DNA from: a virus
IMG/VR virus record: IMGVR_UViG_3300010167_000003
Length of the DNA stretch: 64,000 bases
Direction: 5' to 3' (one strand)
In this document: positions 1-64,000 of the stretch, one piece after another
Layout of the letters: every line of letters starts with the position of its first letter
How positions within the stretch are numbered: position 1 is the first letter of the stretch
Made by a program: the position numbers and the translations under genes
Notes under the pieces: generated by a model
Told to the model about the DNA's origin: nothing
Seen by the model: the letters and a program-made list of their open reading frames with translations, nothing else
The model's database searches: none

Positions 1-14
1 AGCAAACGAGAGAA

Positions 15-416
15 ATGGTAGGTAATCTTCTTACATCACTTTTACGTGATATTGACGAGCAGAATGCGCTCCTGGAGGAAAAGCATCAATGCTTGCGTGA
101 GTGGCAGAGCCGGTGCAGATTGGCTGAGGCCGCGCTAAGGAGGGAAGGATTTAGGGTAAACCCAAGTGGTAACTTTGTTAAAGAGACCACGTTGGCTGGT
201 GAGCAGGAGCGGCACAACAGGTTAAAGGGGAAGTATGAGAGCCTGAAGACACAGTACACCGACCTGAGAGAAAAGTTGAGGATTATGACCGTCAACAGGG
301 ACTATTGGAAGATGAAGTATTACAAAGCCATTGGCGAGGAAATACCGGAGCTGGTCATGACGGGCGAGTGTATTTGTGAGACGTGTGGAGGTGCGAACGA
401 TGAAACAGGTGACTGA
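15..416 (+). CDS. hypothetical protein, coiled-coil-like with C-terminal CxCxxC
   Basis: 133-aa ORF from an ATG. The N-terminal half is charged and heptad-like. The 3' end overlaps the next gene start. Confidence 0.55.
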   Translation: MVGNLLTSLLRDIDEQNALLEEKHQCLREWQSRCRLAEAALRREGFRVNPSGNFVKETTLAGEQERHNRLKGKYESLKTQYTDLREKLRIMTVNRDYWKMKYYKAIGEEIPELVMTGECICETCGGANDETGD

Positions 417-762
417 GAGATTTTTCTGTGATGTTTGTGAGCGTGAAATGGACGGCGGTGGTAGGAGACCACAAAAGGATGCGTTCTACAGGAAAGTACC
501 TGCCAAGGACATAGGTTGTAAACCAAAAGACGATGGGATTTGCATAGCGTTCAACATTATGCCGTTGAAGACTACACCACCCCAGACTCCTTTGTATGAC
601 CTCTGCCCAGGCTGCGTGGAGGAGGCGGTACTGGTGTGGGCACGGGAGATTGAGGCCGCCAGAGCGGTGGCAGAGCGTGGTACTGCTCCTTGTGGGGCTA
701 CCACTGAAGAGTGCTCAGATGCACGAACGTGTGGTCTAGCGGAGTCGGTCATAGATGGCTGA
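400..762 (+). CDS. small CxxC...CxxC zinc-ribbon-like protein (dispersed family member)
   Basis: Internal ATG at 400 preceded by GGAGG (386-390). The pattern FFCDVCEREM...DLCPGCVEEAV is shared with the genes at 7982, 11374, 13228 and 18795. Confidence 0.55.
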   Translation: MKQVTERFFCDVCEREMDGGGRRPQKDAFYRKVPAKDIGCKPKDDGICIAFNIMPLKTTPPQTPLYDLCPGCVEEAVLVWAREIEAARAVAERGTAPCGATTEECSDARTCGLAESVIDG

Positions 763-1042
763 CGAGAACGCAATCTTTGAGTGTTGGGATGGAAGCCGAA
801 TTAGGATGCCAGCGGGTGAGTGCCACGACAAGGATTTGGACGTGGCACGTTTCCTACTTGGGTGTGGTCCTGACTGTGAGAACAGGTTGGTGGTAGAGAA
901 CTGTGAGGGTCCGACACGTGTGAATGAGAACGGCTCCGACTACTACAAGTACGATGGGGCGTACATCATAGACAAGTACGTTGGCAATGAGGAGGTGGTT
1001 GCGTGTGATGGAGGGCAAGCAGACGCTGAAAGCGTGGATTGA
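755..1042 (+). CDS. hypothetical acidic protein
   Basis: 95-aa ORF. The ATG overlaps the upstream stop. Confidence 0.5.
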   Translation: MADENAIFECWDGSRIRMPAGECHDKDLDVARFLLGCGPDCENRLVVENCEGPTRVNENGSDYYKYDGAYIIDKYVGNEEVVACDGGQADAESVD

Positions 1043-1334
1043 ACAGATGGCCGACGGCGAGGAAATAGAGGCCGTGGTGTTCGGTGAGAACAGCAGGTTT
1101 TATATCGAGGATGAAGATGACTCAACTCCGCTCGGTAAGGTACTACCGTGGAACACAGCTCTCAAATACCTGACCTATGAATTTAACTGTGGATTTGGCG
1201 GTACGGAGTGCCATGCGATTGTCGCTTGGACGAAGACGTGGGTTATTTCAGTGTGTCAGTACGATGGGGCGACGTGGCCGTTCCGAATCTACAGGAACCC
1301 GACGCCGTGTATGCCAGAGATGCCAGGAGGGTGA
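1008..1334 (+). CDS. hypothetical protein
   Basis: The ORF is open from TTG 981. ATG 1008 follows GAGGAGG (990-996), so the start is uncertain. Confidence 0.45.
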   Translation: MEGKQTLKAWIEQMADGEEIEAVVFGENSRFYIEDEDDSTPLGKVLPWNTALKYLTYEFNCGFGGTECHAIVAWTKTWVISVCQYDGATWPFRIYRNPTPCMPEMPGG

Positions 1335-1338
1335 GTTG

Positions 1339-1980
1339 ATGCCGCCGTCAAAGGGTAGGATGAAACCAATTATTTTAACCATGTCCGAAGTACAGTCGAT
1401 ACTCGCCGGAAACAAGAGGTCCATCCGGCGAATTGTTGAGCCTCCTCTGGTACCCAGGGAGACGCAGGAGCCATTTTTATTCAAGAGTTGGGAAGACGGT
1501 ATGGCTATCTTCAAAAGTGGCTCAGAGGTCATCTACAGACGTCCACAGCATGAGGCCGGAGAAACCGTGTTCGTGCAAGAGAGTTTCGTTACCAATCCAG
1601 GCGCACCTGTAACATTCAAAGCAGATTACGTAGTTGGCAGCCTCAAACGGGAACCAAAATGGCGGCCACCGTCACGTCTGACCCATGTAAAGAGCCGGTT
1701 GCGGTTGCATGTAAAAGAGGTGCGAGCTGAGCAGGTACAAAGTATCACAGCGAAGGATGCCATCTTGGAAGGCATCATAGAGCTGGCGTGTTCTATCTCT
1801 GTTGCGCCGGGAGAGTTCGACTACGTGGTGCTCAGTGATTCAAACAAGAGGGTGTACTCACCTATCGAGGCGTACAGACTCCACTGGGGCCACCGCTTCA
1901 AAGAGATAGGTGGACTGCCTTGGGAGAGGAACCCACTGGTGTGGGCTATGACATTTGAGCCGGAGGTGGTTCAACAGTGA
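1339..1980 (+). CDS. hypothetical protein with ASCH/PUA-like N-terminal motif
   Basis: ATG 1339 lies after GGAGGG and just after the upstream stop. The N-terminus MKPIILTMSEVQSILAGNKRSIRR resembles the N-terminus common in phage ASCH-domain proteins (recalled from memory only). Confidence 0.5.
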   Translation: MPPSKGRMKPIILTMSEVQSILAGNKRSIRRIVEPPLVPRETQEPFLFKSWEDGMAIFKSGSEVIYRRPQHEAGETVFVQESFVTNPGAPVTFKADYVVGSLKREPKWRPPSRLTHVKSRLRLHVKEVRAEQVQSITAKDAILEGIIELACSISVAPGEFDYVVLSDSNKRVYSPIEAYRLHWGHRFKEIGGLPWERNPLVWAMTFEPEVVQQ

Positions 1981-2180
1981 GTAACTTCCACCAACGGAAA
2001 GCTGAGAGGAAGAAATTCTTCGAGGAGGCCGTTTATGGGTGGAGGTTACGACGGTGTGCAGCGTGTGATGGAACCGGAGTGTACGACCATAACGGCAGTC
2101 CTCCCTGCTCGGCGTGTGGCGGAACAGGGAAGGAGAGGTACAAGTATGTCCCGGAGCACAAAAGAACAGCTGGAACTTGA
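1977..2180 (+). CDS. small DnaJ-type zinc-finger protein
   Basis: Two CxxCxGxG motifs (CAACDGTG, CSACGGTG). The GTG start overlaps the upstream TGA. Confidence 0.45.
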   Translation: MSNFHQRKAERKKFFEEAVYGWRLRRCAACDGTGVYDHNGSPPCSACGGTGKERYKYVPEHKRTAGT

Positions 2181-2394
2181 AAAGCGGCAGATGCACCTGT
2201 GGCTGGTCAATAAACAAAGGAACCAAAGAGCCTTTGTTGCACGGGCCTGTAAAGGGAAGGGTGAGGACCGGTCAGTGGTCCTCATCGGTAACGAGAAAAC
2301 AGGGTGGGCGCAAGCAGTTAAGTTTTGGCATGGCGACCACAAAATCAGAGCGGCGAACTTTGTTGCCGAATACAACGCGAGGGAGAAAAAATGA
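2146..2394 (+). CDS. hypothetical protein
   Basis: Internal ATG 2146 after AAGGAG (2129-2134). It overlaps the previous gene, so the start is uncertain. Confidence 0.4.
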   Translation: MSRSTKEQLELEKRQMHLWLVNKQRNQRAFVARACKGKGEDRSVVLIGNEKTGWAQAVKFWHGDHKIRAANFVAEYNAREKK

Positions 2395-2723
2395 GACCAG
2401 GGATAGACGAGGAAACATTTCTGAAGAAGTTAGACCCCGATCAGATGTACCGGCTGTACCGCGAGGCGCAGGACAAGCTGGACGGGTTCGCCATGTACAA
2501 AACTTATCGTCCAGGTGATGACCCGCCGGTCGGTTGGCATTGGTACACAGCTGAGGATGGCCGCCTCATGGTTCCGGTCTTTTTCTACGAAGGTGGCATG
2601 TTTTATCTGCCTACTCTACTGGAGGAGCAAAGAGTTCATGAAAATTTGAGGCGCTGGGATTGTATGTATAACCAAGGGCACCGGGTACACGGCCCGATAC
2701 CATTTCCGAGGTTGGGTGAGTGA
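2391..2723 (+). CDS. hypothetical protein
   Basis: ATG 2391 overlaps the upstream TGA (ATGA). About 110 aa. Confidence 0.55.
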   Translation: MRPGIDEETFLKKLDPDQMYRLYREAQDKLDGFAMYKTYRPGDDPPVGWHWYTAEDGRLMVPVFFYEGGMFYLPTLLEEQRVHENLRRWDCMYNQGHRVHGPIPFPRLGE

Positions 2724-2979
2724 GATGAAAAAGAAAAAGACCATGACCTCGAAAGACCACTACTACGAGGGGTACTACACGGCGTGGTCACACGCTATGG
2801 GTGCGTTGATTCGACAGAACGGTCAGCAGGGTGAGGACTTCGCCAAAGAAATTATGGCGTGCTTCCATATCACGGTGGAGGACATGGAGGAGGCTGCTTC
2901 CATAGACCCGATTGATTTAGTTCCGATTCGTGACGGCTGGAAAGCATACGACGAGAAGTTTGTGGGTGATGTGCAATGA
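2716..2979 (+). CDS. hypothetical protein
   Basis: 87-aa ORF starting at GTG 2716 or ATG 2725. Packed against its neighbours. Confidence 0.55.
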   Translation: MSEMKKKKTMTSKDHYYEGYYTAWSHAMGALIRQNGQQGEDFAKEIMACFHITVEDMEEAASIDPIDLVPIRDGWKAYDEKFVGDVQ

Positions 2980-3161
2980 AGGGCGCGACTGACGAAGATA
3001 TTCTGACTTTTTGGGGTGAGGCAATGAAGCTGTACCCCGACCATATGGACCTGGACAACCTGGAGCATAGATTGGAATTTGTAGCGGACGAGGCGGACTG
3101 TACCAGGGAAGATGTGCTGACTGTGTTGGAGACCTACGGGCTATCACCGACGGACGAATGA
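2976..3161 (+). CDS. small highly acidic protein
   Basis: 61-aa ORF with an ATGA overlap to the upstream gene. D/E-rich composition. Confidence 0.55.
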   Translation: MKGATDEDILTFWGEAMKLYPDHMDLDNLEHRLEFVADEADCTREDVLTVLETYGLSPTDE

Positions 3162-3191
3162 GATAGAATCGAGGGATAACTCAGGTCGGAG

Positions 3192-3515
3192 GTGGTTGGT
3201 GTGAGTCTGAAGGAGGCGGTAGAAGGGCTGACAATTAACGCAGCGGACCTCATCAAAGTGACGAGGGAAGTTGAGAAGTTGCACCAATTAGGAGACGTCT
3301 TGGTGAGGCATATAGCCGGGGTGCTCCAAGCTACAGCGGAACTTGGTCTTCGAGAGGCGGTCGTGCCTATCTTCGACCCCGACCATTCTCTGGAGAACGC
3401 GGGGTTTGTGGAGCTGGTGATGCACCGGCTGAAAGTGAACGGCTTCGGAGTTGTACCGTCGAAGATTGTAGAGCGTAATGGTAAACGTCGGGGCCGTCTG
3501 ACAATAACGTGGTAG
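3192..3515 (+). CDS. hypothetical protein (paralogue of 3527-3931)
   Basis: GTG start after GGAGG. Shares the motif VPIFDP.H.L....F..L...L...GF.V with the next gene. Confidence 0.55.
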   Translation: MVGVSLKEAVEGLTINAADLIKVTREVEKLHQLGDVLVRHIAGVLQATAELGLREAVVPIFDPDHSLENAGFVELVMHRLKVNGFGVVPSKIVERNGKRRGRLTITW

Positions 3516-3526
3516 GAGGGGTAGTT

Positions 3527-3931
3527 ATGGATGAAGTTTTGAATGGGATGACAATGACACCGGAAGAGTTAGAGAACGGGCCGCCACCTATCTCTTTGGC
3601 TGGCAAAGAGGATATTCTGGCGCTGCTGACAATCAGCCGGGAAGGGTTACAAACTGACAGCGGGGACACGAACAGCCTTAAAAGACTTGCCGAGGATTTG
3701 GTGGAGCTGATTCAGCTTAACGCTACGAAGGTGGCCGCTATGAAGAGGCACTCCATCGCGGTGCCGGTCTTCGACCCCGTACATGAGTTGGCAAGCAGCG
3801 ATTTCTTTTTGGCACTCACATCCTTGTTGACCGAGCGGGGCTTCCAAGTGGACCAGCACTCCGTCATGCCGAGTCCATCTCGGCCTGGATTGATGCAACC
3901 GCCGAGTCTCATTCTACAAATTTCCTGGTAG
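3527..3931 (+). CDS. hypothetical protein (paralogue of 3192-3515)
   Basis: ATG 3527 after AGGAGGGG. The C-terminal half aligns by eye with the previous gene. Confidence 0.6.
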   Translation: MDEVLNGMTMTPEELENGPPPISLAGKEDILALLTISREGLQTDSGDTNSLKRLAEDLVELIQLNATKVAAMKRHSIAVPVFDPVHELASSDFFLALTSLLTERGFQVDQHSVMPSPSRPGLMQPPSLILQISW

Positions 3932-3962
3932 AAGTACAAATATCTTGGTAAGAATAATTTTT

Positions 3963-3999
3963 GGCGCGGCCCTTTCTCCAGCAGCCGCGCCATCTTTAT
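3963..3999 (+). terminator. possible terminator hairpin
   Basis: GGCGCGGC (3963-3970) pairs with GCCGCGCC (3984-3991), followed by a weak T-rich tail. It sits right after the last gene of the operon. Confidence 0.3.
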
Positions 4000-4106
4000 G
4001 GAACAGCCGCCGCGCTTCTCTGGAACAGCAGTTTTCGGATGTAAAAAATGGGAAATAATTTTTTGCGATTTTCCAAGAGGCAGCGAAAGTTGGTTTCCCA
4101 AACATG

Positions 4107-4116
4107 CCCCCCCCCC
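4107..4116. repeat. C10 homopolymer tract
   Basis: Ten consecutive C residues in an intergenic region. Confidence 0.9.
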
Positions 4117-4147
4117 ATCCAACAGGTAGGAGAAAATAAAAAGTCTT

Positions 4148-4165
4148 TTCTCGCGTTAGCGAGAA
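4148..4165. terminator. short hairpin in AT-rich spacer
   Basis: TTCTCGC-GTTA-GCGAGAA, flanked by A/T runs on both sides. Confidence 0.25.
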
Positions 4166-4245
4166 TCACTTTATTCTTATTTCTAAAATACTAAATACTC
4201 CCCAACAAGGAAGTCAGTCGCTGTCTGAATTTGTGCCCCGGAATT

Positions 4246-4390
4246 TACCCACAGACCGATACAAAACGTACCCACAGACCGATACAAAACGTACCCACAG
4301 ACCGATACACTTTACCCACAGATAGATACGTTTTACCCATAGATAGATACATGATGGCATGATTTTTGGGCTTACCCACAGACCGATACA
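4246..4390. repeat. array of six 18-bp direct repeats (iterons)
   Basis: TACCCACAGACCGATACA occurs at 4246, 4269, 4292 and 4373. Variants TACCCACAGATAGATACG (4313) and TACCCATAGATAGATACA (4334) also occur. Start-to-start spacing is 23, 23, 21, 21 and 39 bp. Confidence 0.85.
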
Positions 4391-4391
4391 C

Positions 4392-4422
4392 TTGACAGTT
4401 TTCCCAGTGTTTATGCTATACT
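4392..4422 (+). promoter_or_regulatory. sigma70/sigmaA-like promoter abutting the last iteron
   Basis: TTGACA (4392-4397) followed by TGCTATACT (4414-4422). The spacer is 16-19 nt depending on which -10 register is chosen. Confidence 0.5.
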
Positions 4423-4443
4423 GCGAGTACATCTTAAAAACGC

Positions 4444-4474
4444 GACAGTCCGACTCTCGACAAGTCGGACTGTC
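4444..4474 (+). promoter_or_regulatory. perfect 11-bp stem hairpin in the leader
   Basis: GACAGTCCGAC (4444-4454) pairs with GTCGGACTGTC (4464-4474). There is no T-tract, so it is not a classical terminator. Confidence 0.5.
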
Positions 4475-4560
4475 AGCCCAAGAAAGGAGTCACGGGTCCT
4501 TCGAGGGCGGTGGGCAGAATAATAGCACACCCTTCCTTGAGCGTCCACAGTGTTTAAGCT

Positions 4561-5448
4561 ATGAACGACGCGCACAAGTCATTTCTCGAAGTCTACCAAA
4601 ATAACTCAAGTAACCTGTGCCTTCTAAAGTTCACAGAACGAGTTCGATTGGAAGGGTTAGACCCCCAACTACTGCCTTTATTTTTGTTCCTACAGTCGGA
4701 AATTCTCCATCATTTGTTTTTAGTTGATAATGTTGTAAACATCGACAGGGCTAATTTCAGTAATTTAACTATCCCGTACCGCAAGGTGCTGTCACAAATA
4801 TCAGTACGTCGTAACACTAGGATGGTTATTATCAATAGATTCTTGGACTTAATCAGCCTCCTCAATGGTGAAAAGTTTTATGAAGTATCCAGAAATAGTA
4901 ATGTTGTGGTACTCAATAAGCTATTCCCTAGTTATTTGACTGAACTGGCACAGTACAAGAAGACTGCGGACGCTGACATCAAAACAGCCGGTAAAGGTTC
5001 AAAATTTATATCCACTCCGTTGGCGGTGCCGTGGTGTCTCATGACCCCGCAAAAACGGTTTACAGTTGCGGCATTTATGTCTAACTATTGGCTACTTATC
5101 AATTTTATGATGCCAGCGGCACAGGAGAGCAGATGCGTCTTGTTAATGGAGGGCGGGTTGAGCAGATATGGTATAGAAACCTCACATCGTCCAAACTGCA
5201 AACGTCGGTCGGAAGCGGAGCGTGTAGAGCGTAACATTATTGGTCCTATTGAGTCCTATGGTTTGTTTAAGGCAGAAGGTGTGGTTGGTAGAGATGTAGT
5301 GGCAAAGGTAACTATTGCAGACCCTCTTTTATATGCCCATACATTCAAAGAGTCTCCCCAACCTGCAACGGATAGTATCACAGCGAAGATTAAGAAACTT
5401 AGAGAGGTGGCGTCAGTCAATGCCAATGACCACAGAAGAAAAGGTTAG
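4561..5448 (+). CDS. hypothetical protein, possible iteron-binding replication initiator (cassette copy 1, gene A)
   Basis: 295-aa ORF in an AT-rich stretch directly downstream of the iterons. Paralogous to 5859-6512 (TPLAVP, NYW and LF..L.SEI motifs). The Rep function is inferred from position only. Confidence 0.6.
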   Translation: MNDAHKSFLEVYQNNSSNLCLLKFTERVRLEGLDPQLLPLFLFLQSEILHHLFLVDNVVNIDRANFSNLTIPYRKVLSQISVRRNTRMVIINRFLDLISLLNGEKFYEVSRNSNVVVLNKLFPSYLTELAQYKKTADADIKTAGKGSKFISTPLAVPWCLMTPQKRFTVAAFMSNYWLLINFMMPAAQESRCVLLMEGGLSRYGIETSHRPNCKRRSEAERVERNIIGPIESYGLFKAEGVVGRDVVAKVTIADPLLYAHTFKESPQPATDSITAKIKKLREVASVNANDHRRKG

Positions 5449-5899
5449 ACGTAGGGAGGAGCGAAAGGCCGAGAAAATTAGGCAGCAAGAAGAGCACGAA
5501 AAACAGCAGGCAATGTGGCGGTACATGAATAGGAAGCCTCGCGGGTCTGCAATTTGTGCTGCGTGTGAATTTGTTTACGTCAGACCTAAAGAAGAAGCCC
5601 AGGAGGAGGACACCAGTGGTTATGACATGTATAGTGTTGGTAACGCTGGTGTGTGTTGTTCCTATGACCAATACTTGGAGTACCTGGAAGGGTACAACGA
5701 TTATAAAAATAGATGGTTATGTAAGTACGAGCTGGTAGTAGTATTGCGTAATTCAGTAACTGGTGAGTGTGAAGAAGATGAGGAAACACTTGTGACGTGT
5801 TTTTCGAAAAACCCTATGGGTCACTGCGAAGAGTTCAAATGTAAAAAGGAGACTACAAATGAAACAAAACAACAAACCAACAACGTACCAGCTGAGTAG
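5420..5899 (+). CDS. Cys-rich protein (cassette copy 1, gene B)
   Basis: ATG 5420. The motif NSVTGECEEDEETLVTCFSKNPMGHCEEF is paralogous to DSVTGEKEEANIVYCLTKNYDGYCAHYEF in 6526-7044. Confidence 0.55.
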   Translation: MPMTTEEKVRRREERKAEKIRQQEEHEKQQAMWRYMNRKPRGSAICAACEFVYVRPKEEAQEEDTSGYDMYSVGNAGVCCSYDQYLEYLEGYNDYKNRWLCKYELVVVLRNSVTGECEEDEETLVTCFSKNPMGHCEEFKCKKETTNETKQQTNNVPAE

Positions 5900-6512
5900 G
5901 TCCAAAGGCACCGACACACTTCTACTCGCGTTTATGCGCTTCGCAAAGACCAATACTGGTAAGAAGTATGGATTCACTCCCAGCATGGCCCCACTGTTCT
6001 GCATCTTGCTATCAGAGATACAAAAACACTTCGACGAAGAACGTGACGGTTATTTGACGATTGACATTGTTAAGTTGTTGGTGCCGTTGAGGATAACCCA
6101 CATAAGTGAACGTAATAAGGTGTTGGTTAGATTCAAGGCGATGATAACTGCGCTGATAAAACTGGCCGACGCCTGGGAAGATGAAGAGCACATGGGTAGT
6201 GTAAGTACAGGCCCAGGTTACGTGCCAATTATCTACAGGGTTGGGGACATAAACACAACACGCTCAGTAATTACCCTCGACGTGTGTGAACTTATCATTC
6301 CTCTGCTTACACGTGGAGAGTGTGACCATATCACCCCTCTCGCTGTGCCCTCCAAGCTGCTCAATGTGACCGATGACTTCTCCAGCTTCTCCTTTTACCT
6401 GAACTACTGGATGTTTATTAGGCTCGATGAGGTTGGCGAGGGTGAGCTTCTCCTAAGCATAGACAACACATTTACCGACGCAATTCAATTCATGGACCTA
6501 GACATAGAGTAA
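5859..6512 (+). CDS. hypothetical protein (cassette copy 2, gene A)
   Basis: 217-aa ORF. ATG after AAGGAG. Paralogue of 4561-5448. Confidence 0.6.
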   Translation: MKQNNKPTTYQLSRSKGTDTLLLAFMRFAKTNTGKKYGFTPSMAPLFCILLSEIQKHFDEERDGYLTIDIVKLLVPLRITHISERNKVLVRFKAMITALIKLADAWEDEEHMGSVSTGPGYVPIIYRVGDINTTRSVITLDVCELIIPLLTRGECDHITPLAVPSKLLNVTDDFSSFSFYLNYWMFIRLDEVGEGELLLSIDNTFTDAIQFMDLDIE

Positions 6513-6525
6513 AGGAGTGGGGAGG

Positions 6526-7044
6526 ATGGATAGGTTAATCGCTGTAATCAAAGGATGGGCCGCGCAAATCTTCTGCGTCACCGGCAAGCCTCTCGGACCA
6601 TCAGTGTGCGCCAACTGTGTGCACGCTACCAAGAAGTACCAGGACAATAAAACTCGTTGGGGAATGCGTTGCTACCGTGAGGATGACAAGTATGTTGTCA
6701 TTGACTCAGTGACCGGCGAGAAGGAAGAAGCCAACATAGTGTACTGCCTCACAAAAAATTATGACGGTTACTGTGCCCACTATGAGTTCACCGAGGAGCA
6801 GTTAATAGGTAGAATACCTTACTCCCAAGGCTACCAGCCTAAATGCTCATCCCCTCCCCCAACCTCCGCACACTTTGAGGGCGGTGTTGCGCAGCCATAT
6901 CTCAGGCCACCAGCTCCGCCAGCTCCACCAGCAAGGATGTTTGATAGTAACAAAGAGTTAAAAGAACAGTTTGACAATCTAACCAAAAGATTGGAGGCGG
7001 AAGGACATGTCTCAGTTGGACCTGAAGAAGAAAATAAAACCTAA
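6526..7044 (+). CDS. Cys-rich protein with Pro-rich tail (cassette copy 2, gene B)
   Basis: ATG 6526 after AAGGAG. Paralogue of 5420-5899. Confidence 0.6.
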   Translation: MDRLIAVIKGWAAQIFCVTGKPLGPSVCANCVHATKKYQDNKTRWGMRCYREDDKYVVIDSVTGEKEEANIVYCLTKNYDGYCAHYEFTEEQLIGRIPYSQGYQPKCSSPPPTSAHFEGGVAQPYLRPPAPPAPPARMFDSNKELKEQFDNLTKRLEAEGHVSVGPEEENKT

Positions 7045-7507
7045 CTACCGCACCCCCGCGCTGATAATCCACTGCTGGGCCGACGACAGTAGAGAGCGCC
7101 GTCAGAACTGCCGGTACTACGAATCGGACATCTACGTCGGTGAGTGCGTCCACTACTGTCCGGCAAAGTACACCGCCATCTCTGAAAAGCCGTGGTGTAT
7201 GTGCCGTGACGACCTTGATGAAGTCCATCTGGAGATGCCAGACGGAACTAAAGAGCGGCACTGGGTCGATGGCCGGAGTTACCTGTGGTACAACAAGACC
7301 CGGCGCTATGATTGCCACCCAAGAAACAATAGGGTGTCTGCAATACATATCGTTGAGGCTATAGGTAAGATGGGCTGCCGGGACTGCGCTAAATATGTGC
7401 ACTTCCCTTATGGTGACACTGGTTTCTTTGCGTCAATAATCAGGTTGCTTCTCCGTCGTAAAGAATACTGCCACGGCCCACTATTAGATGACACACCGAG
7501 AGGATGA
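7007..7507 (+). CDS. Cys/His-rich hypothetical protein
   Basis: 166-aa ORF. It has several C..C/H clusters similar in style to the two gene-B copies. Confidence 0.5.
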   Translation: MSQLDLKKKIKPNYRTPALIIHCWADDSRERRQNCRYYESDIYVGECVHYCPAKYTAISEKPWCMCRDDLDEVHLEMPDGTKERHWVDGRSYLWYNKTRRYDCHPRNNRVSAIHIVEAIGKMGCRDCAKYVHFPYGDTGFFASIIRLLLRRKEYCHGPLLDDTPRG

Positions 7508-7514
7508 TAAAGTT

Positions 7515-7748
7515 ATGGGGTTGCATAGCAAAACACTTGCAAGGTCTGAACTTATAACAGTGTGCGATGGAGCGTGTAAAGAGATGCGTAAACGTGCGTG
7601 TAGCACCTACCTCCCTATGGATGCCGACAAGCTGCGTGCCAGAGGGTGGCCGGACTGGAAGATAGAACGGTTCGGTGACGAGTGCAAGTTCTATGATTCA
7701 GCCAGCATCTTCTGCTCGTATCCTGAAGACGCAGAGATAGACGACTAA
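7515..7748 (+). CDS. hypothetical protein
   Basis: ATG 7515 lies just after the upstream stop. Confidence 0.5.
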   Translation: MGLHSKTLARSELITVCDGACKEMRKRACSTYLPMDADKLRARGWPDWKIERFGDECKFYDSASIFCSYPEDAEIDD

Positions 7749-7760
7749 GGAGGGATAGTT

Positions 7761-7985
7761 GTGTCCTGTAATTGTGTCTCTGAGATTGATAAGCAGCTTG
7801 AGGAGCATAAACTAAAGCTCAAGTCCGGCTTTCTCTTTGGTAAGAATGATGCGCTACATGTACCTGAGATAGCAATAGTTACCCTCGATGGTAAGAAGCC
7901 AAAGAGTGGTCAGCCTAAGTATCTCATCCCATCATTTTGTCCGTTCTGTGGTGTGGAGATAGACGTGGAGGTGAAGCCATCATGA
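7761..7985 (+). CDS. small zinc-ribbon-like protein
   Basis: GTG after AAGGAGGG. Contains CNC...CPFC. Confidence 0.55.
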   Translation: MSCNCVSEIDKQLEEHKLKLKSGFLFGKNDALHVPEIAIVTLDGKKPKSGQPKYLIPSFCPFCGVEIDVEVKPS

Positions 7986-8224
7986 GCATCGACAGCTTTG
8001 AGGGTATTCATACGCCAATCTGTGACCGCTGCTACGCAGAACTCGATGGTGAGTTCGAGTTCCACACGGCAGTCGAGGCAAAGAAGGATGCTGGATGGAA
8101 GAGCCGCAAGGTAAATGACAGGTGGCAGGACGTTTGTGACAACTGCTTGGCTGAAGAAGCAGAGAAGATGACGCTAAAAGATAAGGCGTTCGCTGACATT
8201 TTGAAGGACGTGCGGGGCCGCTGA
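7982..8224 (+). CDS. small CxxC...CxxC protein (family member)
   Basis: ATG 7982 with an ATGA overlap, after GGAGG. Contains ICDRCYAEL...VCDNCLAEE. Confidence 0.55.
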   Translation: MSIDSFEGIHTPICDRCYAELDGEFEFHTAVEAKKDAGWKSRKVNDRWQDVCDNCLAEEAEKMTLKDKAFADILKDVRGR

Positions 8225-8292
8225 GATATGGTAATCTTGTGGATGGATTGCGCAAATCCTAAAAATCTTGCAAGATTGTAGAGGTGGTCTCA

Positions 8293-8940
8293 ATGGCAAC
8301 AATGAGTGCGTCCGAAGCAATGGCTAAGTTCCAAGCCTTTTTGGACACACGGGAGGCGGTAAAGCGAGCGGAAGCACATGCCGCTAAGCTGGATACTCCA
8401 GGAACGGATGGAAGGGTCGGGGAGTTCACCAGTTCCATAGTTGATACCGTCATGCGGTACAACGACGGAACACCGTTACTCAACCATACCAACGCGGACT
8501 TGGATGGTTTCATTGCGCTGTTCATTAAGAACAACGCATACGAGGTCGTCCAGAGGGCAATGTTGGAGGCGTCGATGGCTCTCAGCAGGGAACGCAAAGA
8601 CGCTGAGGCAGCTATGTTAGCTACCGGCCTCCAACCCGGCGAATCTGCTCTTCCAGGTGTGCCCAGCATCACCAACGCTGAGTTCACCAGAGTGGGTCAT
8701 TTGAACAGGCCATTCACGTTCCAAATCACAGCGGTAGACCCCCCTTCGGGCGAAACGCTGAGCTTTATGGCGTTCCCGCTGCCGGTTGGACTTACCATAA
8801 ATGCAGCGACAGGAGTTATCTCTGGCACGCCGGTGGTCATGGGTACGACGGTTGTTAATGTGAAGGTTCAGAACCTCAAAACCCGTCTATACTCCTTGGC
8901 GCAATTCACCATCACCATCGGTCAGGAAATCGGTTCGTAA
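8293..8940 (+). CDS. protein with one putative Ig domain (He_PIG-like)
   Basis: FPLPVGLTINAATGVISGTP is the hallmark motif of the 'putative Ig domain' family. The N-terminal ~125 aa are paralogous to the next gene. Confidence 0.7.
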   Translation: MATMSASEAMAKFQAFLDTREAVKRAEAHAAKLDTPGTDGRVGEFTSSIVDTVMRYNDGTPLLNHTNADLDGFIALFIKNNAYEVVQRAMLEASMALSRERKDAEAAMLATGLQPGESALPGVPSITNAEFTRVGHLNRPFTFQITAVDPPSGETLSFMAFPLPVGLTINAATGVISGTPVVMGTTVVNVKVQNLKTRLYSLAQFTITIGQEIGS

Positions 8941-8958
8941 CACAAAATTAAAAAGTAG

Positions 8959-10164
8959 GTGATAGAAGTGGCAAACACAGCTCAGGAAGCAATGGCGATT
9001 TTTCAGGCGTTTATGGATGAGCGGGACGCGGTTAAGAGTGCGGAGGCACATGCCGCTAAACTTGACGTGCCCGGTCGGGACGGAAAGATTGGTTACTTTG
9101 AGAACGTAACAGTTACCACGCGCATGAGGTACAACGACGGCACCCCTACGGCGATTCACACGAATGAGGCACTCGACAAGTACATAGCCATGTTGATTCA
9201 GAACGCGGCGTATGAAATCGTTCAGAGGGCTATGCTTGAGGCGTCGATGGCGCTCAGCAGGCAGAGGAAGGCCGCCGAAGATGCGATGCTGGGAGTTGGG
9301 CTCAAGCCCGGCGACACCACGATGCCCGGCGTTCCCAAAATTAACAACACAGAGTTTGTAAGGGTGGGCCACCTTAACAGAGCGTTCACCTTCCAGATTA
9401 CCGCCGACGCACCTCCGGCCAACGAAGCGTTGCACTTCATAGCGTTCCCGTTGCCGCAGGGGTTGACAATAAACGCCCAGACCGGCGTTATCTCCGGTAC
9501 GCCCACCACAATGGGCACCACGGTTGTTAATGTGAAGGTTCAGAACACGTCCACGAGGCTCTACTCGCTGGCACAGTTCACCATAACCATCGGACAGGAA
9601 CTGGCTGCTCCTCCGCCTCCCGTACCGGTAATCACATGCACAGCAATTCACTCCCAGATAGGAGTTGCCCTGACTTATCAGATAGCTGGAGCAAACCTTG
9701 CTGGCGCTACGTTTGCGGCCACTAACCTCCCCGCCTCCCTGTCTATCGACCCGGCCACCGGAGTCATCTCTGGTACGCCCGTCGCGGGAGACGACGTAGG
9801 CAGTCCGCGCAGCATAACCGTCACAGCTTCCACTGGTGCAGGCTCGACCACCCAGACGATAGCTTTGACCGTCGCTGCGGCTGCTGCCCCGCCCCCGCCT
9901 CCGGCCCCGGTAATCACCAGCCCGTTGACGGCTAGTGGCACCGATGGCACAGCGTTCACGTATACCATCACGGCGAGTGATGCTGCTGGTGCGGTGTTTG
10001 CGGCGAGCAACCTGCCGCCCTCCGGCACCCTTACGTATGACGCGAACACCGGAATTATCTCTGGTACGTTCGGACCCGCAGACGTTGGGACACACAACAT
10101 CAACATCTCCGTAACCACGGCATACGGCACGGACGCCGAGGTACTGGTACTGACCGTAGCCTAA
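8959..10164 (+). CDS. protein with three putative Ig domains joined by poly-Pro/Ala linkers
   Basis: Three G(L/S)(T/S)I(N/D).ATGVISGTP-type motifs. Linkers are AAPPPPVPVIT and AAAAAPPPPPAPVIT. It shares a 27-nt exact DNA match with the previous gene (acggttgttaatgtgaaggttcagaac). Confidence 0.75.
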   Translation: MIEVANTAQEAMAIFQAFMDERDAVKSAEAHAAKLDVPGRDGKIGYFENVTVTTRMRYNDGTPTAIHTNEALDKYIAMLIQNAAYEIVQRAMLEASMALSRQRKAAEDAMLGVGLKPGDTTMPGVPKINNTEFVRVGHLNRAFTFQITADAPPANEALHFIAFPLPQGLTINAQTGVISGTPTTMGTTVVNVKVQNTSTRLYSLAQFTITIGQELAAPPPPVPVITCTAIHSQIGVALTYQIAGANLAGATFAATNLPASLSIDPATGVISGTPVAGDDVGSPRSITVTASTGAGSTTQTIALTVAAAAAPPPPPAPVITSPLTASGTDGTAFTYTITASDAAGAVFAASNLPPSGTLTYDANTGIISGTFGPADVGTHNINISVTTAYGTDAEVLVLTVA

Positions 10165-10201
10165 GAGCTAACTTCGGGCAAATACGACAAAGTTGCCCAT
10201 A

Positions 10202-10278
10202 ACCTCCGTAGAAGGCCACCTCTCAAGGGTGGCCTTCAATGTTGACTAAGTAAAAATACCACGTATTTCTACGGAGGT
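10202..10278 (+). promoter_or_regulatory. nested inverted repeats (terminator-like inner hairpin inside a 12-bp outer stem)
   Basis: Outer stem: ACCTCCGTAGAA (10202-10213) pairs with TTCTACGGAGGT (10267-10278). Inner stem: GAAGGCCACC (10211-10220) pairs with GGTGGCCTTC (10228-10237). Confidence 0.45.
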
Positions 10279-10448
10279 GACACCATGTGAAATCATGATA
10301 GCATGATTGCAGTCCGAACGAACCTTGACAAAAGAATACTGTGAGAAGAAGAGGGATGCACCGTCGAGAGGGAATGCCCGGTGCACCCGTCCAGCTGGGT
10401 TATGGGGAACTCAGCAGTGACAATATACCACAAGATTGGGGGTCAGGC

Positions 10449-10676
10449 ATGTTTAAGTGTTTATCTTGTTACCACTTATTTTTTGAGATACAAATTAAAT
10501 ACCTTCACACAGAGTCCGCCTGTTGTCCAAGATGTAACGGTGAGTTCATCTGCCTACCAGAGTGTTACATATGTGGTAAGGCAGGAGTGGACTACGAGAA
10601 CATCCGAGAGCTGTCTACCAGTGGACCAATTACGGGTAAAGGTAGATGCGTTTTTTGTGGATGGGAGACCAGATGA
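10449..10676 (+). CDS. small multi-CxxC zinc-ribbon protein
   Basis: Contains CLSC, CPRC, CYIC and CVFC pairs. The start is uncertain because the ORF is open from 10341. Confidence 0.35.
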   Translation: MFKCLSCYHLFFEIQIKYLHTESACCPRCNGEFICLPECYICGKAGVDYENIRELSTSGPITGKGRCVFCGWETR

Positions 10677-10765
10677 CCCCTTGACAAATCATCATTCCAG
10701 TGTATATTGTACACGGATGCTGCAATAGACAGCGTTACACACAGTTCGAGAGGGGCGTCATTGTA

Positions 10766-11122
10766 ATGGCAAAGAAGGAAAAGGCTAAGAAGGAAACAAA
10801 GCAGATGGGTGAGGGTTGCGGTAAGGTTGGCATTAAGGAGTTTATTGATCTGGTAGCCGAGCGTATTGGTAATGACATGACCAAGAAGGACATCGAAGCG
10901 GTTGTCCGTGTAGCTATCCTGGACGTCATGTTCGACAGCTTGGTCAAGAGACGTGAGGTTGGGTTCACCGGCCTGTTCAGTTTGGTGCCGAAGCTTCGCG
11001 CTGCTCGCCAGGGTAGAAACCCGCAGAAGCCGGAAGAGACCATCACCATTCCTGAGAAGTGGACTGTCACGCTGAAGATGGGCAAAGACCTGAAAGAGCA
11101 GATAAACAGCAGGAAGAAGTAA
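10766..11122 (+). CDS. HU/IHF-family DNA-binding protein
   Basis: RQGRNPQKPEETITIPEKWTVTLKMGKDLKE matches the HU arm signature (GRNP..GE.I.I....V.FK.GK.LK). The N-terminus is Lys-rich. Confidence 0.8.
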   Translation: MAKKEKAKKETKQMGEGCGKVGIKEFIDLVAERIGNDMTKKDIEAVVRVAILDVMFDSLVKRREVGFTGLFSLVPKLRAARQGRNPQKPEETITIPEKWTVTLKMGKDLKEQINSRKK

Positions 11123-11358
11123 GAATGTTTTGCGCGTCACCTGCGCGGTCATTGAGTCCCGAAGTGGTGAGGAAACAGCTCGTCCTCAGCTGACTGAGAT
11201 GGAGCGAATGCGGAATGAGAGTGTCGGCCCTGGTTCGGGTAGTAGTCCAGGCTAGACGACCATAACGAAAATGCCCGACGTTGATGGTCAAGCAGCGCCT
11301 TTGCAAAGGCGTTGTTAAGAGGGGTTCCCTGCGTCATCCAGGGAACCCTTCATTTTTT
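11123..11358 (+). ncRNA. candidate structured non-coding RNA or long 3' UTR
   Basis: About 200 nt with no plausible ORF. It has several stems, including the 16-nt palindrome CGCCTTTGCAAAGGCG (11296-11311), and ends at a strong terminator. Confidence 0.2.
11322..11358 (+). terminator. intrinsic terminator
   Basis: GGGTTCCCTG (11322-11331) pairs with CAGGGAACCC (11339-11348), followed by TTCATTTTTT. Confidence 0.75.
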
Positions 11359-11373
11359 AGGGGGAGGTATTTA

Positions 11374-11661
11374 ATGAGTGACGACCGGCTGAAGGTCAAG
11401 AATAGATACAATGAAAAGGAGAGCCCAATTAGGATGTACCAAGATGTCTGTGAGTTATGTGGTATGAAGAGCCCAACCCTCCAACAGAGAATCCCTATAA
11501 GTGTCAGTGCGGAAGCCACAGTATACGTCGGTCTCAGTCTAAATGAGGGTCTGTTGTGCTGGTATCTCTGTACGATATGCGCCGACAAGATACGCCAAGC
11601 TGTAACCGGCGTGATAGATGAGGTGTTGGACACAGCTATAGGAAGGAGAGATGAAGAATAG
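11374..11661 (+). CDS. small CxxC...CxxC protein (family member)
   Basis: ATG 11374 after GGGGGAGG. Contains VCELCGMKS...LCTICADKIRQAV. Confidence 0.6.
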   Translation: MSDDRLKVKNRYNEKESPIRMYQDVCELCGMKSPTLQQRIPISVSAEATVYVGLSLNEGLLCWYLCTICADKIRQAVTGVIDEVLDTAIGRRDEE

Positions 11662-11861
11662 TGTGGAATTTTATAGTTACACTTCTATTGGCGGCGAGCA
11701 TCATAGTTAATGCGTGGTCACTTGCTGGGGTGCGGCTCAGGGTGGAAGTAGCGGAACAGAGGATCACTGCCTTACGGGAGAGAACTTCACTACACAATGA
11801 AGTTTTAAACGAACTGTTACCCCGTGTTACAGAGATGGCTAAGAGGAACAAAGATGGATGA
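11661..11861 (+). CDS. small membrane-anchored coiled-coil protein
   Basis: GTG start. The hydrophobic N-terminus FIVTLLLAASIIVNAWSLAG is followed by a charged helix. Confidence 0.5.
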   Translation: MWNFIVTLLLAASIIVNAWSLAGVRLRVEVAEQRITALRERTSLHNEVLNELLPRVTEMAKRNKDG

Positions 11862-12039
11862 CGCTATTGAGATTTTAGAAGTGCACCTCCGGCTTTGTGA
11901 ACGTGATCTCGCTGACACGCAGCGGCTGAAAGATAGGTACACCGCTCAAAGAGATTGCCTGGAAATGGTACTGACCCAGCTACGTCAAATACGAGACTCT
12001 GTACCCCAACCCCCAATAAAAGGAGACGATAAGAGTTGA
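11854..12039 (+). CDS. hypothetical coiled-coil protein
   Basis: ATG 11854 overlaps the upstream stop. Confidence 0.5.
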   Translation: MDDAIEILEVHLRLCERDLADTQRLKDRYTAQRDCLEMVLTQLRQIRDSVPQPPIKGDDKS

Positions 12040-12263
12040 AAGATTATGCGGACTACATATCACCATACACCACACGGTGTCTGGCTGTGTACCACGGTAA
12101 GGTTAAGGAGTGTAAAGGATTCGTAGAACTTTCCAAGGGTCATCCCGACCAGTGCAAATACTGGACTTATGACACTCAAGCAAAATGTAAGAGGGAGGTA
12201 AAACGTGGAGGAGCGCAAGAGATATTGGCTAACGCCACCGGCACTGTTCCAGAAGCTCGATGA
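12036..12263 (+). CDS. hypothetical protein
   Basis: TTG start 10 nt after AAGGAG. Confidence 0.45.
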   Translation: MKDYADYISPYTTRCLAVYHGKVKECKGFVELSKGHPDQCKYWTYDTQAKCKREVKRGGAQEILANATGTVPEAR

Positions 12264-12612
12264 AGAGTTCGACTTTGATTGTGACCCTTGCCCCTATCCA
12301 CGGGAACCAGACTATAACAGTCTCGTACTACCTTGGGGAGAGAGGAATTATGTCAACCCGCCCTTTACACGAAAGGACGCACCATTTGGAGGGCCTTCTG
12401 CTTTTGTTAGAAAGGCTATATCCGAGCAATCCCTTGGTAAGACAAGCGTTATCATTTTACCGGTGCCCCACTCGATAGGTCTTCTGTTGGAGGCAGGAGC
12501 GGAGCTGAGGTACGGGGGAATGGTGAAGTGGTTGGAGTGTGAAACAAAAGAACCATACCGCCGAGGCTGGCGACAAGTCTTGGCAATATTGAGAGGAGAG
12601 AGTAAGCAATGA
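12205..12612 (+). CDS. phage Dam-like DNA N6-adenine methyltransferase (short form)
   Basis: N-terminal YWLTPPALFQKLDEEFDFDCDPC plus the catalytic-type NPPF motif (NYVNPPF). GTG after GGGAGG. Confidence 0.65.
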   Translation: MEERKRYWLTPPALFQKLDEEFDFDCDPCPYPREPDYNSLVLPWGERNYVNPPFTRKDAPFGGPSAFVRKAISEQSLGKTSVIILPVPHSIGLLLEAGAELRYGGMVKWLECETKEPYRRGWRQVLAILRGESKQ

Positions 12613-13010
12613 ACGAGTTTGATGAGAAGAAGTCACTGTTCGACCCAAAGAAATCAGCACGTGGGTTCACAAGCATAGGAATCAGCAAAGCCAAATCAGA
12701 ATGGAAAGGGGAAGACGGAGAGTACATTAAGGTAAAGATTCTTACGGAGCACTACCTCCCCGCAATTAAGGGTGTGCCCACGGACGTCGGCATTGACCAC
12801 ATCCTCGATACATACAACAACAGGACCGGAAGGGTTATTATGGAGCGGGTTCTTATCGACTTCCACATGAAAGAAGCGCGACAGTACAGTTGGGATGAGA
12901 TACGCCACCTGTACGCTGTACTCAGAGGTGAGGTCTCCAGCGAACCGCTACCGACTGAGGGCACAGGTAACACCACCATAACAGTTACCCCCAAGGAGGT
13001 ACAGTCGTGA
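12609..13010 (+). CDS. hypothetical protein
   Basis: 133-aa ORF with an ATGA overlap. Confidence 0.6.
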   Translation: MNEFDEKKSLFDPKKSARGFTSIGISKAKSEWKGEDGEYIKVKILTEHYLPAIKGVPTDVGIDHILDTYNNRTGRVIMERVLIDFHMKEARQYSWDEIRHLYAVLRGEVSSEPLPTEGTGNTTITVTPKEVQS

Positions 13011-13231
13011 GGAGACCGAAGACGTACACATTGGATGATTGGCACAAAGCGCTTGCTGATAAGAATGAGGATATGGCTCGGACTATTCTTGAGACCACGG
13101 CGGATGAGTGTGGAAAGCCTAACTCGTACTGTCTGACGGAGGTGTTCTGCCCTGAGTGCGCGTTGGGCTTACTTCCTGTTCAGAGTGCACGAGGCATGGC
13201 AGAACGTATACTAGGGAGGTTATTTTCATGA
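13007..13231 (+). CDS. hypothetical protein
   Basis: GTG after AAGGAGG. Confidence 0.5.
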   Translation: MRRPKTYTLDDWHKALADKNEDMARTILETTADECGKPNSYCLTEVFCPECALGLLPVQSARGMAERILGRLFS

Positions 13232-13560
13232 GTATAAAAACAATTACCCAGATAATTTGTGACACCTGCCGTAAGGAAATTGTGCCCCCAAACAGTGAAG
13301 CCAAAGTCTTTTATGAGGTATCGACTGCCGAGATACCTAGATGCTTCGTACCGGGTAGCTCCGCACCGGCGGTGTTCAGTATTTCTGTGTCTATAGGCGT
13401 AAACGGTGGAGCAGAAGTGCAACACATCTGTCAGGACTGCGTTGACGGCGCGTTCAAGGTGTTAGCTGAAAGGGGATGGGCGGGTGGCAAGAGTGAACGA
13501 GGGAACCTACGGATGTCCGAGGTATCCGATGCCGGTAGCGAAGAGACTGAAAGCGAATAA
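13228..13560 (+). CDS. small CxxC...CxxC protein (family member)
   Basis: ATG 13228 after GGGAGG. Contains IICDTCRKEI...HICQDCVDGAF. Confidence 0.6.
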   Translation: MSIKTITQIICDTCRKEIVPPNSEAKVFYEVSTAEIPRCFVPGSSAPAVFSISVSIGVNGGAEVQHICQDCVDGAFKVLAERGWAGGKSERGNLRMSEVSDAGSEETESE

Positions 13561-13684
13561 CATTGGTGACGCAATCCGCATGATGAATTGTCACATCGTC
13601 TGTCGTCATTACGAGCAGGGATGCAGGCCGGTTAAGTATCTCAAAGATGGGAGTGTTTGTAAGGATGAGAAGGTTAAGAGGTGA
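13484..13684 (+). CDS. possible small Cys-containing protein
   Basis: This ORF overlaps the previous gene and its start is unclear (GTG 13484 or ATG 13529). Weak support. Confidence 0.3.
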   Translation: MARVNEGTYGCPRYPMPVAKRLKANNIGDAIRMMNCHIVCRHYEQGCRPVKYLKDGSVCKDEKVKR

Positions 13685-13694
13685 GGGCGGCGTA

Positions 13695-14054
13695 ATGGCC
13701 GTCGTGGTAACAATCTGTGTCGTGGTGGTCATTGCATTGTTCTTAATTGGGTGGCCGATGTACAACGTGTGGCGCAGGGAGATGTTGGGCCGGTCGGAGC
13801 TGGCCCAGGCCGAGTGGAACAAGCAGATTTTGATAAGGGAGGCCGACGCTCGCCTGGAAGCTGCCAAGCTGGACGCCGAGGCCGAAGCTATCCGCGCCGC
13901 TGGTATGGCTAGGGCTATGGAGATTGAGTCTGGTAGGCTGACCGAGACCTACATCAAGTACCTGTGGGTCAGGATGATGGTAGATAACCCCAACGTAATC
14001 AAGGTGTACATCCCGACTGAGGCCGGGCTCCCCATACTGGAGGTCAGGCCATGA
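13695..14054 (+). CDS. membrane-anchored protein resembling the C-terminal region of SPFH/band-7 proteins
   Basis: ATG 13695 after GAGGTGAGGG. It has an N-terminal TM segment (VVVTICVVVVIALFLIGW). AEAEAIRAAGMARA and the ending YIPTEAGLPILE resemble flotillin/prohibitin-family tails. Confidence 0.55.
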   Translation: MAVVVTICVVVVIALFLIGWPMYNVWRREMLGRSELAQAEWNKQILIREADARLEAAKLDAEAEAIRAAGMARAMEIESGRLTETYIKYLWVRMMVDNPNVIKVYIPTEAGLPILEVRP

Positions 14055-14419
14055 AGAAACCATCCCCTGAGAAAGAGAAGGAAATTGCGGCGCTGGCTAA
14101 GGATATAGGAGAGTTCATGCAGGAGTTGGACTACAGGTTCACCAACATGGAACTGCTCGACGAGGCCATTGCCAGACTGCGGGACAACATCAGCTACCGG
14201 GAGAGCGCGTCCATCATAGCTATGGCGCTTGGTGGCCGCATCGACCATAAGCTGGACCGTGCCAAGATGGACCTCATAGAAGCCCTCGGCGACCTGATTA
14301 GGGCGCGTAACAAGGTGCGGGAAATCACCATCGCAAACGCCCAAGATGGTATGAGAGACCGTGCTGCACTCCAGCAGCTCTTCGGGGCGATGGGTGTGCA
14401 ACAGAGTACACCGGTATGA
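14051..14419 (+). CDS. hypothetical protein
   Basis: 122-aa ORF with an ATGA overlap. Confidence 0.6.
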   Translation: MKKPSPEKEKEIAALAKDIGEFMQELDYRFTNMELLDEAIARLRDNISYRESASIIAMALGGRIDHKLDRAKMDLIEALGDLIRARNKVREITIANAQDGMRDRAALQQLFGAMGVQQSTPV

Positions 14420-15006
14420 CCGACGAACTGAGTCCGCAATTCCAAAACAGCATAGTTCCAATACCTAATAGGCCGGGGCTGACGATGGTTATGAACACCA
14501 CGACCGGGAGGTGGCAGTGCTCCATCTGTGGTGTGGTCGGGTGTACTCATGAACGGAACGACCCAGCCCCGTTCCCACAGATGCAACTACAGCTCACCCT
14601 GGGCCAGCTCATCAACACCCTGATATGGATAATGACCAGGATTTCGCCACCGGCACTCCCACCGCTACCACGGTCCACCCCCATCCGGTACGACTTCCAG
14701 AAGCCCACTGGCGGGTGGTCGCATCCAGGTAGGCCAAGCAGTTATCGCGGTTACTATGAGCAACTCGCGTTCTGTGACTGCGGTGAGTGCGGAGTAGGGA
14801 GCAGCATAAACATCGGTCACATGCTGCACTTGGCAGAAGGTGTGCTTGGGCGCACCTTCCCTGGGTATAGGGGCGGCGGCTACACCATGCACCGGGGCAC
14901 ACGGCTGTGGGCTGCTGAGTATGGTGCTGCCGGTCGGCCAATCATGGGTGTGCAAGAGATTGGTAATTTGATAATACTAAGGACGGAGGATAAAGAAGAA
15001 TGGTAG
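14416..15006 (+). CDS. hypothetical protein
   Basis: 196-aa ORF with an ATGA overlap. Confidence 0.6.
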   Translation: MTDELSPQFQNSIVPIPNRPGLTMVMNTTTGRWQCSICGVVGCTHERNDPAPFPQMQLQLTLGQLINTLIWIMTRISPPALPPLPRSTPIRYDFQKPTGGWSHPGRPSSYRGYYEQLAFCDCGECGVGSSINIGHMLHLAEGVLGRTFPGYRGGGYTMHRGTRLWAAEYGAAGRPIMGVQEIGNLIILRTEDKEEW

Positions 15007-15668
15007 ATGAGTTAATCGGACCCGACCGCCTTGTCACCGTGTACCGCATCGCATACCTCCTATCGCACACCGACGACCTGACCCTCCAACGTGAGATCAG
15101 TGTGTGCAACGAGCTCCTGGGCTTGGAGAGGAAGCGTAGTCAAACTGACACTGATAACTGGGAGAAACGAGAAGTAAAGTACGTGGTAGAGCAGGATGTA
15201 GCCCAGTTTGTCGATGAACTCAAGCGGCGTATCAAGGTCGAGGTTCTTAAAAACAACGAGTTCCTCTATGCTTTCCAGCCTTTCGAAAAACCCAACTGGT
15301 CCATCGAAGACACTATGGCACATGCACGGGGGATGGGAGAAGCCTCAGACCCGCCTCGTGCAGCAAAGCAGAGGCGTCTGAACGAGCGCATGGCGCAGCT
15401 GGACAAGGAGGATGCACAGCGTAAGGCATTGATTCGGGCCTTCAAAATCATGTGCCAACCGGCGCAGATATGCTACAGCTGCACCAGTTACGAGGTATGC
15501 CAGTCCGCCACAGCCTGGGATTGTGTGGATTATGATTGCTTCGTTATCAACGAATCATTATTCCCGGAGGTAGCTAAAGATGAGTTGCCAGGAATCATCC
15601 GTAACCACAAATACGACAGCAGCGGGAGAATGGGTATGCAGGTGCGGAAAGCACCCAAGGATGAGTAA
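15000..15668 (+). CDS. hypothetical protein
   Basis: 222-aa ORF. ATG after GGAGG. Confidence 0.65.
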   Translation: MVDELIGPDRLVTVYRIAYLLSHTDDLTLQREISVCNELLGLERKRSQTDTDNWEKREVKYVVEQDVAQFVDELKRRIKVEVLKNNEFLYAFQPFEKPNWSIEDTMAHARGMGEASDPPRAAKQRRLNERMAQLDKEDAQRKALIRAFKIMCQPAQICYSCTSYEVCQSATAWDCVDYDCFVINESLFPEVAKDELPGIIRNHKYDSSGRMGMQVRKAPKDE

Positions 15669-15763
15669 CATCAGTTTCATCAACGTGATGATGGTAATGT
15701 GCAGGCCGACCTGCGGACCTAACCGTGCCTGTAGTGGACCAATGTGGAGTGAGGTGATACAGA

Positions 15764-16024
15764 GTGTTGGACCAACCGATGGATGACGATGTAGCTTTGT
15801 TAAATGCTTACAGGGACACCAACCTGAGCCCTGAGCAGGTCATGGTGCTGCGTGAGGCGGTAGACAGGCTGCTCTATTTGAAAAGCATCAAGGGCACACC
15901 AGAGTATGAAGCCACTAAAGAGGAAGCGTGGATTGCACTGAAAACAATTAGGCATGATTGGAAACTGTTTGAAGTAGTGAACTCTATGCGTAGGTATAAA
16001 AACAGAAAGAAGGGGACAAGATGA
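15764..16024 (+). CDS. hypothetical protein
   Basis: GTG after GAGGTG. Confidence 0.5.
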   Translation: MLDQPMDDDVALLNAYRDTNLSPEQVMVLREAVDRLLYLKSIKGTPEYEATKEEAWIALKTIRHDWKLFEVVNSMRRYKNRKKGTR

Positions 16025-16320
16025 AGACGTATAAGGTTAAGTTCTGTGTAGTAAAAGCAGTCAAGCACAGGCTTGACACACATGTGGAGGTCAACGCCGA
16101 GAGTGAAGAAGCAGCGGAAGCAATGGTAATGCACATGCTGGACGCCTTTGAGGATGACATGCCAAAGGGTAGAAACAGCGCCCTTACTGAACAGTTGATG
16201 GAGCTCTGCCCAGACGACCTCGAAGGGTTCGACGGGGACGACGGCCACTCTAACACTTACATAGAAGGCATCGAGTATGACTACACTGAGATAGGGGAGG
16301 TGTACGCGGTTGAGCGATAA
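16021..16320 (+). CDS. small strongly acidic protein
   Basis: 99 aa with an ATGA overlap. By hand count there are about 25 D/E against about 10 K/R. Confidence 0.6.
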   Translation: MKTYKVKFCVVKAVKHRLDTHVEVNAESEEAAEAMVMHMLDAFEDDMPKGRNSALTEQLMELCPDDLEGFDGDDGHSNTYIEGIEYDYTEIGEVYAVER

Positions 16321-16507
16321 GCTGCCGGACTGGTACTGTCCTATTACCGTTCTAAAGACGCAGCTGTACAACAGCGAGAGTAATGTGGAGGACCCGCCTA
16401 TTGTGTTGCCGCGAGAAGTCGCTGAGATTATCCAGGAGTTCCTGGAGGGTTACACGGAGGAGTTCCAATACTTTTTCTCCAGAAAGAGGGTTGAAAAAGA
16501 CATATGA
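16310..16507 (+). CDS. hypothetical protein
   Basis: TTG start after GGGGAGG. Confidence 0.4.
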   Translation: MSDKLPDWYCPITVLKTQLYNSESNVEDPPIVLPREVAEIIQEFLEGYTEEFQYFFSRKRVEKDI

Positions 16508-16704
16508 GCTACCTAAACAGGGTGAACAAGATGCACACGGAGGGAGCGTTCAGAAGCTACGCCGCCTATGACGAGGTGTACGAAATGATATGGCACCTCG
16601 AACTCCAGTTGGGAGACCGTGTTGAGAAGATGACAGAGGAGGAGGGGACTGCCGAGCATGAAACCAGACATTGTGCTAGAGATTGTAAACGAAAACGTCC
16701 GTAA
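16504..16704 (+). CDS. hypothetical protein
   Basis: ATGA overlap with the upstream gene. Confidence 0.45.
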   Translation: MSYLNRVNKMHTEGAFRSYAAYDEVYEMIWHLELQLGDRVEKMTEEEGTAEHETRHCARDCKRKRP

Positions 16705-16960
16705 GAAGCTGCAACAGGACGCCACCAACTTACCCGACTCCACCGTGCTCAGCGACCTGTTCGACTCTATGGACTTGGTTGAGCTGCTGGTTGAGGTAGA
16801 GGCAGAGCTTCACCTGAGTTTCAATGAGCGCGACATCACTAAGTTTGAGACGCTGGGCGACCTGCGGCATGTGACACGCGCTAAGTTCGATACTGATAAA
16901 GGAAGGAGAACATCACAGAACGTATTGACACCACTTGGTCGCATCAACAGAGCGACATAA
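16658..16960 (+). CDS. acyl-carrier-protein-like protein
   Basis: LFDSMDLVELLVEVEAEL matches the ACP helix-II phosphopantetheine-site pattern (DS[LM]D..EL....E.E). Confidence 0.5.
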   Translation: MKPDIVLEIVNENVRKKLQQDATNLPDSTVLSDLFDSMDLVELLVEVEAELHLSFNERDITKFETLGDLRHVTRAKFDTDKGRRTSQNVLTPLGRINRAT

Positions 16961-16981
16961 AACGAAGGAGGATGCTATTAC

Positions 16982-17704
16982 ATGGGCAAAACAACAAAAG
17001 AACAGAAGGTTAAGTTCACAGACTATCAAACGGAACTTCTCTATCCGATACCCGAAACCACTGCCATCAGGCAAATCGAAACCTGCGCACGTATCTGTTA
17101 CCGTTCCAAGACCGACGACATCCTTACAGCGATGGGCTTCTTGAAGAAGCTCTGGAAACTTGGACACCACAGCGTGTTCGAGCATGTAAACATCACTGTG
17201 TTCTTCAAGATGGACAGAGGATTATCGCATGAGATGGTCAGGCATAGGCTCTGCGCCTTCAGTCAGGAGAGCACGCGCTACTGCAATTACAACGACGAGA
17301 TAGAGTTCGTGTTTCCTTCAGGAATAGTGGACAGCTTCGATGACATGAATGCTTACAAGACCGCTGCTATCAAGTGTGCTGAACAATACCACCACGCGCT
17401 GGCACGTGGTAACGCTCCCCAGAACGCCAGAGCATTACTGCCCAACATGCTCGTCACAAGGATGTACATGACCGCCAACGTCCGACAGTGGATGCACATT
17501 TTTGATATGCGCCTACGTAACCCCGGTGCTCACCCTGACATGCGCAGGCTGATGAGCATAACTGCTGACGAGTTCCTCAAGCACTACCCTGACCTGTTCG
17601 GCAAAATCCTCGACCTTGAGATTATGAACGCCGACTACAAGACCGTTTTGCAGGGCCAGCAGAACGCCAAAGCTGAGAAAATGTTGACGGGTAAACCTCT
17701 ATGA
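16982..17704 (+). CDS. thyX: FAD-dependent thymidylate synthase ThyX
   Basis: HHSVFEH plus the ThyX signature RHRLCAFSQESTRY (RHR..S....S.RY). ATG after AAGGAGG. Confidence 0.9.
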   Translation: MGKTTKEQKVKFTDYQTELLYPIPETTAIRQIETCARICYRSKTDDILTAMGFLKKLWKLGHHSVFEHVNITVFFKMDRGLSHEMVRHRLCAFSQESTRYCNYNDEIEFVFPSGIVDSFDDMNAYKTAAIKCAEQYHHALARGNAPQNARALLPNMLVTRMYMTANVRQWMHIFDMRLRNPGAHPDMRRLMSITADEFLKHYPDLFGKILDLEIMNADYKTVLQGQQNAKAEKMLTGKPL

Positions 17705-18198
17705 AGAAAATACAAATTAGACCCTCACCAACCGCTGACAGCCGGACTGCACAAGGACCAGTCACCAAAGAACAACTGTTGGAGAGTTCAAAGCAACACA
17801 TCCAAGACGTGCAGCTGGCTATGGATATCTTTCGTGAGTTGTTGTTCCAAGCCAGTCTACGCCACGACCGTACAAAGATAACCATGATCGACCAGTTCCA
17901 TGACAACTTTGTCAGTTTTACACCTGGGGCTGGATTCAAGCAAGGAAACTGGTTCCATCGTCACGTGACCGAGGAGCGCCACCACTTAAACGACCATTGC
18001 CCAAAGGATGTGAACCTCATCGACGTGCTGGAACGGGTTGCTGACATTGTTATGGCTGGCCTGGGCAGGTCGGGTGAGATACATGAGGACAAGCTCGACC
18101 CGCAAATCCTGGTCGATGCCTACTGGAACACAGTAAAGTTATTAGCCGACCATGTAGAGGTGGTGCAACACGATGAAACGCCACCAGAACCTGTATAG
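17701..18198 (+). CDS. hypothetical protein, possible HD-like metal-dependent hydrolase fold
   Basis: HIQDV...LRHDRTK...ERHHLNDH gives a His/Asp pattern reminiscent of HD-type phage proteins. Low-certainty recognition. Confidence 0.55.
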   Translation: MKKIQIRPSPTADSRTAQGPVTKEQLLESSKQHIQDVQLAMDIFRELLFQASLRHDRTKITMIDQFHDNFVSFTPGAGFKQGNWFHRHVTEERHHLNDHCPKDVNLIDVLERVADIVMAGLGRSGEIHEDKLDPQILVDAYWNTVKLLADHVEVVQHDETPPEPV

Positions 18199-18790
18199 CA
18201 ACAAGAAGGCAAGGACAAATCTAAGGCGGAAGCTGGATGACAACAGCGGTAGGCTGGATGTCTCCGCTGTTGTAACTTACGTGCACACTAAGAACACCAC
18301 CGCCCCGGATAAGTGGAAAGTCATACGGGTGGCCGATCTACAAATTCGGCAGGCTGTGATGGAGGGTATGTATGAGTTCCCATGCCCGATGTGCGGGACC
18401 AAGATGAAGGTTATAACCAACGTGGCACACTACGGGCCTTATGCAGCAGGGGTAAAGCCAGGGTATCGCTGGGTTTGTCCCAGTCCAGGCGACTGTGACA
18501 CCAACATCGGCTGCCACGGAAAGACTTACGTACCCCTGGGTATGCCAGCCGACTATGACCTACGCAAGCTCAGGCAGGAGTGTCACAAGATGTTCGACAT
18601 TTTGTGGAAGACCGCCGGGTTCCATAGGCCGTCGGCGTACAAATGGTTGGCGAAGCGGCTGAGAATACCTGTAAGCGAGTGCCACATCGCGCTCTTCTGC
18701 GGGGATATGTGCCGGGAAGCTATTGGCATCCTCACTGGATACATCAGGAAATTGAACAGGATATCAGATGAAGAAGTAGAAGGGGTGTAG
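18173..18790 (+). CDS. zinc-finger protein (resembles the DUF3268-type phage family)
   Basis: CPMCG...WVCPSPGDCDTNIGCHG...LRQECHKMFDILW...AYKWLAKRL...ECHIALF. The family assignment is from memory. Confidence 0.6.
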   Translation: MKRHQNLYSNKKARTNLRRKLDDNSGRLDVSAVVTYVHTKNTTAPDKWKVIRVADLQIRQAVMEGMYEFPCPMCGTKMKVITNVAHYGPYAAGVKPGYRWVCPSPGDCDTNIGCHGKTYVPLGMPADYDLRKLRQECHKMFDILWKTAGFHRPSAYKWLAKRLRIPVSECHIALFCGDMCREAIGILTGYIRKLNRISDEEVEGV

Positions 18791-18794
18791 ACCT

Positions 18795-19034
18795 ATGAAA
18801 GTGTTTATGTGTGACTTATGCAGGAAGGAGATTCCTGTCAAGCCGGTGGGTGAGTTCGAGTATGAAACGGTTACTAAGTTCAGTAAGGATATAAAGAAGC
18901 TGCGTATCAAGATACAAATGCACGATGGTTGCCACGGTTACGATGCAATAGAATTGTGCGACTCCTGTATAAAGATAGTAAAAGACAATCTCATCACTGC
19001 CATAGGTAAGATACGAGGGGTGGTTGACGAATGA
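18795..19034 (+). CDS. small CxxC...CxxC protein (family member)
   Basis: FMCDLCRKEI...ELCDSCIKIVK. Confidence 0.6.
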   Translation: MKVFMCDLCRKEIPVKPVGEFEYETVTKFSKDIKKLRIKIQMHDGCHGYDAIELCDSCIKIVKDNLITAIGKIRGVVDE

Positions 19035-20392
19035 AGTTTGAAGAACTCGTAATGCAGCTAACCGGCACCACGTCGGTCATCATGAAGAACGATCTGATTT
19101 ACAAAGCTGTGCATGTTGTCGAAGACGAACGTGACTCCGAGAACATACTACCGATGTTCAACATGGCATTGAACCCCCACATCCTTTTTTATAGGGCGGC
19201 GGCAGCCATACCGTGGGAACTTGCCGACGGTGACAGCGACCTCAATGGCCTCTGGGAAAGATACATCGAACCGGCGCTGTGGAAAGTAGCTCTGCGTGAA
19301 GTCACCAAGGACGCTGAGATTAAAAGGATGTTTGAGCCTCACATCAAGCAACTGAACCGGCACGCCGCCGACACCCTGCGCAAGATAGTCAACAAAGACC
19401 TGCGCTGTGGGGTGGCCGCCAAGACGGTAAACAACGCCATTGACGAGGAGTTTATACCGGAGGACGCGGTGCAGCTGTCCAATATATGCACGGAGAAGAC
19501 CATCAAGTTCGACAACACATGGTACTCTACACCGAAACTCGACGGCTTCCGCGCCTACTACGACGGGCCTTCAAAGTTCCTCCGCAGCAGGCAAGGCAAA
19601 GCGTTCTATGGGCTGGAGAAGATTGAGGAATACTGCGCGGCCATAGCTGAGGAGCTTGACCTGTACTTCCTTGACGGTGAACTACTCGTCGGCGACGGTG
19701 ACTTCTCGGAGACACAGAGCATCGTGCCGCTGACACCCAAGAGTGACAAGTACACGCCGGAGGCCATAGCTCAGATGAAGTCCCGTGTCATCTTTTGTAT
19801 CTTCGCCTGCGGTAAGAACAACCAGCACGAGTCCTGGAACACCGGCGACATGATCGAGCACCTGTCAGCCATAGCGAACTACATCTGTGATGACCCCATC
19901 CCTGGAATACAGGACCGCATCATGATTTTGATAAACGATTTCCATATAGCTCCAACAATGGACGACGTTTACCGCGTCACTAAGAGGTATGTGGAAGCAG
20001 GGTTCGAGGGCTCCATGTGGCGCTGCCTGAAGATACCCTACGAGTACAAGCGCAGCAACGCTCTCTTGAAGTTCAAGTTCATGGGTGAGGCCATCCTAAA
20101 AATCACCGGTATCTTCCCCGGCAAAGGGAAGTATGAGGGTATGGCTGGAGGTATCGTCTGCGAGGGCGAGCTTCCTGACAGGAACAACATCAGCATGTTG
20201 CCAATCCAAGTTGAGGTGGGCTCCGGCTTCGATGATGAAACCCGCAAGACCATCGACAAGTCATGGATAGGGCGTGAGGTCTGCATCTACTACCAAGACA
20301 TCACGCAGTCCAAGGAGGAAGCTAAGAAAAAGAAGGATGGTAAGTGGAGCCTGCGCTTCCCAGTGTTCCACGGCTTCGAAGACGAGAAATGA
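19031..20392 (+). CDS. ATP-dependent DNA ligase
   Basis: Nucleotidyltransferase motifs: I KLDGFR, III FLDGELLV, IV EGSMWR, V LLKFKF. Confidence 0.85.
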   Translation: MKFEELVMQLTGTTSVIMKNDLIYKAVHVVEDERDSENILPMFNMALNPHILFYRAAAAIPWELADGDSDLNGLWERYIEPALWKVALREVTKDAEIKRMFEPHIKQLNRHAADTLRKIVNKDLRCGVAAKTVNNAIDEEFIPEDAVQLSNICTEKTIKFDNTWYSTPKLDGFRAYYDGPSKFLRSRQGKAFYGLEKIEEYCAAIAEELDLYFLDGELLVGDGDFSETQSIVPLTPKSDKYTPEAIAQMKSRVIFCIFACGKNNQHESWNTGDMIEHLSAIANYICDDPIPGIQDRIMILINDFHIAPTMDDVYRVTKRYVEAGFEGSMWRCLKIPYEYKRSNALLKFKFMGEAILKITGIFPGKGKYEGMAGGIVCEGELPDRNNISMLPIQVEVGSGFDDETRKTIDKSWIGREVCIYYQDITQSKEEAKKKKDGKWSLRFPVFHGFEDEK

Positions 20393-20550
20393 TGACAGAA
20401 GAGATTGCCCGTGTTTGGATATTCATAGGCAACCTCGCAGCCGACTACCTCATCCTCTGGTTCGCACTGGGAGTGTGGTACTGGTGGTCGGGAGATAAGC
20501 AAAACGACTCGTTTGGAAAACGAGTTCAACTTTCCAGAAGGAAAAAGTGA
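20389..20550 (+). CDS. small membrane protein
   Basis: ATGATG overlaps the ligase stop. Hydrophobic core: WIFIGNLAADYLILWFALGVWYWW. Confidence 0.4.
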   Translation: MMTEEIARVWIFIGNLAADYLILWFALGVWYWWSGDKQNDSFGKRVQLSRRKK

Positions 20551-20559
20551 AACTCAATC

Positions 20560-20590
20560 GCGGGGGAGAAATTATCCCCCGCTTTTTTTT
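20560..20590. terminator. bidirectional intrinsic terminator between the convergent arms
   Basis: GCGGGGGA (20560-20567) pairs with TCCCCCGC (20575-20582), followed by T8. It sits where the + and - arms meet. Confidence 0.8.
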
Positions 20591-20889
20591 ATGTTTGAAA
20601 CTTCCTCCAGGGTGAGCCCCAACACATAGCTCAACTCCATTTCAGTCAGTTCCCTTTCAAAGATATCCTCGGCCATCTTTGTAAGCTCCGCGCTGTCATT
20701 GCTTACATCAGACTTTGAAGAGATGTGAGTGGATGCTATCAGTGACTTCAATTCAGGCAGCTGTATCTTTCCAAGCAAGTACGCATTCATGTGTTCCAGG
20801 TAATGGCAGGTCGATAGCAAACGCTTTGCAATCTCCCTCGCCAGCAAATCCTTACGAATTTCTTCAGTTATGTTCCCCAGTGCACCCAT
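20572..20889 (-). CDS. hypothetical protein, possible C-terminal helix-turn-helix
   Basis: ATG after AGAGGGGGA. The C-terminus ELSYVLGLTLEEVSNIKK looks HTH-like (weak). Confidence 0.55.
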   Translation of the reverse strand: MGALGNITEEIRKDLLAREIAKRLLSTCHYLEHMNAYLLGKIQLPELKSLIASTHISSKSDVSNDSAELTKMAEDIFERELTEMELSYVLGLTLEEVSNIKKSGG

Positions 20890-20901
20890 ACATATCCCCC
20901 T

Positions 20902-22914
20902 CTAATAACATACGAACACTAAGCCCTCAATCCTGCGCTCAGTGTTGTTCCTTACCAGCACCGCGAACTCATCGACGAGTATATCCAGGTTCACCATAGG
21001 ATACTTCCTAAGCGCGTCCGGTGAAACAATACAGTGGAATTGTGCCACACGTAAGAAGGGTTTGGCTGTAGACTCGTGCGATATCATGCCCCATGCTACT
21101 ACGATTTCGCCTTTCGTCTTGATCTCACCCATCTCAACAAGCCGTGTCAACAATTCCGAATGAGTGTTGCCCATCTCGTGAATCCTTCGTATATCAATAG
21201 TTACCCATGCCGCTATCCCCTCGCGCCATGCCAGCCATTTGTGGCCGCCATCGAAGCTGACCGCCCCATAAATATGCGTGAACGGTGGGATGTGTGCGCC
21301 TATGGATGCGTGTTCAAACCCCCGTATGACTGGGGAGAATAAGGTCTGTATGCTATGTCTGAATACCACTGGGATATTGGTGGGTACTACTTCCACGTCT
21401 GCGAGTGCGGCCATGCTGCCTCCATAGATACCTATGTCCGGCGCTGTACCATTCATGTTGGCACCTACCCAGTCGAAGTTACCGGCGTTGCGAGCTGCAC
21501 TGGGGAGCATAGGCCGATACCGGAGAGCTGATATGTTCTCCAGGTTGAGCAGGTCCAGCACTCCAGGTTGCACACCAAACCAGTTTGTGGCGGTCTGGAA
21601 CATCGGCTCCCAGTATCCAAGGATTATTGAGTTCTGCATATGCCGGAAGCCCGGTGGCTGCTCCCCAATATGGTGCAGCAGGGCTGAGAAATTATCACGG
21701 GGATTATCAAAAATACAGTTGGTGAACCGTAAATCCACAGTAGTGCGGAAGATTGCCGTTATCTCGGTTCTTTGGTTGTTCACCACAATGCAGTTCACCA
21801 AGCGTGGGTCGTCGCATGTGATGTGGGCGGTATCCACGTCGTATTGCATCTGTGCGTACAGGCATATGGTACGCATCTCAAACCTGCCGGAGCAGAAGAT
21901 ACCCTCAGCTCCGGGGAAGACGCGGATGATAGCCTCGTCCGCTGAGTGTCCTATTATCAACACGTCACGGGTGAACTCCAACCTATCTTGTACGACATAA
22001 ACGCCCGGTGAGATAAAGATTGTATCGAACACTGGGTCTGCGTTGTATCTGGCAGCGGCCATATCCAGTGTCATGAAAGGGTTACGCTTTGAGCCGTCGC
22101 CGGATGGTGTACCGAACTGTGCTGACACAAAAAGAATATTGGCCTGATCGCCAAACTCGATAGGCAGCCGTCTTATGCTGGACTTTAAGGAGACACCGTT
22201 GCCCACCTCATTGAACTCCAGGAGGTGGCCGTTGTGAATCGGCGCAGCCATCTCCAAGCTATCGAAGTTCTGCGAGACCCTGAACCCATCCTCAAGCTGA
22301 GATAGCCGTTGGTACACAGCCATGAGTGGAGGGCCGCTGTGGTATGGCCGACGGTCGAAGCTGACCGACTCACTGGGTGCCAAACAACGTACCTCGTAGA
22401 CCACCCTGTCGTGTGGATGTGACAAGTCGAAGTTGAACCAGGGTCGGAGGTCTATTATGTCCTCCGACCGGACTACATCCTGTCCTGGGTGCACCCTGAC
22501 GATTGCCAGGGGTAGGGTGTCGGGGTGGAACACGGGGAGGTCGCCATATTCTTCACCGACATATAGCTGTGTGTCCCCCGTCCGAGTGTCTACTTTCAGT
22601 GCTATCAATATATGGGAGAAGTGTGGGTGTGGGAAGGGCATAGGGCCACTATTTCGACCGTGGAAGACGTACAGTATCCCCCTCGAATAAAAAGCCCCGC
22701 TGGACACGTCTACGCTATTGCTCAAGGGAATAGTTGGCGTTACCATAAGCCGGTCAAGTGTATTCGATATTGGTTGCAGAGGGTCACGCGCATACACTGT
22801 GTTCTCTGAAGTGTATGCGATGGCCGGGTCTCTGTTCGTTATAAAGTGCAGCTGGTCGTCTATTTGCTGGCGAGCCAGCCGGTCGTGCATCGCTATAACT
22901 GCATGATAATCCAT
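20902..22914 (-). CDS. beta-helix tail spike/fibre-like protein
   Basis: DGSKRNPFMTLDMAAARYNADPVFDTIFISPGVYVV resembles the entry motif of right-handed beta-helix proteins. NCIVVNN and FTNCIFDN look like beta-helix rungs. The N-terminus is paralogous to 47288-50362. Confidence 0.65.
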   Translation of the reverse strand: MDYHAVIAMHDRLARQQIDDQLHFITNRDPAIAYTSENTVYARDPLQPISNTLDRLMVTPTIPLSNSVDVSSGAFYSRGILYVFHGRNSGPMPFPHPHFSHILIALKVDTRTGDTQLYVGEEYGDLPVFHPDTLPLAIVRVHPGQDVVRSEDIIDLRPWFNFDLSHPHDRVVYEVRCLAPSESVSFDRRPYHSGPPLMAVYQRLSQLEDGFRVSQNFDSLEMAAPIHNGHLLEFNEVGNGVSLKSSIRRLPIEFGDQANILFVSAQFGTPSGDGSKRNPFMTLDMAAARYNADPVFDTIFISPGVYVVQDRLEFTRDVLIIGHSADEAIIRVFPGAEGIFCSGRFEMRTICLYAQMQYDVDTAHITCDDPRLVNCIVVNNQRTEITAIFRTTVDLRFTNCIFDNPRDNFSALLHHIGEQPPGFRHMQNSIILGYWEPMFQTATNWFGVQPGVLDLLNLENISALRYRPMLPSAARNAGNFDWVGANMNGTAPDIGIYGGSMAALADVEVVPTNIPVVFRHSIQTLFSPVIRGFEHASIGAHIPPFTHIYGAVSFDGGHKWLAWREGIAAWVTIDIRRIHEMGNTHSELLTRLVEMGEIKTKGEIVVAWGMISHESTAKPFLRVAQFHCIVSPDALRKYPMVNLDILVDEFAVLVRNNTERRIEGLVFVCY

Positions 22915-22928
22915 AGTCTATCCCCCTG

Positions 22929-25900
22929 TTACCATGCTATACCCAAATGGCTGCCCAGGATGCGCACGCGCTGTTCCAGCATCCGTATCTTAGCGTTCAA
23001 TGCAGTGTAGTCAGCCGAGGTTGTGTTGGGTGTGCCTGAAGCCACACTCTGACCGTACTTGGAAACATCTATGCGAGTTGCGTCTGTGGAAATGTAAGGA
23101 TCGCCCGTCTCCGTAACCCAGTCCCAGAGCGACTTCTTGCCAAGGATTGCGCTGCGTCCGGCCCCACCGATGCCCCAGCTGATGATTACTGTGTCTCCGA
23201 CTCTCAGGTCATCGTCACTGGAGTTGTTGTAGGCTTCCACCACTGTATCAGATGTCAACAGCTTCACAAGATATCTGCCGTGCGCTCTGATTTGAACGAT
23301 GCGTCCCATACCGATGGCCGACTCAGCCTCAATCTGGTCAGCAGTCTTCTCTTGGATGAAATTCTTGCCGAAGTTAGTCAGCATCAAAGGTGCTGCCGCG
23401 TCAATGGTAACGGCCTCAATCATATTTATATACGCTGTGGCATCGTCAGTTACGTGGTAGCCATCACTTATCTTAGTTATGTAGAACTTGCCACTCGGAT
23501 TTATCCTGTACACCCTGTTGTTCACGGTGTCAGTCACGATTAAATCCCGAACTATATCCCTGATGGCGTGTACCGGCCTGAAGAACCTGTCAATGTAAAT
23601 CTTTCTCGCGCCTGGGTCGGGGAAGTTATGCAGCATCTCGGCGTCCTGCATAAAGTCAACACTCCACAGGTTTGGACCGAACTCAACCTCCATACCAAGC
23701 TCAGGATATTGTACGTGGCACAATGCCTCCACTGATATACCGTGCAAGGATGCCGGTGCGTTTGCTGAGGATACGTTGACCACCACAGCTTCTCTAAGCG
23801 ACTTCGAGTAGGTCATGGAACGGGGCATCGGTCTTGGGAACGCTGAGTAAGAAGCAATCAATGAACCGAACGCTGTCCTATCCCACTGTTGGCTGAAGTT
23901 CTGGTAAGCGTGGAGGCCGCTGTCTGTGAGCACCAGCACGATGCCGCAGTTCTGGTAGGAGTAGTCGCGTATGTACATGTCCCACACCTTCCAGGTGGCC
24001 GCACCGACACCCCACACAGGACCAAGCGGTACTGTAAAGATGGTGGTCTTCAAGAAGCAGTCGAAGCAGGACAGGCCAGCGGTGTGACCAACCCATAGGT
24101 ATCGTTTCTCCTCGTCCATAGCGCCGCACAACACTTGTCCAGGGAAGAAGTGATCTGACATACCAGACGCTATGCCGTAGTCGATGAAGTGGACCGACTG
24201 AGTTTCCCTCATGCCAACAATGGTTATCTCCTGCGTGAACAGGGCGTTGCCAACCGAACCGGCGTCCCACCTCAACACAAATGATGGTGATGCGTTGCCC
24301 AAGGTCTGCGCGAACCATATTGGATTCGCTGCCTTGTCTACTTCGATGAGTCGCGCCGGTGAGGGGTTGGTGCCAGACAGTTCACCGAGGCCGGAGCCTA
24401 TGAGAGTGTTATTGCCATACGTGGGGCAGGCGCAGGTTGGATTGATAATGCCCATCAGAGGCATGGAATTGAGCATGTTCGCCGGGTGAGTAACTATCCT
24501 CTCCTCCGGCGCACGGAAGGAGTTCTCCCAGGTGCGGAACATACCACCCGCCGCGCCGGTGGTCTCCTCTTTGATGTGAACGATGTCCCCCTCTTTAATG
24601 TGGGGCTTGCCGGTCGTCTCGAAGGTGTAAGAGGTGGCGGCGAAACTTGCGAGCATGTTGGCTATCTTACGAGCCACCTTGTAACAGTTGATGGCTGAGT
24701 TTTCCAGCCGCATCTCACGTTTACCGTAGGAGCCCATAGAAAGCTGGTCGGTTTCCTTGTAGAAGATTATGGTTGGGGCGAATTTACCGTAGGCTTTACC
24801 CCAAATCCTGATGTCCACCTGGGCTTCAGAGTACCTGAAGTTGTTGAGAATGTGTGTAACCGTCTGCATCTGGCCGATGTATAGTACGCGGAAGCCGAGG
24901 TAGTTCTGCTCCAACTTGTCCTCTAACCAGCGGAACTTCGAGTACCACGCAGGGTTCAATCCTCTGGACACCCAGAATCCCCAGCGGAGAATGCCGTCCC
25001 CATAATTTACTTTCGGCTTCTTGGGGTTTCTCGGCGGCGCGGACGACGGCCATGCTGGTTGCACTGACACTCGCCCGGACGCAAATACTCTGCTGTCATC
25101 AGGCTCACCGGTAACAGGTGTTGATGTTCGGGCGGTGTCTCCCACACCCTCCCGTATGCTATATATACAAACCGCTATGTATTTGTATAGGCGCGGCGCG
25201 AAGTCCTCTCTGCGCTCAAAGAAGTTCCACCACAAACCTGTATCTGTTACGGATACTTCTGTGTGGCTCCGGTCAACCAACATTTCATAGCCTACGGAAA
25301 GGAACCAGTCATCATCAGGCTCCACAGGTAGGCCAAATCCTCCCCTGTTGGTGAATCTTTTCTTGAGCAGGTACTCAGCCGAGTAGCCCATAACTTCATC
25401 CTCGCCGAAGCCCTCCACTGTGAACTGGTAAGACATGAATTTGGTATGGCGGCCACCCTCACGGTAGAAGTTGATGAGGTCGCGGTCGCCGAGTTCCGGT
25501 GTCTCCCAACCGAAGGACGTTACCCAGCAACCAGCGGGGAACGCTACGCCGGACGCGCCGGGGCGGGTCAGGTCCATGATGTACACCCAGCAATGTTGTC
25601 CGTCATCGTCATACCCGAACTTGGCATACTGCATGTTGCCCAACCGCTCATGCCACAGCCCAAGCGTGTGGTCCAAGCCTTTCATAATCTGCCAAGTAGC
25701 CGCTTGTGCTGCGTTGTGCTCAAGGTGGATTTCCTCACGGCGGATGCCGGTCACGCGGCCCTTCATGGTTTCCATAACTTTGGAGATGTTGCGGCCAATG
25801 CCGGAGCCGAAGTTCATAAGCAGCAAGAGAATACCCAACAAGATCATTGCTAACGCTATTATTGCTTGTTGGGCGGTTGTATTAGGGACTATATTTAGGA

Positions 25901-28900
25901 TACCAGCCGCTGTGCTTGATGGCGCTGGCATAGCGTTACCTTGTACACTCCCAGTCGCGTGAGAGTGTATTCCAGTGTGGGCCTTCCCAGGGTGCGCCTC
26001 GCTTCCTGTAGATATGACCCCAGCGAGCAATGGCCTTGGAGTGTTGATCTCTGTATTAAGCGTGGACATAGTTGACATAAGAGCTATACCAATCAAGATT
26101 AAAATGATGCCTATAATCGTGAACAGTTTTTTGAGCCGGTCCATCATGTCTCGGAACTCGTCTTCCATGTTCCCATAGAAGTTGTGGCCGAACGCCTCCA
26201 ACATAAGCTCATTCATCATTACCAGCTCGGCTGAAGAACGGAAGTCTATACCATCAGTGACAAGTTCAACAATGGTTACGTTGGGGTCTTGCGCGAGCTC
26301 ATAAAATCTGTCCCTCTTTATCAACCGTCGGTGGTTGCCTTCCCAGTCGTAGCCATAATCTGAGTTGAACTCTGGAAAGAATGTTAGCTGAATCCTACCA
26401 CCGCTGGTGTTGTTTCCGAGGTAAGGGTTACTTCCCCATCCTATTAGTGATTCTTCCGTATCAAGGGGGTCCCCTGTTGGGTTTCCTGTGGTCCCAGGGC
26501 CACTCACAACAGGATTGTCAGGGTCGAACGGGTTTGGGTTCCAATCATCCCCAGCTGTCACGTCTCCATCAACGATGTCACCGCCAACAGGGAACCCAAC
26601 GTGCATTCGACTCTCTGGTGTGTCTTGTCTATAATACCCACCTTTCCATGTCCAATAGACGCAGTTAGTGTCAGGGTCTGCACCCCAGGCGTGCCAGTTC
26701 TTCAGGGTCACGCTACCAGCTACATAGAGGCGTCCACTTTGTGACAACCTCATTAGTTCAATGAACATATCCATAGACGCCATCCAGATAAATGACATCC
26801 AGAAGTCCCCAGTCATCAGCACCGGGGTCTCAGATAGGGTAACGACTGGGTATTTAATTTCCGTCTGCCGTTGGCTTATCTGAATCCAGTAGGAACCAGC
26901 AGCTGGCATTGGCAGCACTGACGGGTATGGTAGGGACAAACCAAAGCTACCATCTGGTGTTACATTTGTTGGGTCGAGTGCACAGTTTACACACAGTATA
27001 TTGGGGTTCCACGCGGTAGGAGGCTGGTTTATTACCTGGATGCTGTCATAGTGCATCCACCAAACACCCCACGGCCCTGGTAGGCCGGGGTCGATAATCT
27101 CTACCTCAGCGCCAGTCGATGAGCACCTGAACTTCTTGATAGTAAGGTTCTTAGTGGCCTGAGCAAGAATGGCATAGTTAATCACAGTGGACAGTGCGAA
27201 GCTGTCACCAAACGGGGCGTTAGTGGCGCTACCCTGTTGTACATTGAACACTTTGACCCGGTACGCCCCTGCACTTGCGTCTGCTGGGCTCATCATCGGA
27301 GGTAGACCTACTGATGGAGGGATGGGGTCGTCGTTCTTTTCCCATCCGTATAGCACGTGAGCACCAGTAGGGATGAAGGGGGCGCTCGCACCGTTGTACA
27401 CCGACGTGAAGCTCTCCGGCACACCCTCAGAGACGAACGTGTATGTTATCTGACCGTTACCACTCACCAGGACATCGTAGCTGAATCTATCGGTCGGTAC
27501 GTTCTGTTGTTCTTCTTCATCCATCCAGTCATTGTTGATGTAATCCGGGAAGAACACCCTATTGCCACACCACTCTATCCACTCTCTATTAATGCTGCGC
27601 TCCTTACAAACAACTGTCATCGCTTTACCGAAGCGGTCGCGCAGCATGATGGGTTGTGTCTCGAAGTGCACAGCTTCTTCCAGCGCACCGTAGTAGTGCC
27701 ATCTGCGTCGGTTGCCAACTGGAGCCCAGTCAGCGGTGTTGGTGACAATAGGACAGCTGCCCTCCATAACGAGCTGCTTCTGATAACCATTTGAGAAGTT
27801 GGGATAGGCTATGCGCGTGTCGAACTGCGGGTTGTTCTCCGGGTTATTTCTGGCCTCCATAAAGAACTGGCCGCCAGGGTAGATCACCGGCGCTTGAATC
27901 ATGTGGTGGTAGATGTAGCCTGTGGATTCCATACTCACAAGGTGTGGGTATTGAATAGCCTGACCGTACAAGTCCTGGCCCTTGGCTATCTTGAGGTTTT
28001 CCACTACAGCTACAGCGGCGAAGGGATAAATAATGGCTGTCTCGTTAGCGGTCTGACCCACCACTGTGACTACGTTTATCACGTTGTCGTCGTTCATGTT
28101 CTCAGTTATGAGGGTGAGGTCGCGCTCCTCTTTGAAATAGAAAGCTGCGGGTGCGTCCGCACGTTTTATCGGGCGTACAAGCAACCGTCCATCGGTGTCG
28201 AACAGGACTTCATGGATGATGCTCTGAGCCAGCCGAGCTAAGACGTCCAGAGGGTGCTCCTCAATGAAGTTCGCAACCAGGAGCCGGTTGGCTATTTCAC
28301 AGTCGGGGTCAAGGTTTATCTCAAACTCCGGCCTGAAGGTAACTGTTCTGGTATACGTAAAGACGCTGCCGGTCCACACCTCTTGCACGGTTACGTGTTC
28401 GGCCAAGTCCTTCAGCCCCATGAGGTAACAGACGTCGATGATGATGTCCTTCACTGTCCAAGCCCTGGGTGCTTTGTACATGGTGCCGTCGGTGCGTATC
28501 TTCGTCCAGTCGAAGTGCCAGTTGTTGACGCCGAGGTACTCGGACTGCTCTGAATAAATGCCAGCGGAGATGGTATCTTCAATGAACATCTTAGCGCGGT
28601 CACGACACTGTATCTGAATGGTCGAACCGTCAGGCGTGGTCGTCATCGACACAGTATCAATGAACCCCTGGAATTTCTGAAGGTATTTATCGTCGTAGCC
28701 AAAGTACACAGACACCGGCACGTTGGCGGCCACCTTATGTTTGTTGGGGCCACTGTAACGGGTGTCAATATTCATGGCTGTTATGCTCACAGTGTTGGAG
28801 GCTACGTTGCGGCTCCGGTCCAGCTGAATGTTCAACACAGAAGCCAGCGCATACTTGTTGTCCAGGAGGACGAGCGCCGATGGCTTACGTTGATAGTTTG

Positions 28901-29006
28901 ACGTGGCGGAGCTTATGATGGTTGAATCAGGGACGGTAAGCAGATTGGCACGTAACCAATCTGGTAGCACCTCTTCAATGTGTATCTTCTGATAAATTGA
29001 CGGCAT
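22929..29006 (-). CDS. giant (2025 aa) virion protein with a baseplate-hub-like N-terminus, internal TM pair and OB-fold spike-like C-terminus
   Basis: Uninterrupted ORF with a good RBS. The N-terminal ...YFGYDDKYLQKFQGFIDTVSMTTTPDGSTIQIQCRDRAKMF resembles gpD/XkdQ-type hub proteins. There are two hydrophobic helices (about 25805-26140). The C-terminal GRIVQIRAHGRYLVKLL...LRVGDTVIISWG is gpV-like. Confidence 0.8.
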   Translation of the reverse strand: MPSIYQKIHIEEVLPDWLRANLLTVPDSTIISSATSNYQRKPSALVLLDNKYALASVLNIQLDRSRNVASNTVSITAMNIDTRYSGPNKHKVAANVPVSVYFGYDDKYLQKFQGFIDTVSMTTTPDGSTIQIQCRDRAKMFIEDTISAGIYSEQSEYLGVNNWHFDWTKIRTDGTMYKAPRAWTVKDIIIDVCYLMGLKDLAEHVTVQEVWTGSVFTYTRTVTFRPEFEINLDPDCEIANRLLVANFIEEHPLDVLARLAQSIIHEVLFDTDGRLLVRPIKRADAPAAFYFKEERDLTLITENMNDDNVINVVTVVGQTANETAIIYPFAAVAVVENLKIAKGQDLYGQAIQYPHLVSMESTGYIYHHMIQAPVIYPGGQFFMEARNNPENNPQFDTRIAYPNFSNGYQKQLVMEGSCPIVTNTADWAPVGNRRRWHYYGALEEAVHFETQPIMLRDRFGKAMTVVCKERSINREWIEWCGNRVFFPDYINNDWMDEEEQQNVPTDRFSYDVLVSGNGQITYTFVSEGVPESFTSVYNGASAPFIPTGAHVLYGWEKNDDPIPPSVGLPPMMSPADASAGAYRVKVFNVQQGSATNAPFGDSFALSTVINYAILAQATKNLTIKKFRCSSTGAEVEIIDPGLPGPWGVWWMHYDSIQVINQPPTAWNPNILCVNCALDPTNVTPDGSFGLSLPYPSVLPMPAAGSYWIQISQRQTEIKYPVVTLSETPVLMTGDFWMSFIWMASMDMFIELMRLSQSGRLYVAGSVTLKNWHAWGADPDTNCVYWTWKGGYYRQDTPESRMHVGFPVGGDIVDGDVTAGDDWNPNPFDPDNPVVSGPGTTGNPTGDPLDTEESLIGWGSNPYLGNNTSGGRIQLTFFPEFNSDYGYDWEGNHRRLIKRDRFYELAQDPNVTIVELVTDGIDFRSSAELVMMNELMLEAFGHNFYGNMEDEFRDMMDRLKKLFTIIGIILILIGIALMSTMSTLNTEINTPRPLLAGVISTGSEAHPGKAHTGIHSHATGSVQGNAMPAPSSTAAGILNIVPNTTAQQAIIALAMILLGILLLLMNFGSGIGRNISKVMETMKGRVTGIRREEIHLEHNAAQAATWQIMKGLDHTLGLWHERLGNMQYAKFGYDDDGQHCWVYIMDLTRPGASGVAFPAGCWVTSFGWETPELGDRDLINFYREGGRHTKFMSYQFTVEGFGEDEVMGYSAEYLLKKRFTNRGGFGLPVEPDDDWFLSVGYEMLVDRSHTEVSVTDTGLWWNFFERREDFAPRLYKYIAVCIYSIREGVGDTARTSTPVTGEPDDSRVFASGRVSVQPAWPSSAPPRNPKKPKVNYGDGILRWGFWVSRGLNPAWYSKFRWLEDKLEQNYLGFRVLYIGQMQTVTHILNNFRYSEAQVDIRIWGKAYGKFAPTIIFYKETDQLSMGSYGKREMRLENSAINCYKVARKIANMLASFAATSYTFETTGKPHIKEGDIVHIKEETTGAAGGMFRTWENSFRAPEERIVTHPANMLNSMPLMGIINPTCACPTYGNNTLIGSGLGELSGTNPSPARLIEVDKAANPIWFAQTLGNASPSFVLRWDAGSVGNALFTQEITIVGMRETQSVHFIDYGIASGMSDHFFPGQVLCGAMDEEKRYLWVGHTAGLSCFDCFLKTTIFTVPLGPVWGVGAATWKVWDMYIRDYSYQNCGIVLVLTDSGLHAYQNFSQQWDRTAFGSLIASYSAFPRPMPRSMTYSKSLREAVVVNVSSANAPASLHGISVEALCHVQYPELGMEVEFGPNLWSVDFMQDAEMLHNFPDPGARKIYIDRFFRPVHAIRDIVRDLIVTDTVNNRVYRINPSGKFYITKISDGYHVTDDATAYINMIEAVTIDAAAPLMLTNFGKNFIQEKTADQIEAESAIGMGRIVQIRAHGRYLVKLLTSDTVVEAYNNSSDDDLRVGDTVIISWGIGGAGRSAILGKKSLWDWVTETGDPYISTDATRIDVSKYGQSVASGTPNTTSADYTALNAKIRMLEQRVRILGSHLGIAW

Positions 29007-29038
29007 AAAGTTCCCTCTCTTCCGTGCTGGTTACGAAC

Positions 29039-29047
29039 ATTGTAGCA
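29039..29047 (-). promoter_or_regulatory. extended -10 element (TGCTACAAT) upstream of the 2025-aa gene
   Basis: The reverse complement of 29039-29047 reads TGCTACAAT. It lies between the terminator and the RBS. The -35 is weak. Confidence 0.3.
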
Positions 29048-29054
29048 GGAAGGT

Positions 29055-29090
29055 ACAAAATAAGAACTGCCGGACCATGAGCCCGGCAGT
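29055..29090 (-). terminator. intrinsic terminator
   Basis: On the minus strand: ACTGCCGG-9 nt-CCGGCAGT, followed by TCTTATTTTGT. Confidence 0.7.
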
Positions 29091-29110
29091 CACACGTTGT
29101 TTTGGATAGA

Positions 29111-29395
29111 TTACTTCTTGCCTTTGGGAGCGGGGGTTTCTTCTACTTCCTCAGCGGGTTCCTCAACCTTTGGAGCTGGTTCGTCGCCCTCTTTCTGGAG
29201 CAGCCTGTAAACCACGCCACCCAAGCTGCGGGTGCTCAGCTCTACAAAACCAGCTCCTAACGACGCTGTAACGCCATGCAAAACTGCCGTCTCATCCTGG
29301 CCCAGCACCGGACAGATGTTTACATCTTCCGGGCAGAACGCACACCACTTTCCATCATTGCCTCTCGGTACTGCTACTATCGACCTGCGAATCAT
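29111..29395 (-). CDS. small hypothetical protein with acidic/Pro-rich tail
   Basis: 94 aa. Very strong RBS (AGGAGGAGG). Directly followed by a terminator. Confidence 0.65.
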   Translation of the reverse strand: MIRRSIVAVPRGNDGKWCAFCPEDVNICPVLGQDETAVLHGVTASLGAGFVELSTRSLGGVVYRLLQKEGDEPAPKVEEPAEEVEETPAPKGKK

Positions 29396-29419
29396 AAAAA
29401 AGTTCCTCCTCCTTTTTCC

Positions 29420-30445
29420 TTATCCAACTCTGAAAGTTATATCGTAGTTGACTTGCATCAACTCGTTATGCTTGATGACGATAGGCTGCGCTAATCTGGT
29501 GTGGTCAAGAATAAACCACTGCCAACGTGTGGTGTTGGGAATTTCGTTTATAGTGCTTGGGATGCTGCCAGCAGGTAGGATGACTATTTCACCCTCGTAT
29601 GTCTGCGCTACCGTATTAGCTACCGTATTAGTAACCCTATATGGGTATGTGCCGGGTGTGCTGGGTGTACCGGCAAGCACACCATTAGCCGCAGTAAGTG
29701 CTATACCGGGCGGCCAAGCAAAGCCAGTTTGCATACTCCAGCTAGGTTGAATGTTTTGTCCTATCCGTGTTGTAAACTGGCCGTGATAAGGCACATTAAC
29801 CATATGCTCATGTGGAACTATCGAAACCCGCCCCATGCGTTTGGTTAAACCAACTTCGGTGACAAAAATGTCCGACTGATTGGCTCTCACGTTCTGGTAG
29901 GACTTCCATAGTTTCTTATGCCACGTCTGGTTCTCCGTGTCGTACCGCAGTTGAGCGTTTTCAGTGGATTGAACGGTTACGATGAAGTCAGCGGCATTAC
30001 CAAGAAGTTGCGGTATGGTCATCAAGCGGATGCTGCTTTCCTCACGCACGCCCGACCCAATCAGCACCCCCTGATCCAGAGCGGTGGTATTGGGGATCAT
30101 CTCGGATATTAAACCAATAAAGTTCGACCCTGCACTGTTTGGCAGATTCCAATGTGTGATACCATCTTGCGCCAACGCTGTAAAATTGTTGGCGTCGAAC
30201 CCACCACCTGTAGCAAAATGTCCAGGCACTTCAGGTGGCATCAACATCCAAGCGGCGAACTTGTAATAATTGAAATTCCAAGTCCGAGCAAGATCACGCA
30301 CTTGCAGCTTAGGAGCACCATCAGCGCCAAACAGTGTGGCGGTTATAGCAGCTCTCGGAGGGGGAGGGAGGTGCAATCCTGCCAACTCCCTGTCCACTCT
30401 ATCAAGCTGTTGCAGTTTTTCAGACAATAAATCTATTACCTTCAT
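29420..30445 (-). CDS. structural paralogue 3 of 3
   Basis: The N-terminus (ITATLF...VRDLARTWNFNYYKFAAWM) and the C-terminal end (QVNYDITFRVG) are shared with the two upstream genes. Confidence 0.7.
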   Translation of the reverse strand: MKVIDLLSEKLQQLDRVDRELAGLHLPPPPRAAITATLFGADGAPKLQVRDLARTWNFNYYKFAAWMLMPPEVPGHFATGGGFDANNFTALAQDGITHWNLPNSAGSNFIGLISEMIPNTTALDQGVLIGSGVREESSIRLMTIPQLLGNAADFIVTVQSTENAQLRYDTENQTWHKKLWKSYQNVRANQSDIFVTEVGLTKRMGRVSIVPHEHMVNVPYHGQFTTRIGQNIQPSWSMQTGFAWPPGIALTAANGVLAGTPSTPGTYPYRVTNTVANTVAQTYEGEIVILPAGSIPSTINEIPNTTRWQWFILDHTRLAQPIVIKHNELMQVNYDITFRVG

Positions 30446-30461
30446 AGCTCATTACACCTCT

Positions 30462-31520
30462 CTATCCAACTTTGAGTGTTATATCATAATTGACTTGCAG
30501 AATTGCATTGTGCTGAATTGCCATGCGCTCAGCCAGCTTGGTGTGATCCATAATAAACAGGGCGCACGCACCGGGAAGTCCTCCAGTGTCTGTAACTGTG
30601 GTCAGCAAAGAAGCTATAGTATGAGCGGTTTGCCTTGTTAAGACAGTGTGTATGTTTTGCATAGACCAAGATGTTAGAGTCCCCCATTCTGAGGGCACGC
30701 CCCAAGGATTGGGTATGGTAGGTGGTGGTGGTATGTTGGACCCCAGTACAGCGTTTACACGATTCGTTATCATGAGAACATGTCTGTCTAGCATCTGCTG
30801 AAATTGGGCTGCGCTCCACGCAAAGGTTGTTTGTATTGCGTTCCCATCATTAATGGTAAGATGATGGCCCCCCGGCATAAACATACCCTGTAAGAAACTC
30901 GGAGACGTCAAGAACATACCAATATTACCTAAACCTTTGGAAAGGCCAACCTCAGTTACAATAATGTCCTCTTCGTCCTCCCTTATGTTTTGATAGGATT
31001 TCCACAGTTTCTTGTACCACGTTTGGGTTTCGTCATCCCATCGCAGGGCGGCATTCTCAGTGGACTGGATGGTTACGATGAAATCCTCCGGTGTTTGGTG
31101 TATCTGTGGCATGGACATCAGACGAACGCTATTCTCCATTCTTTCTCCGTTCCCTATGATGATGCCTTGTCTCAGGTTAGTAGTATTAGGAATTGGGGCG
31201 GAACCCATCAGCTGTGTCAAGTTCCGATGTGTGATACCATCTTGTGCCAGCGCAGTAAGTGTACCCGCCTCAAACCCACCAGTATTAGAATGGTACTTGT
31301 CATCTTCCGGTGGGAGGAAGGCCCACCCAGCAAACTTGTAGTAGTTATAGTTCCAGGTCTGCGCTAGGTCTCTAATCTGAAGCTGCGGAGTGCCGCAAGG
31401 ACTAAACAACGTAGCTGTTATAACGGCTTTTGGAGGTATAGGCATATGTAAATCCTGGCACTCCTCCTCTAACCGTTTAAGCCGGTCGAGCTTATCAGAC
31501 AAAAAATCCAATACTCTCAT
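30462..31520 (-). CDS. structural paralogue 2 of 3
   Basis: Same conserved ends (IRDLAQTWNYNYYKFAGWAF ... QVNYDITLKVG). Confidence 0.7.
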   Translation of the reverse strand: MRVLDFLSDKLDRLKRLEEECQDLHMPIPPKAVITATLFSPCGTPQLQIRDLAQTWNYNYYKFAGWAFLPPEDDKYHSNTGGFEAGTLTALAQDGITHRNLTQLMGSAPIPNTTNLRQGIIIGNGERMENSVRLMSMPQIHQTPEDFIVTIQSTENAALRWDDETQTWYKKLWKSYQNIREDEEDIIVTEVGLSKGLGNIGMFLTSPSFLQGMFMPGGHHLTINDGNAIQTTFAWSAAQFQQMLDRHVLMITNRVNAVLGSNIPPPPTIPNPWGVPSEWGTLTSWSMQNIHTVLTRQTAHTIASLLTTVTDTGGLPGACALFIMDHTKLAERMAIQHNAILQVNYDITLKVG

Positions 31521-31535
31521 GGAGAATCAGCCTCC

Positions 31536-32336
31536 CTACACTTGCCCGTCAACCATAGGAACGTCAGGCAGCGTAAATACTATGTTGTAATCCACCCTTA
31601 GCATGGTGTTGTAAGCCAACGGTACGGGCACGGCCAGTCTGGTTCTGTCCAGAAGGATACGATGCTGTTGGGCAGGTGTTACTGGCACAGCGTTTCTAGC
31701 GTTGGCAGTGTATATCCCCAAACTTTTCACAAGACCAACTTCAGTTATCGTAAAGTCCCTCGGTGGAACAACTGCGTTGTGGAAGAATTTACGAACCTGC
31801 TGCGTCCACGTCTTACTTGCTCTATCCCATGTTGTTTTATTATTCTCCACCGCAGTGCCAATAATTCCAGTTTGTGTCAGCTGCCCAGGCAATGTATAGG
31901 TTTGGATGGTGTCAGCAGCAGCACTTTCACCAATGACAATACCATCAAGCACGTCCGACCCACCATATTCAAAGCTGTTGAGTATGTTGTGTGGGCCGTT
32001 GGGGTTGGTCCCCACGAGGTCTACACCGCCACCCTGGTTCGTTACCGTCAGGGTGAAGTTCTGCGGGTAGTCCCTGAGATTGGTTACATTGTCCGCCATG
32101 AGATTCGGGCCTGGGGACAAGAACATCCAACCCACCAACTTGTAATAGTTAAGGTTCCACGTTTGGGCCATAGCGTGCACCCTCATTATCGGGTCGCTTT
32201 CAGGGTCGTTGTTCTTAAACAATGTAGCCGTGATGAAGGTCTTTACTGGGACAGGCAAGTGCAGGTCTTGGCACTCCTTGGTGAGAGCGTCCAGTCTTGC
32301 CTGTCGTTCGGGCGTAACAAGGTTAATATCCTGCAT
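31536..32336 (-). CDS. structural paralogue 1 of 3 (shortest, most diverged)
   Basis: ITATLF...MAQTWNLNYYKLVGWMF...RVDYNIVFTLP. Start is ATG 32336 or GTG 32348. Confidence 0.65.
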   Translation of the reverse strand: MQDINLVTPERQARLDALTKECQDLHLPVPVKTFITATLFKNNDPESDPIMRVHAMAQTWNLNYYKLVGWMFLSPGPNLMADNVTNLRDYPQNFTLTVTNQGGGVDLVGTNPNGPHNILNSFEYGGSDVLDGIVIGESAAADTIQTYTLPGQLTQTGIIGTAVENNKTTWDRASKTWTQQVRKFFHNAVVPPRDFTITEVGLVKSLGIYTANARNAVPVTPAQQHRILLDRTRLAVPVPLAYNTMLRVDYNIVFTLPDVPMVDGQV

Positions 32337-32417
32337 GGTTAATCTCACATCCTTTAGAATTTAGTGTTTCATAATTTGTAAGTATACCCCAACTATAGCA
32401 TCACCATCCCGTTGGGG

Positions 32418-35400
32418 TTATCCACTCGTTTTAACTTCTATGGTAACTTTCGGGTCCGGCGGTGGCTCCATTTCTGCAACTATCCTCGATATAGGAGACA
32501 CCGCAATTACAACGCCGGATGTCAGATTCGCCGTTACCGCACCATCTAACCCTCGCGTTCGTGGTTCATCGTTAGTCACAACCACTGTTTCCGGTTGTGG
32601 TGGGGCGTCAGGCTCTATGTGAAGCTGTGTACATTGTTCGACTTCAACAACTGTTGTCATGTTAGGCGCAACTTTGACGTCCTTGTCAATAGCCCCTATG
32701 TCATCGTCAGTGTAGACCACAGTTACTTTGTGCAACGGTGGTTCGTCTGTAGCCACGTCTAGCCCATCTTCTGGCGGTTCTATCGGAGTGATGGTTGGTG
32801 GTAGAGGATTGCCGCTGCCGCCATCCTGTTCAAATACAACCTCGTCGTTTATAGAAACAACAAGTCCGAACGGTGAGGGCTGCACGCTGTTTATCTTCGT
32901 CTGCGTAGTGACCACCACAGTAGGTATAGCCTCAGTCATCTGGTACTCCACATCTATTACAACCGGTGGCGATGTTAATTCCTGGGTTATTACCTTAACC
33001 CCTAAAGGCGTTATAGCCTTACCAATGCTGGGCATGTCTTCCACTTTCGCGGTGGGTGCAGCTTCAAGCGGTGGTGTAATATCAGCCGAAGCCTGTACGC
33101 GCTCGCGGATGGATATGACAGTGGCCCTGCTACCGAACTGCGGTATAACTGCCTCTATTATTGGTGTGTCACCATCTATTACAGCAGCAACGTCCATTGT
33201 TATTGGTATATCAAGTGCCTTATCAGCTCCTGTTGACACGTCATCCAGTTCTGTTCTAACGGTATTCTGTGCCACGGGTGCAAGTATTGCCACACGTACA
33301 TCAGGTTCCGGTTCGACCGGCGGCGGGATGACTGGGCGCTCCACATTGCCAGTCACTTCAACCGTCAACGCTGCTTTTATTCCAGGCAGCAGGTTGAGTG
33401 AGCGTGATACTGGTATATCATCCACTGATGCCTCTACCGTTGTGCTAACAGGAATGTCGATCTGCGCACCCACCTCAGATGTAGTGGCTTCCGTGGAGAT
33501 AACAAACTTGGATGCCACCGATGTAATAGTCTGGGTCTGGCCTACTCCATCAACGATCTCCAATACAGGCTTCGTATCAACTGGGAGGTCAACTTCCGCA
33601 ACCGGTACAGTATGCGCATCAGGTTCAGGATTGATTGTCCATTCGGCTTGCGGCAGCGGCGGCATATCCGTAGTCACATTAACAAGCGGCTCCAAAATAG
33701 TGCTTACTGTGGAGGACACCGGCAACTCTATCTCAACTGGGCACTTACCCGCAGCATGGACAGTTTCAGCTGTTTCAACACCGATAAGGTTGATCTTGGC
33801 AGGGAAGATTATACCGGCAGTCACAGTTACTTCTCTTGTTTCGTCGGCGTGTATCACCACCAACGGTTGTCTAGGCCACAACGGATTGTCGCTGCCGCCT
33901 TCCTGACGATGGACTATCTGGAGGTCGATTGCAACTATAAGTCCAAACGGCGACGGTACTCTGCCACCCAATGACAGCTGTATATCTTTGGCTTCTTCCA
34001 GTGCTGGGTCGGTAGTCACTATCTCGTGTTCGATGTTCGCAATCTGGGTCATCTCCTGCTCCGCTGTACCCCTAGTAACGGACACTTCGGCATGTACAAC
34101 CTGCCTCAACGTACCCTCTCCACCGATTGTGTCTACCCCTTCCACATCCGTGGTAGTTTCGATGTCTGGTGTGATGTTCGCTTCCACTATGCCACCAAGG
34201 GCGGGTAGGAAGGCTTCGGCGGTTACATTAGCCACCGGTGCATCGGCGATTATTGTTATACCAGATACTGGCTCCGAAGTGATCTCCGTGGCTATCGGAG
34301 CATAGACCATGCGTTCGGTCTCCACGGCCTCTGCCTCAACAATGTCGCGGCTGGTTGTAACAATGGCCTCCGACGGCTGGTGGACAAGTTTCACTAAGAC
34401 ATCAGGTTCCGGTTCGACCGGCGGCGGGATGACTGGGCGCTCCACATTGCCCGTGACCTCGTAGGTTACAGCGGCTTTTAGGCCGTTGTCCAGTACGTCA
34501 AGCTCAATGACTGCTCTCGAAGCCTCGTCTCTAACTACTTCTATGACTTTGCTAATCGGCGGGTCTATCTCAACGGTGTTCTCCAGACCCTTAGCACCAG
34601 TAATAACCGTAAGATTGGCTGTGGCCGCCCTGTGCACCAAACGGAGTTCGACCACTTCAGCGGCAGGTGCGACGGTTGGTGTGGTTTCAAGCAGTGGTGT
34701 AATATCCACTGTGTTCTGGAGATCGGCAGCTTGTGTGGTGACTGTAACCCTGTTCCGTGGCAGCGGCGGCGTACCACCTACTCTCGTAATTGGTATAGGA
34801 GCAGCACCTACTATGGTTTCTACTGGTGCCTCTATATGTCTTGTCAAAGTACGAGTTTCATCAGCATCCTCAACGGTCTTAGCATCTCCGAACTGGATGT
34901 TGACAAGATGATACAGTGTGGCATCAATAGTTTCATGCCACGTTTCGCCAGTGGGGATGATAACAGGTGGTGGTCGTGGTGGTAATGGTATTCCGCTGCC
35001 ACCTTCTTCTTCCCACACTATCTCGCCATTCACTGTCACAGTCAGACCATGTGGCCTGAAATGCCTGTTGTTCATCAATGGCAGCTCAACAGGGTAGGCG
35101 TCAATTTCCGCATCCATCCACTCGTCATAATCGAGCACCACAAGAGCATCTGTATAAACAGATGCAGATACTATACTGACTCTGGCTTGGGGTCCTATTA
35201 TTAAAATTTCTACTTCAGGCTTACAGTCACATTCTGCTCCAGAAGGGGCGAATAGCAGCGGTGGCAAGGCGCTGGCGTCTGTTTTGCCATCGCCAATTTT
35301 TAGGATGTCGAAGTCGGCGCTTGAGGTGCGGTCCACATGTAAGTGGCCTTTTACTGGTATTACGCCGGAGAGTATGTTATTTATAAAGTCGTCATCATTG

Positions 35401-35546
35401 ATGCCAACCAGCTTTACAGGTTTCAGCCATGCGACAGGCCGAACCCCGTCCCCTACTTTGAGGACGGCGTAAACCGAGTCGGGGACTCGGACTATTACAA
35501 GTTGCCCATTTTCTGGGATACCAATGGTAGTAGTAGTTGTAGGCAT
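32418..35546 (-). CDS. 1042-aa repetitive fibre/adhesin-like protein
   Basis: The N-terminus carries two (K/R)(V/I)GDG motifs. Three copies of an SPFGL.V.I....V...EGGS.NPLPP module are present. GNVERPVIPPPVEPEPDV occurs twice. Confidence 0.75.
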   Translation of the reverse strand: MPTTTTTIGIPENGQLVIVRVPDSVYAVLKVGDGVRPVAWLKPVKLVGINDDDFINNILSGVIPVKGHLHVDRTSSADFDILKIGDGKTDASALPPLLFAPSGAECDCKPEVEILIIGPQARVSIVSASVYTDALVVLDYDEWMDAEIDAYPVELPLMNNRHFRPHGLTVTVNGEIVWEEEGGSGIPLPPRPPPVIIPTGETWHETIDATLYHLVNIQFGDAKTVEDADETRTLTRHIEAPVETIVGAAPIPITRVGGTPPLPRNRVTVTTQAADLQNTVDITPLLETTPTVAPAAEVVELRLVHRAATANLTVITGAKGLENTVEIDPPISKVIEVVRDEASRAVIELDVLDNGLKAAVTYEVTGNVERPVIPPPVEPEPDVLVKLVHQPSEAIVTTSRDIVEAEAVETERMVYAPIATEITSEPVSGITIIADAPVANVTAEAFLPALGGIVEANITPDIETTTDVEGVDTIGGEGTLRQVVHAEVSVTRGTAEQEMTQIANIEHEIVTTDPALEEAKDIQLSLGGRVPSPFGLIVAIDLQIVHRQEGGSDNPLWPRQPLVVIHADETREVTVTAGIIFPAKINLIGVETAETVHAAGKCPVEIELPVSSTVSTILEPLVNVTTDMPPLPQAEWTINPEPDAHTVPVAEVDLPVDTKPVLEIVDGVGQTQTITSVASKFVISTEATTSEVGAQIDIPVSTTVEASVDDIPVSRSLNLLPGIKAALTVEVTGNVERPVIPPPVEPEPDVRVAILAPVAQNTVRTELDDVSTGADKALDIPITMDVAAVIDGDTPIIEAVIPQFGSRATVISIRERVQASADITPPLEAAPTAKVEDMPSIGKAITPLGVKVITQELTSPPVVIDVEYQMTEAIPTVVVTTQTKINSVQPSPFGLVVSINDEVVFEQDGGSGNPLPPTITPIEPPEDGLDVATDEPPLHKVTVVYTDDDIGAIDKDVKVAPNMTTVVEVEQCTQLHIEPDAPPQPETVVVTNDEPRTRGLDGAVTANLTSGVVIAVSPISRIVAEMEPPPDPKVTIEVKTSG
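33298..33350 (-). repeat. 53-bp exact direct repeat, copy 1
   Basis: Identical to 34399-34451 (acatcaggttccggttcgaccggcggcgggatgactgggcgctccacattgcc). Confidence 0.9.
34399..34451 (-). repeat. 53-bp exact direct repeat, copy 2
   Basis: Identical to 33298-33350, 1101 bp away and in the same reading frame. Confidence 0.9.
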
Positions 35547-35548
35547 GG

Positions 35549-35761
35549 TTATGGCTGGTCTATATCAACAACCGCAAACATACGACCCCATCGGCCATGA
35601 TAGCGCAGATAACCCCAGCTATCATCCGGCGGTTCAGCGAAGCCACCGCCTGATATTTCAGATAGCAGATGAACGGGAGTAACGCCGTCACCAAGTCTTA
35701 GGCCCGTTGGTGTTGCACCGGCATAAAATTGATTTTTCAAAGACGGGGTTTCGTCTGCCAT
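35549..35761 (-). CDS. 70-aa protein consisting mainly of a fibre N-terminal (Mtd_N-like) LGDGVTP motif
   Basis: ATG 35761 after AAGGAG. LRLGDGVTPVHLLSEI parallels LKIGDGTTPVSDLPEI of the 1447-aa fibre. Confidence 0.5.
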   Translation of the reverse strand: MADETPSLKNQFYAGATPTGLRLGDGVTPVHLLSEISGGGFAEPPDDSWGYLRYHGRWGRMFAVVDIDQP

Positions 35762-35806
35762 ACTCCACACGCTCCTTTGCAACACTCTCTAAAGAATAAC
35801 ATAATC

Positions 35807-36670
35807 CTATATAAAAAGCTGACAGTAACCGAAGGTGCCCCATGAAGAACCAGCGTCTTGCCCGAAGCGCCAGTATCTAAAGTTCTGTCCACCAGACCAC
35901 GTGCCGCGCACCAACTGGTGCTGATTTACCGCGCCAGTTGGGACCGAAACCAGTAGTGTAAAGTTCGCGTTGTCATTGGACGCAAGAATCTTGCCGTTTG
36001 TGTTGCCACCACCGCTTGCTGATATAAAGGACGCCTCGACAATACGACGTGAGGAGCCAAGGTCTATCGTCACCATACAGGGGCGGGAGGCAGAAGGGCC
36101 ATGACCAAAATGCAAGTAAGCGCGTTCGTGCCAACGGGTGATTGGTGGGGTTGGCTGCGCGTGCCACCTGAAGCAATGCCACCCAGCTGATACACCGTTT
36201 GCCAGTGTGAAATTCAGATTTACCACGAAGTTTATGCCGTTGTTGCCGGTTATGGTAAGCGTTCCGGGCACAGCCCATTGTGAGCCTATGCCATAAATGG
36301 AGCCAAGAACAGTAGTTCTAAGCGGCGATGGTGTTGTATCTGATGTCATTACAGCGAACGCAGCACGTGCAGGTGCCACCGAGGTCATCGTACTCATTGG
36401 CCGGATACTTATGGTGGCCGTACCTCCGGGCGCAATGGTAGTGCTGGATAATGCCGCGCTGATCTCGAAGTCCCTACCAGCGTAAAGGGATGTAATTGTT
36501 GCGGTTAGCCCTGTTATAGTCTGGTTGCCAGTGTTAGTAATGACGAATTGGCGTGCAGTCTGAGCCCCTTGCCCTGCATTTATAATGCCAAAGTTATGCG
36601 TAGTAGGGTTGATACTGGCAGAAAAGACCGGGGGCTGCTTCTTCCATAGTTTCATTATCTTGTTCTGCAT
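35807..36670 (-). CDS. Ig-like (ASH/HYDIN-type) plus discoidin-like domain protein
   Basis: The N-terminal region FGIINAGQGAQTARQFVITNTGNQTITGL...APGGTATISIRP looks Ig-like. The C-terminal FRYWRFGQDAGSSWGTFGYCQLFI matches the lectin family. Confidence 0.65.
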   Translation of the reverse strand: MQNKIMKLWKKQPPVFSASINPTTHNFGIINAGQGAQTARQFVITNTGNQTITGLTATITSLYAGRDFEISAALSSTTIAPGGTATISIRPMSTMTSVAPARAAFAVMTSDTTPSPLRTTVLGSIYGIGSQWAVPGTLTITGNNGINFVVNLNFTLANGVSAGWHCFRWHAQPTPPITRWHERAYLHFGHGPSASRPCMVTIDLGSSRRIVEASFISASGGGNTNGKILASNDNANFTLLVSVPTGAVNQHQLVRGTWSGGQNFRYWRFGQDAGSSWGTFGYCQLFI

Positions 36671-36674
36671 GTTA

Positions 36675-37178
36675 TTACGCCTTCTCTGCCCACATCTGCA
36701 CCATACTCAACCCACTCCACGAGCGGTTGCCTGAAAGTGGCGCGGTCTGGCTGAACCGCCAGTACCTAAACCTACGCGGGGTATCAGACTTCCACGTTGA
36801 CAGCTCTGCCGGATAGTAGTCTATCTGTGGGAACGCATGAATCCTAGTCCAAGTAGAACCATCATTAGAGGCGTCAATTATCATGTTTATCGGAAAGCCT
36901 CTAAGGGGGCTACCGTACTGAAGGTTTATTTCGTAAACGTCTACCTCTTTGCCAAGGTCTATCTGCCACCATGTAGGCGGCCAATCAGGAGGACCAGAGC
37001 CCCACTCCGCTCCGGGAACCTCGCCCCATGTAAACGGGAACCAAGGGTGCATGTTCAAATATCCAGATGTGTAACTGGCCGTTACTCTTTGCGGTGCTGG
37101 AGTGTTCCACCCTGTCATGGGTAGGAACGCTCTTAGTCGCTCACGTGGTTTCCACAGTCCCAATACTTTGGTGAACAC
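36675..37178 (-). CDS. stand-alone discoidin (F5/8 type C)-like domain protein
   Basis: WWQIDLGKEVDVYEINLQ...ASNDGSTWTRI...RFRYWRF...LSMVQMW. Confidence 0.65.
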   Translation of the reverse strand: MFTKVLGLWKPRERLRAFLPMTGWNTPAPQRVTASYTSGYLNMHPWFPFTWGEVPGAEWGSGPPDWPPTWWQIDLGKEVDVYEINLQYGSPLRGFPINMIIDASNDGSTWTRIHAFPQIDYYPAELSTWKSDTPRRFRYWRFSQTAPLSGNRSWSGLSMVQMWAEKA

Positions 37179-37179
37179 T

Positions 37180-38265
37180 TTAGACTCCCGTTATACGGAC
37201 GAACCCATGTCCAGAGTTGCCGACTATGTTACCGGCTCCCCTTGGATTGGGCATGGAATTTCTACCGTCAATCATGATAGTTTCAGTGAACACAAGATTC
37301 GAGTAGTGAGTAGGGTTGTTTCTATGAGTACCGTCTTCATTTACAGCGTTGCACCCTGCATGGCCGGATATGAAAGACGAGCCACCGCCGCCGGTTACAG
37401 CCAAAGCGAAAACTCCCCCTATAGTAGCTGACGCATGGGCTCCACCACCGCCGCCATACCACCCCCCGCCGCCACCGGCGGCTATGAACGGACTGTTGAC
37501 TTGGTTGAAGTGACCGCCTCTTCCAAACACACCTGGGTTGCCATACGTTGTAGTTCCGAGTCTATTAACACCACCAGCGTTTTGCTTACCACCTATGTCG
37601 GTGTTGACAGTACAAAGAGTAGCGTTGTCTACTCCCGTGGGGGACCAGCCATAAGTGGAAATTACACCACCGTTTAAGTTTCCACCTACTCCACCATATC
37701 CTCCGGTGTTGGTGCCGTCAAAGTTGTAGTAAGACCCGCCACCGGCTCCGGCAACCATAATTCTGGAGCGTAGAGAGACAGCGTTATCCCACGCTCCACC
37801 GACTAATCGTATGTCTGTTGCCCCACCGCCAGAGCTAACCCTATTACCCCACCAAGACACGGTTCCACACATACCGCCACCGTTCCAGCCAACAGAATTA
37901 GCAGTATTGTTCCCTGCCTCGCCGACGTATATGTACAAAGTGACAGGCTGGGATAGTGTCAAGATGCCGGAGGTATAACCACCCTTTGCCATGATTGTTG
38001 TTCCAGCAGGTATACCTCCACGAGCACCCCAACACTCTATTCTGTATCTACCGGGTGGTAGGACCACCTCTCGTGGCGCTCCGGTGTAATCAAACTCAAC
38101 TGGCTCAAAAGGCGGGATAGTAACAGGAGGCCAAAACGTGTGAGCCACACCATTGGCCTCTATGTACCCGGCTTTTAATTTACGAGCTACACCGCCGACC
38201 TCGACGTACCCCGTCTTTAGTTGGCGTGCAACGCCGTTGACTTCTACGAGTGCACCCTTTGGCAT
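37180..38265 (-). CDS. glycine-rich-domain fibre protein
   Basis: N-terminal NGVARQLKTGYVEVGGVARKLKAGYIEANGVA repeats. These are followed by GARGG, GGYTSG, WNGGG, GGGATDIRL and AGAGGG blocks typical of the phage glycine-rich domain. Confidence 0.7.
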   Translation of the reverse strand: MPKGALVEVNGVARQLKTGYVEVGGVARKLKAGYIEANGVAHTFWPPVTIPPFEPVEFDYTGAPREVVLPPGRYRIECWGARGGIPAGTTIMAKGGYTSGILTLSQPVTLYIYVGEAGNNTANSVGWNGGGMCGTVSWWGNRVSSGGGATDIRLVGGAWDNAVSLRSRIMVAGAGGGSYYNFDGTNTGGYGGVGGNLNGGVISTYGWSPTGVDNATLCTVNTDIGGKQNAGGVNRLGTTTYGNPGVFGRGGHFNQVNSPFIAAGGGGGWYGGGGGAHASATIGGVFALAVTGGGGSSFISGHAGCNAVNEDGTHRNNPTHYSNLVFTETIMIDGRNSMPNPRGAGNIVGNSGHGFVRITGV

Positions 38266-41200
38266 TATTCATACACCAAATATATTGTGCCCGGTGGCAA
38301 AGGAGATACACCTGCCTCCAGGTCCGTTGCGGATATGACAATGTTATACTTCGCTTTCGTTTCTATACTTATTATGCCTTTATCATCAACTTCACCACTA
38401 CCAGTCACATCACCAGTTAGTTCAACTGCGGTGGCCGCAGAAATCCTACCTTTCCCACCACCGGTTGATACGATGGCTTTAACCTTGACATAGGTGTGTT
38501 GGCCGTTTACAGGGGAAATATCACGCAAAAACGTACCAGCGGTGGAATAAAGTTCCAATTCGCCGATGTGTACCATACCTGGGGTAGAAGGGTGCCCTGG
38601 ATGAGCTATCCCCGTTATTGTTATACGATAAAAACGAAAGTTCCTGGGGGCAGTTACATGAAACTCTCCAATAGACTGTCCAGCCTCCGTACCAGTGACG
38701 TGCCCGATACCTTGGCGTTCATCCACTAACTCCCACGTATTACCATCGTTTGAACCCTGCAACTGCCAATCGCTTGGTGTAACCAGTCTATTTACATCAC
38801 CAGCATGGATCGTCCTGTTTCGTATTATGTACCTACCAACTGCATTAGGCTGTCCTAAGTCTATTTGTAACCATGCAAGCCCCACCTGATTTGAAAACGC
38901 ATTGTAATTAGAGAACCAACCATCATTAGTACCTGAGCTTGCCGCATTTCTATCGAAAGCTAGGAATGGCTGTACGGTGGATACTTGCACACCACTGGCT
39001 GAAGCCACAAATGGTGGTGGGGACGTGTTGCTTGTCATTGGAGGCACAATTAAGCCTTCCGGCCTTTGCACAACAGAACTCGTGCCCTCTAACTCAGGGA
39101 ACTCCTCTAAGTCAATCTCTTGGCCGTTCATCTTCATCCACATGCCATACGGGGTATAAACCTCGTCGTCCGTCCATCCAGTAACTTGCTGCCAGCCGAC
39201 TGGGAACCCGAATCCGGCGTCCGGCCTGATGGATTTGGCTTTAACATAAGTGAACTGTCCATTTACAGGGGAGATGTTACGTAGAATTATTCCACTGGGA
39301 CTATACAACTCTAATTGTCCAATAGACGCATTGCTTACAGATGTATCAGCAAGAACGAGTATGCGGTAAAAGCGATATGAAACACGTTCTGTATTAAATG
39401 TACGCAGTTCCCAGTTTGGAAGAGTCCATGTTACAGAAGATTGCCCATCAATTAAATCCCATGTTACAGCGTCATTCGATCCTAACAACTCCCACTCCGT
39501 TGGCGTTTGATTGGCACCGGCGGTATCTCCCCGCGTTCTGAGCCCATACCCCTGAATAGCTGTCGGCATACTGCAATCAACTTGTAACCAGTGAGGTCGA
39601 GCCGCTCCTAATAATGAGTGCCACGGTGTAGACGGTCTTTGTTGAGAGAAGGCGTGCCAAGCTGGGTAGCCCCCATGTGAACTAGAAGCACTTATTCTAA
39701 ACGGTGCGGGAGCTGTGTCACTCGTCATTGCAGGAGTGATAATATCCCCAGTTGCATGTACAACTGCGCTCGTGTCTATCAATTCTGGGTATTCCTCTGG
39801 GTCGAAGTCTTGGCCGTTCATCTTTAACCATATTCCATGATTGGTGTACACCACATCGTCGGTCCAAGCTGTAACTTGTTGCCAGCCGACGGGATAGTCT
39901 AGGGCATCTGCAATGATGGTCGGTGATCCATCCTCGCCATCAACCCCGTCACGACCGTCCCGGCCATCCTGACCGTCGGCACCATCTTGTCCATCTTTAC
40001 CATCGGCCCCGCGCTCTCCGTCCTTACCATCTTCGCCCTTCTCACCGTCTTTGCCTTGCACGACGAGATTGCCTTGGAAGTCCATCCACGCTTGGTCAAT
40101 AACAGGGTCTTCTTTTTTGGTGTACTTAATGATTACTTCATTCGACCACACCCGTGATCCTGAATGGTTTGTGTGAGTGCCAATCCTTAAAGATGGAGTT
40201 TCGATATTTAACGCAGCATTTAGAAAAGAGCCCCCATCTCCATACGAAAGTGGAACTCTGAATTGGCCCGGCTGAATATAAAAAGCACTTTCGATTTTGT
40301 AATCTTGTAAGTCTGCGTGTAGTAACCCAGTATCAGTGTAATCCCACGTGCTTACAGTGACACCCATGCGTGTTCTGTGGAATAATTTTTTATATACTCG
40401 TCGGCCATTCCACAATTCAGGGAAAGCTACTTCTTTGCCAACTTCAAGATTAGGTATAGGCCAGACTTTGTTAGCTAAGTCCTCCCTCATGAACTCGAAG
40501 TAAGCAATTAGATTTTCTTCGTGAGTCTCTGGTGTGTCTACAATCCCCTGCTGTTCAAGCCATAATTCAAATGGGGACTTGCCATCCTCGCCCTTTTCCC
40601 CATCTTCCCCATCCCGGCCATCCTTTCCATCAGCCCCATCCTGGCCGTCGGCTCCATCTTCCCCGTCTTTCCCATCCTCACCATCTTGACCGTCTTTGCC
40701 ATCGGCTCCGTCTTCGCCCTTTTCTCCATCCTTACCATCGGCTCCATCTTGGCCGTCTTTTCCGTCTTCACCTTTTTCGCCGTCTTTTCCATCTTTGCCA
40801 TCGACACCATCTTTGCCATCTTTGCCATCTTTGCCATCCTTACCGTGCAGACTGTCAAGGAAGTCTCCGAGGGTTCCTTCATTACCTTCCTCTAACCACA
40901 GTTCATATGCAGACTTGCCATCGGCTCCGTCCTTACCATCTACTCCGTCGCGGCCATCCTTGCCGTCTTCCCCATCCCGGCCATCTTTACCGTCGGCCCC
41001 GTCTTCGCCGTCGCGTCCGTCCTCGCCGTCACGCCCATCTAAGCCATCCCGACCATCGACTCCATCAATCCCGTCCCGGCCATCCTGTCCATCTTTCCCG
41101 TCTTTTCCATCTTTTCCATCTTTTCCAGGAGACCCGTCCCCAGTACCGGTCCCGCTCCCAGGGGTGTATCCCGGAGGGAATACGCCAATGATGTTTTCAT

Positions 41201-42608
41201 CTTGGGGCTCATCGAGGTCTACGAACGCCAAGCATATCCAAGCCTTGGCATTGAGGTATTCATCTGTAGGGCTGACAAATTTCAACGTGAACTTGTCCAG
41301 CCACACCTTCAGACTATCCAGTGATGACAGGACATAGTTGACCGTCTCGTGTGTACCATTGACGGCCCTCACGTAGCTGTCGGAGGAGGAAATCCATACC
41401 TCCAAGTTCCCGGCCAGCTTGGTGTCTACTTCCAACACTCTGTTGGCTAAGAGGGATACATTGGATATGTGGAGGAGCTTTTTATATACTTGCCGTCCCT
41501 CACGCCACTGATGCGTTGGGACAATTTCATCTATCTTCAGGTGCTCAACAGGGACAACGAACTGGCTGCGTGGGTCGGTGGGCTCCTCATCCATGTCGAT
41601 GAAGGCCACGCATATCCAAGCCTGCGCGGAGATGTACACGTCGGTAGGGCTGACGAGCTTGATGTCCAACTTGTCCAGCCATACGCGCAGCGCGTCCAGT
41701 GACGACAGCACAAAGTTGACTGTCTCGTGGTTGCCGTTGACGGCCTGTACGAAGGAATCCGACGTGGAAATCCACGCTGTAAGATTACCTGTAAGACCAG
41801 TCTTGACAAGCGTTTCTACGTTGGCAAGTGTGGATACGTTCGGTATATGAATGAGCTTCTTACGTACCGGTCGGCCATCTATATACTTCGGTGTGGTGAC
41901 GATCTCGCCGACTTTCAGGTGTTCTATGCTGGCGCTGGCACCATCTCTGCCCGGTTTACCTTCGGCACCATCTATACCGTGGAAACCATCCTGGCCGTCG
42001 CGTCCGTCTCTACCGTCCCGGCCATCCTGACCGTCGGCACCATCTTGTCCATCTTTGCCGTCCTTACCGTCTACTCCATCGCGCCCGTCTTTTCCATCCT
42101 TACCATCGGCCCCGTCTTCGCCCTTCGCACCATCTTTTCCATCTTTTCCATTGATGCCATTGGTGCCATTGATGCCGTCTTTCCCGTCCTTACCGTCAAC
42201 ACCATCTTTCCCATCTCGTCCTTCCAGGCTATCAAGGAAGTCTTGAAGTGTCCCGGTGTTGCCTTTCCCTAACCATAGCTCATAAGCCGACTTGCCATCG
42301 GCTCCATCTTCCCCGTCCTTACCATCAACACCGTCTTTGCCGTCGGTCCCATCTTTACCATCGACGCCATCTTTACCATCGGCTCCGTCTTGGCCGTCTT
42401 TACCATTCAGACTATCGAGCCATTCTTGCTCAGTACCTACAAAGCCATGTTCCACGGCCAACTCGTAGGCAGACTTTCCATCCCCACCAGACTCAGAACC
42501 AATTTCAGGTAGGTCACTGACTGGAGTTGTACCGTCTCCAATCTTCAGGACCTTCGGCTTATTTATTCGGTCGTAATACAGCTTGTCGCGTTCAGACGGA
42601 TTCGCCAT
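38265..42608 (-). CDS. 1447-aa collagen-like tail fibre with repeated globular and two discoidin-like domains
   Basis: N-terminal LKIGDGTTP motif. Three G-X-Y blocks and four SAYELWL-type modules. A duplicated ~115-aa domain. Two discoidin-like domains (39300-39744 and 38545-39055). Confidence 0.85.
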   Translation of the reverse strand: MANPSERDKLYYDRINKPKVLKIGDGTTPVSDLPEIGSESGGDGKSAYELAVEHGFVGTEQEWLDSLNGKDGQDGADGKDGVDGKDGTDGKDGVDGKDGEDGADGKSAYELWLGKGNTGTLQDFLDSLEGRDGKDGVDGKDGKDGINGTNGINGKDGKDGAKGEDGADGKDGKDGRDGVDGKDGKDGQDGADGQDGRDGRDGRDGQDGFHGIDGAEGKPGRDGASASIEHLKVGEIVTTPKYIDGRPVRKKLIHIPNVSTLANVETLVKTGLTGNLTAWISTSDSFVQAVNGNHETVNFVLSSLDALRVWLDKLDIKLVSPTDVYISAQAWICVAFIDMDEEPTDPRSQFVVPVEHLKIDEIVPTHQWREGRQVYKKLLHISNVSLLANRVLEVDTKLAGNLEVWISSSDSYVRAVNGTHETVNYVLSSLDSLKVWLDKFTLKFVSPTDEYLNAKAWICLAFVDLDEPQDENIIGVFPPGYTPGSGTGTGDGSPGKDGKDGKDGKDGQDGRDGIDGVDGRDGLDGRDGEDGRDGEDGADGKDGRDGEDGKDGRDGVDGKDGADGKSAYELWLEEGNEGTLGDFLDSLHGKDGKDGKDGKDGVDGKDGKDGEKGEDGKDGQDGADGKDGEKGEDGADGKDGQDGEDGKDGEDGADGQDGADGKDGRDGEDGEKGEDGKSPFELWLEQQGIVDTPETHEENLIAYFEFMREDLANKVWPIPNLEVGKEVAFPELWNGRRVYKKLFHRTRMGVTVSTWDYTDTGLLHADLQDYKIESAFYIQPGQFRVPLSYGDGGSFLNAALNIETPSLRIGTHTNHSGSRVWSNEVIIKYTKKEDPVIDQAWMDFQGNLVVQGKDGEKGEDGKDGERGADGKDGQDGADGQDGRDGRDGVDGEDGSPTIIADALDYPVGWQQVTAWTDDVVYTNHGIWLKMNGQDFDPEEYPELIDTSAVVHATGDIITPAMTSDTAPAPFRISASSSHGGYPAWHAFSQQRPSTPWHSLLGAARPHWLQVDCSMPTAIQGYGLRTRGDTAGANQTPTEWELLGSNDAVTWDLIDGQSSVTWTLPNWELRTFNTERVSYRFYRILVLADTSVSNASIGQLELYSPSGIILRNISPVNGQFTYVKAKSIRPDAGFGFPVGWQQVTGWTDDEVYTPYGMWMKMNGQEIDLEEFPELEGTSSVVQRPEGLIVPPMTSNTSPPPFVASASGVQVSTVQPFLAFDRNAASSGTNDGWFSNYNAFSNQVGLAWLQIDLGQPNAVGRYIIRNRTIHAGDVNRLVTPSDWQLQGSNDGNTWELVDERQGIGHVTGTEAGQSIGEFHVTAPRNFRFYRITITGIAHPGHPSTPGMVHIGELELYSTAGTFLRDISPVNGQHTYVKVKAIVSTGGGKGRISAATAVELTGDVTGSGEVDDKGIISIETKAKYNIVISATDLEAGVSPLPPGTIYLVYE
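39925..40054 (-). repeat. collagen-like G-X-Y coding repeats, block C
   Basis: GKDGEKGEDGKDGERGADG...GEDGS. Coordinates are approximate. Confidence 0.8.
40580..41160 (-). repeat. collagen-like G-X-Y coding repeats, block B
   Basis: GSPGKDGKDGKDG...GEDGKS, interrupted by one SAYELWL module. Coordinates are approximate. Confidence 0.8.
41940..42404 (-). repeat. collagen-like G-X-Y coding repeats, block A
   Basis: GKDGQDGADGKDG... runs interrupted by one SAYELWL module. Coordinates are approximate. Confidence 0.8.
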
Positions 42609-42682
42609 GTCATCACCTTATTCTGGTCTTTACTTCTCCACTATTAGACGCCAACATCTTAACTTATATTACTGGTAGACAG

Positions 42683-43210
42683 TTACCCAGGTGTGGGCAT
42701 CCAGAGTCTAAATGACCCGACATTACCCCACCCATTCCCCGCCGCTGCATGAAATCGCCAGTACCGATACTTGGGAAATGGTTGGTCAAATCGGATAACC
42801 TCTGTTCTCATACCACCACCCCATGACTGACGGTGCAGCTCAACAAAATTAGTTCCGTCATTGGATGCGGCTATTGCAGTTGTTATAACAAAACTAGACC
42901 CTACAGTGCCATTTGAACTCGTTATACCAGCTGCGCAAATAGTTTTTTCCACGCCTAAATCCATCTGACACCACCACGGTGGACTACCAGCGGGGTGGGA
43001 GGCCGTGTAGTGATCCACCCATTGAAACCCATTCCACCACTGTTGGCCGGTCCACGGAGTGAAATTTCCAGTAACCAAATAAGGAGCAGGTGCGTTATTG
43101 GCGGTCATAGTTGGAAACGCAGGCCATCCTTCTTCATACGGTGGCGGTTCCTCCACTTTGGGCCTCCAGCACCTTAGTTTACAAAGTATTGGACACAGTA
43201 AGTTTGCCAC
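42683..43210 (-). CDS. stand-alone discoidin-like domain protein
   Basis: PTMTANNAPAPY...WWCQMDLGVEKTICAAGI...ASNDGTNFVEL...YRYWRF...FRLW. The start is uncertain (GTG 43210). Confidence 0.6.
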   Translation of the reverse strand: MANLLCPILCKLRCWRPKVEEPPPYEEGWPAFPTMTANNAPAPYLVTGNFTPWTGQQWWNGFQWVDHYTASHPAGSPPWWCQMDLGVEKTICAAGITSSNGTVGSSFVITTAIAASNDGTNFVELHRQSWGGGMRTEVIRFDQPFPKYRYWRFHAAAGNGWGNVGSFRLWMPTPG

Positions 43211-43223
43211 AGTACCGACTCTC

Positions 43224-43628
43224 TTATGGCTTCAGGCTCTTTAGCTCTGTACGTAGGTTTACGGCTTCATTTTCCAAGGCAGTCAAGATATGCTCGTCCT
43301 CTTCAGCGTTTTTAGTCGCCCTAACAGCACGCAAGCATCTTAAAGATAACCGATCTATTTCTTCAAGTCTGCACTTAATCTCATTGGCACGGTAGGCTCT
43401 ACCACCGTGTGAATTATCAATAGCATCCTGCGCCAAGTGTTTAACTATATCCAACGCTTGTTCATCGGTGTAGGGGCTGATACTATCGTATTGGAAATAT
43501 GTAATGGCCTGTGTTTCTTCACATATCACCAGCCCGACCGCGCCACGGATACCCCTTAGCCTAATAATGTCCTCAGCGGGTAGCCCATTGATAGGTGATT
43601 TTTTGTCCCATAATTTTGCAGTAAACAT
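43224..43628 (-). CDS. hypothetical protein (possible fibre chaperone by position only)
   Basis: ATG 43628 after AAGGAG. 134 aa. Confidence 0.55.
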   Translation of the reverse strand: MFTAKLWDKKSPINGLPAEDIIRLRGIRGAVGLVICEETQAITYFQYDSISPYTDEQALDIVKHLAQDAIDNSHGGRAYRANEIKCRLEEIDRLSLRCLRAVRATKNAEEDEHILTALENEAVNLRTELKSLKP

Positions 43629-43639
43629 ACTATCTCTCC

Positions 43640-44851
43640 TTATCTCCACACTAACCCACCAGTTAAGAACAGCATACATGCTTGGGGCGGGGTATCGTAC
43701 ACCTCGGCTAGTGCAAGCATTCTATTAACACTGGTGTTGTTACTATTAACCCGTACCAACAAATTACCAGTAGTTAGTTGAATCAAAGGGTAGGAATCAT
43801 ACACAGAAGCTGGGAACACCGCCCCTGTAGTAATAGATGTGCCTCCTCCTATTGGGTCCCATACACGGGCTGGCACATTTTGTGACCGGGGGGTAATTAG
43901 CATTCTGCCATCTAATAAGGGAGCGGCCACACCGTCAAAATTTGACCCACCGACACCGGCTACTGTGGTGGAGGTATTTAGTATTGGGTCGTAGAGTAAG
44001 GCATTTGTACCAGTATACGGTCCTATAAAAACCCTACCGTCTGGCATTAGTGTATTTGAATAGAAGGAGTTCCCTGACACACCAAGGTTTGGGGTGGTTA
44101 GCTCATTAGTGGCCGGGTTATATATGTAGGCTCTAAGCACGCTAAAAACAGTCCAGAACAGCATCCGTCCATCGGGCAGCAGTGCTCCGCCACCGCCGTG
44201 CGAGGAGGCCCCAGGATTCATGTTTATATTTGTGATTTTAATAGTGTTCGTGTCCAGAATTGGGTCGTAACATTGAAGAATACCAGACGCTGTATGGCCC
44301 GGCATTATGTAGATCAATCCATCCCTACCTACGTGCGTTCCATAGCTTCCTCCGGGGGTGGCAATCTTGGCATTGGATAACGTAAGAGTGTCCGCCTTAT
44401 AGTCCCACAAGTGTGCGGTGTCTGTACCACTTAATACAAGGACCTTCCCTGTAGGTAGCGGGACCAATCCTCTATTACCCTCTGACCAGATACGGGGTAG
44501 TGTAGTAACTGTGTGCATACGTGGGTCGTACTCTATAGTTCTGGTACTGGTCACTCCCAGCATCCGGCCATCGAGACTGGTGAACATTGAAGGAAAAGGT
44601 TCAGGAAGCATAACAGTAAATGGAGTGATATTTATACTTGGGAGTCCACCCTGTTCCCTAACGTGGTCAATCATCCAACGCCATGCAGCCTGAAAAGCAG
44701 GCCAGTTTTCTATCTGCTGGTTGGGGATCGTTCGCCAGTCTGGGAATGCTTGACAGTATCCAGGCTCGTCGAACTCCCACGGAGGAAGCTGTGGTTTCGC
44801 TGTAGGAAGTTCGTACAGAGGATTTCGTACTCCTCTTGCAACCACGGTCAT
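43640..44851 (-). CDS. Kelch-like beta-propeller protein
   Basis: Recurrent blade motifs: LPTGKVLVLSG, GRDGLIYIMPG, LPDGRMLF, MPDGRVFIGP, LLDGRMLITP, TTGNLLVRV. Confidence 0.65.
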   Translation of the reverse strand: MTVVARGVRNPLYELPTAKPQLPPWEFDEPGYCQAFPDWRTIPNQQIENWPAFQAAWRWMIDHVREQGGLPSINITPFTVMLPEPFPSMFTSLDGRMLGVTSTRTIEYDPRMHTVTTLPRIWSEGNRGLVPLPTGKVLVLSGTDTAHLWDYKADTLTLSNAKIATPGGSYGTHVGRDGLIYIMPGHTASGILQCYDPILDTNTIKITNINMNPGASSHGGGGALLPDGRMLFWTVFSVLRAYIYNPATNELTTPNLGVSGNSFYSNTLMPDGRVFIGPYTGTNALLYDPILNTSTTVAGVGGSNFDGVAAPLLDGRMLITPRSQNVPARVWDPIGGGTSITTGAVFPASVYDSYPLIQLTTGNLLVRVNSNNTSVNRMLALAEVYDTPPQACMLFLTGGLVWR

Positions 44852-47250
44852 TCGTCAGTACCTATCATGCGCACCCACTCGCCATTCTGGGCCACGTAGC
44901 GGTAGCCATCTTTTGGCGGCCACTTCATGTTATCCCCATCATCGTCGCCTTCCCTCCGACTAGCCAATAGCAGGTCATCATTGAATGTGGAAACGTACTT
45001 GACACAATAAAGTACATTGAGAACCTCTGCACCGTCCGGGCATATCTCGTGGCGCATGTCAGGCAAGGTAATAGTGCCATCTCCGTTGTCTTTTATATGG
45101 GGCTTGCCGACCAGTTCGGGGAAGTGTTCTGCCTGCTTAGTTTGACCTTTCAGCTCCAGCCAGCCTACAGGTGCCTCTTCCAGTAAGAAGGGCAAGATTG
45201 CACCGGCGGGAATGGTTGGCAGGACTACTGCTTCATCTTCGTCGGTTCTTTTATAAGTAAGGTAAACCCATATCGTCCAGTCACATAGCCGAGGCCCGGC
45301 TATATCCCTGACGGTCACTATCAACCGCCTTTTCTCATCATCCTGATTTGTGTCCAGAAGTTGGGGTTGGGCCGCGCCGAACCATTCTGTGGAAGCGTCG
45401 GGCAGAGTGTCAAACTGTTGTTTGAACTGAAAGTTTTCTATTTCTACAGACGCCCAATCAACCTCAGCAGGCATGACATCTGGGAGCTGAACGGTCACGG
45501 CGTCGGGCTCAATGTCATTTGTTTGGTGCTGGACTTCTACTATGAATCCATACTCTATCTTCTTATTGCGCAGCCGAGCTGTCCTAAACTCTGCATTGAC
45601 TTTCCTGTTAGGAACGCCAAGGCCGCCGTAGGATATATAAGGAGTCTTGCCAGTGGGAGGGGCGTTGAAGATGCGCGGGGGATAGTAGAAGATTTGACGA
45701 ACGAAGTTTCCATCCACCAGAGAGGACACAACCCGAACAACGTCACCTATCTTAACCGGCACTGGTACATACCCATAGTACATGTCCCCAACAACGGACA
45801 TGAGACCGGACATGCTGATATCAACATCATCTACAAATAAGCCGTCCCCCGCTACAGCCCCGCTGAGTATGACGCGGAGGAATCCATCGTTCTCTGCCGT
45901 CCATGTAAACTCACGATTGCTGGGGGCTTCTGTGGTTACAGTGTTTTCTATTACTATTTCCGCTTTATAATCGGGTATTGCAACACCATCTATATGATGG
46001 ACATACGTGTCACCCTCCACCACTGTACCGGAAATGGCATCCATATATAAATCCCAAGCATCTGGGTCTGTGGGGTCTATACCCTCACGCAAACACCATG
46101 TGACGAACGCATCGTTGCCGTCGTCTCCTTTTAGGCTTTCAAGAAAGTCGGCGAGAGTCCCTTCGTTGCCCTCTTCTAACCACAGTTCGTAGGTTGATTT
46201 GCCGTCCGCACCGTCCGCACCATCTTCTCCGTCTTTACCGTCCCTACCTTGACCATGTGTGCGTGGTGGGTAGAACCACATTTGGCGTACAAAGTTACCT
46301 TCGACGAGGGAGGCGTGTATCGTAACTACGTCACCCTCTGCAACAGGTACAGGGCAAGAGGTAATATATAGGTCTCCAGCCACGGCCATGAGGTTGGAAA
46401 CACCAATGTCTACTCCATCTATGAAAAGGCCACTCGATGCGTGAGAGCAGCTGAGAATAACTCGCAGGAAACCGTCTTCGTGAGCCGTCCAAACGAATGG
46501 AGTGGAGACGCCGGTAGTGTTTACAGTGTTTTCTATTACAACTTCCTTGGTGTAGAACGGGATAGCCGCGCCCATGTTGACCTCGGTTATCTCCGTTACC
46601 TCTGTTATGTTCTTGACGGACAGGCTATCTAGGAAGTCCTGTATAGTTCCTTCGTTGCCCTCCCCTAACCACAGGTCGTAGGCTGATTTACCCTCCTGCC
46701 CATCCTCACCGTCCTTACCATCTTCTCCATCTTTCCCTGTGATGGATTCCATGAAAGCATCCCAGTTATCGTCATGGGTCTCCGGTGTATTAACGATGCC
46801 GTTCTCATCCAACCACTGCTCAAAGACAGATTGCCCAGTACCGCCGCCTACACCAAGCTGGTGGAGCTTCCTCAGTACACCATCTTTTACGTAGTAGAAT
46901 CGGCCTTTGTAAACCGAGTAGACAAACCGGCCCTCACCTATAACAGACGAGTCTGTTATTTTCAGATTGATGTCAAGAAACCATGTGGATGCTACGTATG
47001 TATGAACTTCATGGGTGCGCCGGTCAATAATAATGTTTCTGGTTTCAAAGTAACCAGGAGGCAGCGGGTCAGTAAGCTCCCGCAGCTCATCAAGTTCTTC
47101 CTCCGTTTCGACAACGGCAAAGAACTTGCATGTGAAGTCTGGGAAAAAGTCTTTGGTGTTCGGCTTATCGTAAAAGAGTGTTTGGCCCAGCTGCCCTACA
47201 GGTAGCCTAGAGTCGTCACCACCAGTTGGGAACGCACGAAACATTGCCAT
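44848..47250 (-). CDS. 800-aa tail fibre with short collagen runs and an internal domain duplication
   Basis: GKDGEDGKDGEDGQEGKSAYDLWLGEGNEGTIQDFLDSL and GRDGKDGEDGADGADGKSTYELWLEEGNEGTLADFLESL. There are two ~110-aa paralogous domains ending in NFVRQ(M/I)(W/F)(F/Y)YPPR. Confidence 0.8.
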   Translation of the reverse strand: MAMFRAFPTGGDDSRLPVGQLGQTLFYDKPNTKDFFPDFTCKFFAVVETEEELDELRELTDPLPPGYFETRNIIIDRRTHEVHTYVASTWFLDINLKITDSSVIGEGRFVYSVYKGRFYYVKDGVLRKLHQLGVGGGTGQSVFEQWLDENGIVNTPETHDDNWDAFMESITGKDGEDGKDGEDGQEGKSAYDLWLGEGNEGTIQDFLDSLSVKNITEVTEITEVNMGAAIPFYTKEVVIENTVNTTGVSTPFVWTAHEDGFLRVILSCSHASSGLFIDGVDIGVSNLMAVAGDLYITSCPVPVAEGDVVTIHASLVEGNFVRQMWFYPPRTHGQGRDGKDGEDGADGADGKSTYELWLEEGNEGTLADFLESLKGDDGNDAFVTWCLREGIDPTDPDAWDLYMDAISGTVVEGDTYVHHIDGVAIPDYKAEIVIENTVTTEAPSNREFTWTAENDGFLRVILSGAVAGDGLFVDDVDISMSGLMSVVGDMYYGYVPVPVKIGDVVRVVSSLVDGNFVRQIFYYPPRIFNAPPTGKTPYISYGGLGVPNRKVNAEFRTARLRNKKIEYGFIVEVQHQTNDIEPDAVTVQLPDVMPAEVDWASVEIENFQFKQQFDTLPDASTEWFGAAQPQLLDTNQDDEKRRLIVTVRDIAGPRLCDWTIWVYLTYKRTDEDEAVVLPTIPAGAILPFLLEEAPVGWLELKGQTKQAEHFPELVGKPHIKDNGDGTITLPDMRHEICPDGAEVLNVLYCVKYVSTFNDDLLLASRREGDDDGDNMKWPPKDGYRYVAQNGEWVRMIGTDE

Positions 47251-47287
47251 CCGTTGTCACCACCCTGCCCGATTCGAGTAATTCATC

Positions 47288-50200
47288 TTAGGCATCTCTG
47301 TTGGATAGCGGGAATACAGAGAAGACCAATGGAGGCTCCAGCACCTGTCCGCTGATATTCCTAAACACTGTCCGGCCAGGGTAGTACACACGCTCGAATA
47401 GGTGTGTAACATCCTTTTGGAACCCAGCCAACTGGAAATCCCATGTGTATTGGTGGACAGTCGGTGCCACCAGGAAAGAAGTCGTCAGCAAGGAAAAGCC
47501 TACGCATATATAACTGTGGGCCAGCAGCCTCAGCTCCTCCCACGCTGCCGGAGGATAACCGTTGACCACGGAAAACAGCGGTGCGCTGGCTAACCTCGCA
47601 GCGGTGGACTGTCCAGGTAGGGCTGCCCAAGCTCCACCAGAATAGTGGAGCCACGTACCACCAGCGTTAGGTGAGATACCAACCCTTACCTCCGTGCCCG
47701 GAGGTGTTGTGGCCTGTATGGTCAACCCAGTTAGGCTGTTCATAATAAACGATTGGATGGACGAGAACGACGTCCATAAACTCGTGAAGTAATACGGGAA
47801 GTTTGTGGCGTAACCCAACCCCGGCCTGTGCCTAAGCGTAACTCCTGTAGGTGTAAAGTGTGTGCCCAGTGTTCTATTCTGCTGCAAGAATGCCTGCTCT
47901 GTTGCATCTATGGTGAGGATAGTTCTGTTTTCATTTGTGAGCAGCGTTGACCGCTGACTCACCGAGGATAGATAACCTTCTCCCACGAATATGACGTCCT
48001 GGTCGTACACATCGTTCGGTGCCATAGGCTGAGTAAAGGTAGCGACACTTGCCTTCGGAGCAAAGTTGAACGCAGCGCCGAAGTCCGAGTTCGGGTTCAG
48101 CAGGTCGGCGGGGTCGATGAACAGCCATAAGCGAGCGTCATCAGGTATACCGGTCGGCCTGACTTCCTTGCGCAGACCGCCGCCCACCTCAATCTTGACG
48201 TCCAATGGGGCAACGTGCAGGTCTCCCCACGTCGCTGCAACTGTGTTACCACCCTCAATAACTTCGAGGTAGGTTCCGTTGGCTCCACTGATTTCAACAT
48301 TTGAACCACGATTCATTGAACTGTATTTCCGCGCCAGGATTCCGTAGTGCATGTTGGCACTTCCATACAACCGTTCAGCAAATCCACTACAGCTACGTAT
48401 CATACTGATACCGTTACCGGCGCAGTTTGAAATATCCGAGTCTTGAATGAACACGTAAGATGAGCCATCCAGTAGGATGCCATCTCCACGGGCTCCGCGT
48501 ATGACCACGCCCCGCAATGCGGCCACCGAGTTGGCGGTTAGCCTTATAGCGTTTGGAGCCACATCACGAATCTCCGCTGCCACCAACGTAAGTTTGCTAC
48601 CATTCTGCATGTCGAAGAAGGTTCTGCTCGGCGCATTCGCCTCGCCAATCATAAGCAGGTTCACAGCCTGCACGTTGGCGGCGTCGAAGATACCTGTGCA
48701 CTCTCTGGCTATTCTGGACTGGATGATGTGGAAGTAGGCGTTGGTTACGTTCACGCTCTCCAGGAAGTCACAGTTGTCGAAGTACATGGCTGCCGACGAC
48801 GCGCTCTGTATAGCTGAGAACCGGCTGCCGACTGCCGTGGAGTAACCGGCGGCGGTGCCAATCAGGTGATAGATATAACTACTCTCTATGATTGCTATGC
48901 ACGCGCCTGAGATTTGCAGCGCGGACTGTCGCTTGGCATCGGCGTCACGCACAACAGAGTGCCCACCGGCAAGTACAGCGTGGGACTCGAACTCACTCCT
49001 GAAGAAGTAGGATATACAGCTATTCAATCTAAATTTATACGGCGGCATAATCCTGTCGAAGTAGATAAATGAGGACTGTGTAATGACAAATGCGTAGTCT
49101 ATGTCCGGTTGCCACTCACAGTTGGGCTCTATAAAAATCATGAAACGGTGCATCAGCCGGTTGTTCAAGATGCCCCAGCTGCGCTGCCCGTATTCGTTCG
49201 AGATTATTACGTCAGCGTACTTTAAGCGCCGCGCCCGTACAATCACAGTGAACCGCGACGATAACGGTATGGAGTTGAAAGCCATCTGCAACGTCTTAAA
49301 TGGCATGTCCTCGGAGCCTGGGAAGGCATCGTGCCCTACCTCTCCGTCCACCCATATCTCCAGCCGGTTCGCCATATTGTTAATGGCATCAGCACTGTAA
49401 GCATCAGCAGCGAACGGGTTCCTGAACATCAGGATTCTCTGGTGTGGGTACAGCAAGTAATTGAACAGGACGTAGGGTGCGGCCCCCAAGTGAACCTCGT
49501 AGTCGTTCCGGGGGTCCATCTTCAAACCGTCGCGGTACACAGCAAGCTCAGCCGACGACTTCAGTATCCAAGGGATGTCAACCCTTGAAGTCTCCTGCAT
49601 TATGTCCTTCGAGTAGCTGGTGTTTTCAAAGCGTATCCTGCCCTGGGCACCCCATTCACCATTCTCATGGAAGTACCACTGAGCCTCGTTTATAACAAAG
49701 GATACCGCGCCGTCCGGCACGTCCCGCGTGTACCTTTCGTACAGGTCCTCGTGCTCACGGACAGGCGGGAATATATAGTACCCCGCCGGTGCGTACTCAG
49801 CTTTTACCGTGCGCAGGTTGATGATGTCGTCCTCTGTTATCTGGGGACGTGGGCCTGGGTCATACTTAATAAGCGCGAGGGGTACACCATTGTGTGGGAT
49901 GAATGGGTATGGGCCACCCACCTCTCCGTACTCCCAGTCGAGGTACGGTTCATCGGTGAGCACATTTTTGAATACGCATAACATAGCCCAACGACAGGAG
50001 TTAGTACCGGACTCATCTATTATTCCTGGGTCACACTCTTTGGCCTCGTAGGGGCGCAGCGGAGGGGAGTCCTGTGCCTCCATCTCAAAAATCCAGGCAA
50101 ACCACTGTACGCGGCCACCAGAGACACGCACCCTGTCCCAGACCTCCGGTGTGTAGGCCGAACAAGTAAACTCGTCAAGGACGATATCCGTTGTCTTACC

Positions 50201-50362
50201 AGTCTCCAAGGCAAAATGAACATTCGATGTTCGGACAGGCCGGTTGTCAAACTCCTGCTCCGTTTCCGTAGTTCTGATGTCCACTATGGTTTTCCGACCA
50301 AGTAGATGGTCGATTATCATTAAAATGTGGCCGTTCAGTGCCAATGAGTTCACCCCTACCAA
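47288..50362 (-). CDS. 1024-aa parallel beta-helix tailspike-like protein
   Basis: PbH1-like rungs: IRGARGDGILLDGSSYVFIQDSDISNCAGNGISM. The N-terminal region is paralogous to 20902-22914. The start codon is uncertain. Confidence 0.75.
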   Translation of the reverse strand: MVGVNSLALNGHILMIIDHLLGRKTIVDIRTTETEQEFDNRPVRTSNVHFALETGKTTDIVLDEFTCSAYTPEVWDRVRVSGGRVQWFAWIFEMEAQDSPPLRPYEAKECDPGIIDESGTNSCRWAMLCVFKNVLTDEPYLDWEYGEVGGPYPFIPHNGVPLALIKYDPGPRPQITEDDIINLRTVKAEYAPAGYYIFPPVREHEDLYERYTRDVPDGAVSFVINEAQWYFHENGEWGAQGRIRFENTSYSKDIMQETSRVDIPWILKSSAELAVYRDGLKMDPRNDYEVHLGAAPYVLFNYLLYPHQRILMFRNPFAADAYSADAINNMANRLEIWVDGEVGHDAFPGSEDMPFKTLQMAFNSIPLSSRFTVIVRARRLKYADVIISNEYGQRSWGILNNRLMHRFMIFIEPNCEWQPDIDYAFVITQSSFIYFDRIMPPYKFRLNSCISYFFRSEFESHAVLAGGHSVVRDADAKRQSALQISGACIAIIESSYIYHLIGTAAGYSTAVGSRFSAIQSASSAAMYFDNCDFLESVNVTNAYFHIIQSRIARECTGIFDAANVQAVNLLMIGEANAPSRTFFDMQNGSKLTLVAAEIRDVAPNAIRLTANSVAALRGVVIRGARGDGILLDGSSYVFIQDSDISNCAGNGISMIRSCSGFAERLYGSANMHYGILARKYSSMNRGSNVEISGANGTYLEVIEGGNTVAATWGDLHVAPLDVKIEVGGGLRKEVRPTGIPDDARLWLFIDPADLLNPNSDFGAAFNFAPKASVATFTQPMAPNDVYDQDVIFVGEGYLSSVSQRSTLLTNENRTILTIDATEQAFLQQNRTLGTHFTPTGVTLRHRPGLGYATNFPYYFTSLWTSFSSIQSFIMNSLTGLTIQATTPPGTEVRVGISPNAGGTWLHYSGGAWAALPGQSTAARLASAPLFSVVNGYPPAAWEELRLLAHSYICVGFSLLTTSFLVAPTVHQYTWDFQLAGFQKDVTHLFERVYYPGRTVFRNISGQVLEPPLVFSVFPLSNRDA

Positions 50363-50396
50363 GCACGATGCTCTGATTGTACAACAGATAAAGGTA

Positions 50397-50436
50397 AAGC
50401 CGCCTGCCCTCTTAGGGTTCGGCGGCTTCTTTTTTC
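50397..50436. terminator. hairpin terminator separating operons
   Basis: AAGCCGCC (50397-50404) pairs with GGCGGCTT (50421-50428). There is a T6 on the + side and a T-rich tail on the - side. Confidence 0.5.
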
Positions 50437-50578
50437 AGCGGTTCAAAGCACCGCATTGGCTTCTTTAGGACCGGCGGGTGCGTCACTCCCGCCGGGCTTC
50501 GAAAATTGGAGGATGGATATTGCAATCACTCATCATGAGCACCTGGATATTACATGCCACTCCCTGCCGTGTCAATAC

Positions 50579-51100
50579 CTACCACGGCTCATGCTCAAGG
50601 TTTTTGTAGTGGTCATTGATATTGTTCCAGGAAGTTTGCCGGAGAAATAGAACGTGTTCGCTCCAACCATAGGCGTCACCTTCGTTTATCTCCCGGTCAA
50701 TCTCCATAGCTTCTTTCACTATGCAAGCGCACATGCAGTGAAGATGTTGTGATAGGATACACAGCTCGTCAAAGCTATTTGCGAGCTTGTGTATGCAGTC
50801 ATGGAGCCACCATAAATGTTCCTTCAGCGCCACAAAGTATTCTTTGTATGAGGTGAAGTTTGGGACATTCAGGGGCTTTTCTGTGGGGTGTAATTCGATC
50901 TTCAAGAGGTCCATTGCCAAGGTCTGGATAGACTGCCGGAACTCATGGCACATGTTAGCCTCATGTCTATTCCTACGCTTCTCGCCCTGAAGGTTCATGG
51001 CCTGTGCTTTCAGCTTGACGATACTCTTCCATCGCCGCGCTGTGTCCAAGCAATCAATAAGTTGTTGAAATATGGGAGCCCAGGTGTCCTTCGCCGCCAT
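50579..51100 (-). CDS. hypothetical His/Cys-containing helical protein
   Basis: 173 aa. RBS AGAGGTGG. Confidence 0.6.
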   Translation of the reverse strand: MAAKDTWAPIFQQLIDCLDTARRWKSIVKLKAQAMNLQGEKRRNRHEANMCHEFRQSIQTLAMDLLKIELHPTEKPLNVPNFTSYKEYFVALKEHLWWLHDCIHKLANSFDELCILSQHLHCMCACIVKEAMEIDREINEGDAYGWSEHVLFLRQTSWNNINDHYKNLEHEPW

Positions 51101-51102
51101 TA

Positions 51103-51603
51103 TCAGCCACCTCTATACGTTGTGGCCGGTGCCGCAGCTGCCGCCGGGGGAGGCGTCACTGGTGGCATTGGTTGGGGTGCGGGGGTCGGGGTAGGAGTGG
51201 GTTGGGGTAGTGCTTTGGGTCCTGGCCTTAATCCAGCCTTGATTGTCTGGATTTTCTTCGTGAACACCGCAACCTTGTCAGCTGGTATGTTCGTGGCGAA
51301 TGTCAACAAGACTTCCGCATGACTCAGTTCGCCCTCGGCCACCTCTCTGAACGGTTCGTAGCCGGTCTCACGCCACTTATCGTAATACATTGCAGCGTCG
51401 TGTATCTCGTTCTCCAACTGCTCTATGTCCCAGGGCACAGCCTCTGGCTCCTCGGACCCGTATCTTCCTATGTAATCTTCCATAGCCATACGTGTCCGCA
51501 TTAGGTCGGCCAGTACATATATGTCCCTGGTCGCGCTACATTTAACGGTTGTGTCGTCTATCAACTCACATATTACTGAAAGAATGTGGTCAGTCTTGTT
51601 CAT
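51103..51603 (-). CDS. hypothetical protein with Pro/Thr/Ala-rich tail
   Basis: 166 aa. RBS GGGAGGG. The tail reads PQPTPTPTPAPQPMPPVTPPPAAAAAP. Confidence 0.6.
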   Translation of the reverse strand: MNKTDHILSVICELIDDTTVKCSATRDIYVLADLMRTRMAMEDYIGRYGSEEPEAVPWDIEQLENEIHDAAMYYDKWRETGYEPFREVAEGELSHAEVLLTFATNIPADKVAVFTKKIQTIKAGLRPGPKALPQPTPTPTPAPQPMPPVTPPPAAAAAPATTYRGG

Positions 51604-51655
51604 AGTCCCTCCCGTATAAGGGGGCGGGAGTTACCCCGCCCCAACGACTTATGCC

Positions 51656-52447
51656 CTACGCATAGTCCGATCTACGCTGCCAATCCCTTGACAGGACGAA
51701 GACCCCTCGGTTGTTGTAAAAGAGAACGAAGCGGTTTTGGTACGGAAGGCCAGTGCCCGGCACTTTGTACTCGCCGGTTGCAAAGTTCTTGCCGTTGGCG
51801 ATTTGTCCGTGCAGGTCCAGGGAAACAGGAACCAAAACACTCTTCTCTTTGCGCTCGAAGCCGACGAAATTCTGGGCGGGGAACGCAGGGTCGGCGGGGA
51901 TTCCGCCTCTGCCGAGGTGCCCGTGTGTCACGAGTCTCCCGTCACCATGCCCATGTTCGCCAAGACGTTCGGTTACGATGCGCTCGTGACCTTCGCCGCT
52001 GGTAGGCTCCATCGGGCCGCCCTCGCAGAAAATCTCATGGACGGTTTTGGTCCAATCAAGACCAACCTCTCCACGATGGAATCCGCATGGTTCAACCAAA
52101 ATGAAGGTGTTAAGCGGCCACGCCTCATAAGGGGTTTCCCTATTGATTTGAAGCGTGTAGTAAGTGTCGTAATCGAGGCAGCGTGTCTCGGCACGAATGA
52201 TGAACGACTTCTTCTCCTCGACCAGAACGACGGGGCGGGGGACGCAGCACTCATCCTTGCGGAATCCTTTTCTGACGAACTCGTCAGTGTGGATTATTAG
52301 CCTAGAGGTGTCCAACCGCTCCATCTTCTTTCTCTCCGGTGCAGGCCAGCGATAGAAATTAAAATTGCAACCGCCTACACAACCGCATCCGCAACTGCAA
52401 CCACCATCTAAACGGTGGCTTGGCCCAGGTCCATATACGTTGTACAT
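51656..52447 (-). CDS. hypothetical protein with N-terminal GGCSCGCGCVGGC cluster and HGHGDG/HGH patch
   Basis: 263 aa. RBS AGGAGG. Confidence 0.65.
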   Translation of the reverse strand: MYNVYGPGPSHRLDGGCSCGCGCVGGCNFNFYRWPAPERKKMERLDTSRLIIHTDEFVRKGFRKDECCVPRPVVLVEEKKSFIIRAETRCLDYDTYYTLQINRETPYEAWPLNTFILVEPCGFHRGEVGLDWTKTVHEIFCEGGPMEPTSGEGHERIVTERLGEHGHGDGRLVTHGHLGRGGIPADPAFPAQNFVGFERKEKSVLVPVSLDLHGQIANGKNFATGEYKVPGTGLPYQNRFVLFYNNRGVFVLSRDWQRRSDYA

Positions 52448-52575
52448 CTGTGTTACCTCCTACGTTTATTTGCTCACCCGTTGCCAACCCTCCGCTTACC
52501 CAATGTGTGCACCCATCTGATATGGCATCAGGCGGACATCAGGTTGAAGCCAAAGAAGTGAGTAATAAACCGGCT

Positions 52576-52866
52576 CTAGTGCCGGAGGCGGACGCCCACT
52601 ATCGGCCCATCAGGGCACTCGAAGTGGTAAAGTGATTCGTCAACGTGGTCGCAGAAGTTCCTGACGAAGCAGCAAATATGGTTGTAGTCCTCACAAAGCT
52701 CAGCGATGGTGTGGATGAACGCGGTGTCCTCTTCGCATTTGAGGTCAACACAATGGCTATGTGCGTTAAGGCAGTCGGCCAACGCTTCACCCAGGTTGTG
52801 GATGAAGTCCTTCATCCTGACTACCTCTTGTTCCCTGTGGTATTCCTTGCGATGCACTGCCCACAC
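52576..52866 (-). CDS. small Cys/His-rich protein
   Basis: About 80-96 aa. Several candidate starts (GTG 52866/52857, ATG 52815). Confidence 0.5.
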   Translation of the reverse strand: MWAVHRKEYHREQEVVRMKDFIHNLGEALADCLNAHSHCVDLKCEEDTAFIHTIAELCEDYNHICCFVRNFCDHVDESLYHFECPDGPIVGVRLRH

Positions 52867-52875
52867 CTCCCTCGG

Positions 52876-53478
52876 TTACACCAGGGGGCCGTGGGGCGGA
52901 CGATAGCCGTTGCCCCAGCGGGAATCCCTGTTATCCAATGCGGTTTCCAGGAAGGTGATTCTGGCTTCCCTCCGGCGGTCCTCAGCGTCACGTTGAGAGC
53001 GTTCGAAGGCTTCGATGCGTGCAATCACGCGGTCGGTGTTATCTCTGCTGCGGATATCACTGTTGCCGATAGCCGTAAGGGTGGCCTGAGTGTTCTGGTC
53101 TATGGTCCGTAGAGTGGCCTGGGTGTTCTGGTCCATAGACCGCAGCGTGTCAAAGAAATACCTATCTGTGTTCTTCTCCTGGTCACGCGCAGCGGCCTGT
53201 ATGTCTTTTGATACGTCGCCGAAGTCTTTCAGCAAGTCCCACCGTTCGGTGTGCCCCGTATCAGCTGGTCTTCCAACACCACCAGCCAGCAGCGCCGGTA
53301 TCGCTGCTTCCAACCCAGTGCCGTGTTCACGCCGCCATGCGAAGATGATGACCAGGAAGATGATTACCAGGGCGAAAATCCAGCCCCACCACATGTTGCC
53401 TCGGTCTCTATCACCATCCATGCTTCCTGCAATCACAGGGTGATAGCCCTTGCCATGTGCGTCCAGTAAAGTTGACAT
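52876..53478 (-). CDS. single-pass membrane protein with coiled-coil ectodomain
   Basis: TM segment WWGWIFALVIIFLVIIFAW. An 11-aa repeat TLR..DQNTQA occurs twice. Confidence 0.65.
   Translation of the reverse strand: MSTLLDAHGKGYHPVIAGSMDGDRDRGNMWWGWIFALVIIFLVIIFAWRREHGTGLEAAIPALLAGGVGRPADTGHTERWDLLKDFGDVSKDIQAAARDQEKNTDRYFFDTLRSMDQNTQATLRTIDQNTQATLTAIGNSDIRSRDNTDRVIARIEAFERSQRDAEDRRREARITFLETALDNRDSRWGNGYRPPHGPLV
53083..53148 (-). repeat. 2 x 33-bp imperfect tandem repeat
   Basis: ggcctgagtgttctggtctatggtccgtagagt / ggcctgggtgttctggtccatagaccgcagcgt. Confidence 0.8.
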
Positions 53479-53550
53479 TTGCTACACTTCCTCTCTGTTG
53501 CTGTATTTACAAGGCCCTGCCTACAGCGCTATAGACCGAGCGGTTGTATC

Positions 53551-53859
53551 TCATTTCCCGCCGGGGAAAAATGAACCTAATAACTTGGAAACACCAACCT
53601 GTTGAACGGTTTTCCAAGCATGTGAAAGGATTTCATTCGGGTGTTTGCCACGGAATGACTCCCACATTTGATTGTTTTGAAAGGCTGCTCCCCAGCCTTT
53701 GCTTTGGGCGTAGTCTTCTAACCACGACATGACTCCGTTCGTGGTGTTTTGGTTTTTACCAAGTTCGGTTACTTTGTTCATGACTTCATCGGTGTTTACG
53801 TCGGGCATTTCTTTTTTGAGGTTGCTCCACACGTCTTGTAAAAAGGCATTGATGTTCAT
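53551..53859 (-). CDS. hypothetical protein
   Basis: 102 aa with an ATGA overlap. Confidence 0.6.
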   Translation of the reverse strand: MNINAFLQDVWSNLKKEMPDVNTDEVMNKVTELGKNQNTTNGVMSWLEDYAQSKGWGAAFQNNQMWESFRGKHPNEILSHAWKTVQQVGVSKLLGSFFPGGK

Positions 53860-54464
53860 TCGGCACCGTCCCCTTCCTTCAGGTGTTTAGGGGTCCGTTT
53901 AGTGGTGGGCTGCTCTGGCTGGGGGACGGGCTGCTTTGGTGTAAGCATCTCCATGATCTGGCTAAGCTGGTTCTCGATATGATTTACCTTGCCAACCACA
54001 TCCAACGTCGCGTTAAAGTCGAACGCTGACGCTTGCGGTTCTGGCTCTGGTACTACCGGTGGTACTACTGGCATAGGTTGTTTGGCAAAGGATGCTGTGG
54101 CTTGCACCATCTCAGGCACTTTGGCGTTGTACCAAAGCAGGTGAATCTCCATAGAATCCATGTCGTAGAAGATAAATTTCTTGCCCTCTCCAACCAGCTG
54201 CCAGTGTGGAACCTTGTAGTTCCACGCTTCCTCCGCACTCTTTACCGGTATGAATATTGGCGTTTGCGGAGAAACAGGCGTGCTATTACTCTGAGCAGAT
54301 ACGGCCCCAGGATAGTTAGGACGGGCAGAATTAGGTGGCTGAATGGCATTTAACCTCTCCTCCAATTCTTGTTGACGTACATCCATGCGCTGCATGAAGT
54401 CATAGATGTCGTAGTACGACGATTGACGATGTGACATTGAGCTCCCTCCTCCGAAAAAAGACAA
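53856..54464 (-). CDS. hypothetical protein with Pro-rich segments
   Basis: 202 aa. Very strong RBS (GGAGGAGGGAG). First gene of the operon. Confidence 0.65.
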   Translation of the reverse strand: MSFFGGGSSMSHRQSSYYDIYDFMQRMDVRQQELEERLNAIQPPNSARPNYPGAVSAQSNSTPVSPQTPIFIPVKSAEEAWNYKVPHWQLVGEGKKFIFYDMDSMEIHLLWYNAKVPEMVQATASFAKQPMPVVPPVVPEPEPQASAFDFNATLDVVGKVNHIENQLSQIMEMLTPKQPVPQPEQPTTKRTPKHLKEGDGAE

Positions 54465-54586
54465 AGTGACATGTGTACACGTGGCTAGACGCCAGTGTTA
54501 CCAATGACTTATTCAGTTATTTGTATTTGGGAGACTCCATTGATGTGATAAACCCTGCGAGAATCACAGAACTCTATGTACGCATA

Positions 54587-54615
54587 TTGAAAATGTTGTG
54601 AGGTTCTGCTATCAT
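54587..54615 (+). promoter_or_regulatory. plus-strand promoter inside the minus-strand arm
   Basis: TTGAAA (54587-54592), a 17-nt spacer, then TATCAT (54610-54615) with a TGC extension. Confidence 0.5.
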
Positions 54616-54656
54616 GCCTATGACATCTCCTGCCGGGGGAGTCTCGTAATACAGGT

Positions 54657-54682
54657 GTGAGGGGGTTGCGGAACCCCCTCAC
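54657..54682. terminator. strong 11-bp-stem hairpin shared by convergent transcripts
   Basis: GTGAGGGGGTT-GCGG-AACCCCCTCAC. There is a T-rich tail on the + side only. Confidence 0.6.
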
Positions 54683-54683
54683 A

Positions 54684-54806
54684 TCATTTCTTAGGCGGCC
54701 CTATACAATGCAAGCCACCACGCATGTTTAAGTTTCTGACAATATTAAGTGCTATCAACAGAGGTGTTGGGACAAATGAATGACTATTGGATGTGAACTT
54801 TGACAT
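54684..54806 (-). CDS. 40-aa peptide (MSKFTSNSHSFVPTPLLIALNIVRNLNMRGGLHCIGPPKK)
   Basis: AGGAGG (54816-54821) lies 9 nt upstream of the ATG. The stop abuts the hairpin. An own extended -10 element lies upstream. Confidence 0.45.
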   Translation of the reverse strand: MSKFTSNSHSFVPTPLLIALNIVRNLNMRGGLHCIGPPKK

Positions 54807-54887
54807 GCCAAACAACCTCCTGCCTTGAGACCTCACAAGCGAAGTGACTCGCTTGGCGGATTTCGGCCTCTGAAAACAGTATAACAT

Positions 54888-54896
54888 GAAATGTCA
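54888..54896 (-). promoter_or_regulatory. extended -10 element (TGTTATACT) for the small peptide gene
   Basis: Reverse complement of 54888-54896. The -35 is poor. Confidence 0.35.
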
Positions 54897-54999
54897 ACCT
54901 AATGAGTAAATTTGGTTGACACGACAAAATCCACGGATGTAAATATATCAACGCTACTTGGAAATATGGGTGTAAGACTCAATAGAGGATGTTGTCAGA

Positions 55000-57234
55000 C
55001 TAGAATGACTTGGTGTATGTGGTGCGTAAGAGCACAGGTTTCGGGTGCTCTTGAGAGGCGGGGCACGTCACTGTCACGTTAAATGTCACGGATGCACCGA
55101 AAGCTAGGCTGGGGATGGACACAGGGTTATCCCACAGGCTCACGAACTGGTAGTACGGGAAGTCCCAGTCGGGGTGCACGGTGATGAGCACATTCTCCAA
55201 CGTCATACGCATCCGGTCGTTGTTGGTTATCGTAACCTGGACGGTCTTTGGTACATAAGCAACAACCATCCCCACAACAATATCCTGCCCTCTACCAATC
55301 TCATTGCCTTGGAACCGGCTTACATACTCATGGGAAGTAACTTCGTACTTCCAGTTGCGGTTCGTGGAGACGGTACGGCCAATACCATGCGTCTCCGACA
55401 TGGACAGGGCAAGACTATACTCAGCCGCTGTGAACGGCTGGTAAGGAATCCTCATGGTGGACGGGTTTATCTTTACAACAGCGGGGTCCAGGAAGGTAGC
55501 CCCGTTGCTGAGCCCAGTAATCGTATATGTTTCTATCAATCGTCTAGTTTGATAATCCTCACCATCCAACATGGCTACATCATCTTGAAGGAGCCACGGT
55601 AAATGTGAGGAGCCGTACCACTGTAAGAAGCGGAACAGCGGCCACTCAGCTCTGGCAGAGTTCGACTCGGCATCTCTGCCAAGTGGCACCTTACCCCACA
55701 GCAAAGGTGATAACGGGATGTCCTTTCTCATCTTCGAGAAGGTAACATCAATCTCGTTGCCTACCGACAACATGCCATTGATTATGAAGTTGGGGTCATA
55801 TTTTGTAGACCGGCCAATATGTGAGGAGGCCACGTGGGTTACACCATCCACCTCGCCGGTATTCACATCGAGTACCACAATACTGCTGATTAAAACAGGG
55901 TGTTGTAATAGGGTACGGCACCACACTCTGTCGATCTCATGGTAATCACCCTGCGCAACCCATTCACCTTTCTTACACCGGCAGCACTTGCAACGTCGGC
56001 AGCACTTGCAGCAATCACATTCTTCACAGTGGGTACACTCCACCTCACCCTCCTCATTTTCGTGGGCGTGTGTGCAGCACGGCTTATCCTGACTGTTACA
56101 ACACACGCAAAAGTGTACGTCCTTATCATCGTGTTCGTCACACCTGCAACAGCAGCCACAGAGTATCGGTTCCTCATCCGGGTCAAGAGGTGGGATGGTG
56201 TCGTCATACTCCGGGCAATGTTTACAGCAGTTTTCACAATCGAAGCAGGGGCAGTCCTCACACCACTTCTCAAATTTGTACGCTGGCATATAATGCTTCT
56301 GCTCGGTGCACTCACATGGTTGCACGCAGCCACAAACTAGGCACACCATAACACCTTGGTATAAGTCCTTACACCAGCCCCAGTGTTGCTGCCACTCCCA
56401 CCGGCGGTCATACCTCCACCATTCACCTTCGAGGTATGACATGGGGGCGTCATAATCCTCTATCCACTGTTGCCTGTGGCTCTTGGTCGGTGGATCACTC
56501 TCTTTGTCTACCGTTTCCGTGGTCACATGCACGAAGATTTCCTTCTGCCAGTTCAACCACTGGCCGACCAAGAGTTCATTGGCTGTGGCAATCTTGTCAA
56601 TCCAGGTGGTCATGAACTCTTCACGCGGTGTGAAGTCCCACTGATGGGTATGGAATACTCCGATGGGTTGCAGGTGGTTTATCCCTATAACCAACTTCGT
56701 GCCTACCCGTGCAAAGACTGGTGGGTACTTGTAATAAGAAGGCCCGATGGGAATGTTTTCGTACTTGTCGATCACCATACCCGCCGTCTTGAATCGGTCC
56801 GGCACTAACAGGTGCGCTATGGTGGCCGCCTCACGGGGCCATTCGATTTCAATGTGGTCCCGCAGCGGTTTATGCGCTGATGGAATATGTATGGGACAAG
56901 ATGGTCTCCATGTAAACTCCCCGGTTGTGCAGTTAAACGCCACACGCTCGATAAGCACACGCCCCCATTTGTTGTGCATGAGGACATAGACCTCTGACCA
57001 GTCATCGGAGAGTTGAATACCAGCGCAGTACGCGCCGATTCCATGATGGCTTATTGAGAATAGGATGTGGGTGTTCTTAACCGCGCCGTCCTCCACGTAA
57101 CTCAGGTGTACTGGTCGGCCAGAAGCAATGATGAATCTGCGATCATCAAGACAGGCTATACCAGCATGGGGACCGACAAATGCCATGTCCCCATGCTGAA
57201 TAATTTCTTGTTCCTGTCCTGTGATCCAGCGCAC
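55000..57234 (-). CDS. 744-aa virion-type protein with central cysteine-cluster insert
   Basis: Long ORF. Residues encoded by about 55975-56343 contain about 33 Cys in about 120 aa (hand count). Confidence 0.75.
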   Translation of the reverse strand: MRWITGQEQEIIQHGDMAFVGPHAGIACLDDRRFIIASGRPVHLSYVEDGAVKNTHILFSISHHGIGAYCAGIQLSDDWSEVYVLMHNKWGRVLIERVAFNCTTGEFTWRPSCPIHIPSAHKPLRDHIEIEWPREAATIAHLLVPDRFKTAGMVIDKYENIPIGPSYYKYPPVFARVGTKLVIGINHLQPIGVFHTHQWDFTPREEFMTTWIDKIATANELLVGQWLNWQKEIFVHVTTETVDKESDPPTKSHRQQWIEDYDAPMSYLEGEWWRYDRRWEWQQHWGWCKDLYQGVMVCLVCGCVQPCECTEQKHYMPAYKFEKWCEDCPCFDCENCCKHCPEYDDTIPPLDPDEEPILCGCCCRCDEHDDKDVHFCVCCNSQDKPCCTHAHENEEGEVECTHCEECDCCKCCRRCKCCRCKKGEWVAQGDYHEIDRVWCRTLLQHPVLISSIVVLDVNTGEVDGVTHVASSHIGRSTKYDPNFIINGMLSVGNEIDVTFSKMRKDIPLSPLLWGKVPLGRDAESNSARAEWPLFRFLQWYGSSHLPWLLQDDVAMLDGEDYQTRRLIETYTITGLSNGATFLDPAVVKINPSTMRIPYQPFTAAEYSLALSMSETHGIGRTVSTNRNWKYEVTSHEYVSRFQGNEIGRGQDIVVGMVVAYVPKTVQVTITNNDRMRMTLENVLITVHPDWDFPYYQFVSLWDNPVSIPSLAFGASVTFNVTVTCPASQEHPKPVLLRTTYTKSF

Positions 57235-57236
57235 AC

Positions 57237-60200
57237 TTACACCCTATATGCGAAGAAACTTGTGACTCTAAGGAACTTTGCGTTTATGTAAAGGTTGACT
57301 GCATCTACCACTTCATACTCAGGCTCTACCTTGATGTAGAACTTTGCCTGTTCTCCTGGCCGGATATACGCACTGAGTTCAATTTGCTTGAACCACGGGC
57401 CATCCTTGTCGAGTCCAAGCCACAGCATCTGTGAGTGCTCCAGAACATCCGGCGGCGGTACAAACAACCTGACGCGGGACACCACATCCCTGAGCAGGTT
57501 GTTACGGACGAAGGCCAAGCGTATGAGCGTCCTGCCATATGATGCGTTCTGGATATCAATGGAGCTGGAGAACGGTGTGGGTGGCAGGCCATCCCCTATA
57601 CAGATGTGCATAAAGGGGTGTGCAGAGTGAACAGCCTGTCCCTGGAACGGGTAACTGGCGAACAGATACTCTCGTGCTACTCCTACGTTGTGGTTATATA
57701 TCGCTGCAAACGGGAACTGCTCAAGACCCCATGTTTCAACGGATGATGTCATCGGATTGATAAGCACTGGCCCGGTGTATCCCATATGATTGGCGATAAG
57801 CTGAGCAGATATGCTTGCAAGAGAGGTAAGTGTTGGAAGTTCCCCTCTGGCTTTCATTGGTAGTGCAGCGGACACCGGCAGCGGCCACGTTGCTTGATTA
57901 CCATTCTCATGCTGACCGTACATGTACTTCGCGTACTCCCCGACGGCATTCCTATCCTGCCAGTACAGGGTGTCGTAATCCATTTGTCGCGCCGGGAGCC
58001 CCCAGTAGAAGCGGAAGTTGCCGTTGCTTGCCATGTGTATGACCTCTGGCACCGAACCCTCGATGACATCCATGCGGTACATAGCCATCATCCAGCCTGC
58101 GCCGGTCATGTTAGCCACGTTGTTGGGTGGGATTAACGGGTCACGTACAGTATTTGTAGGCTGCGCGTGATAACGGAAGCCAAGCACATAAATATACGGG
58201 AACATGACAGCGATACCACGCGGCCAATTCACATCGGGGTTCCATATGTGCTGCCTTTGATTAAACGGCACGTTGGGCAGCAGGGGAAGCTGCGCCACGC
58301 TGTCTCTGGTCAGGTTAAAGTTGAAATCATCACGCAGCAGTATGATTGTCAGCGGGGATAACGTAGCCGATGGCTGCCATTTAGCGTCCTCTGGGTTAAG
58401 GCGCACGTATAGGGCCAGTGTGTTTGTCTTTACCCCATCCTCGTAGCGTATTTCTGTAAACTGTGCTAATCCAAGGACTTCCTGGATTGTCCCATAAGGA
58501 CAGGACCAGAGAGGTATCGTGCGTATAGTACGGGCCACCTTCTCAACGATACTCTCGTCGGCTGACATTATGACTTCCAGTATGTATATAGTATTGAGTT
58601 CAGCGGAGGCCACAGCGATGACCCAGGCTTCGTCATATATAGACCAGAAGGGTGCCGTTACAGCCAAATCGTCAACGTAGCAGAGCGCCTGACCATTCTC
58701 AGGCACTGTAACCATCGTTGGGCTGACCGCCCTCTTAGCATAGCCAACCAAAGGTACACGAGGGTCGTCTACCAGCAGTCGCGTAAAGATATTTAGCTGA
58801 GTGGGTACTACACCCATTGCAGGGCCATATGATTCAACCACATTCCATACCCTCGAAATAGGATGGCTTGGGCTGTAAGGCATGTGGTTTCGTACTGAGC
58901 GATACCAATTATATTTACCTATAATGGCTGTAATGATGTTCAGCCCTATATATGGCACCATCGTGGAGTTCGACACCGGATATCCAACGATATCTGTGGA
59001 TTCAAACTGAGGGTTCACCGCATTTAGAGCCCCACGAGTCTGCACGTACCGGCGGAACGGTTTGAACTTGTATGTTCCTGCGGGAGTACCAGCAGGAAGT
59101 AGGCCAGTCAATACCAGCGTCATGTTGCACATTATGGGAATCGCTGTCGGGTTTCCAGAAGTGGTCTCCTCACCAAATGTAAGGTCACTTTGAGGGTTCC
59201 ACCACCAACCCCGGAGTGTGCTCGTAGTACGCCAAACAGAGACCCAATAACTACCGCTGCCATTTCTATTGGACCATGTTACTCTGTACCCATCATCCCA
59301 TGTGCGCGTATCCCGGTAGAAATTGAACCCCCACCAGTCTTTGGAAAAATCACCAATCGGGTTGAGTAAATCCCCATCGTGCAAACCTGGGCTAGAGGTT
59401 ATGTTACGTGGAATCATACTCCCCTGACCAGCGGAGTTTGTGGTCTCCTGCCACTCATCAATGGGAGGCATTGTTACGATTAAATTGATATCAGCGTTGG
59501 GGGATTGCGTGTGGAGCATACTGACACGTCTACCACAGCGGTACACCTGCATCGGGGTGTAACAATGATACGCTGCCATCATTGGCAACGCCAGCGGTGT
59601 GGTTTGTACATTAACAAAGAACGCGCCCTCCACCGGGTAGGGATATAGCATGTTCAGATCAGTAAGTGGGCCTATCCCATTTTCCGGCCACGTCTGGGCT
59701 ATTTGTACATCGGCAGCGGTGATGGGAATGCACGCACCCACCGGCGCGGAACGCACCTCAAATCGCAGCGAATCCCTAAACCTTGCTATAAATTCAGTGC
59801 AGTCCAGAAGCTCCCGTACCTTTACAGTGCGCTTAATATCGTTGGGGTTCTGCACGAATCTGTGCTTTGTCATAATTCCAGAAGCCGCGCTGCTCCAGGG
59901 TAAAACGGCGGGTTGATTCACGTCTCGTACAAAAATACCCACACCAACCGACGTTGTACTTGTTTCATAAGCAGCGGAGTATATTTCCCTCTGTTCCTGC
60001 ACCATAGTATGAATGGTCTGCCATTGTGGGTAGCTCCGTAGGGTTGGGAACGGATTTGTGAACCAGGGCTCAGGTAATTGGCCGCCTATCGTAGTCGTAT
60101 CACTGTGCAATGTCATAGACGGGGCTTCCAACGCGGAGCGTTCGGCTCCAGTAACGAGGTAACAGCCGCCAGACCTTGTTATCTTGGCTTCTGTTTTTAC

Positions 60201-60818
60201 TTTGACCAGCCCTACTACTGCGCCTTCCGGCATCTCTGATTCAGTACCAAATTCACCAAACGATGTCAGCGAGCCATGCTTGGGGTTCGTTACGGGGGTC
60301 ATAAAGAAGGTGTCTTCGTCTAAGTCGTTCAGGACTACTATCTCATACTCTGTCAGCGATTCCTGGTTAATCCTGATGTCATCCGGCACCATGTGCTGTG
60401 TTATTGATGGTAGCTCATCAGGAGCTGTACGGCTTCCAATGTAATTTATCGGGATATTGTCAATCACCATACTACCAAGGTTCATTCCTTCACCAGACAT
60501 CGTGGGGGAGAGGGACTCATACTTCTTATTGAGGAATGTCATAGGCAGGCGCACCCCTACCACATCTTTTGTCTGACGGAAAATTACCTCTCCATCAAGC
60601 TCTGCCCTGTTGTAGTCCGCCGCTGTGTATAGCCACACAGGGTTCATCTCATCAATAGGAAACGCAAAGAGGTTTTCCATTTTATATACATAGGCAGACG
60701 GGGCCATGAAGACAGTGCCGGAGACTGTGGGGAGTATCACCTCACGGGCATCCTCCACGTCAAGCACTTCCACTCTCGATATTCGCATCAGATCATCAGT
60801 AGGGTTGCCAACCGACAT
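57237..60818 (-). CDS. 1193-aa hypothetical structural protein
   Basis: Uninterrupted ORF. RBS GGGAGG. No recognisable motif. Confidence 0.75.
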   Translation of the reverse strand: MSVGNPTDDLMRISRVEVLDVEDAREVILPTVSGTVFMAPSAYVYKMENLFAFPIDEMNPVWLYTAADYNRAELDGEVIFRQTKDVVGVRLPMTFLNKKYESLSPTMSGEGMNLGSMVIDNIPINYIGSRTAPDELPSITQHMVPDDIRINQESLTEYEIVVLNDLDEDTFFMTPVTNPKHGSLTSFGEFGTESEMPEGAVVGLVKVKTEAKITRSGGCYLVTGAERSALEAPSMTLHSDTTTIGGQLPEPWFTNPFPTLRSYPQWQTIHTMVQEQREIYSAAYETSTTSVGVGIFVRDVNQPAVLPWSSAASGIMTKHRFVQNPNDIKRTVKVRELLDCTEFIARFRDSLRFEVRSAPVGACIPITAADVQIAQTWPENGIGPLTDLNMLYPYPVEGAFFVNVQTTPLALPMMAAYHCYTPMQVYRCGRRVSMLHTQSPNADINLIVTMPPIDEWQETTNSAGQGSMIPRNITSSPGLHDGDLLNPIGDFSKDWWGFNFYRDTRTWDDGYRVTWSNRNGSGSYWVSVWRTTSTLRGWWWNPQSDLTFGEETTSGNPTAIPIMCNMTLVLTGLLPAGTPAGTYKFKPFRRYVQTRGALNAVNPQFESTDIVGYPVSNSTMVPYIGLNIITAIIGKYNWYRSVRNHMPYSPSHPISRVWNVVESYGPAMGVVPTQLNIFTRLLVDDPRVPLVGYAKRAVSPTMVTVPENGQALCYVDDLAVTAPFWSIYDEAWVIAVASAELNTIYILEVIMSADESIVEKVARTIRTIPLWSCPYGTIQEVLGLAQFTEIRYEDGVKTNTLALYVRLNPEDAKWQPSATLSPLTIILLRDDFNFNLTRDSVAQLPLLPNVPFNQRQHIWNPDVNWPRGIAVMFPYIYVLGFRYHAQPTNTVRDPLIPPNNVANMTGAGWMMAMYRMDVIEGSVPEVIHMASNGNFRFYWGLPARQMDYDTLYWQDRNAVGEYAKYMYGQHENGNQATWPLPVSAALPMKARGELPTLTSLASISAQLIANHMGYTGPVLINPMTSSVETWGLEQFPFAAIYNHNVGVAREYLFASYPFQGQAVHSAHPFMHICIGDGLPPTPFSSSIDIQNASYGRTLIRLAFVRNNLLRDVVSRVRLFVPPPDVLEHSQMLWLGLDKDGPWFKQIELSAYIRPGEQAKFYIKVEPEYEVVDAVNLYINAKFLRVTSFFAYRV

Positions 60819-60838
60819 TAACTTTTCCTCCCTCTCTC

Positions 60839-61369
60839 TTACAAGAAACTCTCTATGTCATCTCCGACGTAGAAGAACCGGAGTTGCCATGATTTTATAA
60901 GTCTATGCCGAAGACCTCTAAGCACCGTTTCACGCGGGGCGTCGGCGAAGCGCACCTTGTACACGTGGCCGTCTGGCTCCCGTAGAATCAAGTAGTCACG
61001 ACGTATTGGCATGAAATCAGTTGGGAACGTCGCAGGTGCTTCAGGGTTATTCGTATAGTATAGCCGTCGGAGGATGTCTCCGTGGTCAATCACAATACCT
61101 TCCTTAGCTTTCACTGTCCGGCGTGTGATAGCCACCACGTCGATGGTCTTGGTGGAGTATCTTGGCAGCGAGTGCTGGATGGCAACACCTTTCAACAGCT
61201 GGAGGCGGTTCAGCCGCGCCGGATGCTCAAAGTCAGGAAAGAATGAGTCGGCTATGAACTCGCATACTTCCTCCCGTTCCCCGGTCGCGCCGGTTGTACC
61301 CGTCAATGTGTGATACTTGATGGGTCGATTCGTCCAGTCACCGTCTATCATATATGGAGTTACGGGCAT
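60839..61369 (-). CDS. hypothetical protein
   Basis: 176 aa. RBS GGAGGTGGGAG. Confidence 0.65.
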   Translation of the reverse strand: MPVTPYMIDGDWTNRPIKYHTLTGTTGATGEREEVCEFIADSFFPDFEHPARLNRLQLLKGVAIQHSLPRYSTKTIDVVAITRRTVKAKEGIVIDHGDILRRLYYTNNPEAPATFPTDFMPIRRDYLILREPDGHVYKVRFADAPRETVLRGLRHRLIKSWQLRFFYVGDDIESFL

Positions 61370-61947
61370 TCTCCCACCTCCAGTCCCCAGGCATCCCAGC
61401 CTTTGAACCGCTCTCTGGCAAAAAGTTCTATGCGCGGGGCGTAAGAAACTTTCTCAATCATATCGCGCATTTCATCAGGTTTGCGGCTATGTTCTGTTCG
61501 CGGTGCTATAAATCCGGTCAAGCCCTGCTGCCGTTTACCGTTCACCGTTTTATATGGCAGCCGCTGTGGGGTGGAACCGAACAAACAGTGCTCGGTAAGG
61601 CCCCTGAAATACTGTCCCAGACCGGCTTTGCCTTCTTTCATCCAAGTGATGCAAGTCACGTATTGGAAACCCCAGGCTTCCATTACTAAGAGGGCGTCCA
61701 TAAGAAAGTTATTGGTCGCCCACAGATAAAGGTGGCATCCCTCTGGGTGTATCAGCGCCTGTACGGGGAGTTCCATTATGTCCTGCGTTTTCATCAAGGC
61801 ATAATGGCGGTCGGCCCCGCGCTTTACCTTACCTCCACCGCTCTCCATCCAAGGAGGGTCGGCGAGGATGGTCTTATAGTGCTCAGCTTTTCCAATCGTG
61901 TTACTCATCAAAGACATCCTGTGCCTTGTTCCAGAACATCGTAGCAT
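61360..61947 (-). CDS. MT-A70-family N6-adenine methyltransferase
   Basis: ILADPPWM (DPPW catalytic motif), then LYLWATN and GFQYVTCITWMK. The start is probably internal (ATG 61917 or 61908). Confidence 0.8.
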   Translation of the reverse strand: MLRCSGTRHRMSLMSNTIGKAEHYKTILADPPWMESGGGKVKRGADRHYALMKTQDIMELPVQALIHPEGCHLYLWATNNFLMDALLVMEAWGFQYVTCITWMKEGKAGLGQYFRGLTEHCLFGSTPQRLPYKTVNGKRQQGLTGFIAPRTEHSRKPDEMRDMIEKVSYAPRIELFARERFKGWDAWGLEVGECP

Positions 61948-63835
61948 TTTTTACCCACCGGTCGGCTTCTGGACTGGACCAGCCGGACGCCTCTTGTGAA
62001 CTCTGGAAGCCCATACCGTAGAATGGGTACTCTACATAGCCACCCTCCCAGTCGCCGCCAACCCCTGGGGGCTGCGGGACGATAGGAGTGATGGCATTCA
62101 GGTCAAAGATAATCTCATTGGAACTACCCTCATTGGATATGGACCCACGATGTAGGAACCACTGTACGAGGGCGCGAACCACGACACGATAGACGGTCAT
62201 TTGAACCTTTGTTGAAAGGTTCACTTCATTAAAGGTGAAGTTAAGGAACTTGAGCTCATCAATCTGATGCAGGTCCATGAACGCCCTTATCGGATAGTGA
62301 TACGGTAGGGGCAGCAGGTCGAGCAGTATATTGGTATTCTTCACGATGGTAAGCACGTCAAAGTTGACGTAGAGAACCGCTGTAAGAGGATACGACGAGA
62401 AGACTACGTTAATAATCCGCTGTATAAGTTTCGGGTCAGCGTGAATCCAGGGGGTGCGTTTAATATGGTTTACCGCAGCCTGGACTGCTGGCCGCCGTGT
62501 GACGTCATTCATTTGGGCCTGGACCGCAAAGAATCGTGACGTATCATTCACAGCAGCGTTTACCGTGGACTGATACGCAAGATGGTTAAACGCTGCGGTA
62601 ACAAATGTTAGCGACTTGGCATTGAACTCTACACTCGCCGAAATTTGGGTGTAAGTCCTGGTTTCATAACCAAGTCCAATAAGAGCCGACGTGTACTGTT
62701 GAGTCTTTCCTATTGCATGACCAACAACACGCGCAACCTCCTGGACACCCTTGTTGATGTGGCCGAAAACCCTGGAGCGTTTCTCAACTATCCAATTCCA
62801 TCGGAGTTTGAAATCCAACAGGTTCAGTATCGGGCCGAGATATGGGGTGACGAGGTGCACCTTCATAAGTGCCTTCACCTCTAAGTAGCGCCGGTGCACC
62901 TCAACTTTTGTGAGGAAGGACTCACGATGCTCCTCACGAGTAATCACTTGCAGCTGAGTGGTTTCTGTAATCTCATGGGTTAAGGTGTCCACTTTCATCT
63001 GGGTGGTTTCGTTAAGCTCACGCTCACTAATTTCTGCTTTCATTTGCATGGTATTAAGCTGCTCGTGGGCCAAGGTATGAACCTGTGCCTGGATGGTTTC
63101 GGTCAGGGTTGGGCTCATTACGTTGGCCGACATTTGAATAGTCTCCAGCAGCTCTGGATTTATAACAGACAGCATAGTCTGGGCAAACTTGGCCTGCTCT
63201 CCTTCCATGACCGCTGCGTTCAGGAGCACTCGGTTCACATCAGGGGCCATAGTATGTACAAAGAGGTCAATTTGTTCCTGTTTCACAACTGTGTAGAAGC
63301 CTGTCAAGAAGGTAGCTGTCATTTCACCGCGCACTTCCCAGAATAATTTGTACTCCCACTCCGTCTCCAGGAGGTAGGCGAACAATGTAATCTCTCGGAC
63401 AGGTTCATTGATTATCAGGCCCGTAATGTATGCGTCGGCTACAGCATGAGGCAGCTGTGCCTGAACTGTGGCGTACCTCTCAACAGGTGTGAACTGAGCG
63501 AACACGTTGACAAACTGTGTTATTACGTTCCATACACGCACCAAGATGGGCCACTTGAGCGCCGTAGCCCAACCGGGCTCCCTTTCGGGGCTGAAGTTGA
63601 AACCGTAGATGGGAATAGCATCTCTCCGTATGGAGCCCATACTGTTGACGTGGACATTCACGACACCTACGTTGTCCGATCTGGAGGCAAACACATTTAT
63701 TTTGGAGGGCTCCGGGACAACCGTGCCTACCCAAATCGGAACCTTTGACTCCTCGTGATACTGTACAAATATCCAGCTCGGCACCCACACTACCTCCCCA
63801 TCAGGTCTGCAACCCATTTTATCAGGAAGCACCAA
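61901..63835 (-). CDS. 644-aa hypothetical protein with a 15-aa periodic repeat
   Basis: Long ORF. (E/N)T(I/T/M)Q recurs five times at 15-aa spacing. The start is ambiguous (GTG 63835 or ATG 63817) and has no clear RBS. Confidence 0.65.
   Translation of the reverse strand: MVLPDKMGCRPDGEVVWVPSWIFVQYHEESKVPIWVGTVVPEPSKINVFASRSDNVGVVNVHVNSMGSIRRDAIPIYGFNFSPEREPGWATALKWPILVRVWNVITQFVNVFAQFTPVERYATVQAQLPHAVADAYITGLIINEPVREITLFAYLLETEWEYKLFWEVRGEMTATFLTGFYTVVKQEQIDLFVHTMAPDVNRVLLNAAVMEGEQAKFAQTMLSVINPELLETIQMSANVMSPTLTETIQAQVHTLAHEQLNTMQMKAEISERELNETTQMKVDTLTHEITETTQLQVITREEHRESFLTKVEVHRRYLEVKALMKVHLVTPYLGPILNLLDFKLRWNWIVEKRSRVFGHINKGVQEVARVVGHAIGKTQQYTSALIGLGYETRTYTQISASVEFNAKSLTFVTAAFNHLAYQSTVNAAVNDTSRFFAVQAQMNDVTRRPAVQAAVNHIKRTPWIHADPKLIQRIINVVFSSYPLTAVLYVNFDVLTIVKNTNILLDLLPLPYHYPIRAFMDLHQIDELKFLNFTFNEVNLSTKVQMTVYRVVVRALVQWFLHRGSISNEGSSNEIIFDLNAITPIVPQPPGVGGDWEGGYVEYPFYGMGFQSSQEASGWSSPEADRWVKNATMFWNKAQDVFDE
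62950..63145 (-). repeat. five degenerate 45-bp coding repeats
   Basis: ETIQM / ETIQAQ / NTMQM / ETTQM / ETTQL codon blocks about 45 bp apart. Confidence 0.6.
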
Positions 63836-63839
63836 ATAC

Positions 63840-63868
63840 TTGACAAGAATAATAACCTGTGCTATCTT
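63840..63868 (+). promoter_or_regulatory. plus-strand promoter diverging from the minus-strand arm
   Basis: TTGACA (63840-63845), a 17-nt spacer, then TATCTT (63863-63868) with a TGC extension. Confidence 0.45.
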
Positions 63869-64000
63869 GATGTCATGCCTTCACTTCAGTGTCCGGGGTG
63901 ATTGCAAAACTTACAAACACGATGACGATGACGATAACACTAAGTTGAAAATAACGCTAACTTAAAACTGTTGAGCACCGTAGGGGTGGGGCCACACCCC

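Follow-up and report, generated by a model that had tools for sequence, protein, structure and literature searches.

A predicted antisense RNA opposite a small ORF: a proposed control point in the structural-gene arm of a large termite-gut phage

Introduction

A small open reading frame that faces a short convergent RNA gene across a common hairpin raises the question if the two form a type I toxin-antitoxin pair or a more ordinary antisense control point. Such an arrangement is found at 54438-54999, in a 562-bp gap that is longer than any other non-coding stretch within the structural-gene arm of its carrier, an uncharacterised and unclassified termite-gut phage of at least 169 kb. We analysed this gap within a 64-kb window, by which we mean the whole stretch of 64,000 nt (IMG/VR record IMGVR_UViG_3300010167_000003). 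Nearly all proteins of this phage genome are orphans.

The original prediction had described the locus as a type I toxin-antitoxin-like module. The convergent architecture on which it was based, a Shine-Dalgarno-led small ORF and a short RNA gene with one hairpin in common, is present at the level of sequence signals. The toxin-antitoxin assignment, in contrast, is not supported: the peptide lacks a transmembrane helix, the overlap of the two RNAs is short, the T-tract favours the plus strand, the codons are non-genic and no toxin family matches. According to our proposal, which we hold with about even confidence, the gap would be an operon boundary and control point of the structural-gene arm, with a predicted cis-antisense RNA inside.

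The plus-strand promoter and its predicted RNA

The plus-strand half of the locus consists of three elements, and a comparable unit lies at 4.4-4.55 kb:

54587-54615, plus strand: near-consensus sigma-70/sigma-A-type promoter, TTGAAA-17-TGcTATCAT, the best in the window
54622-54692, plus strand: predicted cis-antisense RNA of ~70 nt, made up of a 5' stem-loop (54622-54643) and the terminator hairpin, joined by a 10-nt linker
54654-54685, both strands: strongest hairpin of the window, a predicted intrinsic terminator for the plus strand and a weak one for the minus strand
4434-4547, RNA 4434-4512 on the minus strand: mirror-image antisense unit, the other of two promoter-to-strong-terminator pairs

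The promoter, TTGAAA followed after 17 nt by an extended -10 element, lies exactly where the original prediction had placed it. Like the terminators, it is predicted from a consensus that may not be the host's. Chance alone would yield 0.4 promoters of this grade per 64 kb, and 0.8% of random copies of the gap contain one. It is the sole intergenic site that combines 5/6 + 5/6 matches with TG. The claim that it is the only plus-strand promoter within the minus-strand arm holds under such strict matching, but not under a loose consensus scan, which returned many plus-strand matches inside genes at chance frequency.

The promoter is located 39 nt upstream of the strongest hairpin of the window. 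The 64 kb contain only two pairs of a promoter and a terminator whose stem has at least 10 bp, as compared with 0.03 expected, and none of 150 random windows contained two; no additional unit of this kind was found in the 6.8 kb past the right end of the window. The predicted RNA folds with -37.1 kcal/mol (z -4.5 to -4.7) and is antisense to the final 9 nt of the small ORF on the opposite strand (termed ORF40 here) and, beyond these, to the initial ~60 nt of the stretch that separates ORF40 from the downstream 193-aa gene. For an ORF40 mRNA ending at the hairpin, the overlap would amount to about 40 nt (at most ~43, 54650-54692), and 71 nt would be reached only on read-through. We regard the plus-strand RNA gene, on these statistics, as a well-supported prediction.

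The unit at 4434-4547 is much alike: its predicted RNA is 75 nt long, folds with -37 kcal/mol and has a 5' hairpin that contains CUCCU. Six iterons precede the gene in whose leader the unit lies, between the iteron-flanked promoter and the gene; the leader of an iteron-preceded gene is a classic setting for countertranscript control. The unit thereby resembles plasmid and phage countertranscript RNAs (ctRNAs), as it has the textbook placement between a promoter and the gene to be controlled.

The shared hairpin

On the plus strand the hairpin comprises 14 bp with -26.0 kcal/mol, and on the minus strand 12 bp with -21.8 kcal/mol; together with those at 4444-4474 and 11319-11351 it represents the longest perfect intergenic stems. 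The original prediction had recognised this hairpin, but as an 11-bp stem at 54657-54682 that abuts the ORF40 stop codon. The adjacency is borne out, although the stop codon in fact overlaps the hairpin base by 2 nt.

The two strands differ in the tail that follows the stem, which is ATTTCTT on the plus strand (T-score 1.91) and CCTGTATTACG on the minus strand (T-score 0.68, versus 1.5-3.3 for the other terminators of the minus-strand arm), and our terminator scan called the hairpin on the plus strand only. Since modern energy parameters give almost every site a negative absolute d'Aubenton-Carafa score, only relative values and the T-tract term were used. Since a usable T-tract is present on the plus strand only, the hairpin is predicted to terminate the antisense RNA, and minus-strand transcripts probably run through ORF40 into the 193-aa gene. 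ORF40 would thus probably be the first cistron of the downstream operon rather than a self-contained toxin transcript. No convincing minus-strand promoter was found between the hairpin and the 193-aa gene (54438-54653), so that this gene, too, is probably expressed via read-through of the hairpin. The minus-strand hairpin could, despite its poor U-tract, terminate efficiently, in which case ORF40 would be monocistronic.

Minus-strand signals and ORF40

In the direction of minus-strand transcription, the following elements were identified:

54942-54950, minus strand: P1, an extended -10-like element, TGaTATATT, upstream of the palindrome
54892-54921, minus strand: palindrome TGTCAACCTAAT-N6-ATTTGGTTGACA, predicted to form an RNA hairpin followed by TTTCATGTTAT
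54878-54886, minus strand: P2, an extended -10 element, TGtTATACT (TGTTATACT), without a -35 element; predicted transcription start at ~54871
54836-54842/54849-54855, minus strand: leader stem-loop of 7-8 bp, CAAGCGA/TCGCTTG, close to the start of the P2 transcript
54816-54821, minus strand: Shine-Dalgarno sequence AGGAGG, 9 nt upstream of the ORF40 ATG
54684-54806, minus strand: ORF40, MSKFTSNSHSFVPTPLLIALNIVRNLNMRGGLHCIGPPKK, 40 codons, ATG at 54806 and TGA at 54686-54684 (stop included in the coordinates)
53856-54437, minus strand: 193-aa orphan gene, the first large cistron downstream of the hairpin

The palindrome has 12-nt arms that are 92% complementary, and it occurs as a single copy in the window. 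Its hairpin has a predicted energy of -13.4 kcal/mol (z -2.8), and the tail reaches a T-score of 3.0 on the minus strand versus 0.02 on the plus strand. Judged by these features, it is probably the terminator of the upstream operon, which includes the genes for a 1193-aa and a 744-aa protein; alternatively, it may be an operator overlapping the promoter. The order of a terminator and then a promoter is also found at 29.0-29.1 kb.

Intergenic DNA makes up 11.5% of the window and contains 9 of the 14 extended -10 sites (at least 5/6; P = 4e-6), including three in the gap, and we therefore take these elements to be genuine signals in this genome. One is P2, which the original prediction had seen but had assigned to 54888-54896; its TGnTATACT element also makes up the promoter at 4414-4422. 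A TTGACA at 54897-54892 was considered as the -35 element of P2 and rejected, as it lies 5 nt from the TG and 8 nt from TATACT and is part of a palindrome arm. A function of P1 is doubtful. The leader stem-loop appears in both the MFE and the centroid structure; the original prediction had included it as well, with its position (about 54841-54860) slightly off.

For the Shine-Dalgarno sequence, the 9-nt spacer, the ATG at 54806 and the 40-aa reading frame, the original prediction was exact. An AGGAGG with a start codon 5-10 nt on otherwise marks real genes on the minus strand; elsewhere on that strand of the arm, AGGAGG with a start 7-9 nt on belongs to the 193-aa, a 263-aa and a 94-aa gene. 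Translation of ORF40 as a Shine-Dalgarno-led small ORF is plausible on this basis. Its codon log-likelihood ratio (-0.03 per codon) is in the bottom 3% of real gene segments and resembles that of spurious ORFs, and the ENA gene caller did not call it. The GC content is 40% in ORF40, 43.8% in the gap and 51% in the window, which is weak evidence for a moron-like gene because intergenic DNA is generally AT-richer.

The encoded peptide is basic, with five K/R and no D/E residues. A transmembrane helix was not found in it: the Kyte-Doolittle maximum over 19 residues is 1.02, with a threshold of 1.6 for transmembrane segments, whereas six known toxins reach 1.67-2.52. The original prediction had itself noted that the hydrophobic stretch is short for a toxin helix. 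The longest run without D/E/K/R/H/N/Q spans 11 residues, and the helix predicted by AlphaFold (AF2) at residues 14-30 holds R24, N25, N27 and R29 in its C-terminal half, with a mean hydrophobicity of 0.15 and a low hydrophobic moment. Most likely, ORF40 represents a leader ORF or a small first cistron rather than a membrane toxin.

Predicted pairing of the RNA with the ORF40 leader

In addition to the 3' overlap, the RNA may contact the ORF40 mRNA at a second site:

54622-54649, plus strand: 5' arm of the RNA with CUCCUGCC (54627-54634), predicted to form an imperfect 25-bp duplex with the ORF40 leader/Shine-Dalgarno region (54838-54811)

The calculated duplex energy is -31.5 kcal/mol versus -20.8 +/- 3.2 kcal/mol for shuffled sequences (p about 0.003), in a test made after an 8-mer match had been noticed. 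The match partly reflects a second Shine-Dalgarno-like minus-strand sequence (the repeat GGCAGGAG...GGCATG, p = 0.04, with GGCAGGAG at 54817-54824). The anti-Shine-Dalgarno sequence is located within the RNA's own 5' stem. A diverged tandem duplication of the two halves of the gap was considered as an explanation for the match and rejected, the halves being unalignable beyond a local match of ~23 nt.

Homology and conservation

Among 5.8 bn proteins, the 193-aa and 1193-aa neighbours matched themselves only. No ORF40 homologue was found in the same collection or by tblastn against phages, and no match in Pfam, NCBIfam, PADLOC or PHROGs. Rfam scans, with gathering as well as E-value cutoffs, returned noise only (mir-1421, snoZ112), and a search for tRNAs and tmRNAs had no hit. 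At the DNA level, there was no match in phage or plasmid collections, and no syntenic relatives were found in viral, metagenome and genome contig collections. Four metagenome copies from different samples, among them three other contigs of the same phage, are 100% identical across the gap. The matches to a hairpin DNA pattern were all at chance level and in high-GC DNA, a Streptomyces chromosome included.

Distant homologues exist for the C-terminal domain of the 744-aa protein; their contigs contain neither the gap nor the module after this gene. Instead, the next gene follows within 0-10 nt of the 744-aa homologue, and the genes downstream are unrelated to those here. Synteny with these relatives is not conserved, and therefore an insertion of the gap module cannot be shown. 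Signs of a temperate lifestyle or lysogeny were absent from the 64-kb window.

Discussion

Because no membrane helix, the defining trait of type I toxins, is present in the peptide, we prefer an ordinary antisense control point over a toxin-antitoxin pair; that the locus works in the manner of lambda OOP has, in our estimate, an even chance of being right. Minus-strand transcription arriving from the upstream operon would meet a weak terminator, the palindrome at 54892-54921, and would be restarted by P2. The P2 transcript would carry, in this order, the 5' stem-loop, ORF40, the very stable hairpin, a 215-nt spacer and the 193-aa gene with its neighbours. From the opposite side, the host-type promoter at 54587-54615 would give rise to the ~70-nt RNA ending at the same hairpin. 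This RNA would pair perfectly with any minus-strand transcript that crosses 54622-54692, i.e. the 3' end of ORF40 and the intercistronic spacer, and its 5' arm could also cover the Shine-Dalgarno sequence of ORF40. Duplex-directed cleavage or decay, together with a block of translation, would presumably lower or delay the expression of ORF40 and/or of the genes behind it, in a manner comparable to OOP on the cII-O mRNA or to plasmid countertranscripts, and the convergent promoters would also interfere with each other. The effect on the downstream genes is one that we purely infer.

The 77-nt antisense RNA OOP, which is terminated at a hairpin, shares a 52-nt overlap with the 3' end of cII and brings about cleavage by RNase III (PMC5415839; PMC5869508). 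The pO-oop-tO unit and the RNA predicted here have in common the short length (77 versus ~70 nt), a sigma-70 promoter of their own opposite to a phage operon, the end at a hairpin terminator and the overlap with the 3' end of an upstream cistron plus the intercistronic region; by analogy, duplex-directed mRNA cleavage would be expected here as well. The likeness is a functional analogy only, as there is no sequence or Rfam similarity. Furthermore, the overlap with the ORF is 9 nt instead of 52 nt, the locus is in the structural-gene arm and not in an immunity/replication region, the target is a 40-codon ORF, and the potential Shine-Dalgarno pairing has no OOP counterpart.

Plasmid ctRNAs such as those of pT181, pIP501 (RNAIII) and R1 (CopA) act in leaders of replication or regulatory genes. 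They are likewise antisense RNAs of 50-150 nt with a 5' stem-loop and a terminator, transcribed from within the leader of the controlled gene, whereas the genes controlled by the 54622-54692 unit would be structural or orphan genes. A search for alternative leader structures that exclude each other, with an attenuator behind the ctRNA target, gave 7-bp competitors only, and attenuation of the pT181/pIP501 type is therefore not indicated; the hairpin at 54654-54685 falls within or upstream of the ctRNA target.

The other readings are taken here in descending order of probability. It is unlikely that the gap is a plain operon boundary in which function is confined to the terminator(s) and promoter, with both ORF40 and the RNA on the plus strand as non-functional by-products of AT-richer intergenic DNA. 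Such a view gains from the fact that no conservation can be shown, that loose promoter and terminator matches occur at chance frequency across the window, and that ORF40 has no coding signature. Yet a strict promoter and the strongest hairpin in the right order and on the right strand are jointly improbable, AGGAGG-9-ATG precedes a 40-codon ORF, and the antisense unit recurs at 4.4-4.55 kb. The gap could also hold a moron-like gene for a small basic protein, an autonomous unit of P2, ORF40 and a bidirectional terminator hairpin, with an incidental or weak plus-strand promoter. Morons are defined by their own promoter and terminator and a deviant GC content (PMC3594210). As in HK97 gene 15-type morons, there is a small gene in a structural operon with its own promoter, deviant GC (40% versus 51% for the genome) and a flanking hairpin, here at the stop codon. 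ORF40 also has a strong Shine-Dalgarno sequence, and the close spacing behind the 744-aa homologue in distant relatives would fit an insertion. We consider this distinctly unlikely, however, as the terminator is weak in ORF40's own direction given its poor U-tract, the 193-aa gene has no detected promoter, the window has no better promoter than that on the plus strand, which is also in the right position for the terminator, and without conserved synteny the insertion cannot be shown.

We rate it as quite improbable that ORF40 is toxic and the plus-strand RNA its antitoxin, acting via the 3' overlap and/or masking of the Shine-Dalgarno sequence. An alpha-helical transmembrane domain is common to nearly all type I toxins, including TxpA, BsrG, BsrE and YonT; the 3'-overlap systems of Bacillus have about 120 nt of complementarity, and SR4 acts in two ways, by promoting decay of the mRNA and by blocking its translation (PMC6562991). 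With txpA/RatA, bsrG/SR4, bsrE/SR5 and yonT/SR6 our locus shares the convergent arrangement of a small Shine-Dalgarno-led ORF and a short RNA with its own promoter and terminator, overlapping at the 3' ends. The complementarity of the RNA 5' arm to the Shine-Dalgarno region would, together with this overlap, permit an SR4-like dual mode, and the GC content below that of the surrounding DNA is as for an acquired cassette. The Bacillus toxins differ in having a transmembrane helix, which is absent from ORF40 with four polar or charged residues in the C-terminal half of its helix 14-30; the overlap is about 40 nt versus about 120 nt in bsrG/SR4, bsrE/SR5 and yonT/SR6; and family-level homology is lacking, with no Rfam or toxin-family match and no homologue. 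The terminator favours the RNA strand, so ORF40 is probably co-transcribed with structural genes, and its codon usage is that of spurious ORFs. The Bacillus pairs are found on prophages or prophage-like elements such as SPbeta (txpA/RatA is carried by the skin element), whereas here we deal with a phage of at least 169 kb without lysogeny genes in the window. This interpretation hence comes down to architecture, with one defining feature having failed, and is not supported.

To a leader-ORF attenuator we give only a slender chance. In this model, translation of ORF40 would serve hairpin control alone: with a ribosome at the GPPKK-stop end, the 5' side of the stem would be covered and RNA polymerase could read through, and with ORF40 untranslated (e.g. 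its Shine-Dalgarno sequence masked by the antisense RNA) the hairpin would form and reduce transcription or the stability of the mRNA. In favour of it, the hairpin base and the stop codon overlap, the peptide is seemingly unconstrained (non-genic codons, no homologues), the RNA is complementary to the Shine-Dalgarno sequence, and a Pro-Pro motif, known to stall ribosomes (EF-P-dependent stalling), lies two codons ahead of the stop. The model is nevertheless entirely inferential, and with its poor U-tract on the minus strand the hairpin may stop few transcripts in the first place. A classical attenuator was rejected, as the search for an alternative antiterminator structure gave nothing beyond 7-bp TGTGAGG/CCTCACA matches. 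A similarly slim chance is left for a bolder proposal, taken as a whole: that ORF40 represents a new class of type I toxin, highly basic and not membrane-bound, in a large phage that is probably virulent, with the RNA restraining it at the 3' overlap and the Shine-Dalgarno sequence, and/or that the two CUCCU-bearing RNAs (54622-54692, plus strand; 4434-4512, minus strand) are an anti-Shine-Dalgarno countertranscript set that times replication and structural genes.

Returning to the OOP-like antisense control point, its value lies in annotation, and it opens no long-standing question. As a caution, a small ORF with a convergent sRNA is insufficient to call a type I toxin-antitoxin system. The finding provides two concrete, cloneable test cases in a genome of mostly orphan proteins. 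So far, an antisense-RNA layer in phages has been documented mainly for lambda, P22 and P1/P4, besides plasmids. If the RNA is real, large uncultivated termite-gut phages would use short antisense RNAs driven by host-type promoters within the structural-gene arm and probably also at a locus of the replication type.

Genomic setting of the gap

The window is part of the 169-kb metagenome contig ena:ERZ27257304:k141_5678574, and the same phage recurs in one more ENA assembly and two IMG metagenomes; IMG metagenome 3300010369 was sampled from the P1 segment of the gut of Labiotermes labralis, a higher termite (PMC7800795). The plus-strand arm (1-20.4 kb) encodes ThyX, an ATP-dependent DNA ligase, methyltransferases and an HU-like protein. 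Very large orphan proteins, together with others resembling tail fibres, are encoded in the densely packed minus-strand arm (20.5-64 kb). Neither an integrase nor a repressor was seen in the window. The largest gap of the minus-strand arm, 562 bp (54438-54999), is bordered by a 744-aa Cys-rich ORF (55000-57234) and a 193-aa ORF (ATG at 54437). The ENA gene caller called zero genes in this gap, and positions 54400-55030 are 100% identical between the window and three other contigs of the phage; the four sequences come from separate assemblies (two ENA and two IMG higher-termite gut metagenomes). The homologues found near the locus are all distant, non-syntenic and without a gap after the gene.

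Some neighbouring proteins deserve mention. A further JGI contig encodes the 1193-aa protein with a single difference (K860N). Among 1.84 bn representatives, 16 proteins are distantly homologous to the C-terminal ~340 aa of the 744-aa protein (23-40% identity for those that were aligned), and they lie in a mosaic gene order (loci L007-L016). In L012, two genes upstream of the homologue, a 702-aa fragment shares 52% identity with the C-terminus of the 2025-aa protein of the window, whose gene lies 30 kb away from the 744-aa gene. The closest homologue (L007) belongs to a phage with very AT-rich DNA, and a canonical terminator follows it. Downstream of the gap, the 200-aa protein (52876-53478, minus) has one strong TM helix (KD19 2.59), a long charged tail and, in that tail, a repeated DQNTQATL motif; it could be of the holin, spanin or membrane-anchored assembly type.

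Transcription signals and operon boundary

Predicted features of the gap and of a second promoter-terminator unit
54892-54921, minus: palindrome TGTCAACCTAAT-N6-ATTTGGTTGACA, folding as a hairpin, then TTTCATGTTAT
54878-54886, minus: P2, extended -10 element TGTTATACT without a -35, predicted promoter of ORF40
54836-54855, minus: 7-bp leader hairpin
54821-54816, minus: AGGAGG, followed by a 9-nt spacer
54806 (ATG) to 54686-54684 (TGA), minus: ORF40, 40-aa peptide
54654-54685, both strands: shared hairpin
54587-54615, plus: promoter TTGAAA-17-TGcTATCAT of promoter-terminator unit 1, predicted RNA ~69 nt
4434-4547, minus: promoter-terminator unit 2, predicted RNA ~75 nt
4547-4519, minus: promoter TGGACG-17-TG-g-TATTAT of the 75-nt RNA

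Every element named in the original prediction exists in the sequence. The ribosome-binding site, spacer, start, peptide and stop of ORF40 were exact, as was the plus-strand promoter; the extended -10 element and the leader hairpin were real as well, although both had been misplaced. The shared hairpin, proposed with an 11-bp stem, has 14 bp on the plus strand (-26.0 kcal/mol) and 12 bp on the minus strand (-21.8 kcal/mol).

All promoter and terminator calls are consensus-based. Since matches in loose consensus scans occurred at chance frequency everywhere in the window, stricter tests were used. With at least 5/6 matches to TGnTAnnnT required, nine of 14 extended -10 elements were intergenic, intergenic DNA making up 11.5% of the window (binomial P = 4e-6), and three of these nine fall inside the 562-bp gap. 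In this genome, such elements are real signals. For promoters with 5/6 + 5/6 matches plus TG, the expected number is 0.4 per 64 kb, and they appeared in 0.8% of Markov copies of the gap. Searching the whole window for good promoters with a T-tailed hairpin 25-320 nt downstream on the same strand yielded three pairs, only two of them (units 1 and 2) with a stem of at least 10 bp; random windows contained a mean of 0.03 such pairs, and two pairs in 0/150.

The terminator scan called the shared hairpin on the plus strand only. There the tail is ATTTCTT (T-tract score 1.91), as against CCTGTATTACG on the minus strand (0.68; other minus-arm terminators score 1.5-3.3), which suggests that the hairpin mainly serves the plus-strand RNA. 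No minus-strand promoter was found in a search between the hairpin and the 193-aa gene. On the simplest reading, minus-strand transcripts would pass the hairpin, and ORF40 would be the first small cistron of an operon continuing with the 193-, 102-, 200- and 93-aa genes. P2 directly follows the palindrome at 54892-54921, and this terminator-then-promoter order recurs at 29.0-29.1 kb before the 2025-aa gene. Because of hairpin polarity, the palindrome-P2 order and its recurrence, we read the gap as an operon boundary with a restart promoter. Transcription punctuation is also clear elsewhere in the structural arm, at 29039-29091 (minus; a 12-bp terminator with CTTATTTTGT, then TGcTACAAT) and at 32392-32400 (minus; TGcTATAGT, upstream of a 270-aa gene).

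The predicted plus-strand RNA and a mirror-image unit

The plus-strand RNA would run from ~54622 to the T-tract (54686-54692), with a predicted fold (-37.1 kcal/mol, z -4.5 to -4.7) in which a 10-nt linker joins a 5' stem-loop to the terminator. Its antisense complementarity covers the final 9 nt of ORF40 and the first ~60 nt of the spacer that leads to the 193-aa gene. RNA-RNA interaction prediction, proposed earlier as a check, gave a possible imperfect 25-bp duplex between the 5' arm (54622-54649) and the ORF40 leader (54838-54811) including its SD, at -31.5 kcal/mol versus -20.8 +/- 3.2 for shuffles (p = 0.003, post hoc, the duplex having been tested after an 8-mer match, CTCCTGCC, had been spotted). 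Part of it stems from another SD-like sequence of the minus strand (p = 0.04), so that this pairing is suggestive only.

Two further observations concern this region. A 13-nt inverted repeat (12/13) links the plus-promoter spacer (54591-54603) with the 3' arm and tail of the hairpin (54677-54689), and four of the window's 13 TGTGAGG heptamers lie within 240 bp (54597-54837); in read-through minus-strand RNA, repeat and cluster could form a long-range helix around the antisense target. The predicted RNA starts at or beside an ATG (54620, plus) opening a 9-codon frame, MTSPAGGVS (54620-54649), formally a possible leaderless mini-ORF.

In the plus arm, TACCCACAGACCGATACA is present six times with 21-23-nt phasing within the 4246-4560 region (0.02 expected by chance). 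This iteron-like array abuts a promoter, TTGACA-19-TGcTATACT; 21 nt past its -10 lies a 14-bp hairpin (4443-4475) with its T-tract on the opposite strand, from which the 75-nt RNA is predicted (-37.0 kcal/mol, z -5.3). Architecture, folding energy and a CUCCU stretch in the 5' hairpin are as in the plus-strand RNA of the gap. An orphan 295-aa ORF (4561-5448) lies downstream. Plasmid and phage replicons classically combine iterons with a countertranscript in the leader of the gene that follows, which makes the second unit credible and, by analogy, supports the unit in the gap. The 4246-4560 region has the look of a control region for a replication origin or initiator.

Other regulatory-looking sites

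At 50321-50578, a minus-strand promoter (50575-50547, TTGACA-17-TAATAT) of the structural arm precedes a leader of ~150 nt that is structured (z -2.8), contains three hairpins and a CCAUCCUCC run, and ends in a terminator-like hairpin (50426-50393) before the gene for a 1010-aa beta-helix tail protein. About 7 nt past the predicted transcription start, a 17-codon ORF begins that contains an HPPI motif. A highly structured ~200-nt stretch with tandem hairpins (11150-11375) may be a non-coding RNA or attenuator. The 13-bp terminator at its end, GAGGGGTTCC...GGAACCCTTC ATTTTTTAGG, resembles the hairpin and tail in the gap and is immediately followed by an SD and ATG (11375). At 10277-10331, extended -10 elements overlap face to face inside the palindromic ATCATGATAGCATGAT (TGaTAGCAT, plus; TGcTATCAT, minus, the latter 9-mer identical to that of the plus promoter in the gap). 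A zinc-ribbon-like plus-strand ORF begins at 10449, and a 186-aa minus-strand ORF (10592-11152) may be spurious.

ORF40 and models for the locus

The AGGAGG-9-ATG start of ORF40 resembles real gene starts on the minus strand, and chance alone would rarely put an open frame of 40 codons after such a start within 562 bp (below 1% by our own estimate). Its GC content is 40%, and its codon-usage log-likelihood of -0.03 per codon falls in the bottom 3% of 39-codon real-gene segments, as is typical of spurious ORFs. No homologues were found in a 5.8-bn protein set or in six-frame phage genomes, nor family matches in Pfam, NCBIfam, PADLOC or PHROGs. We regard ORF40 as a plausible but putative small ORF. 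The peptide is basic (3 K, 2 R, no D/E), has a Kyte-Doolittle 19-residue maximum of 1.02, and is modelled by AlphaFold (single sequence, pLDDT 70) as one helix (residues 14-30) with R24, N25, N27 and R29 in its second half. Judged by hydropathy and model, it is not a transmembrane peptide.

The original prediction had seen here a type I toxin-antitoxin module like txpA/RatA or bsrG/SR4 of Bacillus. A small ORF with a convergent RNA gene is indeed present, and these are the only two features shared. Nearly all type I toxins, including TxpA, BsrG, BsrE and YonT, have fewer than 60 aa and an alpha-helical TM domain, and SR4, SR5 and SR6 are complementary to their targets over ~120 nt (PMC6562991). 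In contrast, ORF40 lacks the TM helix of the Bacillus toxins, the overlap is ~40 nt (9 nt in the ORF), and neither ORF40 nor the RNA showed homology to type I families. The claim is weak for these reasons; we consider such a module improbable, and the label should not be applied. The closest analogue of the plus-strand RNA is the OOP RNA of lambda, which has 77 nt (~70 nt predicted here), likewise ends in a hairpin, overlaps the 3' end of cII by 52 nt (compared with 9 nt of ORF40 here), and induces RNase III-mediated cleavage (PMC5415839; PMC5869508).

A cis-antisense small RNA at an operon boundary is a well-supported prediction, and its control of ORF40 and/or its operon a reasonable one. 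What the sequence itself shows is a boundary terminator, a restart promoter, the SD-led ORF40, a strong plus-polar hairpin, a near-consensus convergent promoter, a perfect antisense match to the junction of ORF40 and the 193-aa gene, and a partial match to the ORF40 SD. Besides the type I module, competing explanations are a moron-like autonomous gene (as defined in PMC3594210), an attenuator working through a leader ORF and ribosome occlusion, and a plain operon boundary with non-functional by-products; for the whole antisense mechanism at the gap, we see the chances as even. According to this antisense proposal, the ~70-nt RNA would arise at a host-type promoter, not depending on P2, which lacks a -35, and would pair with read-through minus-strand transcripts. 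Through duplex-directed cleavage and translational masking, pairing would lower or delay expression of ORF40 and/or the downstream genes, to which the convergent promoters would add mutual interference.

Follow-up and report, generated by a model that had tools for sequence, protein, structure and literature searches.

A cysteine-dense stretch, possibly a metal-binding domain, in a predicted tail-module protein of an uncultivated large phage

Runs of CxC, CC and CxxC are typical of metal–thiolate clusters, and disulfides between adjacent cysteines are rare. Metallothioneins are compared here as a class: the bacterial SmtA/BmtA, mycobacterial MymT and eukaryotic MT1/2 proteins. The cytoplasm in which phage proteins assemble is reducing, and His/Cys metal sites are known in phage spikes and fibres. 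In the tail tip, the account of lambda gpL in PMC10721106, which cites Tam et al. 2013, places a [4Fe-4S] cluster bound by four cysteines (C173, C182, C205 and C212) on the outer surface of gpL and its homologues, and this account gives no known role for the cluster. A literature search on metallothionein-like or cysteine-rich virion proteins of phages returned nothing relevant. Here we describe a 744-aa protein of an uncultivated 169-kb phage in which a site that probably once bound a single metal ion may have grown into a far larger cysteine-rich domain.

Cysteine content of the 744-aa protein

The gene lies on the minus strand at positions 55000–57234 of the window (the whole 64,000-nucleotide stretch analysed), and its GTG start follows the stop of an upstream gene for a 1193-aa protein by 3 nt. 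A reading of the letters without database searches (the sequence-only reading) had reported about 33 cysteines in about 120 residues at positions 55975–56343, and the count bears it out: this interval encodes residues 298–420, in which 33 of 123 residues (26.8%) are cysteine. The reported mixture of CxC, CC, CCC and CxxC runs with His, Asp and Glu is also there, as ten CxC, eight CxxC and eight CC spacings, one CCC run among them, with 7 His and 28 Asp/Glu versus 12 Lys/Arg, which makes the stretch very acidic. All five of the cysteine-rich strings quoted as examples fall within it. Seven residues are aromatic (3 Tyr, 3 Phe and 1 Trp). The flanks are as ordinary and cysteine-poor as had been claimed, with 7 cysteines in the remaining 621 aa (1.1%). 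If the boundary is moved out to C288, 34 cysteines lie within residues 288–420 (133 residues), in three dense clusters of 12–13, 10 and 11 cysteines with acidic spacers between them. Given a mean background of 1.7% cysteine, taken from a crude set of open reading frames (ORFs) of the window, the binomial probability of at least 33 cysteines in 123 residues is about 8e-30.

A rare family with a variable site

The whole protein has no significant match in Pfam, PHROGs or NCBIfam. Its family is rare and unannotated: among 1.84 billion representative proteins there are 16 relatives (P0002–P0017), all metagenomic, which are 540–1220 aa long and 20–40% identical to the 744-aa protein (phmmer E-values from 1.8e-70 to 2.3e-4). 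The protein carries the features that define the family in alignments A1 and A2 and in the AlphaFold2 (AF2) model, namely the N-terminal beta domain, the WW strand, a central domain with HPVxxSS...TGxxEG and a beta-sandwich with DIxVG...YPYY...DPKPV, and it aligns with P0003 and P0006 from residue 1. Residues 429–744 contain the full motifs HPVxxSSxVxxDxxTGxxEG, DIxVGxV, YPYY and DPKPV, and a weak Pfam hint in this region points to NPCBM_assoc (Ig-like). A termite microbiome study is the source of at least one relative, whose habitat may be anoxic.

Pattern scans of IMG/VR, JGI metagenomes and GTDB genomes for closer relatives found none. Searches of the INPHARED phages by megablast (positions 54000–62000) or tblastn (744-aa and 2025-aa proteins) gave no match, and word-seeded protein searches with the whole protein, the family alignment or the insert alone recovered only the window's own fragment. 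A scan of IMG/VR DNA for CCxCCxxCxCC hit more than 120 loci; nearly all are TGY simple repeats with short ORFs, and the scan is therefore uninformative about comparable proteins.

At the site of the cysteine-rich stretch, the relatives have between 0 and about 50 residues, comprising either nothing or a C-x5-C-x2-CG-x4-C knuckle with a linker, and none has a cysteine-rich expansion, including the nearest, P0002 (40% identity). C288, C298, C301 and C307 align with cysteines of P0002, P0003, P0004 and P0006; the knuckle is missing from P0007, P0008, P0009 and P0017. The 744-aa protein retains the knuckle along with some of the linker and has, in addition, two cysteine-rich insertions (Table 1), which together bring 28 cysteines in 104 residues. 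That the segment is an insertion, as the sequence-only reading proposed, thus agrees with its homologues, but the interval first marked needs redrawing: it comprises two insertions split by a conserved linker, and its first three cysteines belong, with C288, to the family knuckle. We consider that the knuckle probably formed a single metal site in the ancestor. On the sequences compared, the insertions appear to be a curious singleton of one genome. Because the insert is a singleton at a site of variable length, conservation cannot vouch for its function. Whatever the insert does, the comparison identifies an unannotated family conserved in the tail module of uncultivated large phages.

Table 1 Features of the 744-aa protein and the associated tail gene, in window coordinates
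Feature	Position	Strand	Evidence and remarks
2025-aa tail protein	22929..29006	-	39–52% identity to ORFs in L002, L007, L012, L013 and L014; phrog_1887 'tail protein', 1e-13
N-terminal beta-rich domain, residues 1–217	56584..57234	-	Kept in full-length relatives (alignment A1); AF2 pLDDT mostly 80–93
First lineage-specific insertion, Cys-free, residues 218–255, lengthens a helix	56470..56583	-	Missing from ~590-aa relatives (A1); translation checked
Trp-rich conserved strand MSYLEGEWWRYDRRWEWQQHWGW, residues 265–287, family 'WW' motif	56374..56442	-	Alignments; AF2 strand 273–283
Ancestral Cys knuckle CKDLYQGVMVCLVCGCVQPCEC, residues 288–309	56308..56373	-	Alignments A1 and A3
Cys-rich insertion A, residues 310–343 (34 aa, 7 Cys), this genome only	56206..56307	-	Gap in all relatives
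Ferredoxin-type pattern CxxCxxCxxxCP, CFDCENCCKHCP, residues 330–341, inside insertion A	56212-56247	-	Motif match
Family-conserved linker DDTIPPLDPDEEPIL, acidic, Pro-rich, Cys-free, residues 344–358	56161..56205	-	Aligns with KKMRPVWDAHGNPIL, GKKVPMWNPDGSPYL and DVLVPLFEGDKP of relatives
Cys-rich insertion B, residues 359–428 (70 aa, 21 Cys), this genome only	55951..56160	-	Gap in all relatives; pLDDT <50
Tandem 18-nt duplication, CGGCAGCACTTGCA twice, encodes KCCRRC / KCCRCK	55979..56010	.	Sole clear DNA repeat in insert
Central domain and C-terminal beta-sandwich, residues 429–744	55000..55950	-	Best conserved part of family; pLDDT 75–93

Structure prediction, which had been suggested as a check, divided along the same lines. 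With an alignment of 17 sequences as input, AF2 modelled the flanks confidently but gave pLDDT below 50 over residues 284–427, with low values also at 232–264; a prediction from the single sequence (pLDDT 34) was not usable. A Foldseek search with the alignment-based model against PDB and BFVD returned zero significant matches, the N-terminal domain having weak similarity only, to blades of WD40 and integrin-alpha propellers.

Genomic context

The label of a virion-type protein, originally given from the sequence alone, gains support from the surroundings of the relatives. At five loci (those named for the 2025-aa tail protein in Table 1), a homologue of that giant protein is encoded two genes before the relative, and at L014 a tape measure gene (PF10145, phrog_58) is followed directly by the gene for this homologue, a 1873-aa tail protein, and then by genes for an 845-aa tail-fibre-like protein and the family member. 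In the window itself, the 2025-aa and 744-aa genes are about 26 kb apart within one same-strand block, and the two-gene spacing of the relatives is lost. The 744-aa gene is displaced from the tail module and follows the orphan 1193-aa gene, near a methyltransferase gene; a tail-tip-module position downstream of the tape measure thus holds in L014, not in the window. Profile hidden Markov models of the relatives' module genes (345, 450, 713 and 438 aa) matched none of the window's ORFs, and neither the 2025-aa nor the 1193-aa protein had a match in a PDB sequence search. No paralogy between the 744-aa protein and the upstream 1193-aa protein was detected.

Judged by the synteny of its relatives, the 744-aa protein plausibly belongs to the virion, as part of the tail. 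The family as a whole is best explained as an uncharacterised group from large uncultivated phages whose members belong to the tail-tip or baseplate module. Two of them, P0012 and P0014, carry C-type lectin inserts, which fits a protein exposed on the virion, and P0016 has an N-terminal HExxH/Ig-repeat extension.

A candidate metal–thiolate domain

Several properties of the insert are those of metallothioneins. By the criteria of Kagi and Binz, its cysteine content of approximately 27% falls within the range of about 15–35%, and CxC, CC and CxxC spacings dominate it; moreover, its cysteines form clusters of 10–13, the size of a metallothionein alpha or beta domain, and the model predicts no fold for it in the absence of metal. 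Other properties differ. Rather than being a small free protein (less than about 10 kDa), the insert is internal to a 744-aa tail-module protein; where aromatic residues and His should be few or absent, it has seven of each; and the excess of acidic over basic residues noted above sets it further apart. It has no sequence relation to any metallothionein family (Pfam, E ≤ 10; NCBIfam, E ≤ 1; PDB, E ≤ 10), and its metal binding is putative.

The comparison with gpL concerns the ancestral knuckle of the family, which would be the analogous element: both are conserved sets of four cysteines in a protein of the tail-tip module. The spacing differs, however (C173/C182/C205/C212 versus C-x5/9-C-x2-C-x5-C in the 744-aa family), some members of the family lack the knuckle, and the site in the window's protein has 34 cysteines, not 4. 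A PHROG search with the 17 family members gave no significant match (one member hit an unnamed family at E = 0.0038) and detected no homology to gpL.

The reading that we favour, at somewhat less than even confidence, is a lineage-specific elaboration of the ancestral four-cysteine site into a multinuclear metal–thiolate domain. The ancestral loop, between the N-terminal beta domain and the central domain, would have consisted of the Cys4 knuckle and a short Pro-containing linker, and would have been enlarged in one phage by two insertions. The protein would fold in the reducing cytoplasm of the host, where metal ligation should be favoured over disulfides, and the clustered thiolates, helped by some His, may chelate several d10 metal ions: most likely Zn(II), possibly Cu(I), and about ten ions at the usual ratio of roughly one divalent ion per three thiolates. 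Metal would thereby staple an otherwise unstructured insert into a compact protrusion from the tail protein, built onto the single metal site that the knuckle probably formed. To judge from its composition, the cysteine-rich stretch of this one genome probably binds several metal ions.

Several observations argue for the elaborated metal site. The cysteine content is 26.8%, with CxC, CxxC and CC spacings typical of such sites, and the insert adjoins a four-cysteine CxxCG knuckle that is kept in P0002, P0003, P0004 and P0006 and is a probable ancestral metal site. The DNA does not look like debris of slippage, the protein recurs on three contigs with its frame fixed by conserved sequence, the relatives lie in a tail context, and gpL offers a precedent for a metal site on the tail tip. 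Others weigh against it. The insert, searched alone, has zero homologues, and a site length of 0 to about 50 aa is what would be expected of a tolerant loop. No Pfam (E ≤ 10) or NCBIfam (E ≤ 1) model matched the insert, including those for metallothioneins, Fer4 and zinc fingers, nor did PDB sequences (E ≤ 10), to which the family profile likewise had no match, and the model confidence is low (pLDDT <50). The aromatic residues, the His and the large host protein are unlike classical metallothioneins, and presence in the virion is argued from the synteny of relatives, whereas the gene is displaced in its own genome.

A bolder form of the same idea, which we regard as rather unlikely, is that a tail-tip or baseplate protein acquired a true metallothionein-like, multinuclear metal–thiolate domain (about ten Zn, Cu or Fe ions) de novo from the Cys4 knuckle, and that this domain makes the virion responsive to metal or redox state, for instance as a staple whose oxidation or demetallation alters the conformation or stability of the tail. 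If true, virion proteins would gain their first example of a metallothionein-like domain, and its birth de novo would be traceable.

Metal binding by the insert, if real, would add a multinuclear thiolate domain to the single metal sites known from phage tails, such as the Fe–S site of gpL. It would also let the growth of a metal-cluster domain from a four-cysteine knuckle be followed, since some relatives still show the ancestral state. A metal-binding module displayed on the virion would be relevant to metal capture with phages and to how virions stay stable in habitats that are reducing or rich in metals.

Alternative explanations

An unlikely but substantial alternative is that the insert is tolerated filler: a permissive surface loop would have expanded recently in this lineage, to no specific function, and any metal or disulfide chemistry would be incidental. 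Its solitary occurrence, its absence from P0002 and the length variation of the site are all consistent with filler, as is the low confidence of the model. Expansion is still under way locally, as the 18-nt tandem duplication shows, and the Cys-free insertion at residues 218–255 shows that this lineage accumulates insertions. However, 28 cysteines in 104 inserted residues would be hard to gain neutrally when cysteine is scarce (1.7%) and reactive. The insert is also not simple-sequence DNA made of tandem short units: besides the one duplication, Tandem Repeats Finder (TRF) found a single weak array with a 9-nt period (score 31), and internal repeats in the protein do not exceed the expectation from composition. 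Cysteine codons are mixed (19 TGC and 14 TGT) and GC by codon position equals that of the rest of the gene, and the insert is therefore not a fresh slippage product. The sequence-only reading had allowed that homologues might expose the segment as hypervariable, low-complexity filler; hypervariable in length it is, and a singleton, but simple low-complexity repeat DNA it is not. If filler, it would be a striking case of composition drift in a permissive loop of a tail protein.

An iron–sulfur domain, with at least one [4Fe-4S] or [2Fe-2S] cluster on subsets of the cysteines in the manner of the gpL-type tail-tip proteins of lambda, seems improbable. Residues 330–341 (CFDCENCCKHCP) are the one match to the 4Fe-4S ferredoxin pattern CxxCxxCxxxCP, which 1.5–3.6% of composition-preserving shuffles also produce, but the test was post hoc and the pattern without its Pro occurs in 40–46% of shuffles. 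Fer4 and the other Fe–S models of Pfam gave no match (E ≤ 10). The lambda tail tip provides a precedent in its outer Cys4 [4Fe-4S] cluster, as the account of it in PMC10721106 has it, although gpL and the 744-aa family are not detectably related, and the possibly anoxic habitat of the termite-associated relative would suit such a cluster. The density of cysteines, rich in CC and CCC, is far above what an Fe–S protein needs.

Chlamydial elementary bodies, with their cysteine-rich envelope proteins, and keratin-associated proteins provide analogies for disulfide hardening. By that analogy, thiols kept reduced during assembly would be oxidised after lysis into disulfides within or between subunits, hardening the tail. 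We judge this quite improbable. The density of cysteines in a protein whose final place is extracellular is in its favour, as is the supported tail-module context; against it, the cytoplasm in which virions assemble lacks oxidative folding machinery, the many adjacent CC and CCC runs are ill-suited to defined knots, the habitats of some relatives may be anoxic, and the flanking virion-type proteins are cysteine-poor, so that obvious cross-linking partners are lacking.

An artefact (mis-assembly, a frameshift or simple-sequence DNA read in the wrong frame as poly-Cys) is nearly refuted: the TGY-repeat matches in IMG/VR are likely wrong-frame translations and the gene call on the 169,399-bp JGI/IMG contig covers only the C-terminal 292 aa, residues 453–744, but the 744-aa ORF is uninterrupted, its DNA is complex and is not a trinucleotide repeat, the identical protein occurs on three contigs from ENA (assembly ERZ27257304) and Logan, and the frame is secured by family-conserved sequence flanking the insert and by the conserved linker within it.

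Other features of the locus

Three further explanations were considered and rejected on a reading of the sequence. Motifs of inteins or homing endonucleases were not seen on reading the insert sequence, an insertion of foreign DNA is at odds with GC content and codon-position composition equal to those of the remainder of the gene, and the antisense frames are open because the insert contains few Leu and Ser codons, not because of an antisense gene.

The sequence-only reading had also described several neighbouring proteins as rich in Cys and His. The large neighbours do not fit this description (0.2–1.2% Cys), whereas it applies, mildly, to three small ORFs: one of 96 aa (8.3% Cys and 10.4% His), one of 173 aa (4.0% Cys and 6.4% His) and one of 263 aa (3.8% Cys), which carries GGCSCGCGCVGGC at its N terminus.

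A bipartite cysteine-rich expansion

The sequence-only reading had drawn attention to a metallothionein-like cysteine cluster at 55975-56343, which corresponds to residues 298-420 of a 744-aa protein. This interval holds 33 cysteines in 123 residues (26.8%), in agreement with that description, and every string quoted from it is present; the flanks are cysteine-poor as stated, with 7 cysteines in the remaining 621 residues (1.1%). At a background rate of 1.7%, the mean for a crude set of open reading frames (ORFs) from the whole window, the observed count has a binomial tail probability of about 8e-30. Spacings include 10 CxC, 8 CxxC and 8 CC, and 7 His, 28 Asp or Glu and 12 Lys or Arg residues are also present. 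Overall GC and codon-position GC are equal inside and outside the segment, the cysteine codons of which are mixed (19 TGC and 14 TGT).

An exhaustive HMMER search against 1.84 billion representative proteins returned 17 matches: the window's own fragment and 16 relatives (E values of 1.8e-70 to 2.3e-4). In the family alignments, a beta-rich domain of about 220 aa at the N terminus is followed by a strand that contains Trp (xEGEWW) and then by a variable site; beyond this lie the central domain (HPVxxSSxVxxDxxTGxxEGxxHIG) and a beta-sandwich at the C terminus (DIxVGxV, YPYY, DPKPV). The variable site of four relatives (P0002, P0003, P0004 and P0006) is a short knuckle with four aligned cysteines (C-x5-C-x2-CG-x4-C), after which comes a linker (PxW...GxPxL); four others (P0007, P0008, P0009 and P0017) have no cysteine there. 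The window protein retains the knuckle (C288, C298, C301 and C307 and, in common with P0004, C303 and C309) and the linker, and carries insertions A and B, which were found in no homologue and are still missing from P0002 at 40% identity. The cluster had been described as an insert. The insertion and expansion are real, but the expansion is bipartite, with the conserved linker between its two parts, and three of the cysteines in the interval are part of a conserved ancestral motif, as is C288, immediately upstream of the interval. Part coordinates were checked against the translation.

Features of the window and of the 744-aa protein
Feature	Position	Strand	Remarks
744-aa gene	55000-57234	minus	GTG start; the stop of the preceding 1193-aa gene is 3 nt upstream of it
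Third insertion	residues 218-255		Cysteine-free; upstream of the cysteine-rich insertions
Insertion A	residues 310-343		7 Cys; in no relative
Family linker DDTIPPLDPDEEPIL	residues 344-358		Recognisable; retained in the window protein
Insertion B	residues 359-428		21 Cys; in no relative
2025-aa protein	22929-29006	minus	Homologues of 39-52% identity in loci L002, L007, L012, L013 and L014
361-aa protein	37180-38265	minus	ALK/LTK glycine-rich domain (PF12810, 8.7e-50)
173-aa orphan ORF	50579-51100	minus	7 Cys, 11 His
263-aa orphan ORF	51656-52447	minus	N-terminal GGCSCGCGCVGGC motif
96-aa orphan ORF	52576-52866	minus	8 Cys, 10 His
Downstream gap	54465-54999		535 bp without a convincing ORF
Hairpin	54654-54685		GGTGTGAGGGGGTT-GCGG-AACCCCCTCACATC
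MT-A70 methyltransferase gene	61360-61947	minus	1.5e-26

The cysteine-rich insert is neither repeat debris nor an artefact. On either side of the insert, and inside it in the form of the linker, conserved sequence fixes the reading frame, making an artefactual origin very improbable. Tandem Repeats Finder detected only a weak array with a 9-nt period, the sole repeat from a repeat finder was an 18-nt tandem duplication at 55979-56010 (encoding KCCRRC/KCCRCK), and pairwise alignment of four cysteine clusters gave no score above composition-matched shuffles.

Three more ORFs of 93-147 aa, on both strands, are open in other frames over the segment (55890-56340), including a hydrophobic antisense ORF of 133 aa in codon register. 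The insert uses few Leu and Ser codons, so antisense stops are few; this codon make-up explains the extra ORFs, which are without independent support.

Tail-module context

In five independent loci (L002, L007, L012, L013 and L014), a homologue of the 2025-aa protein is encoded two genes upstream of the family gene; the N terminus of the 2025-aa protein matches phrog_1887 (‘tail protein’, 1e-13). The order in L014 is a tape measure gene (PF10145, phrog_58), a 1873-aa homologue (phrog_1887), an 845-aa protein and the family member; the 845-aa protein has ‘virion structural protein’ and ‘tail fiber protein’ PHROG matches and an ALK_LTK_GRD glycine-rich domain. Larger family members contain C-type lectin inserts. 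This synteny and domain company support the earlier assignment of the protein as virion-type and, more precisely, as a tail-tip or baseplate protein. In the window, the 744-aa gene has been displaced from the 2025-aa gene by about 26 kb, yet remains in the same same-strand block; no counterparts of the remaining genes of the relatives' module were detected there.

The 2025-aa protein, a putative giant conserved tail-tip protein, is the best conserved gene product common to the window and the relatives (identity extends over up to ~2000 aa), and its L014 homologue directly follows the tape measure gene. Searches of Pfam and the PDB gave no match, leaving phrog_1887 as its sole one. The lectin domains (Pfam Lectin_C) occur in P0012 and P0014 (6e-11 and 1e-23); in P0012, the lectin insert is directly preceded by a short CSAKCNCGENCNC motif. 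In P0016, an N-terminal region with an HExxH motif (HECGH) and repeated Ig-like segments is fused to the family C-terminal sandwich. The window's own ALK/LTK domain is beside a collagen-like tail fibre gene, and in L012 and L014 this domain is an insert in the ~845-aa gene that directly precedes the family member. P0006 (L010, sample SRR27833601) comes from a metagenome study of the microbiome of fungus-farming termites (PMC11302087). The relatives' contigs range from 27 to 53% GC; the family is thus spread over phages of diverse hosts.

Possible function of the insert

AlphaFold2 (AF2), given the 17-sequence alignment, produced a model with a mean pLDDT of 71.6 and a pTM of 0.66, in which the N-terminal, central and C-terminal domains are confident and residues 232-264 and 284-427 have pLDDT <50. 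The insert lies between two long predicted strands (273-283 and 429-456), which suggests a loop excursion. Foldseek returned nothing significant for the model; weak resemblances were to beta-propeller blades (N-terminal domain) and Ig-like sandwiches (C terminus).

No profile library or structure database searched, metallothionein and ferredoxin families included, recognised the insert, and its function is therefore argued from chemistry and context. Among tail-tip proteins, lambda gpL and homologous proteins are established as having a Cys4-bound cluster with no known role, on the account in PMC10721106. The 744-aa protein is not a gpL homologue. The cysteines fall in three clusters of 10-13 with CxC, CC, CCC and CxxC spacings, a density and spectrum that match metal-thiolate cluster proteins, are too dense for classical zinc-finger arrays and are awkward for defined disulfide knots. 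The conserved CxxCG knuckle is likely to be a single metal site. The cytoplasm in which phage proteins fold is reducing, and the usual metal-to-thiolate ratio is 1:3. Cysteine density and spacing, elaboration of the knuckle, the reducing cytoplasm and the gpL precedent together favour a putative multinuclear metal-thiolate domain, which is our leading, although tentative, reading. Insertions A and B would elaborate the predicted single metal site of the knuckle, and the insert could hold about 10 ions by the 1:3 ratio, most likely Zn(II). Such a mechanism is plausible.

That the insert is tolerated filler is less likely. This reading is favoured by the singleton status of the insert, its cysteine-rich parts being known from one genome only, and by the varying length of the site across the family; to that extent the ‘hypervariable low-complexity filler’ envisaged by the sequence-only reading holds, but the repeat searches and cluster alignments show that the DNA is not repeat debris. 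Fe-S clusters are improbable: one CxxCxxCxxxCP match lies at residues 330-341, and 1.5-3.6% of shuffles produce such a match, but the motif test was post hoc and no Fer4 (ferredoxin-type) profile matched. Cross-linking by disulfides after lysis is no more probable than Fe-S clusters.

The segment resembles metallothioneins in two operational criteria, cysteine content and cysteine motifs, and departs from them in three: it is not a small free protein, is not free of aromatics and His, and is without family homology. By analogy, it may act like a metallothionein domain without being a member of the class. In the open-access literature searched, no phage virion protein was described as having a metallothionein-like segment. 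The feature would represent a metal site with cysteine ligands in a protein of the tail-tip module, hugely expanded compared with the known kind.

Source phage and neighbouring genes

An identical 744-aa protein is encoded on the ENA metagenome contig k141_5678574 (ERZ27257304; 169,394 bp), and on three contigs in total from ENA and Logan. A further copy lies on a contig from JGI/IMG (169,399 bp, 5 bp longer), where the gene call covers only residues 453-744, a 292-aa C-terminal fragment; the 90% cluster consists solely of these two forms. The short form possibly reflects an upstream frameshift, which may fall in the cysteine-rich region, or merely a different gene call.

Window genes include ThyX, an ATP-dependent DNA ligase and an MT-A70 methyltransferase, and a 43-kb same-strand block encodes collagen-like and tail-collar tail-fibre proteins, a beta-helix protein and several giant proteins. 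The source is a large tailed phage; the window regions tested had no nucleotide or protein match in cultured phages. The gene for the MT-A70 family DNA methyltransferase lies within the strand block of late tail genes and is the third gene upstream of the 744-aa gene. Elsewhere, a pair of ORFs, each of about 400 aa and on opposite strands, overlap almost completely (8887-10164). The plus-strand ORF (8959-10164) encodes three He_PIG Ig domains (8.6e-26) and is therefore the real gene; its minus-strand partner (5% Cys) is probably spurious.

Neighbouring proteins had also been called Cys/His-rich, which is mildly true of three small orphan ORFs between the 744-aa gene and the tail-fibre genes (3.8-8.3% Cys, moderately Cys/His-rich, no family match), whereas the large neighbours are Cys-poor. 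The gap downstream of the 744-aa gene, for which Rfam gave no match, contains a strong 14-bp GC-rich hairpin with a T-run on the plus strand only; the hairpin may be a terminator or an operon boundary between this gene and the downstream genes.
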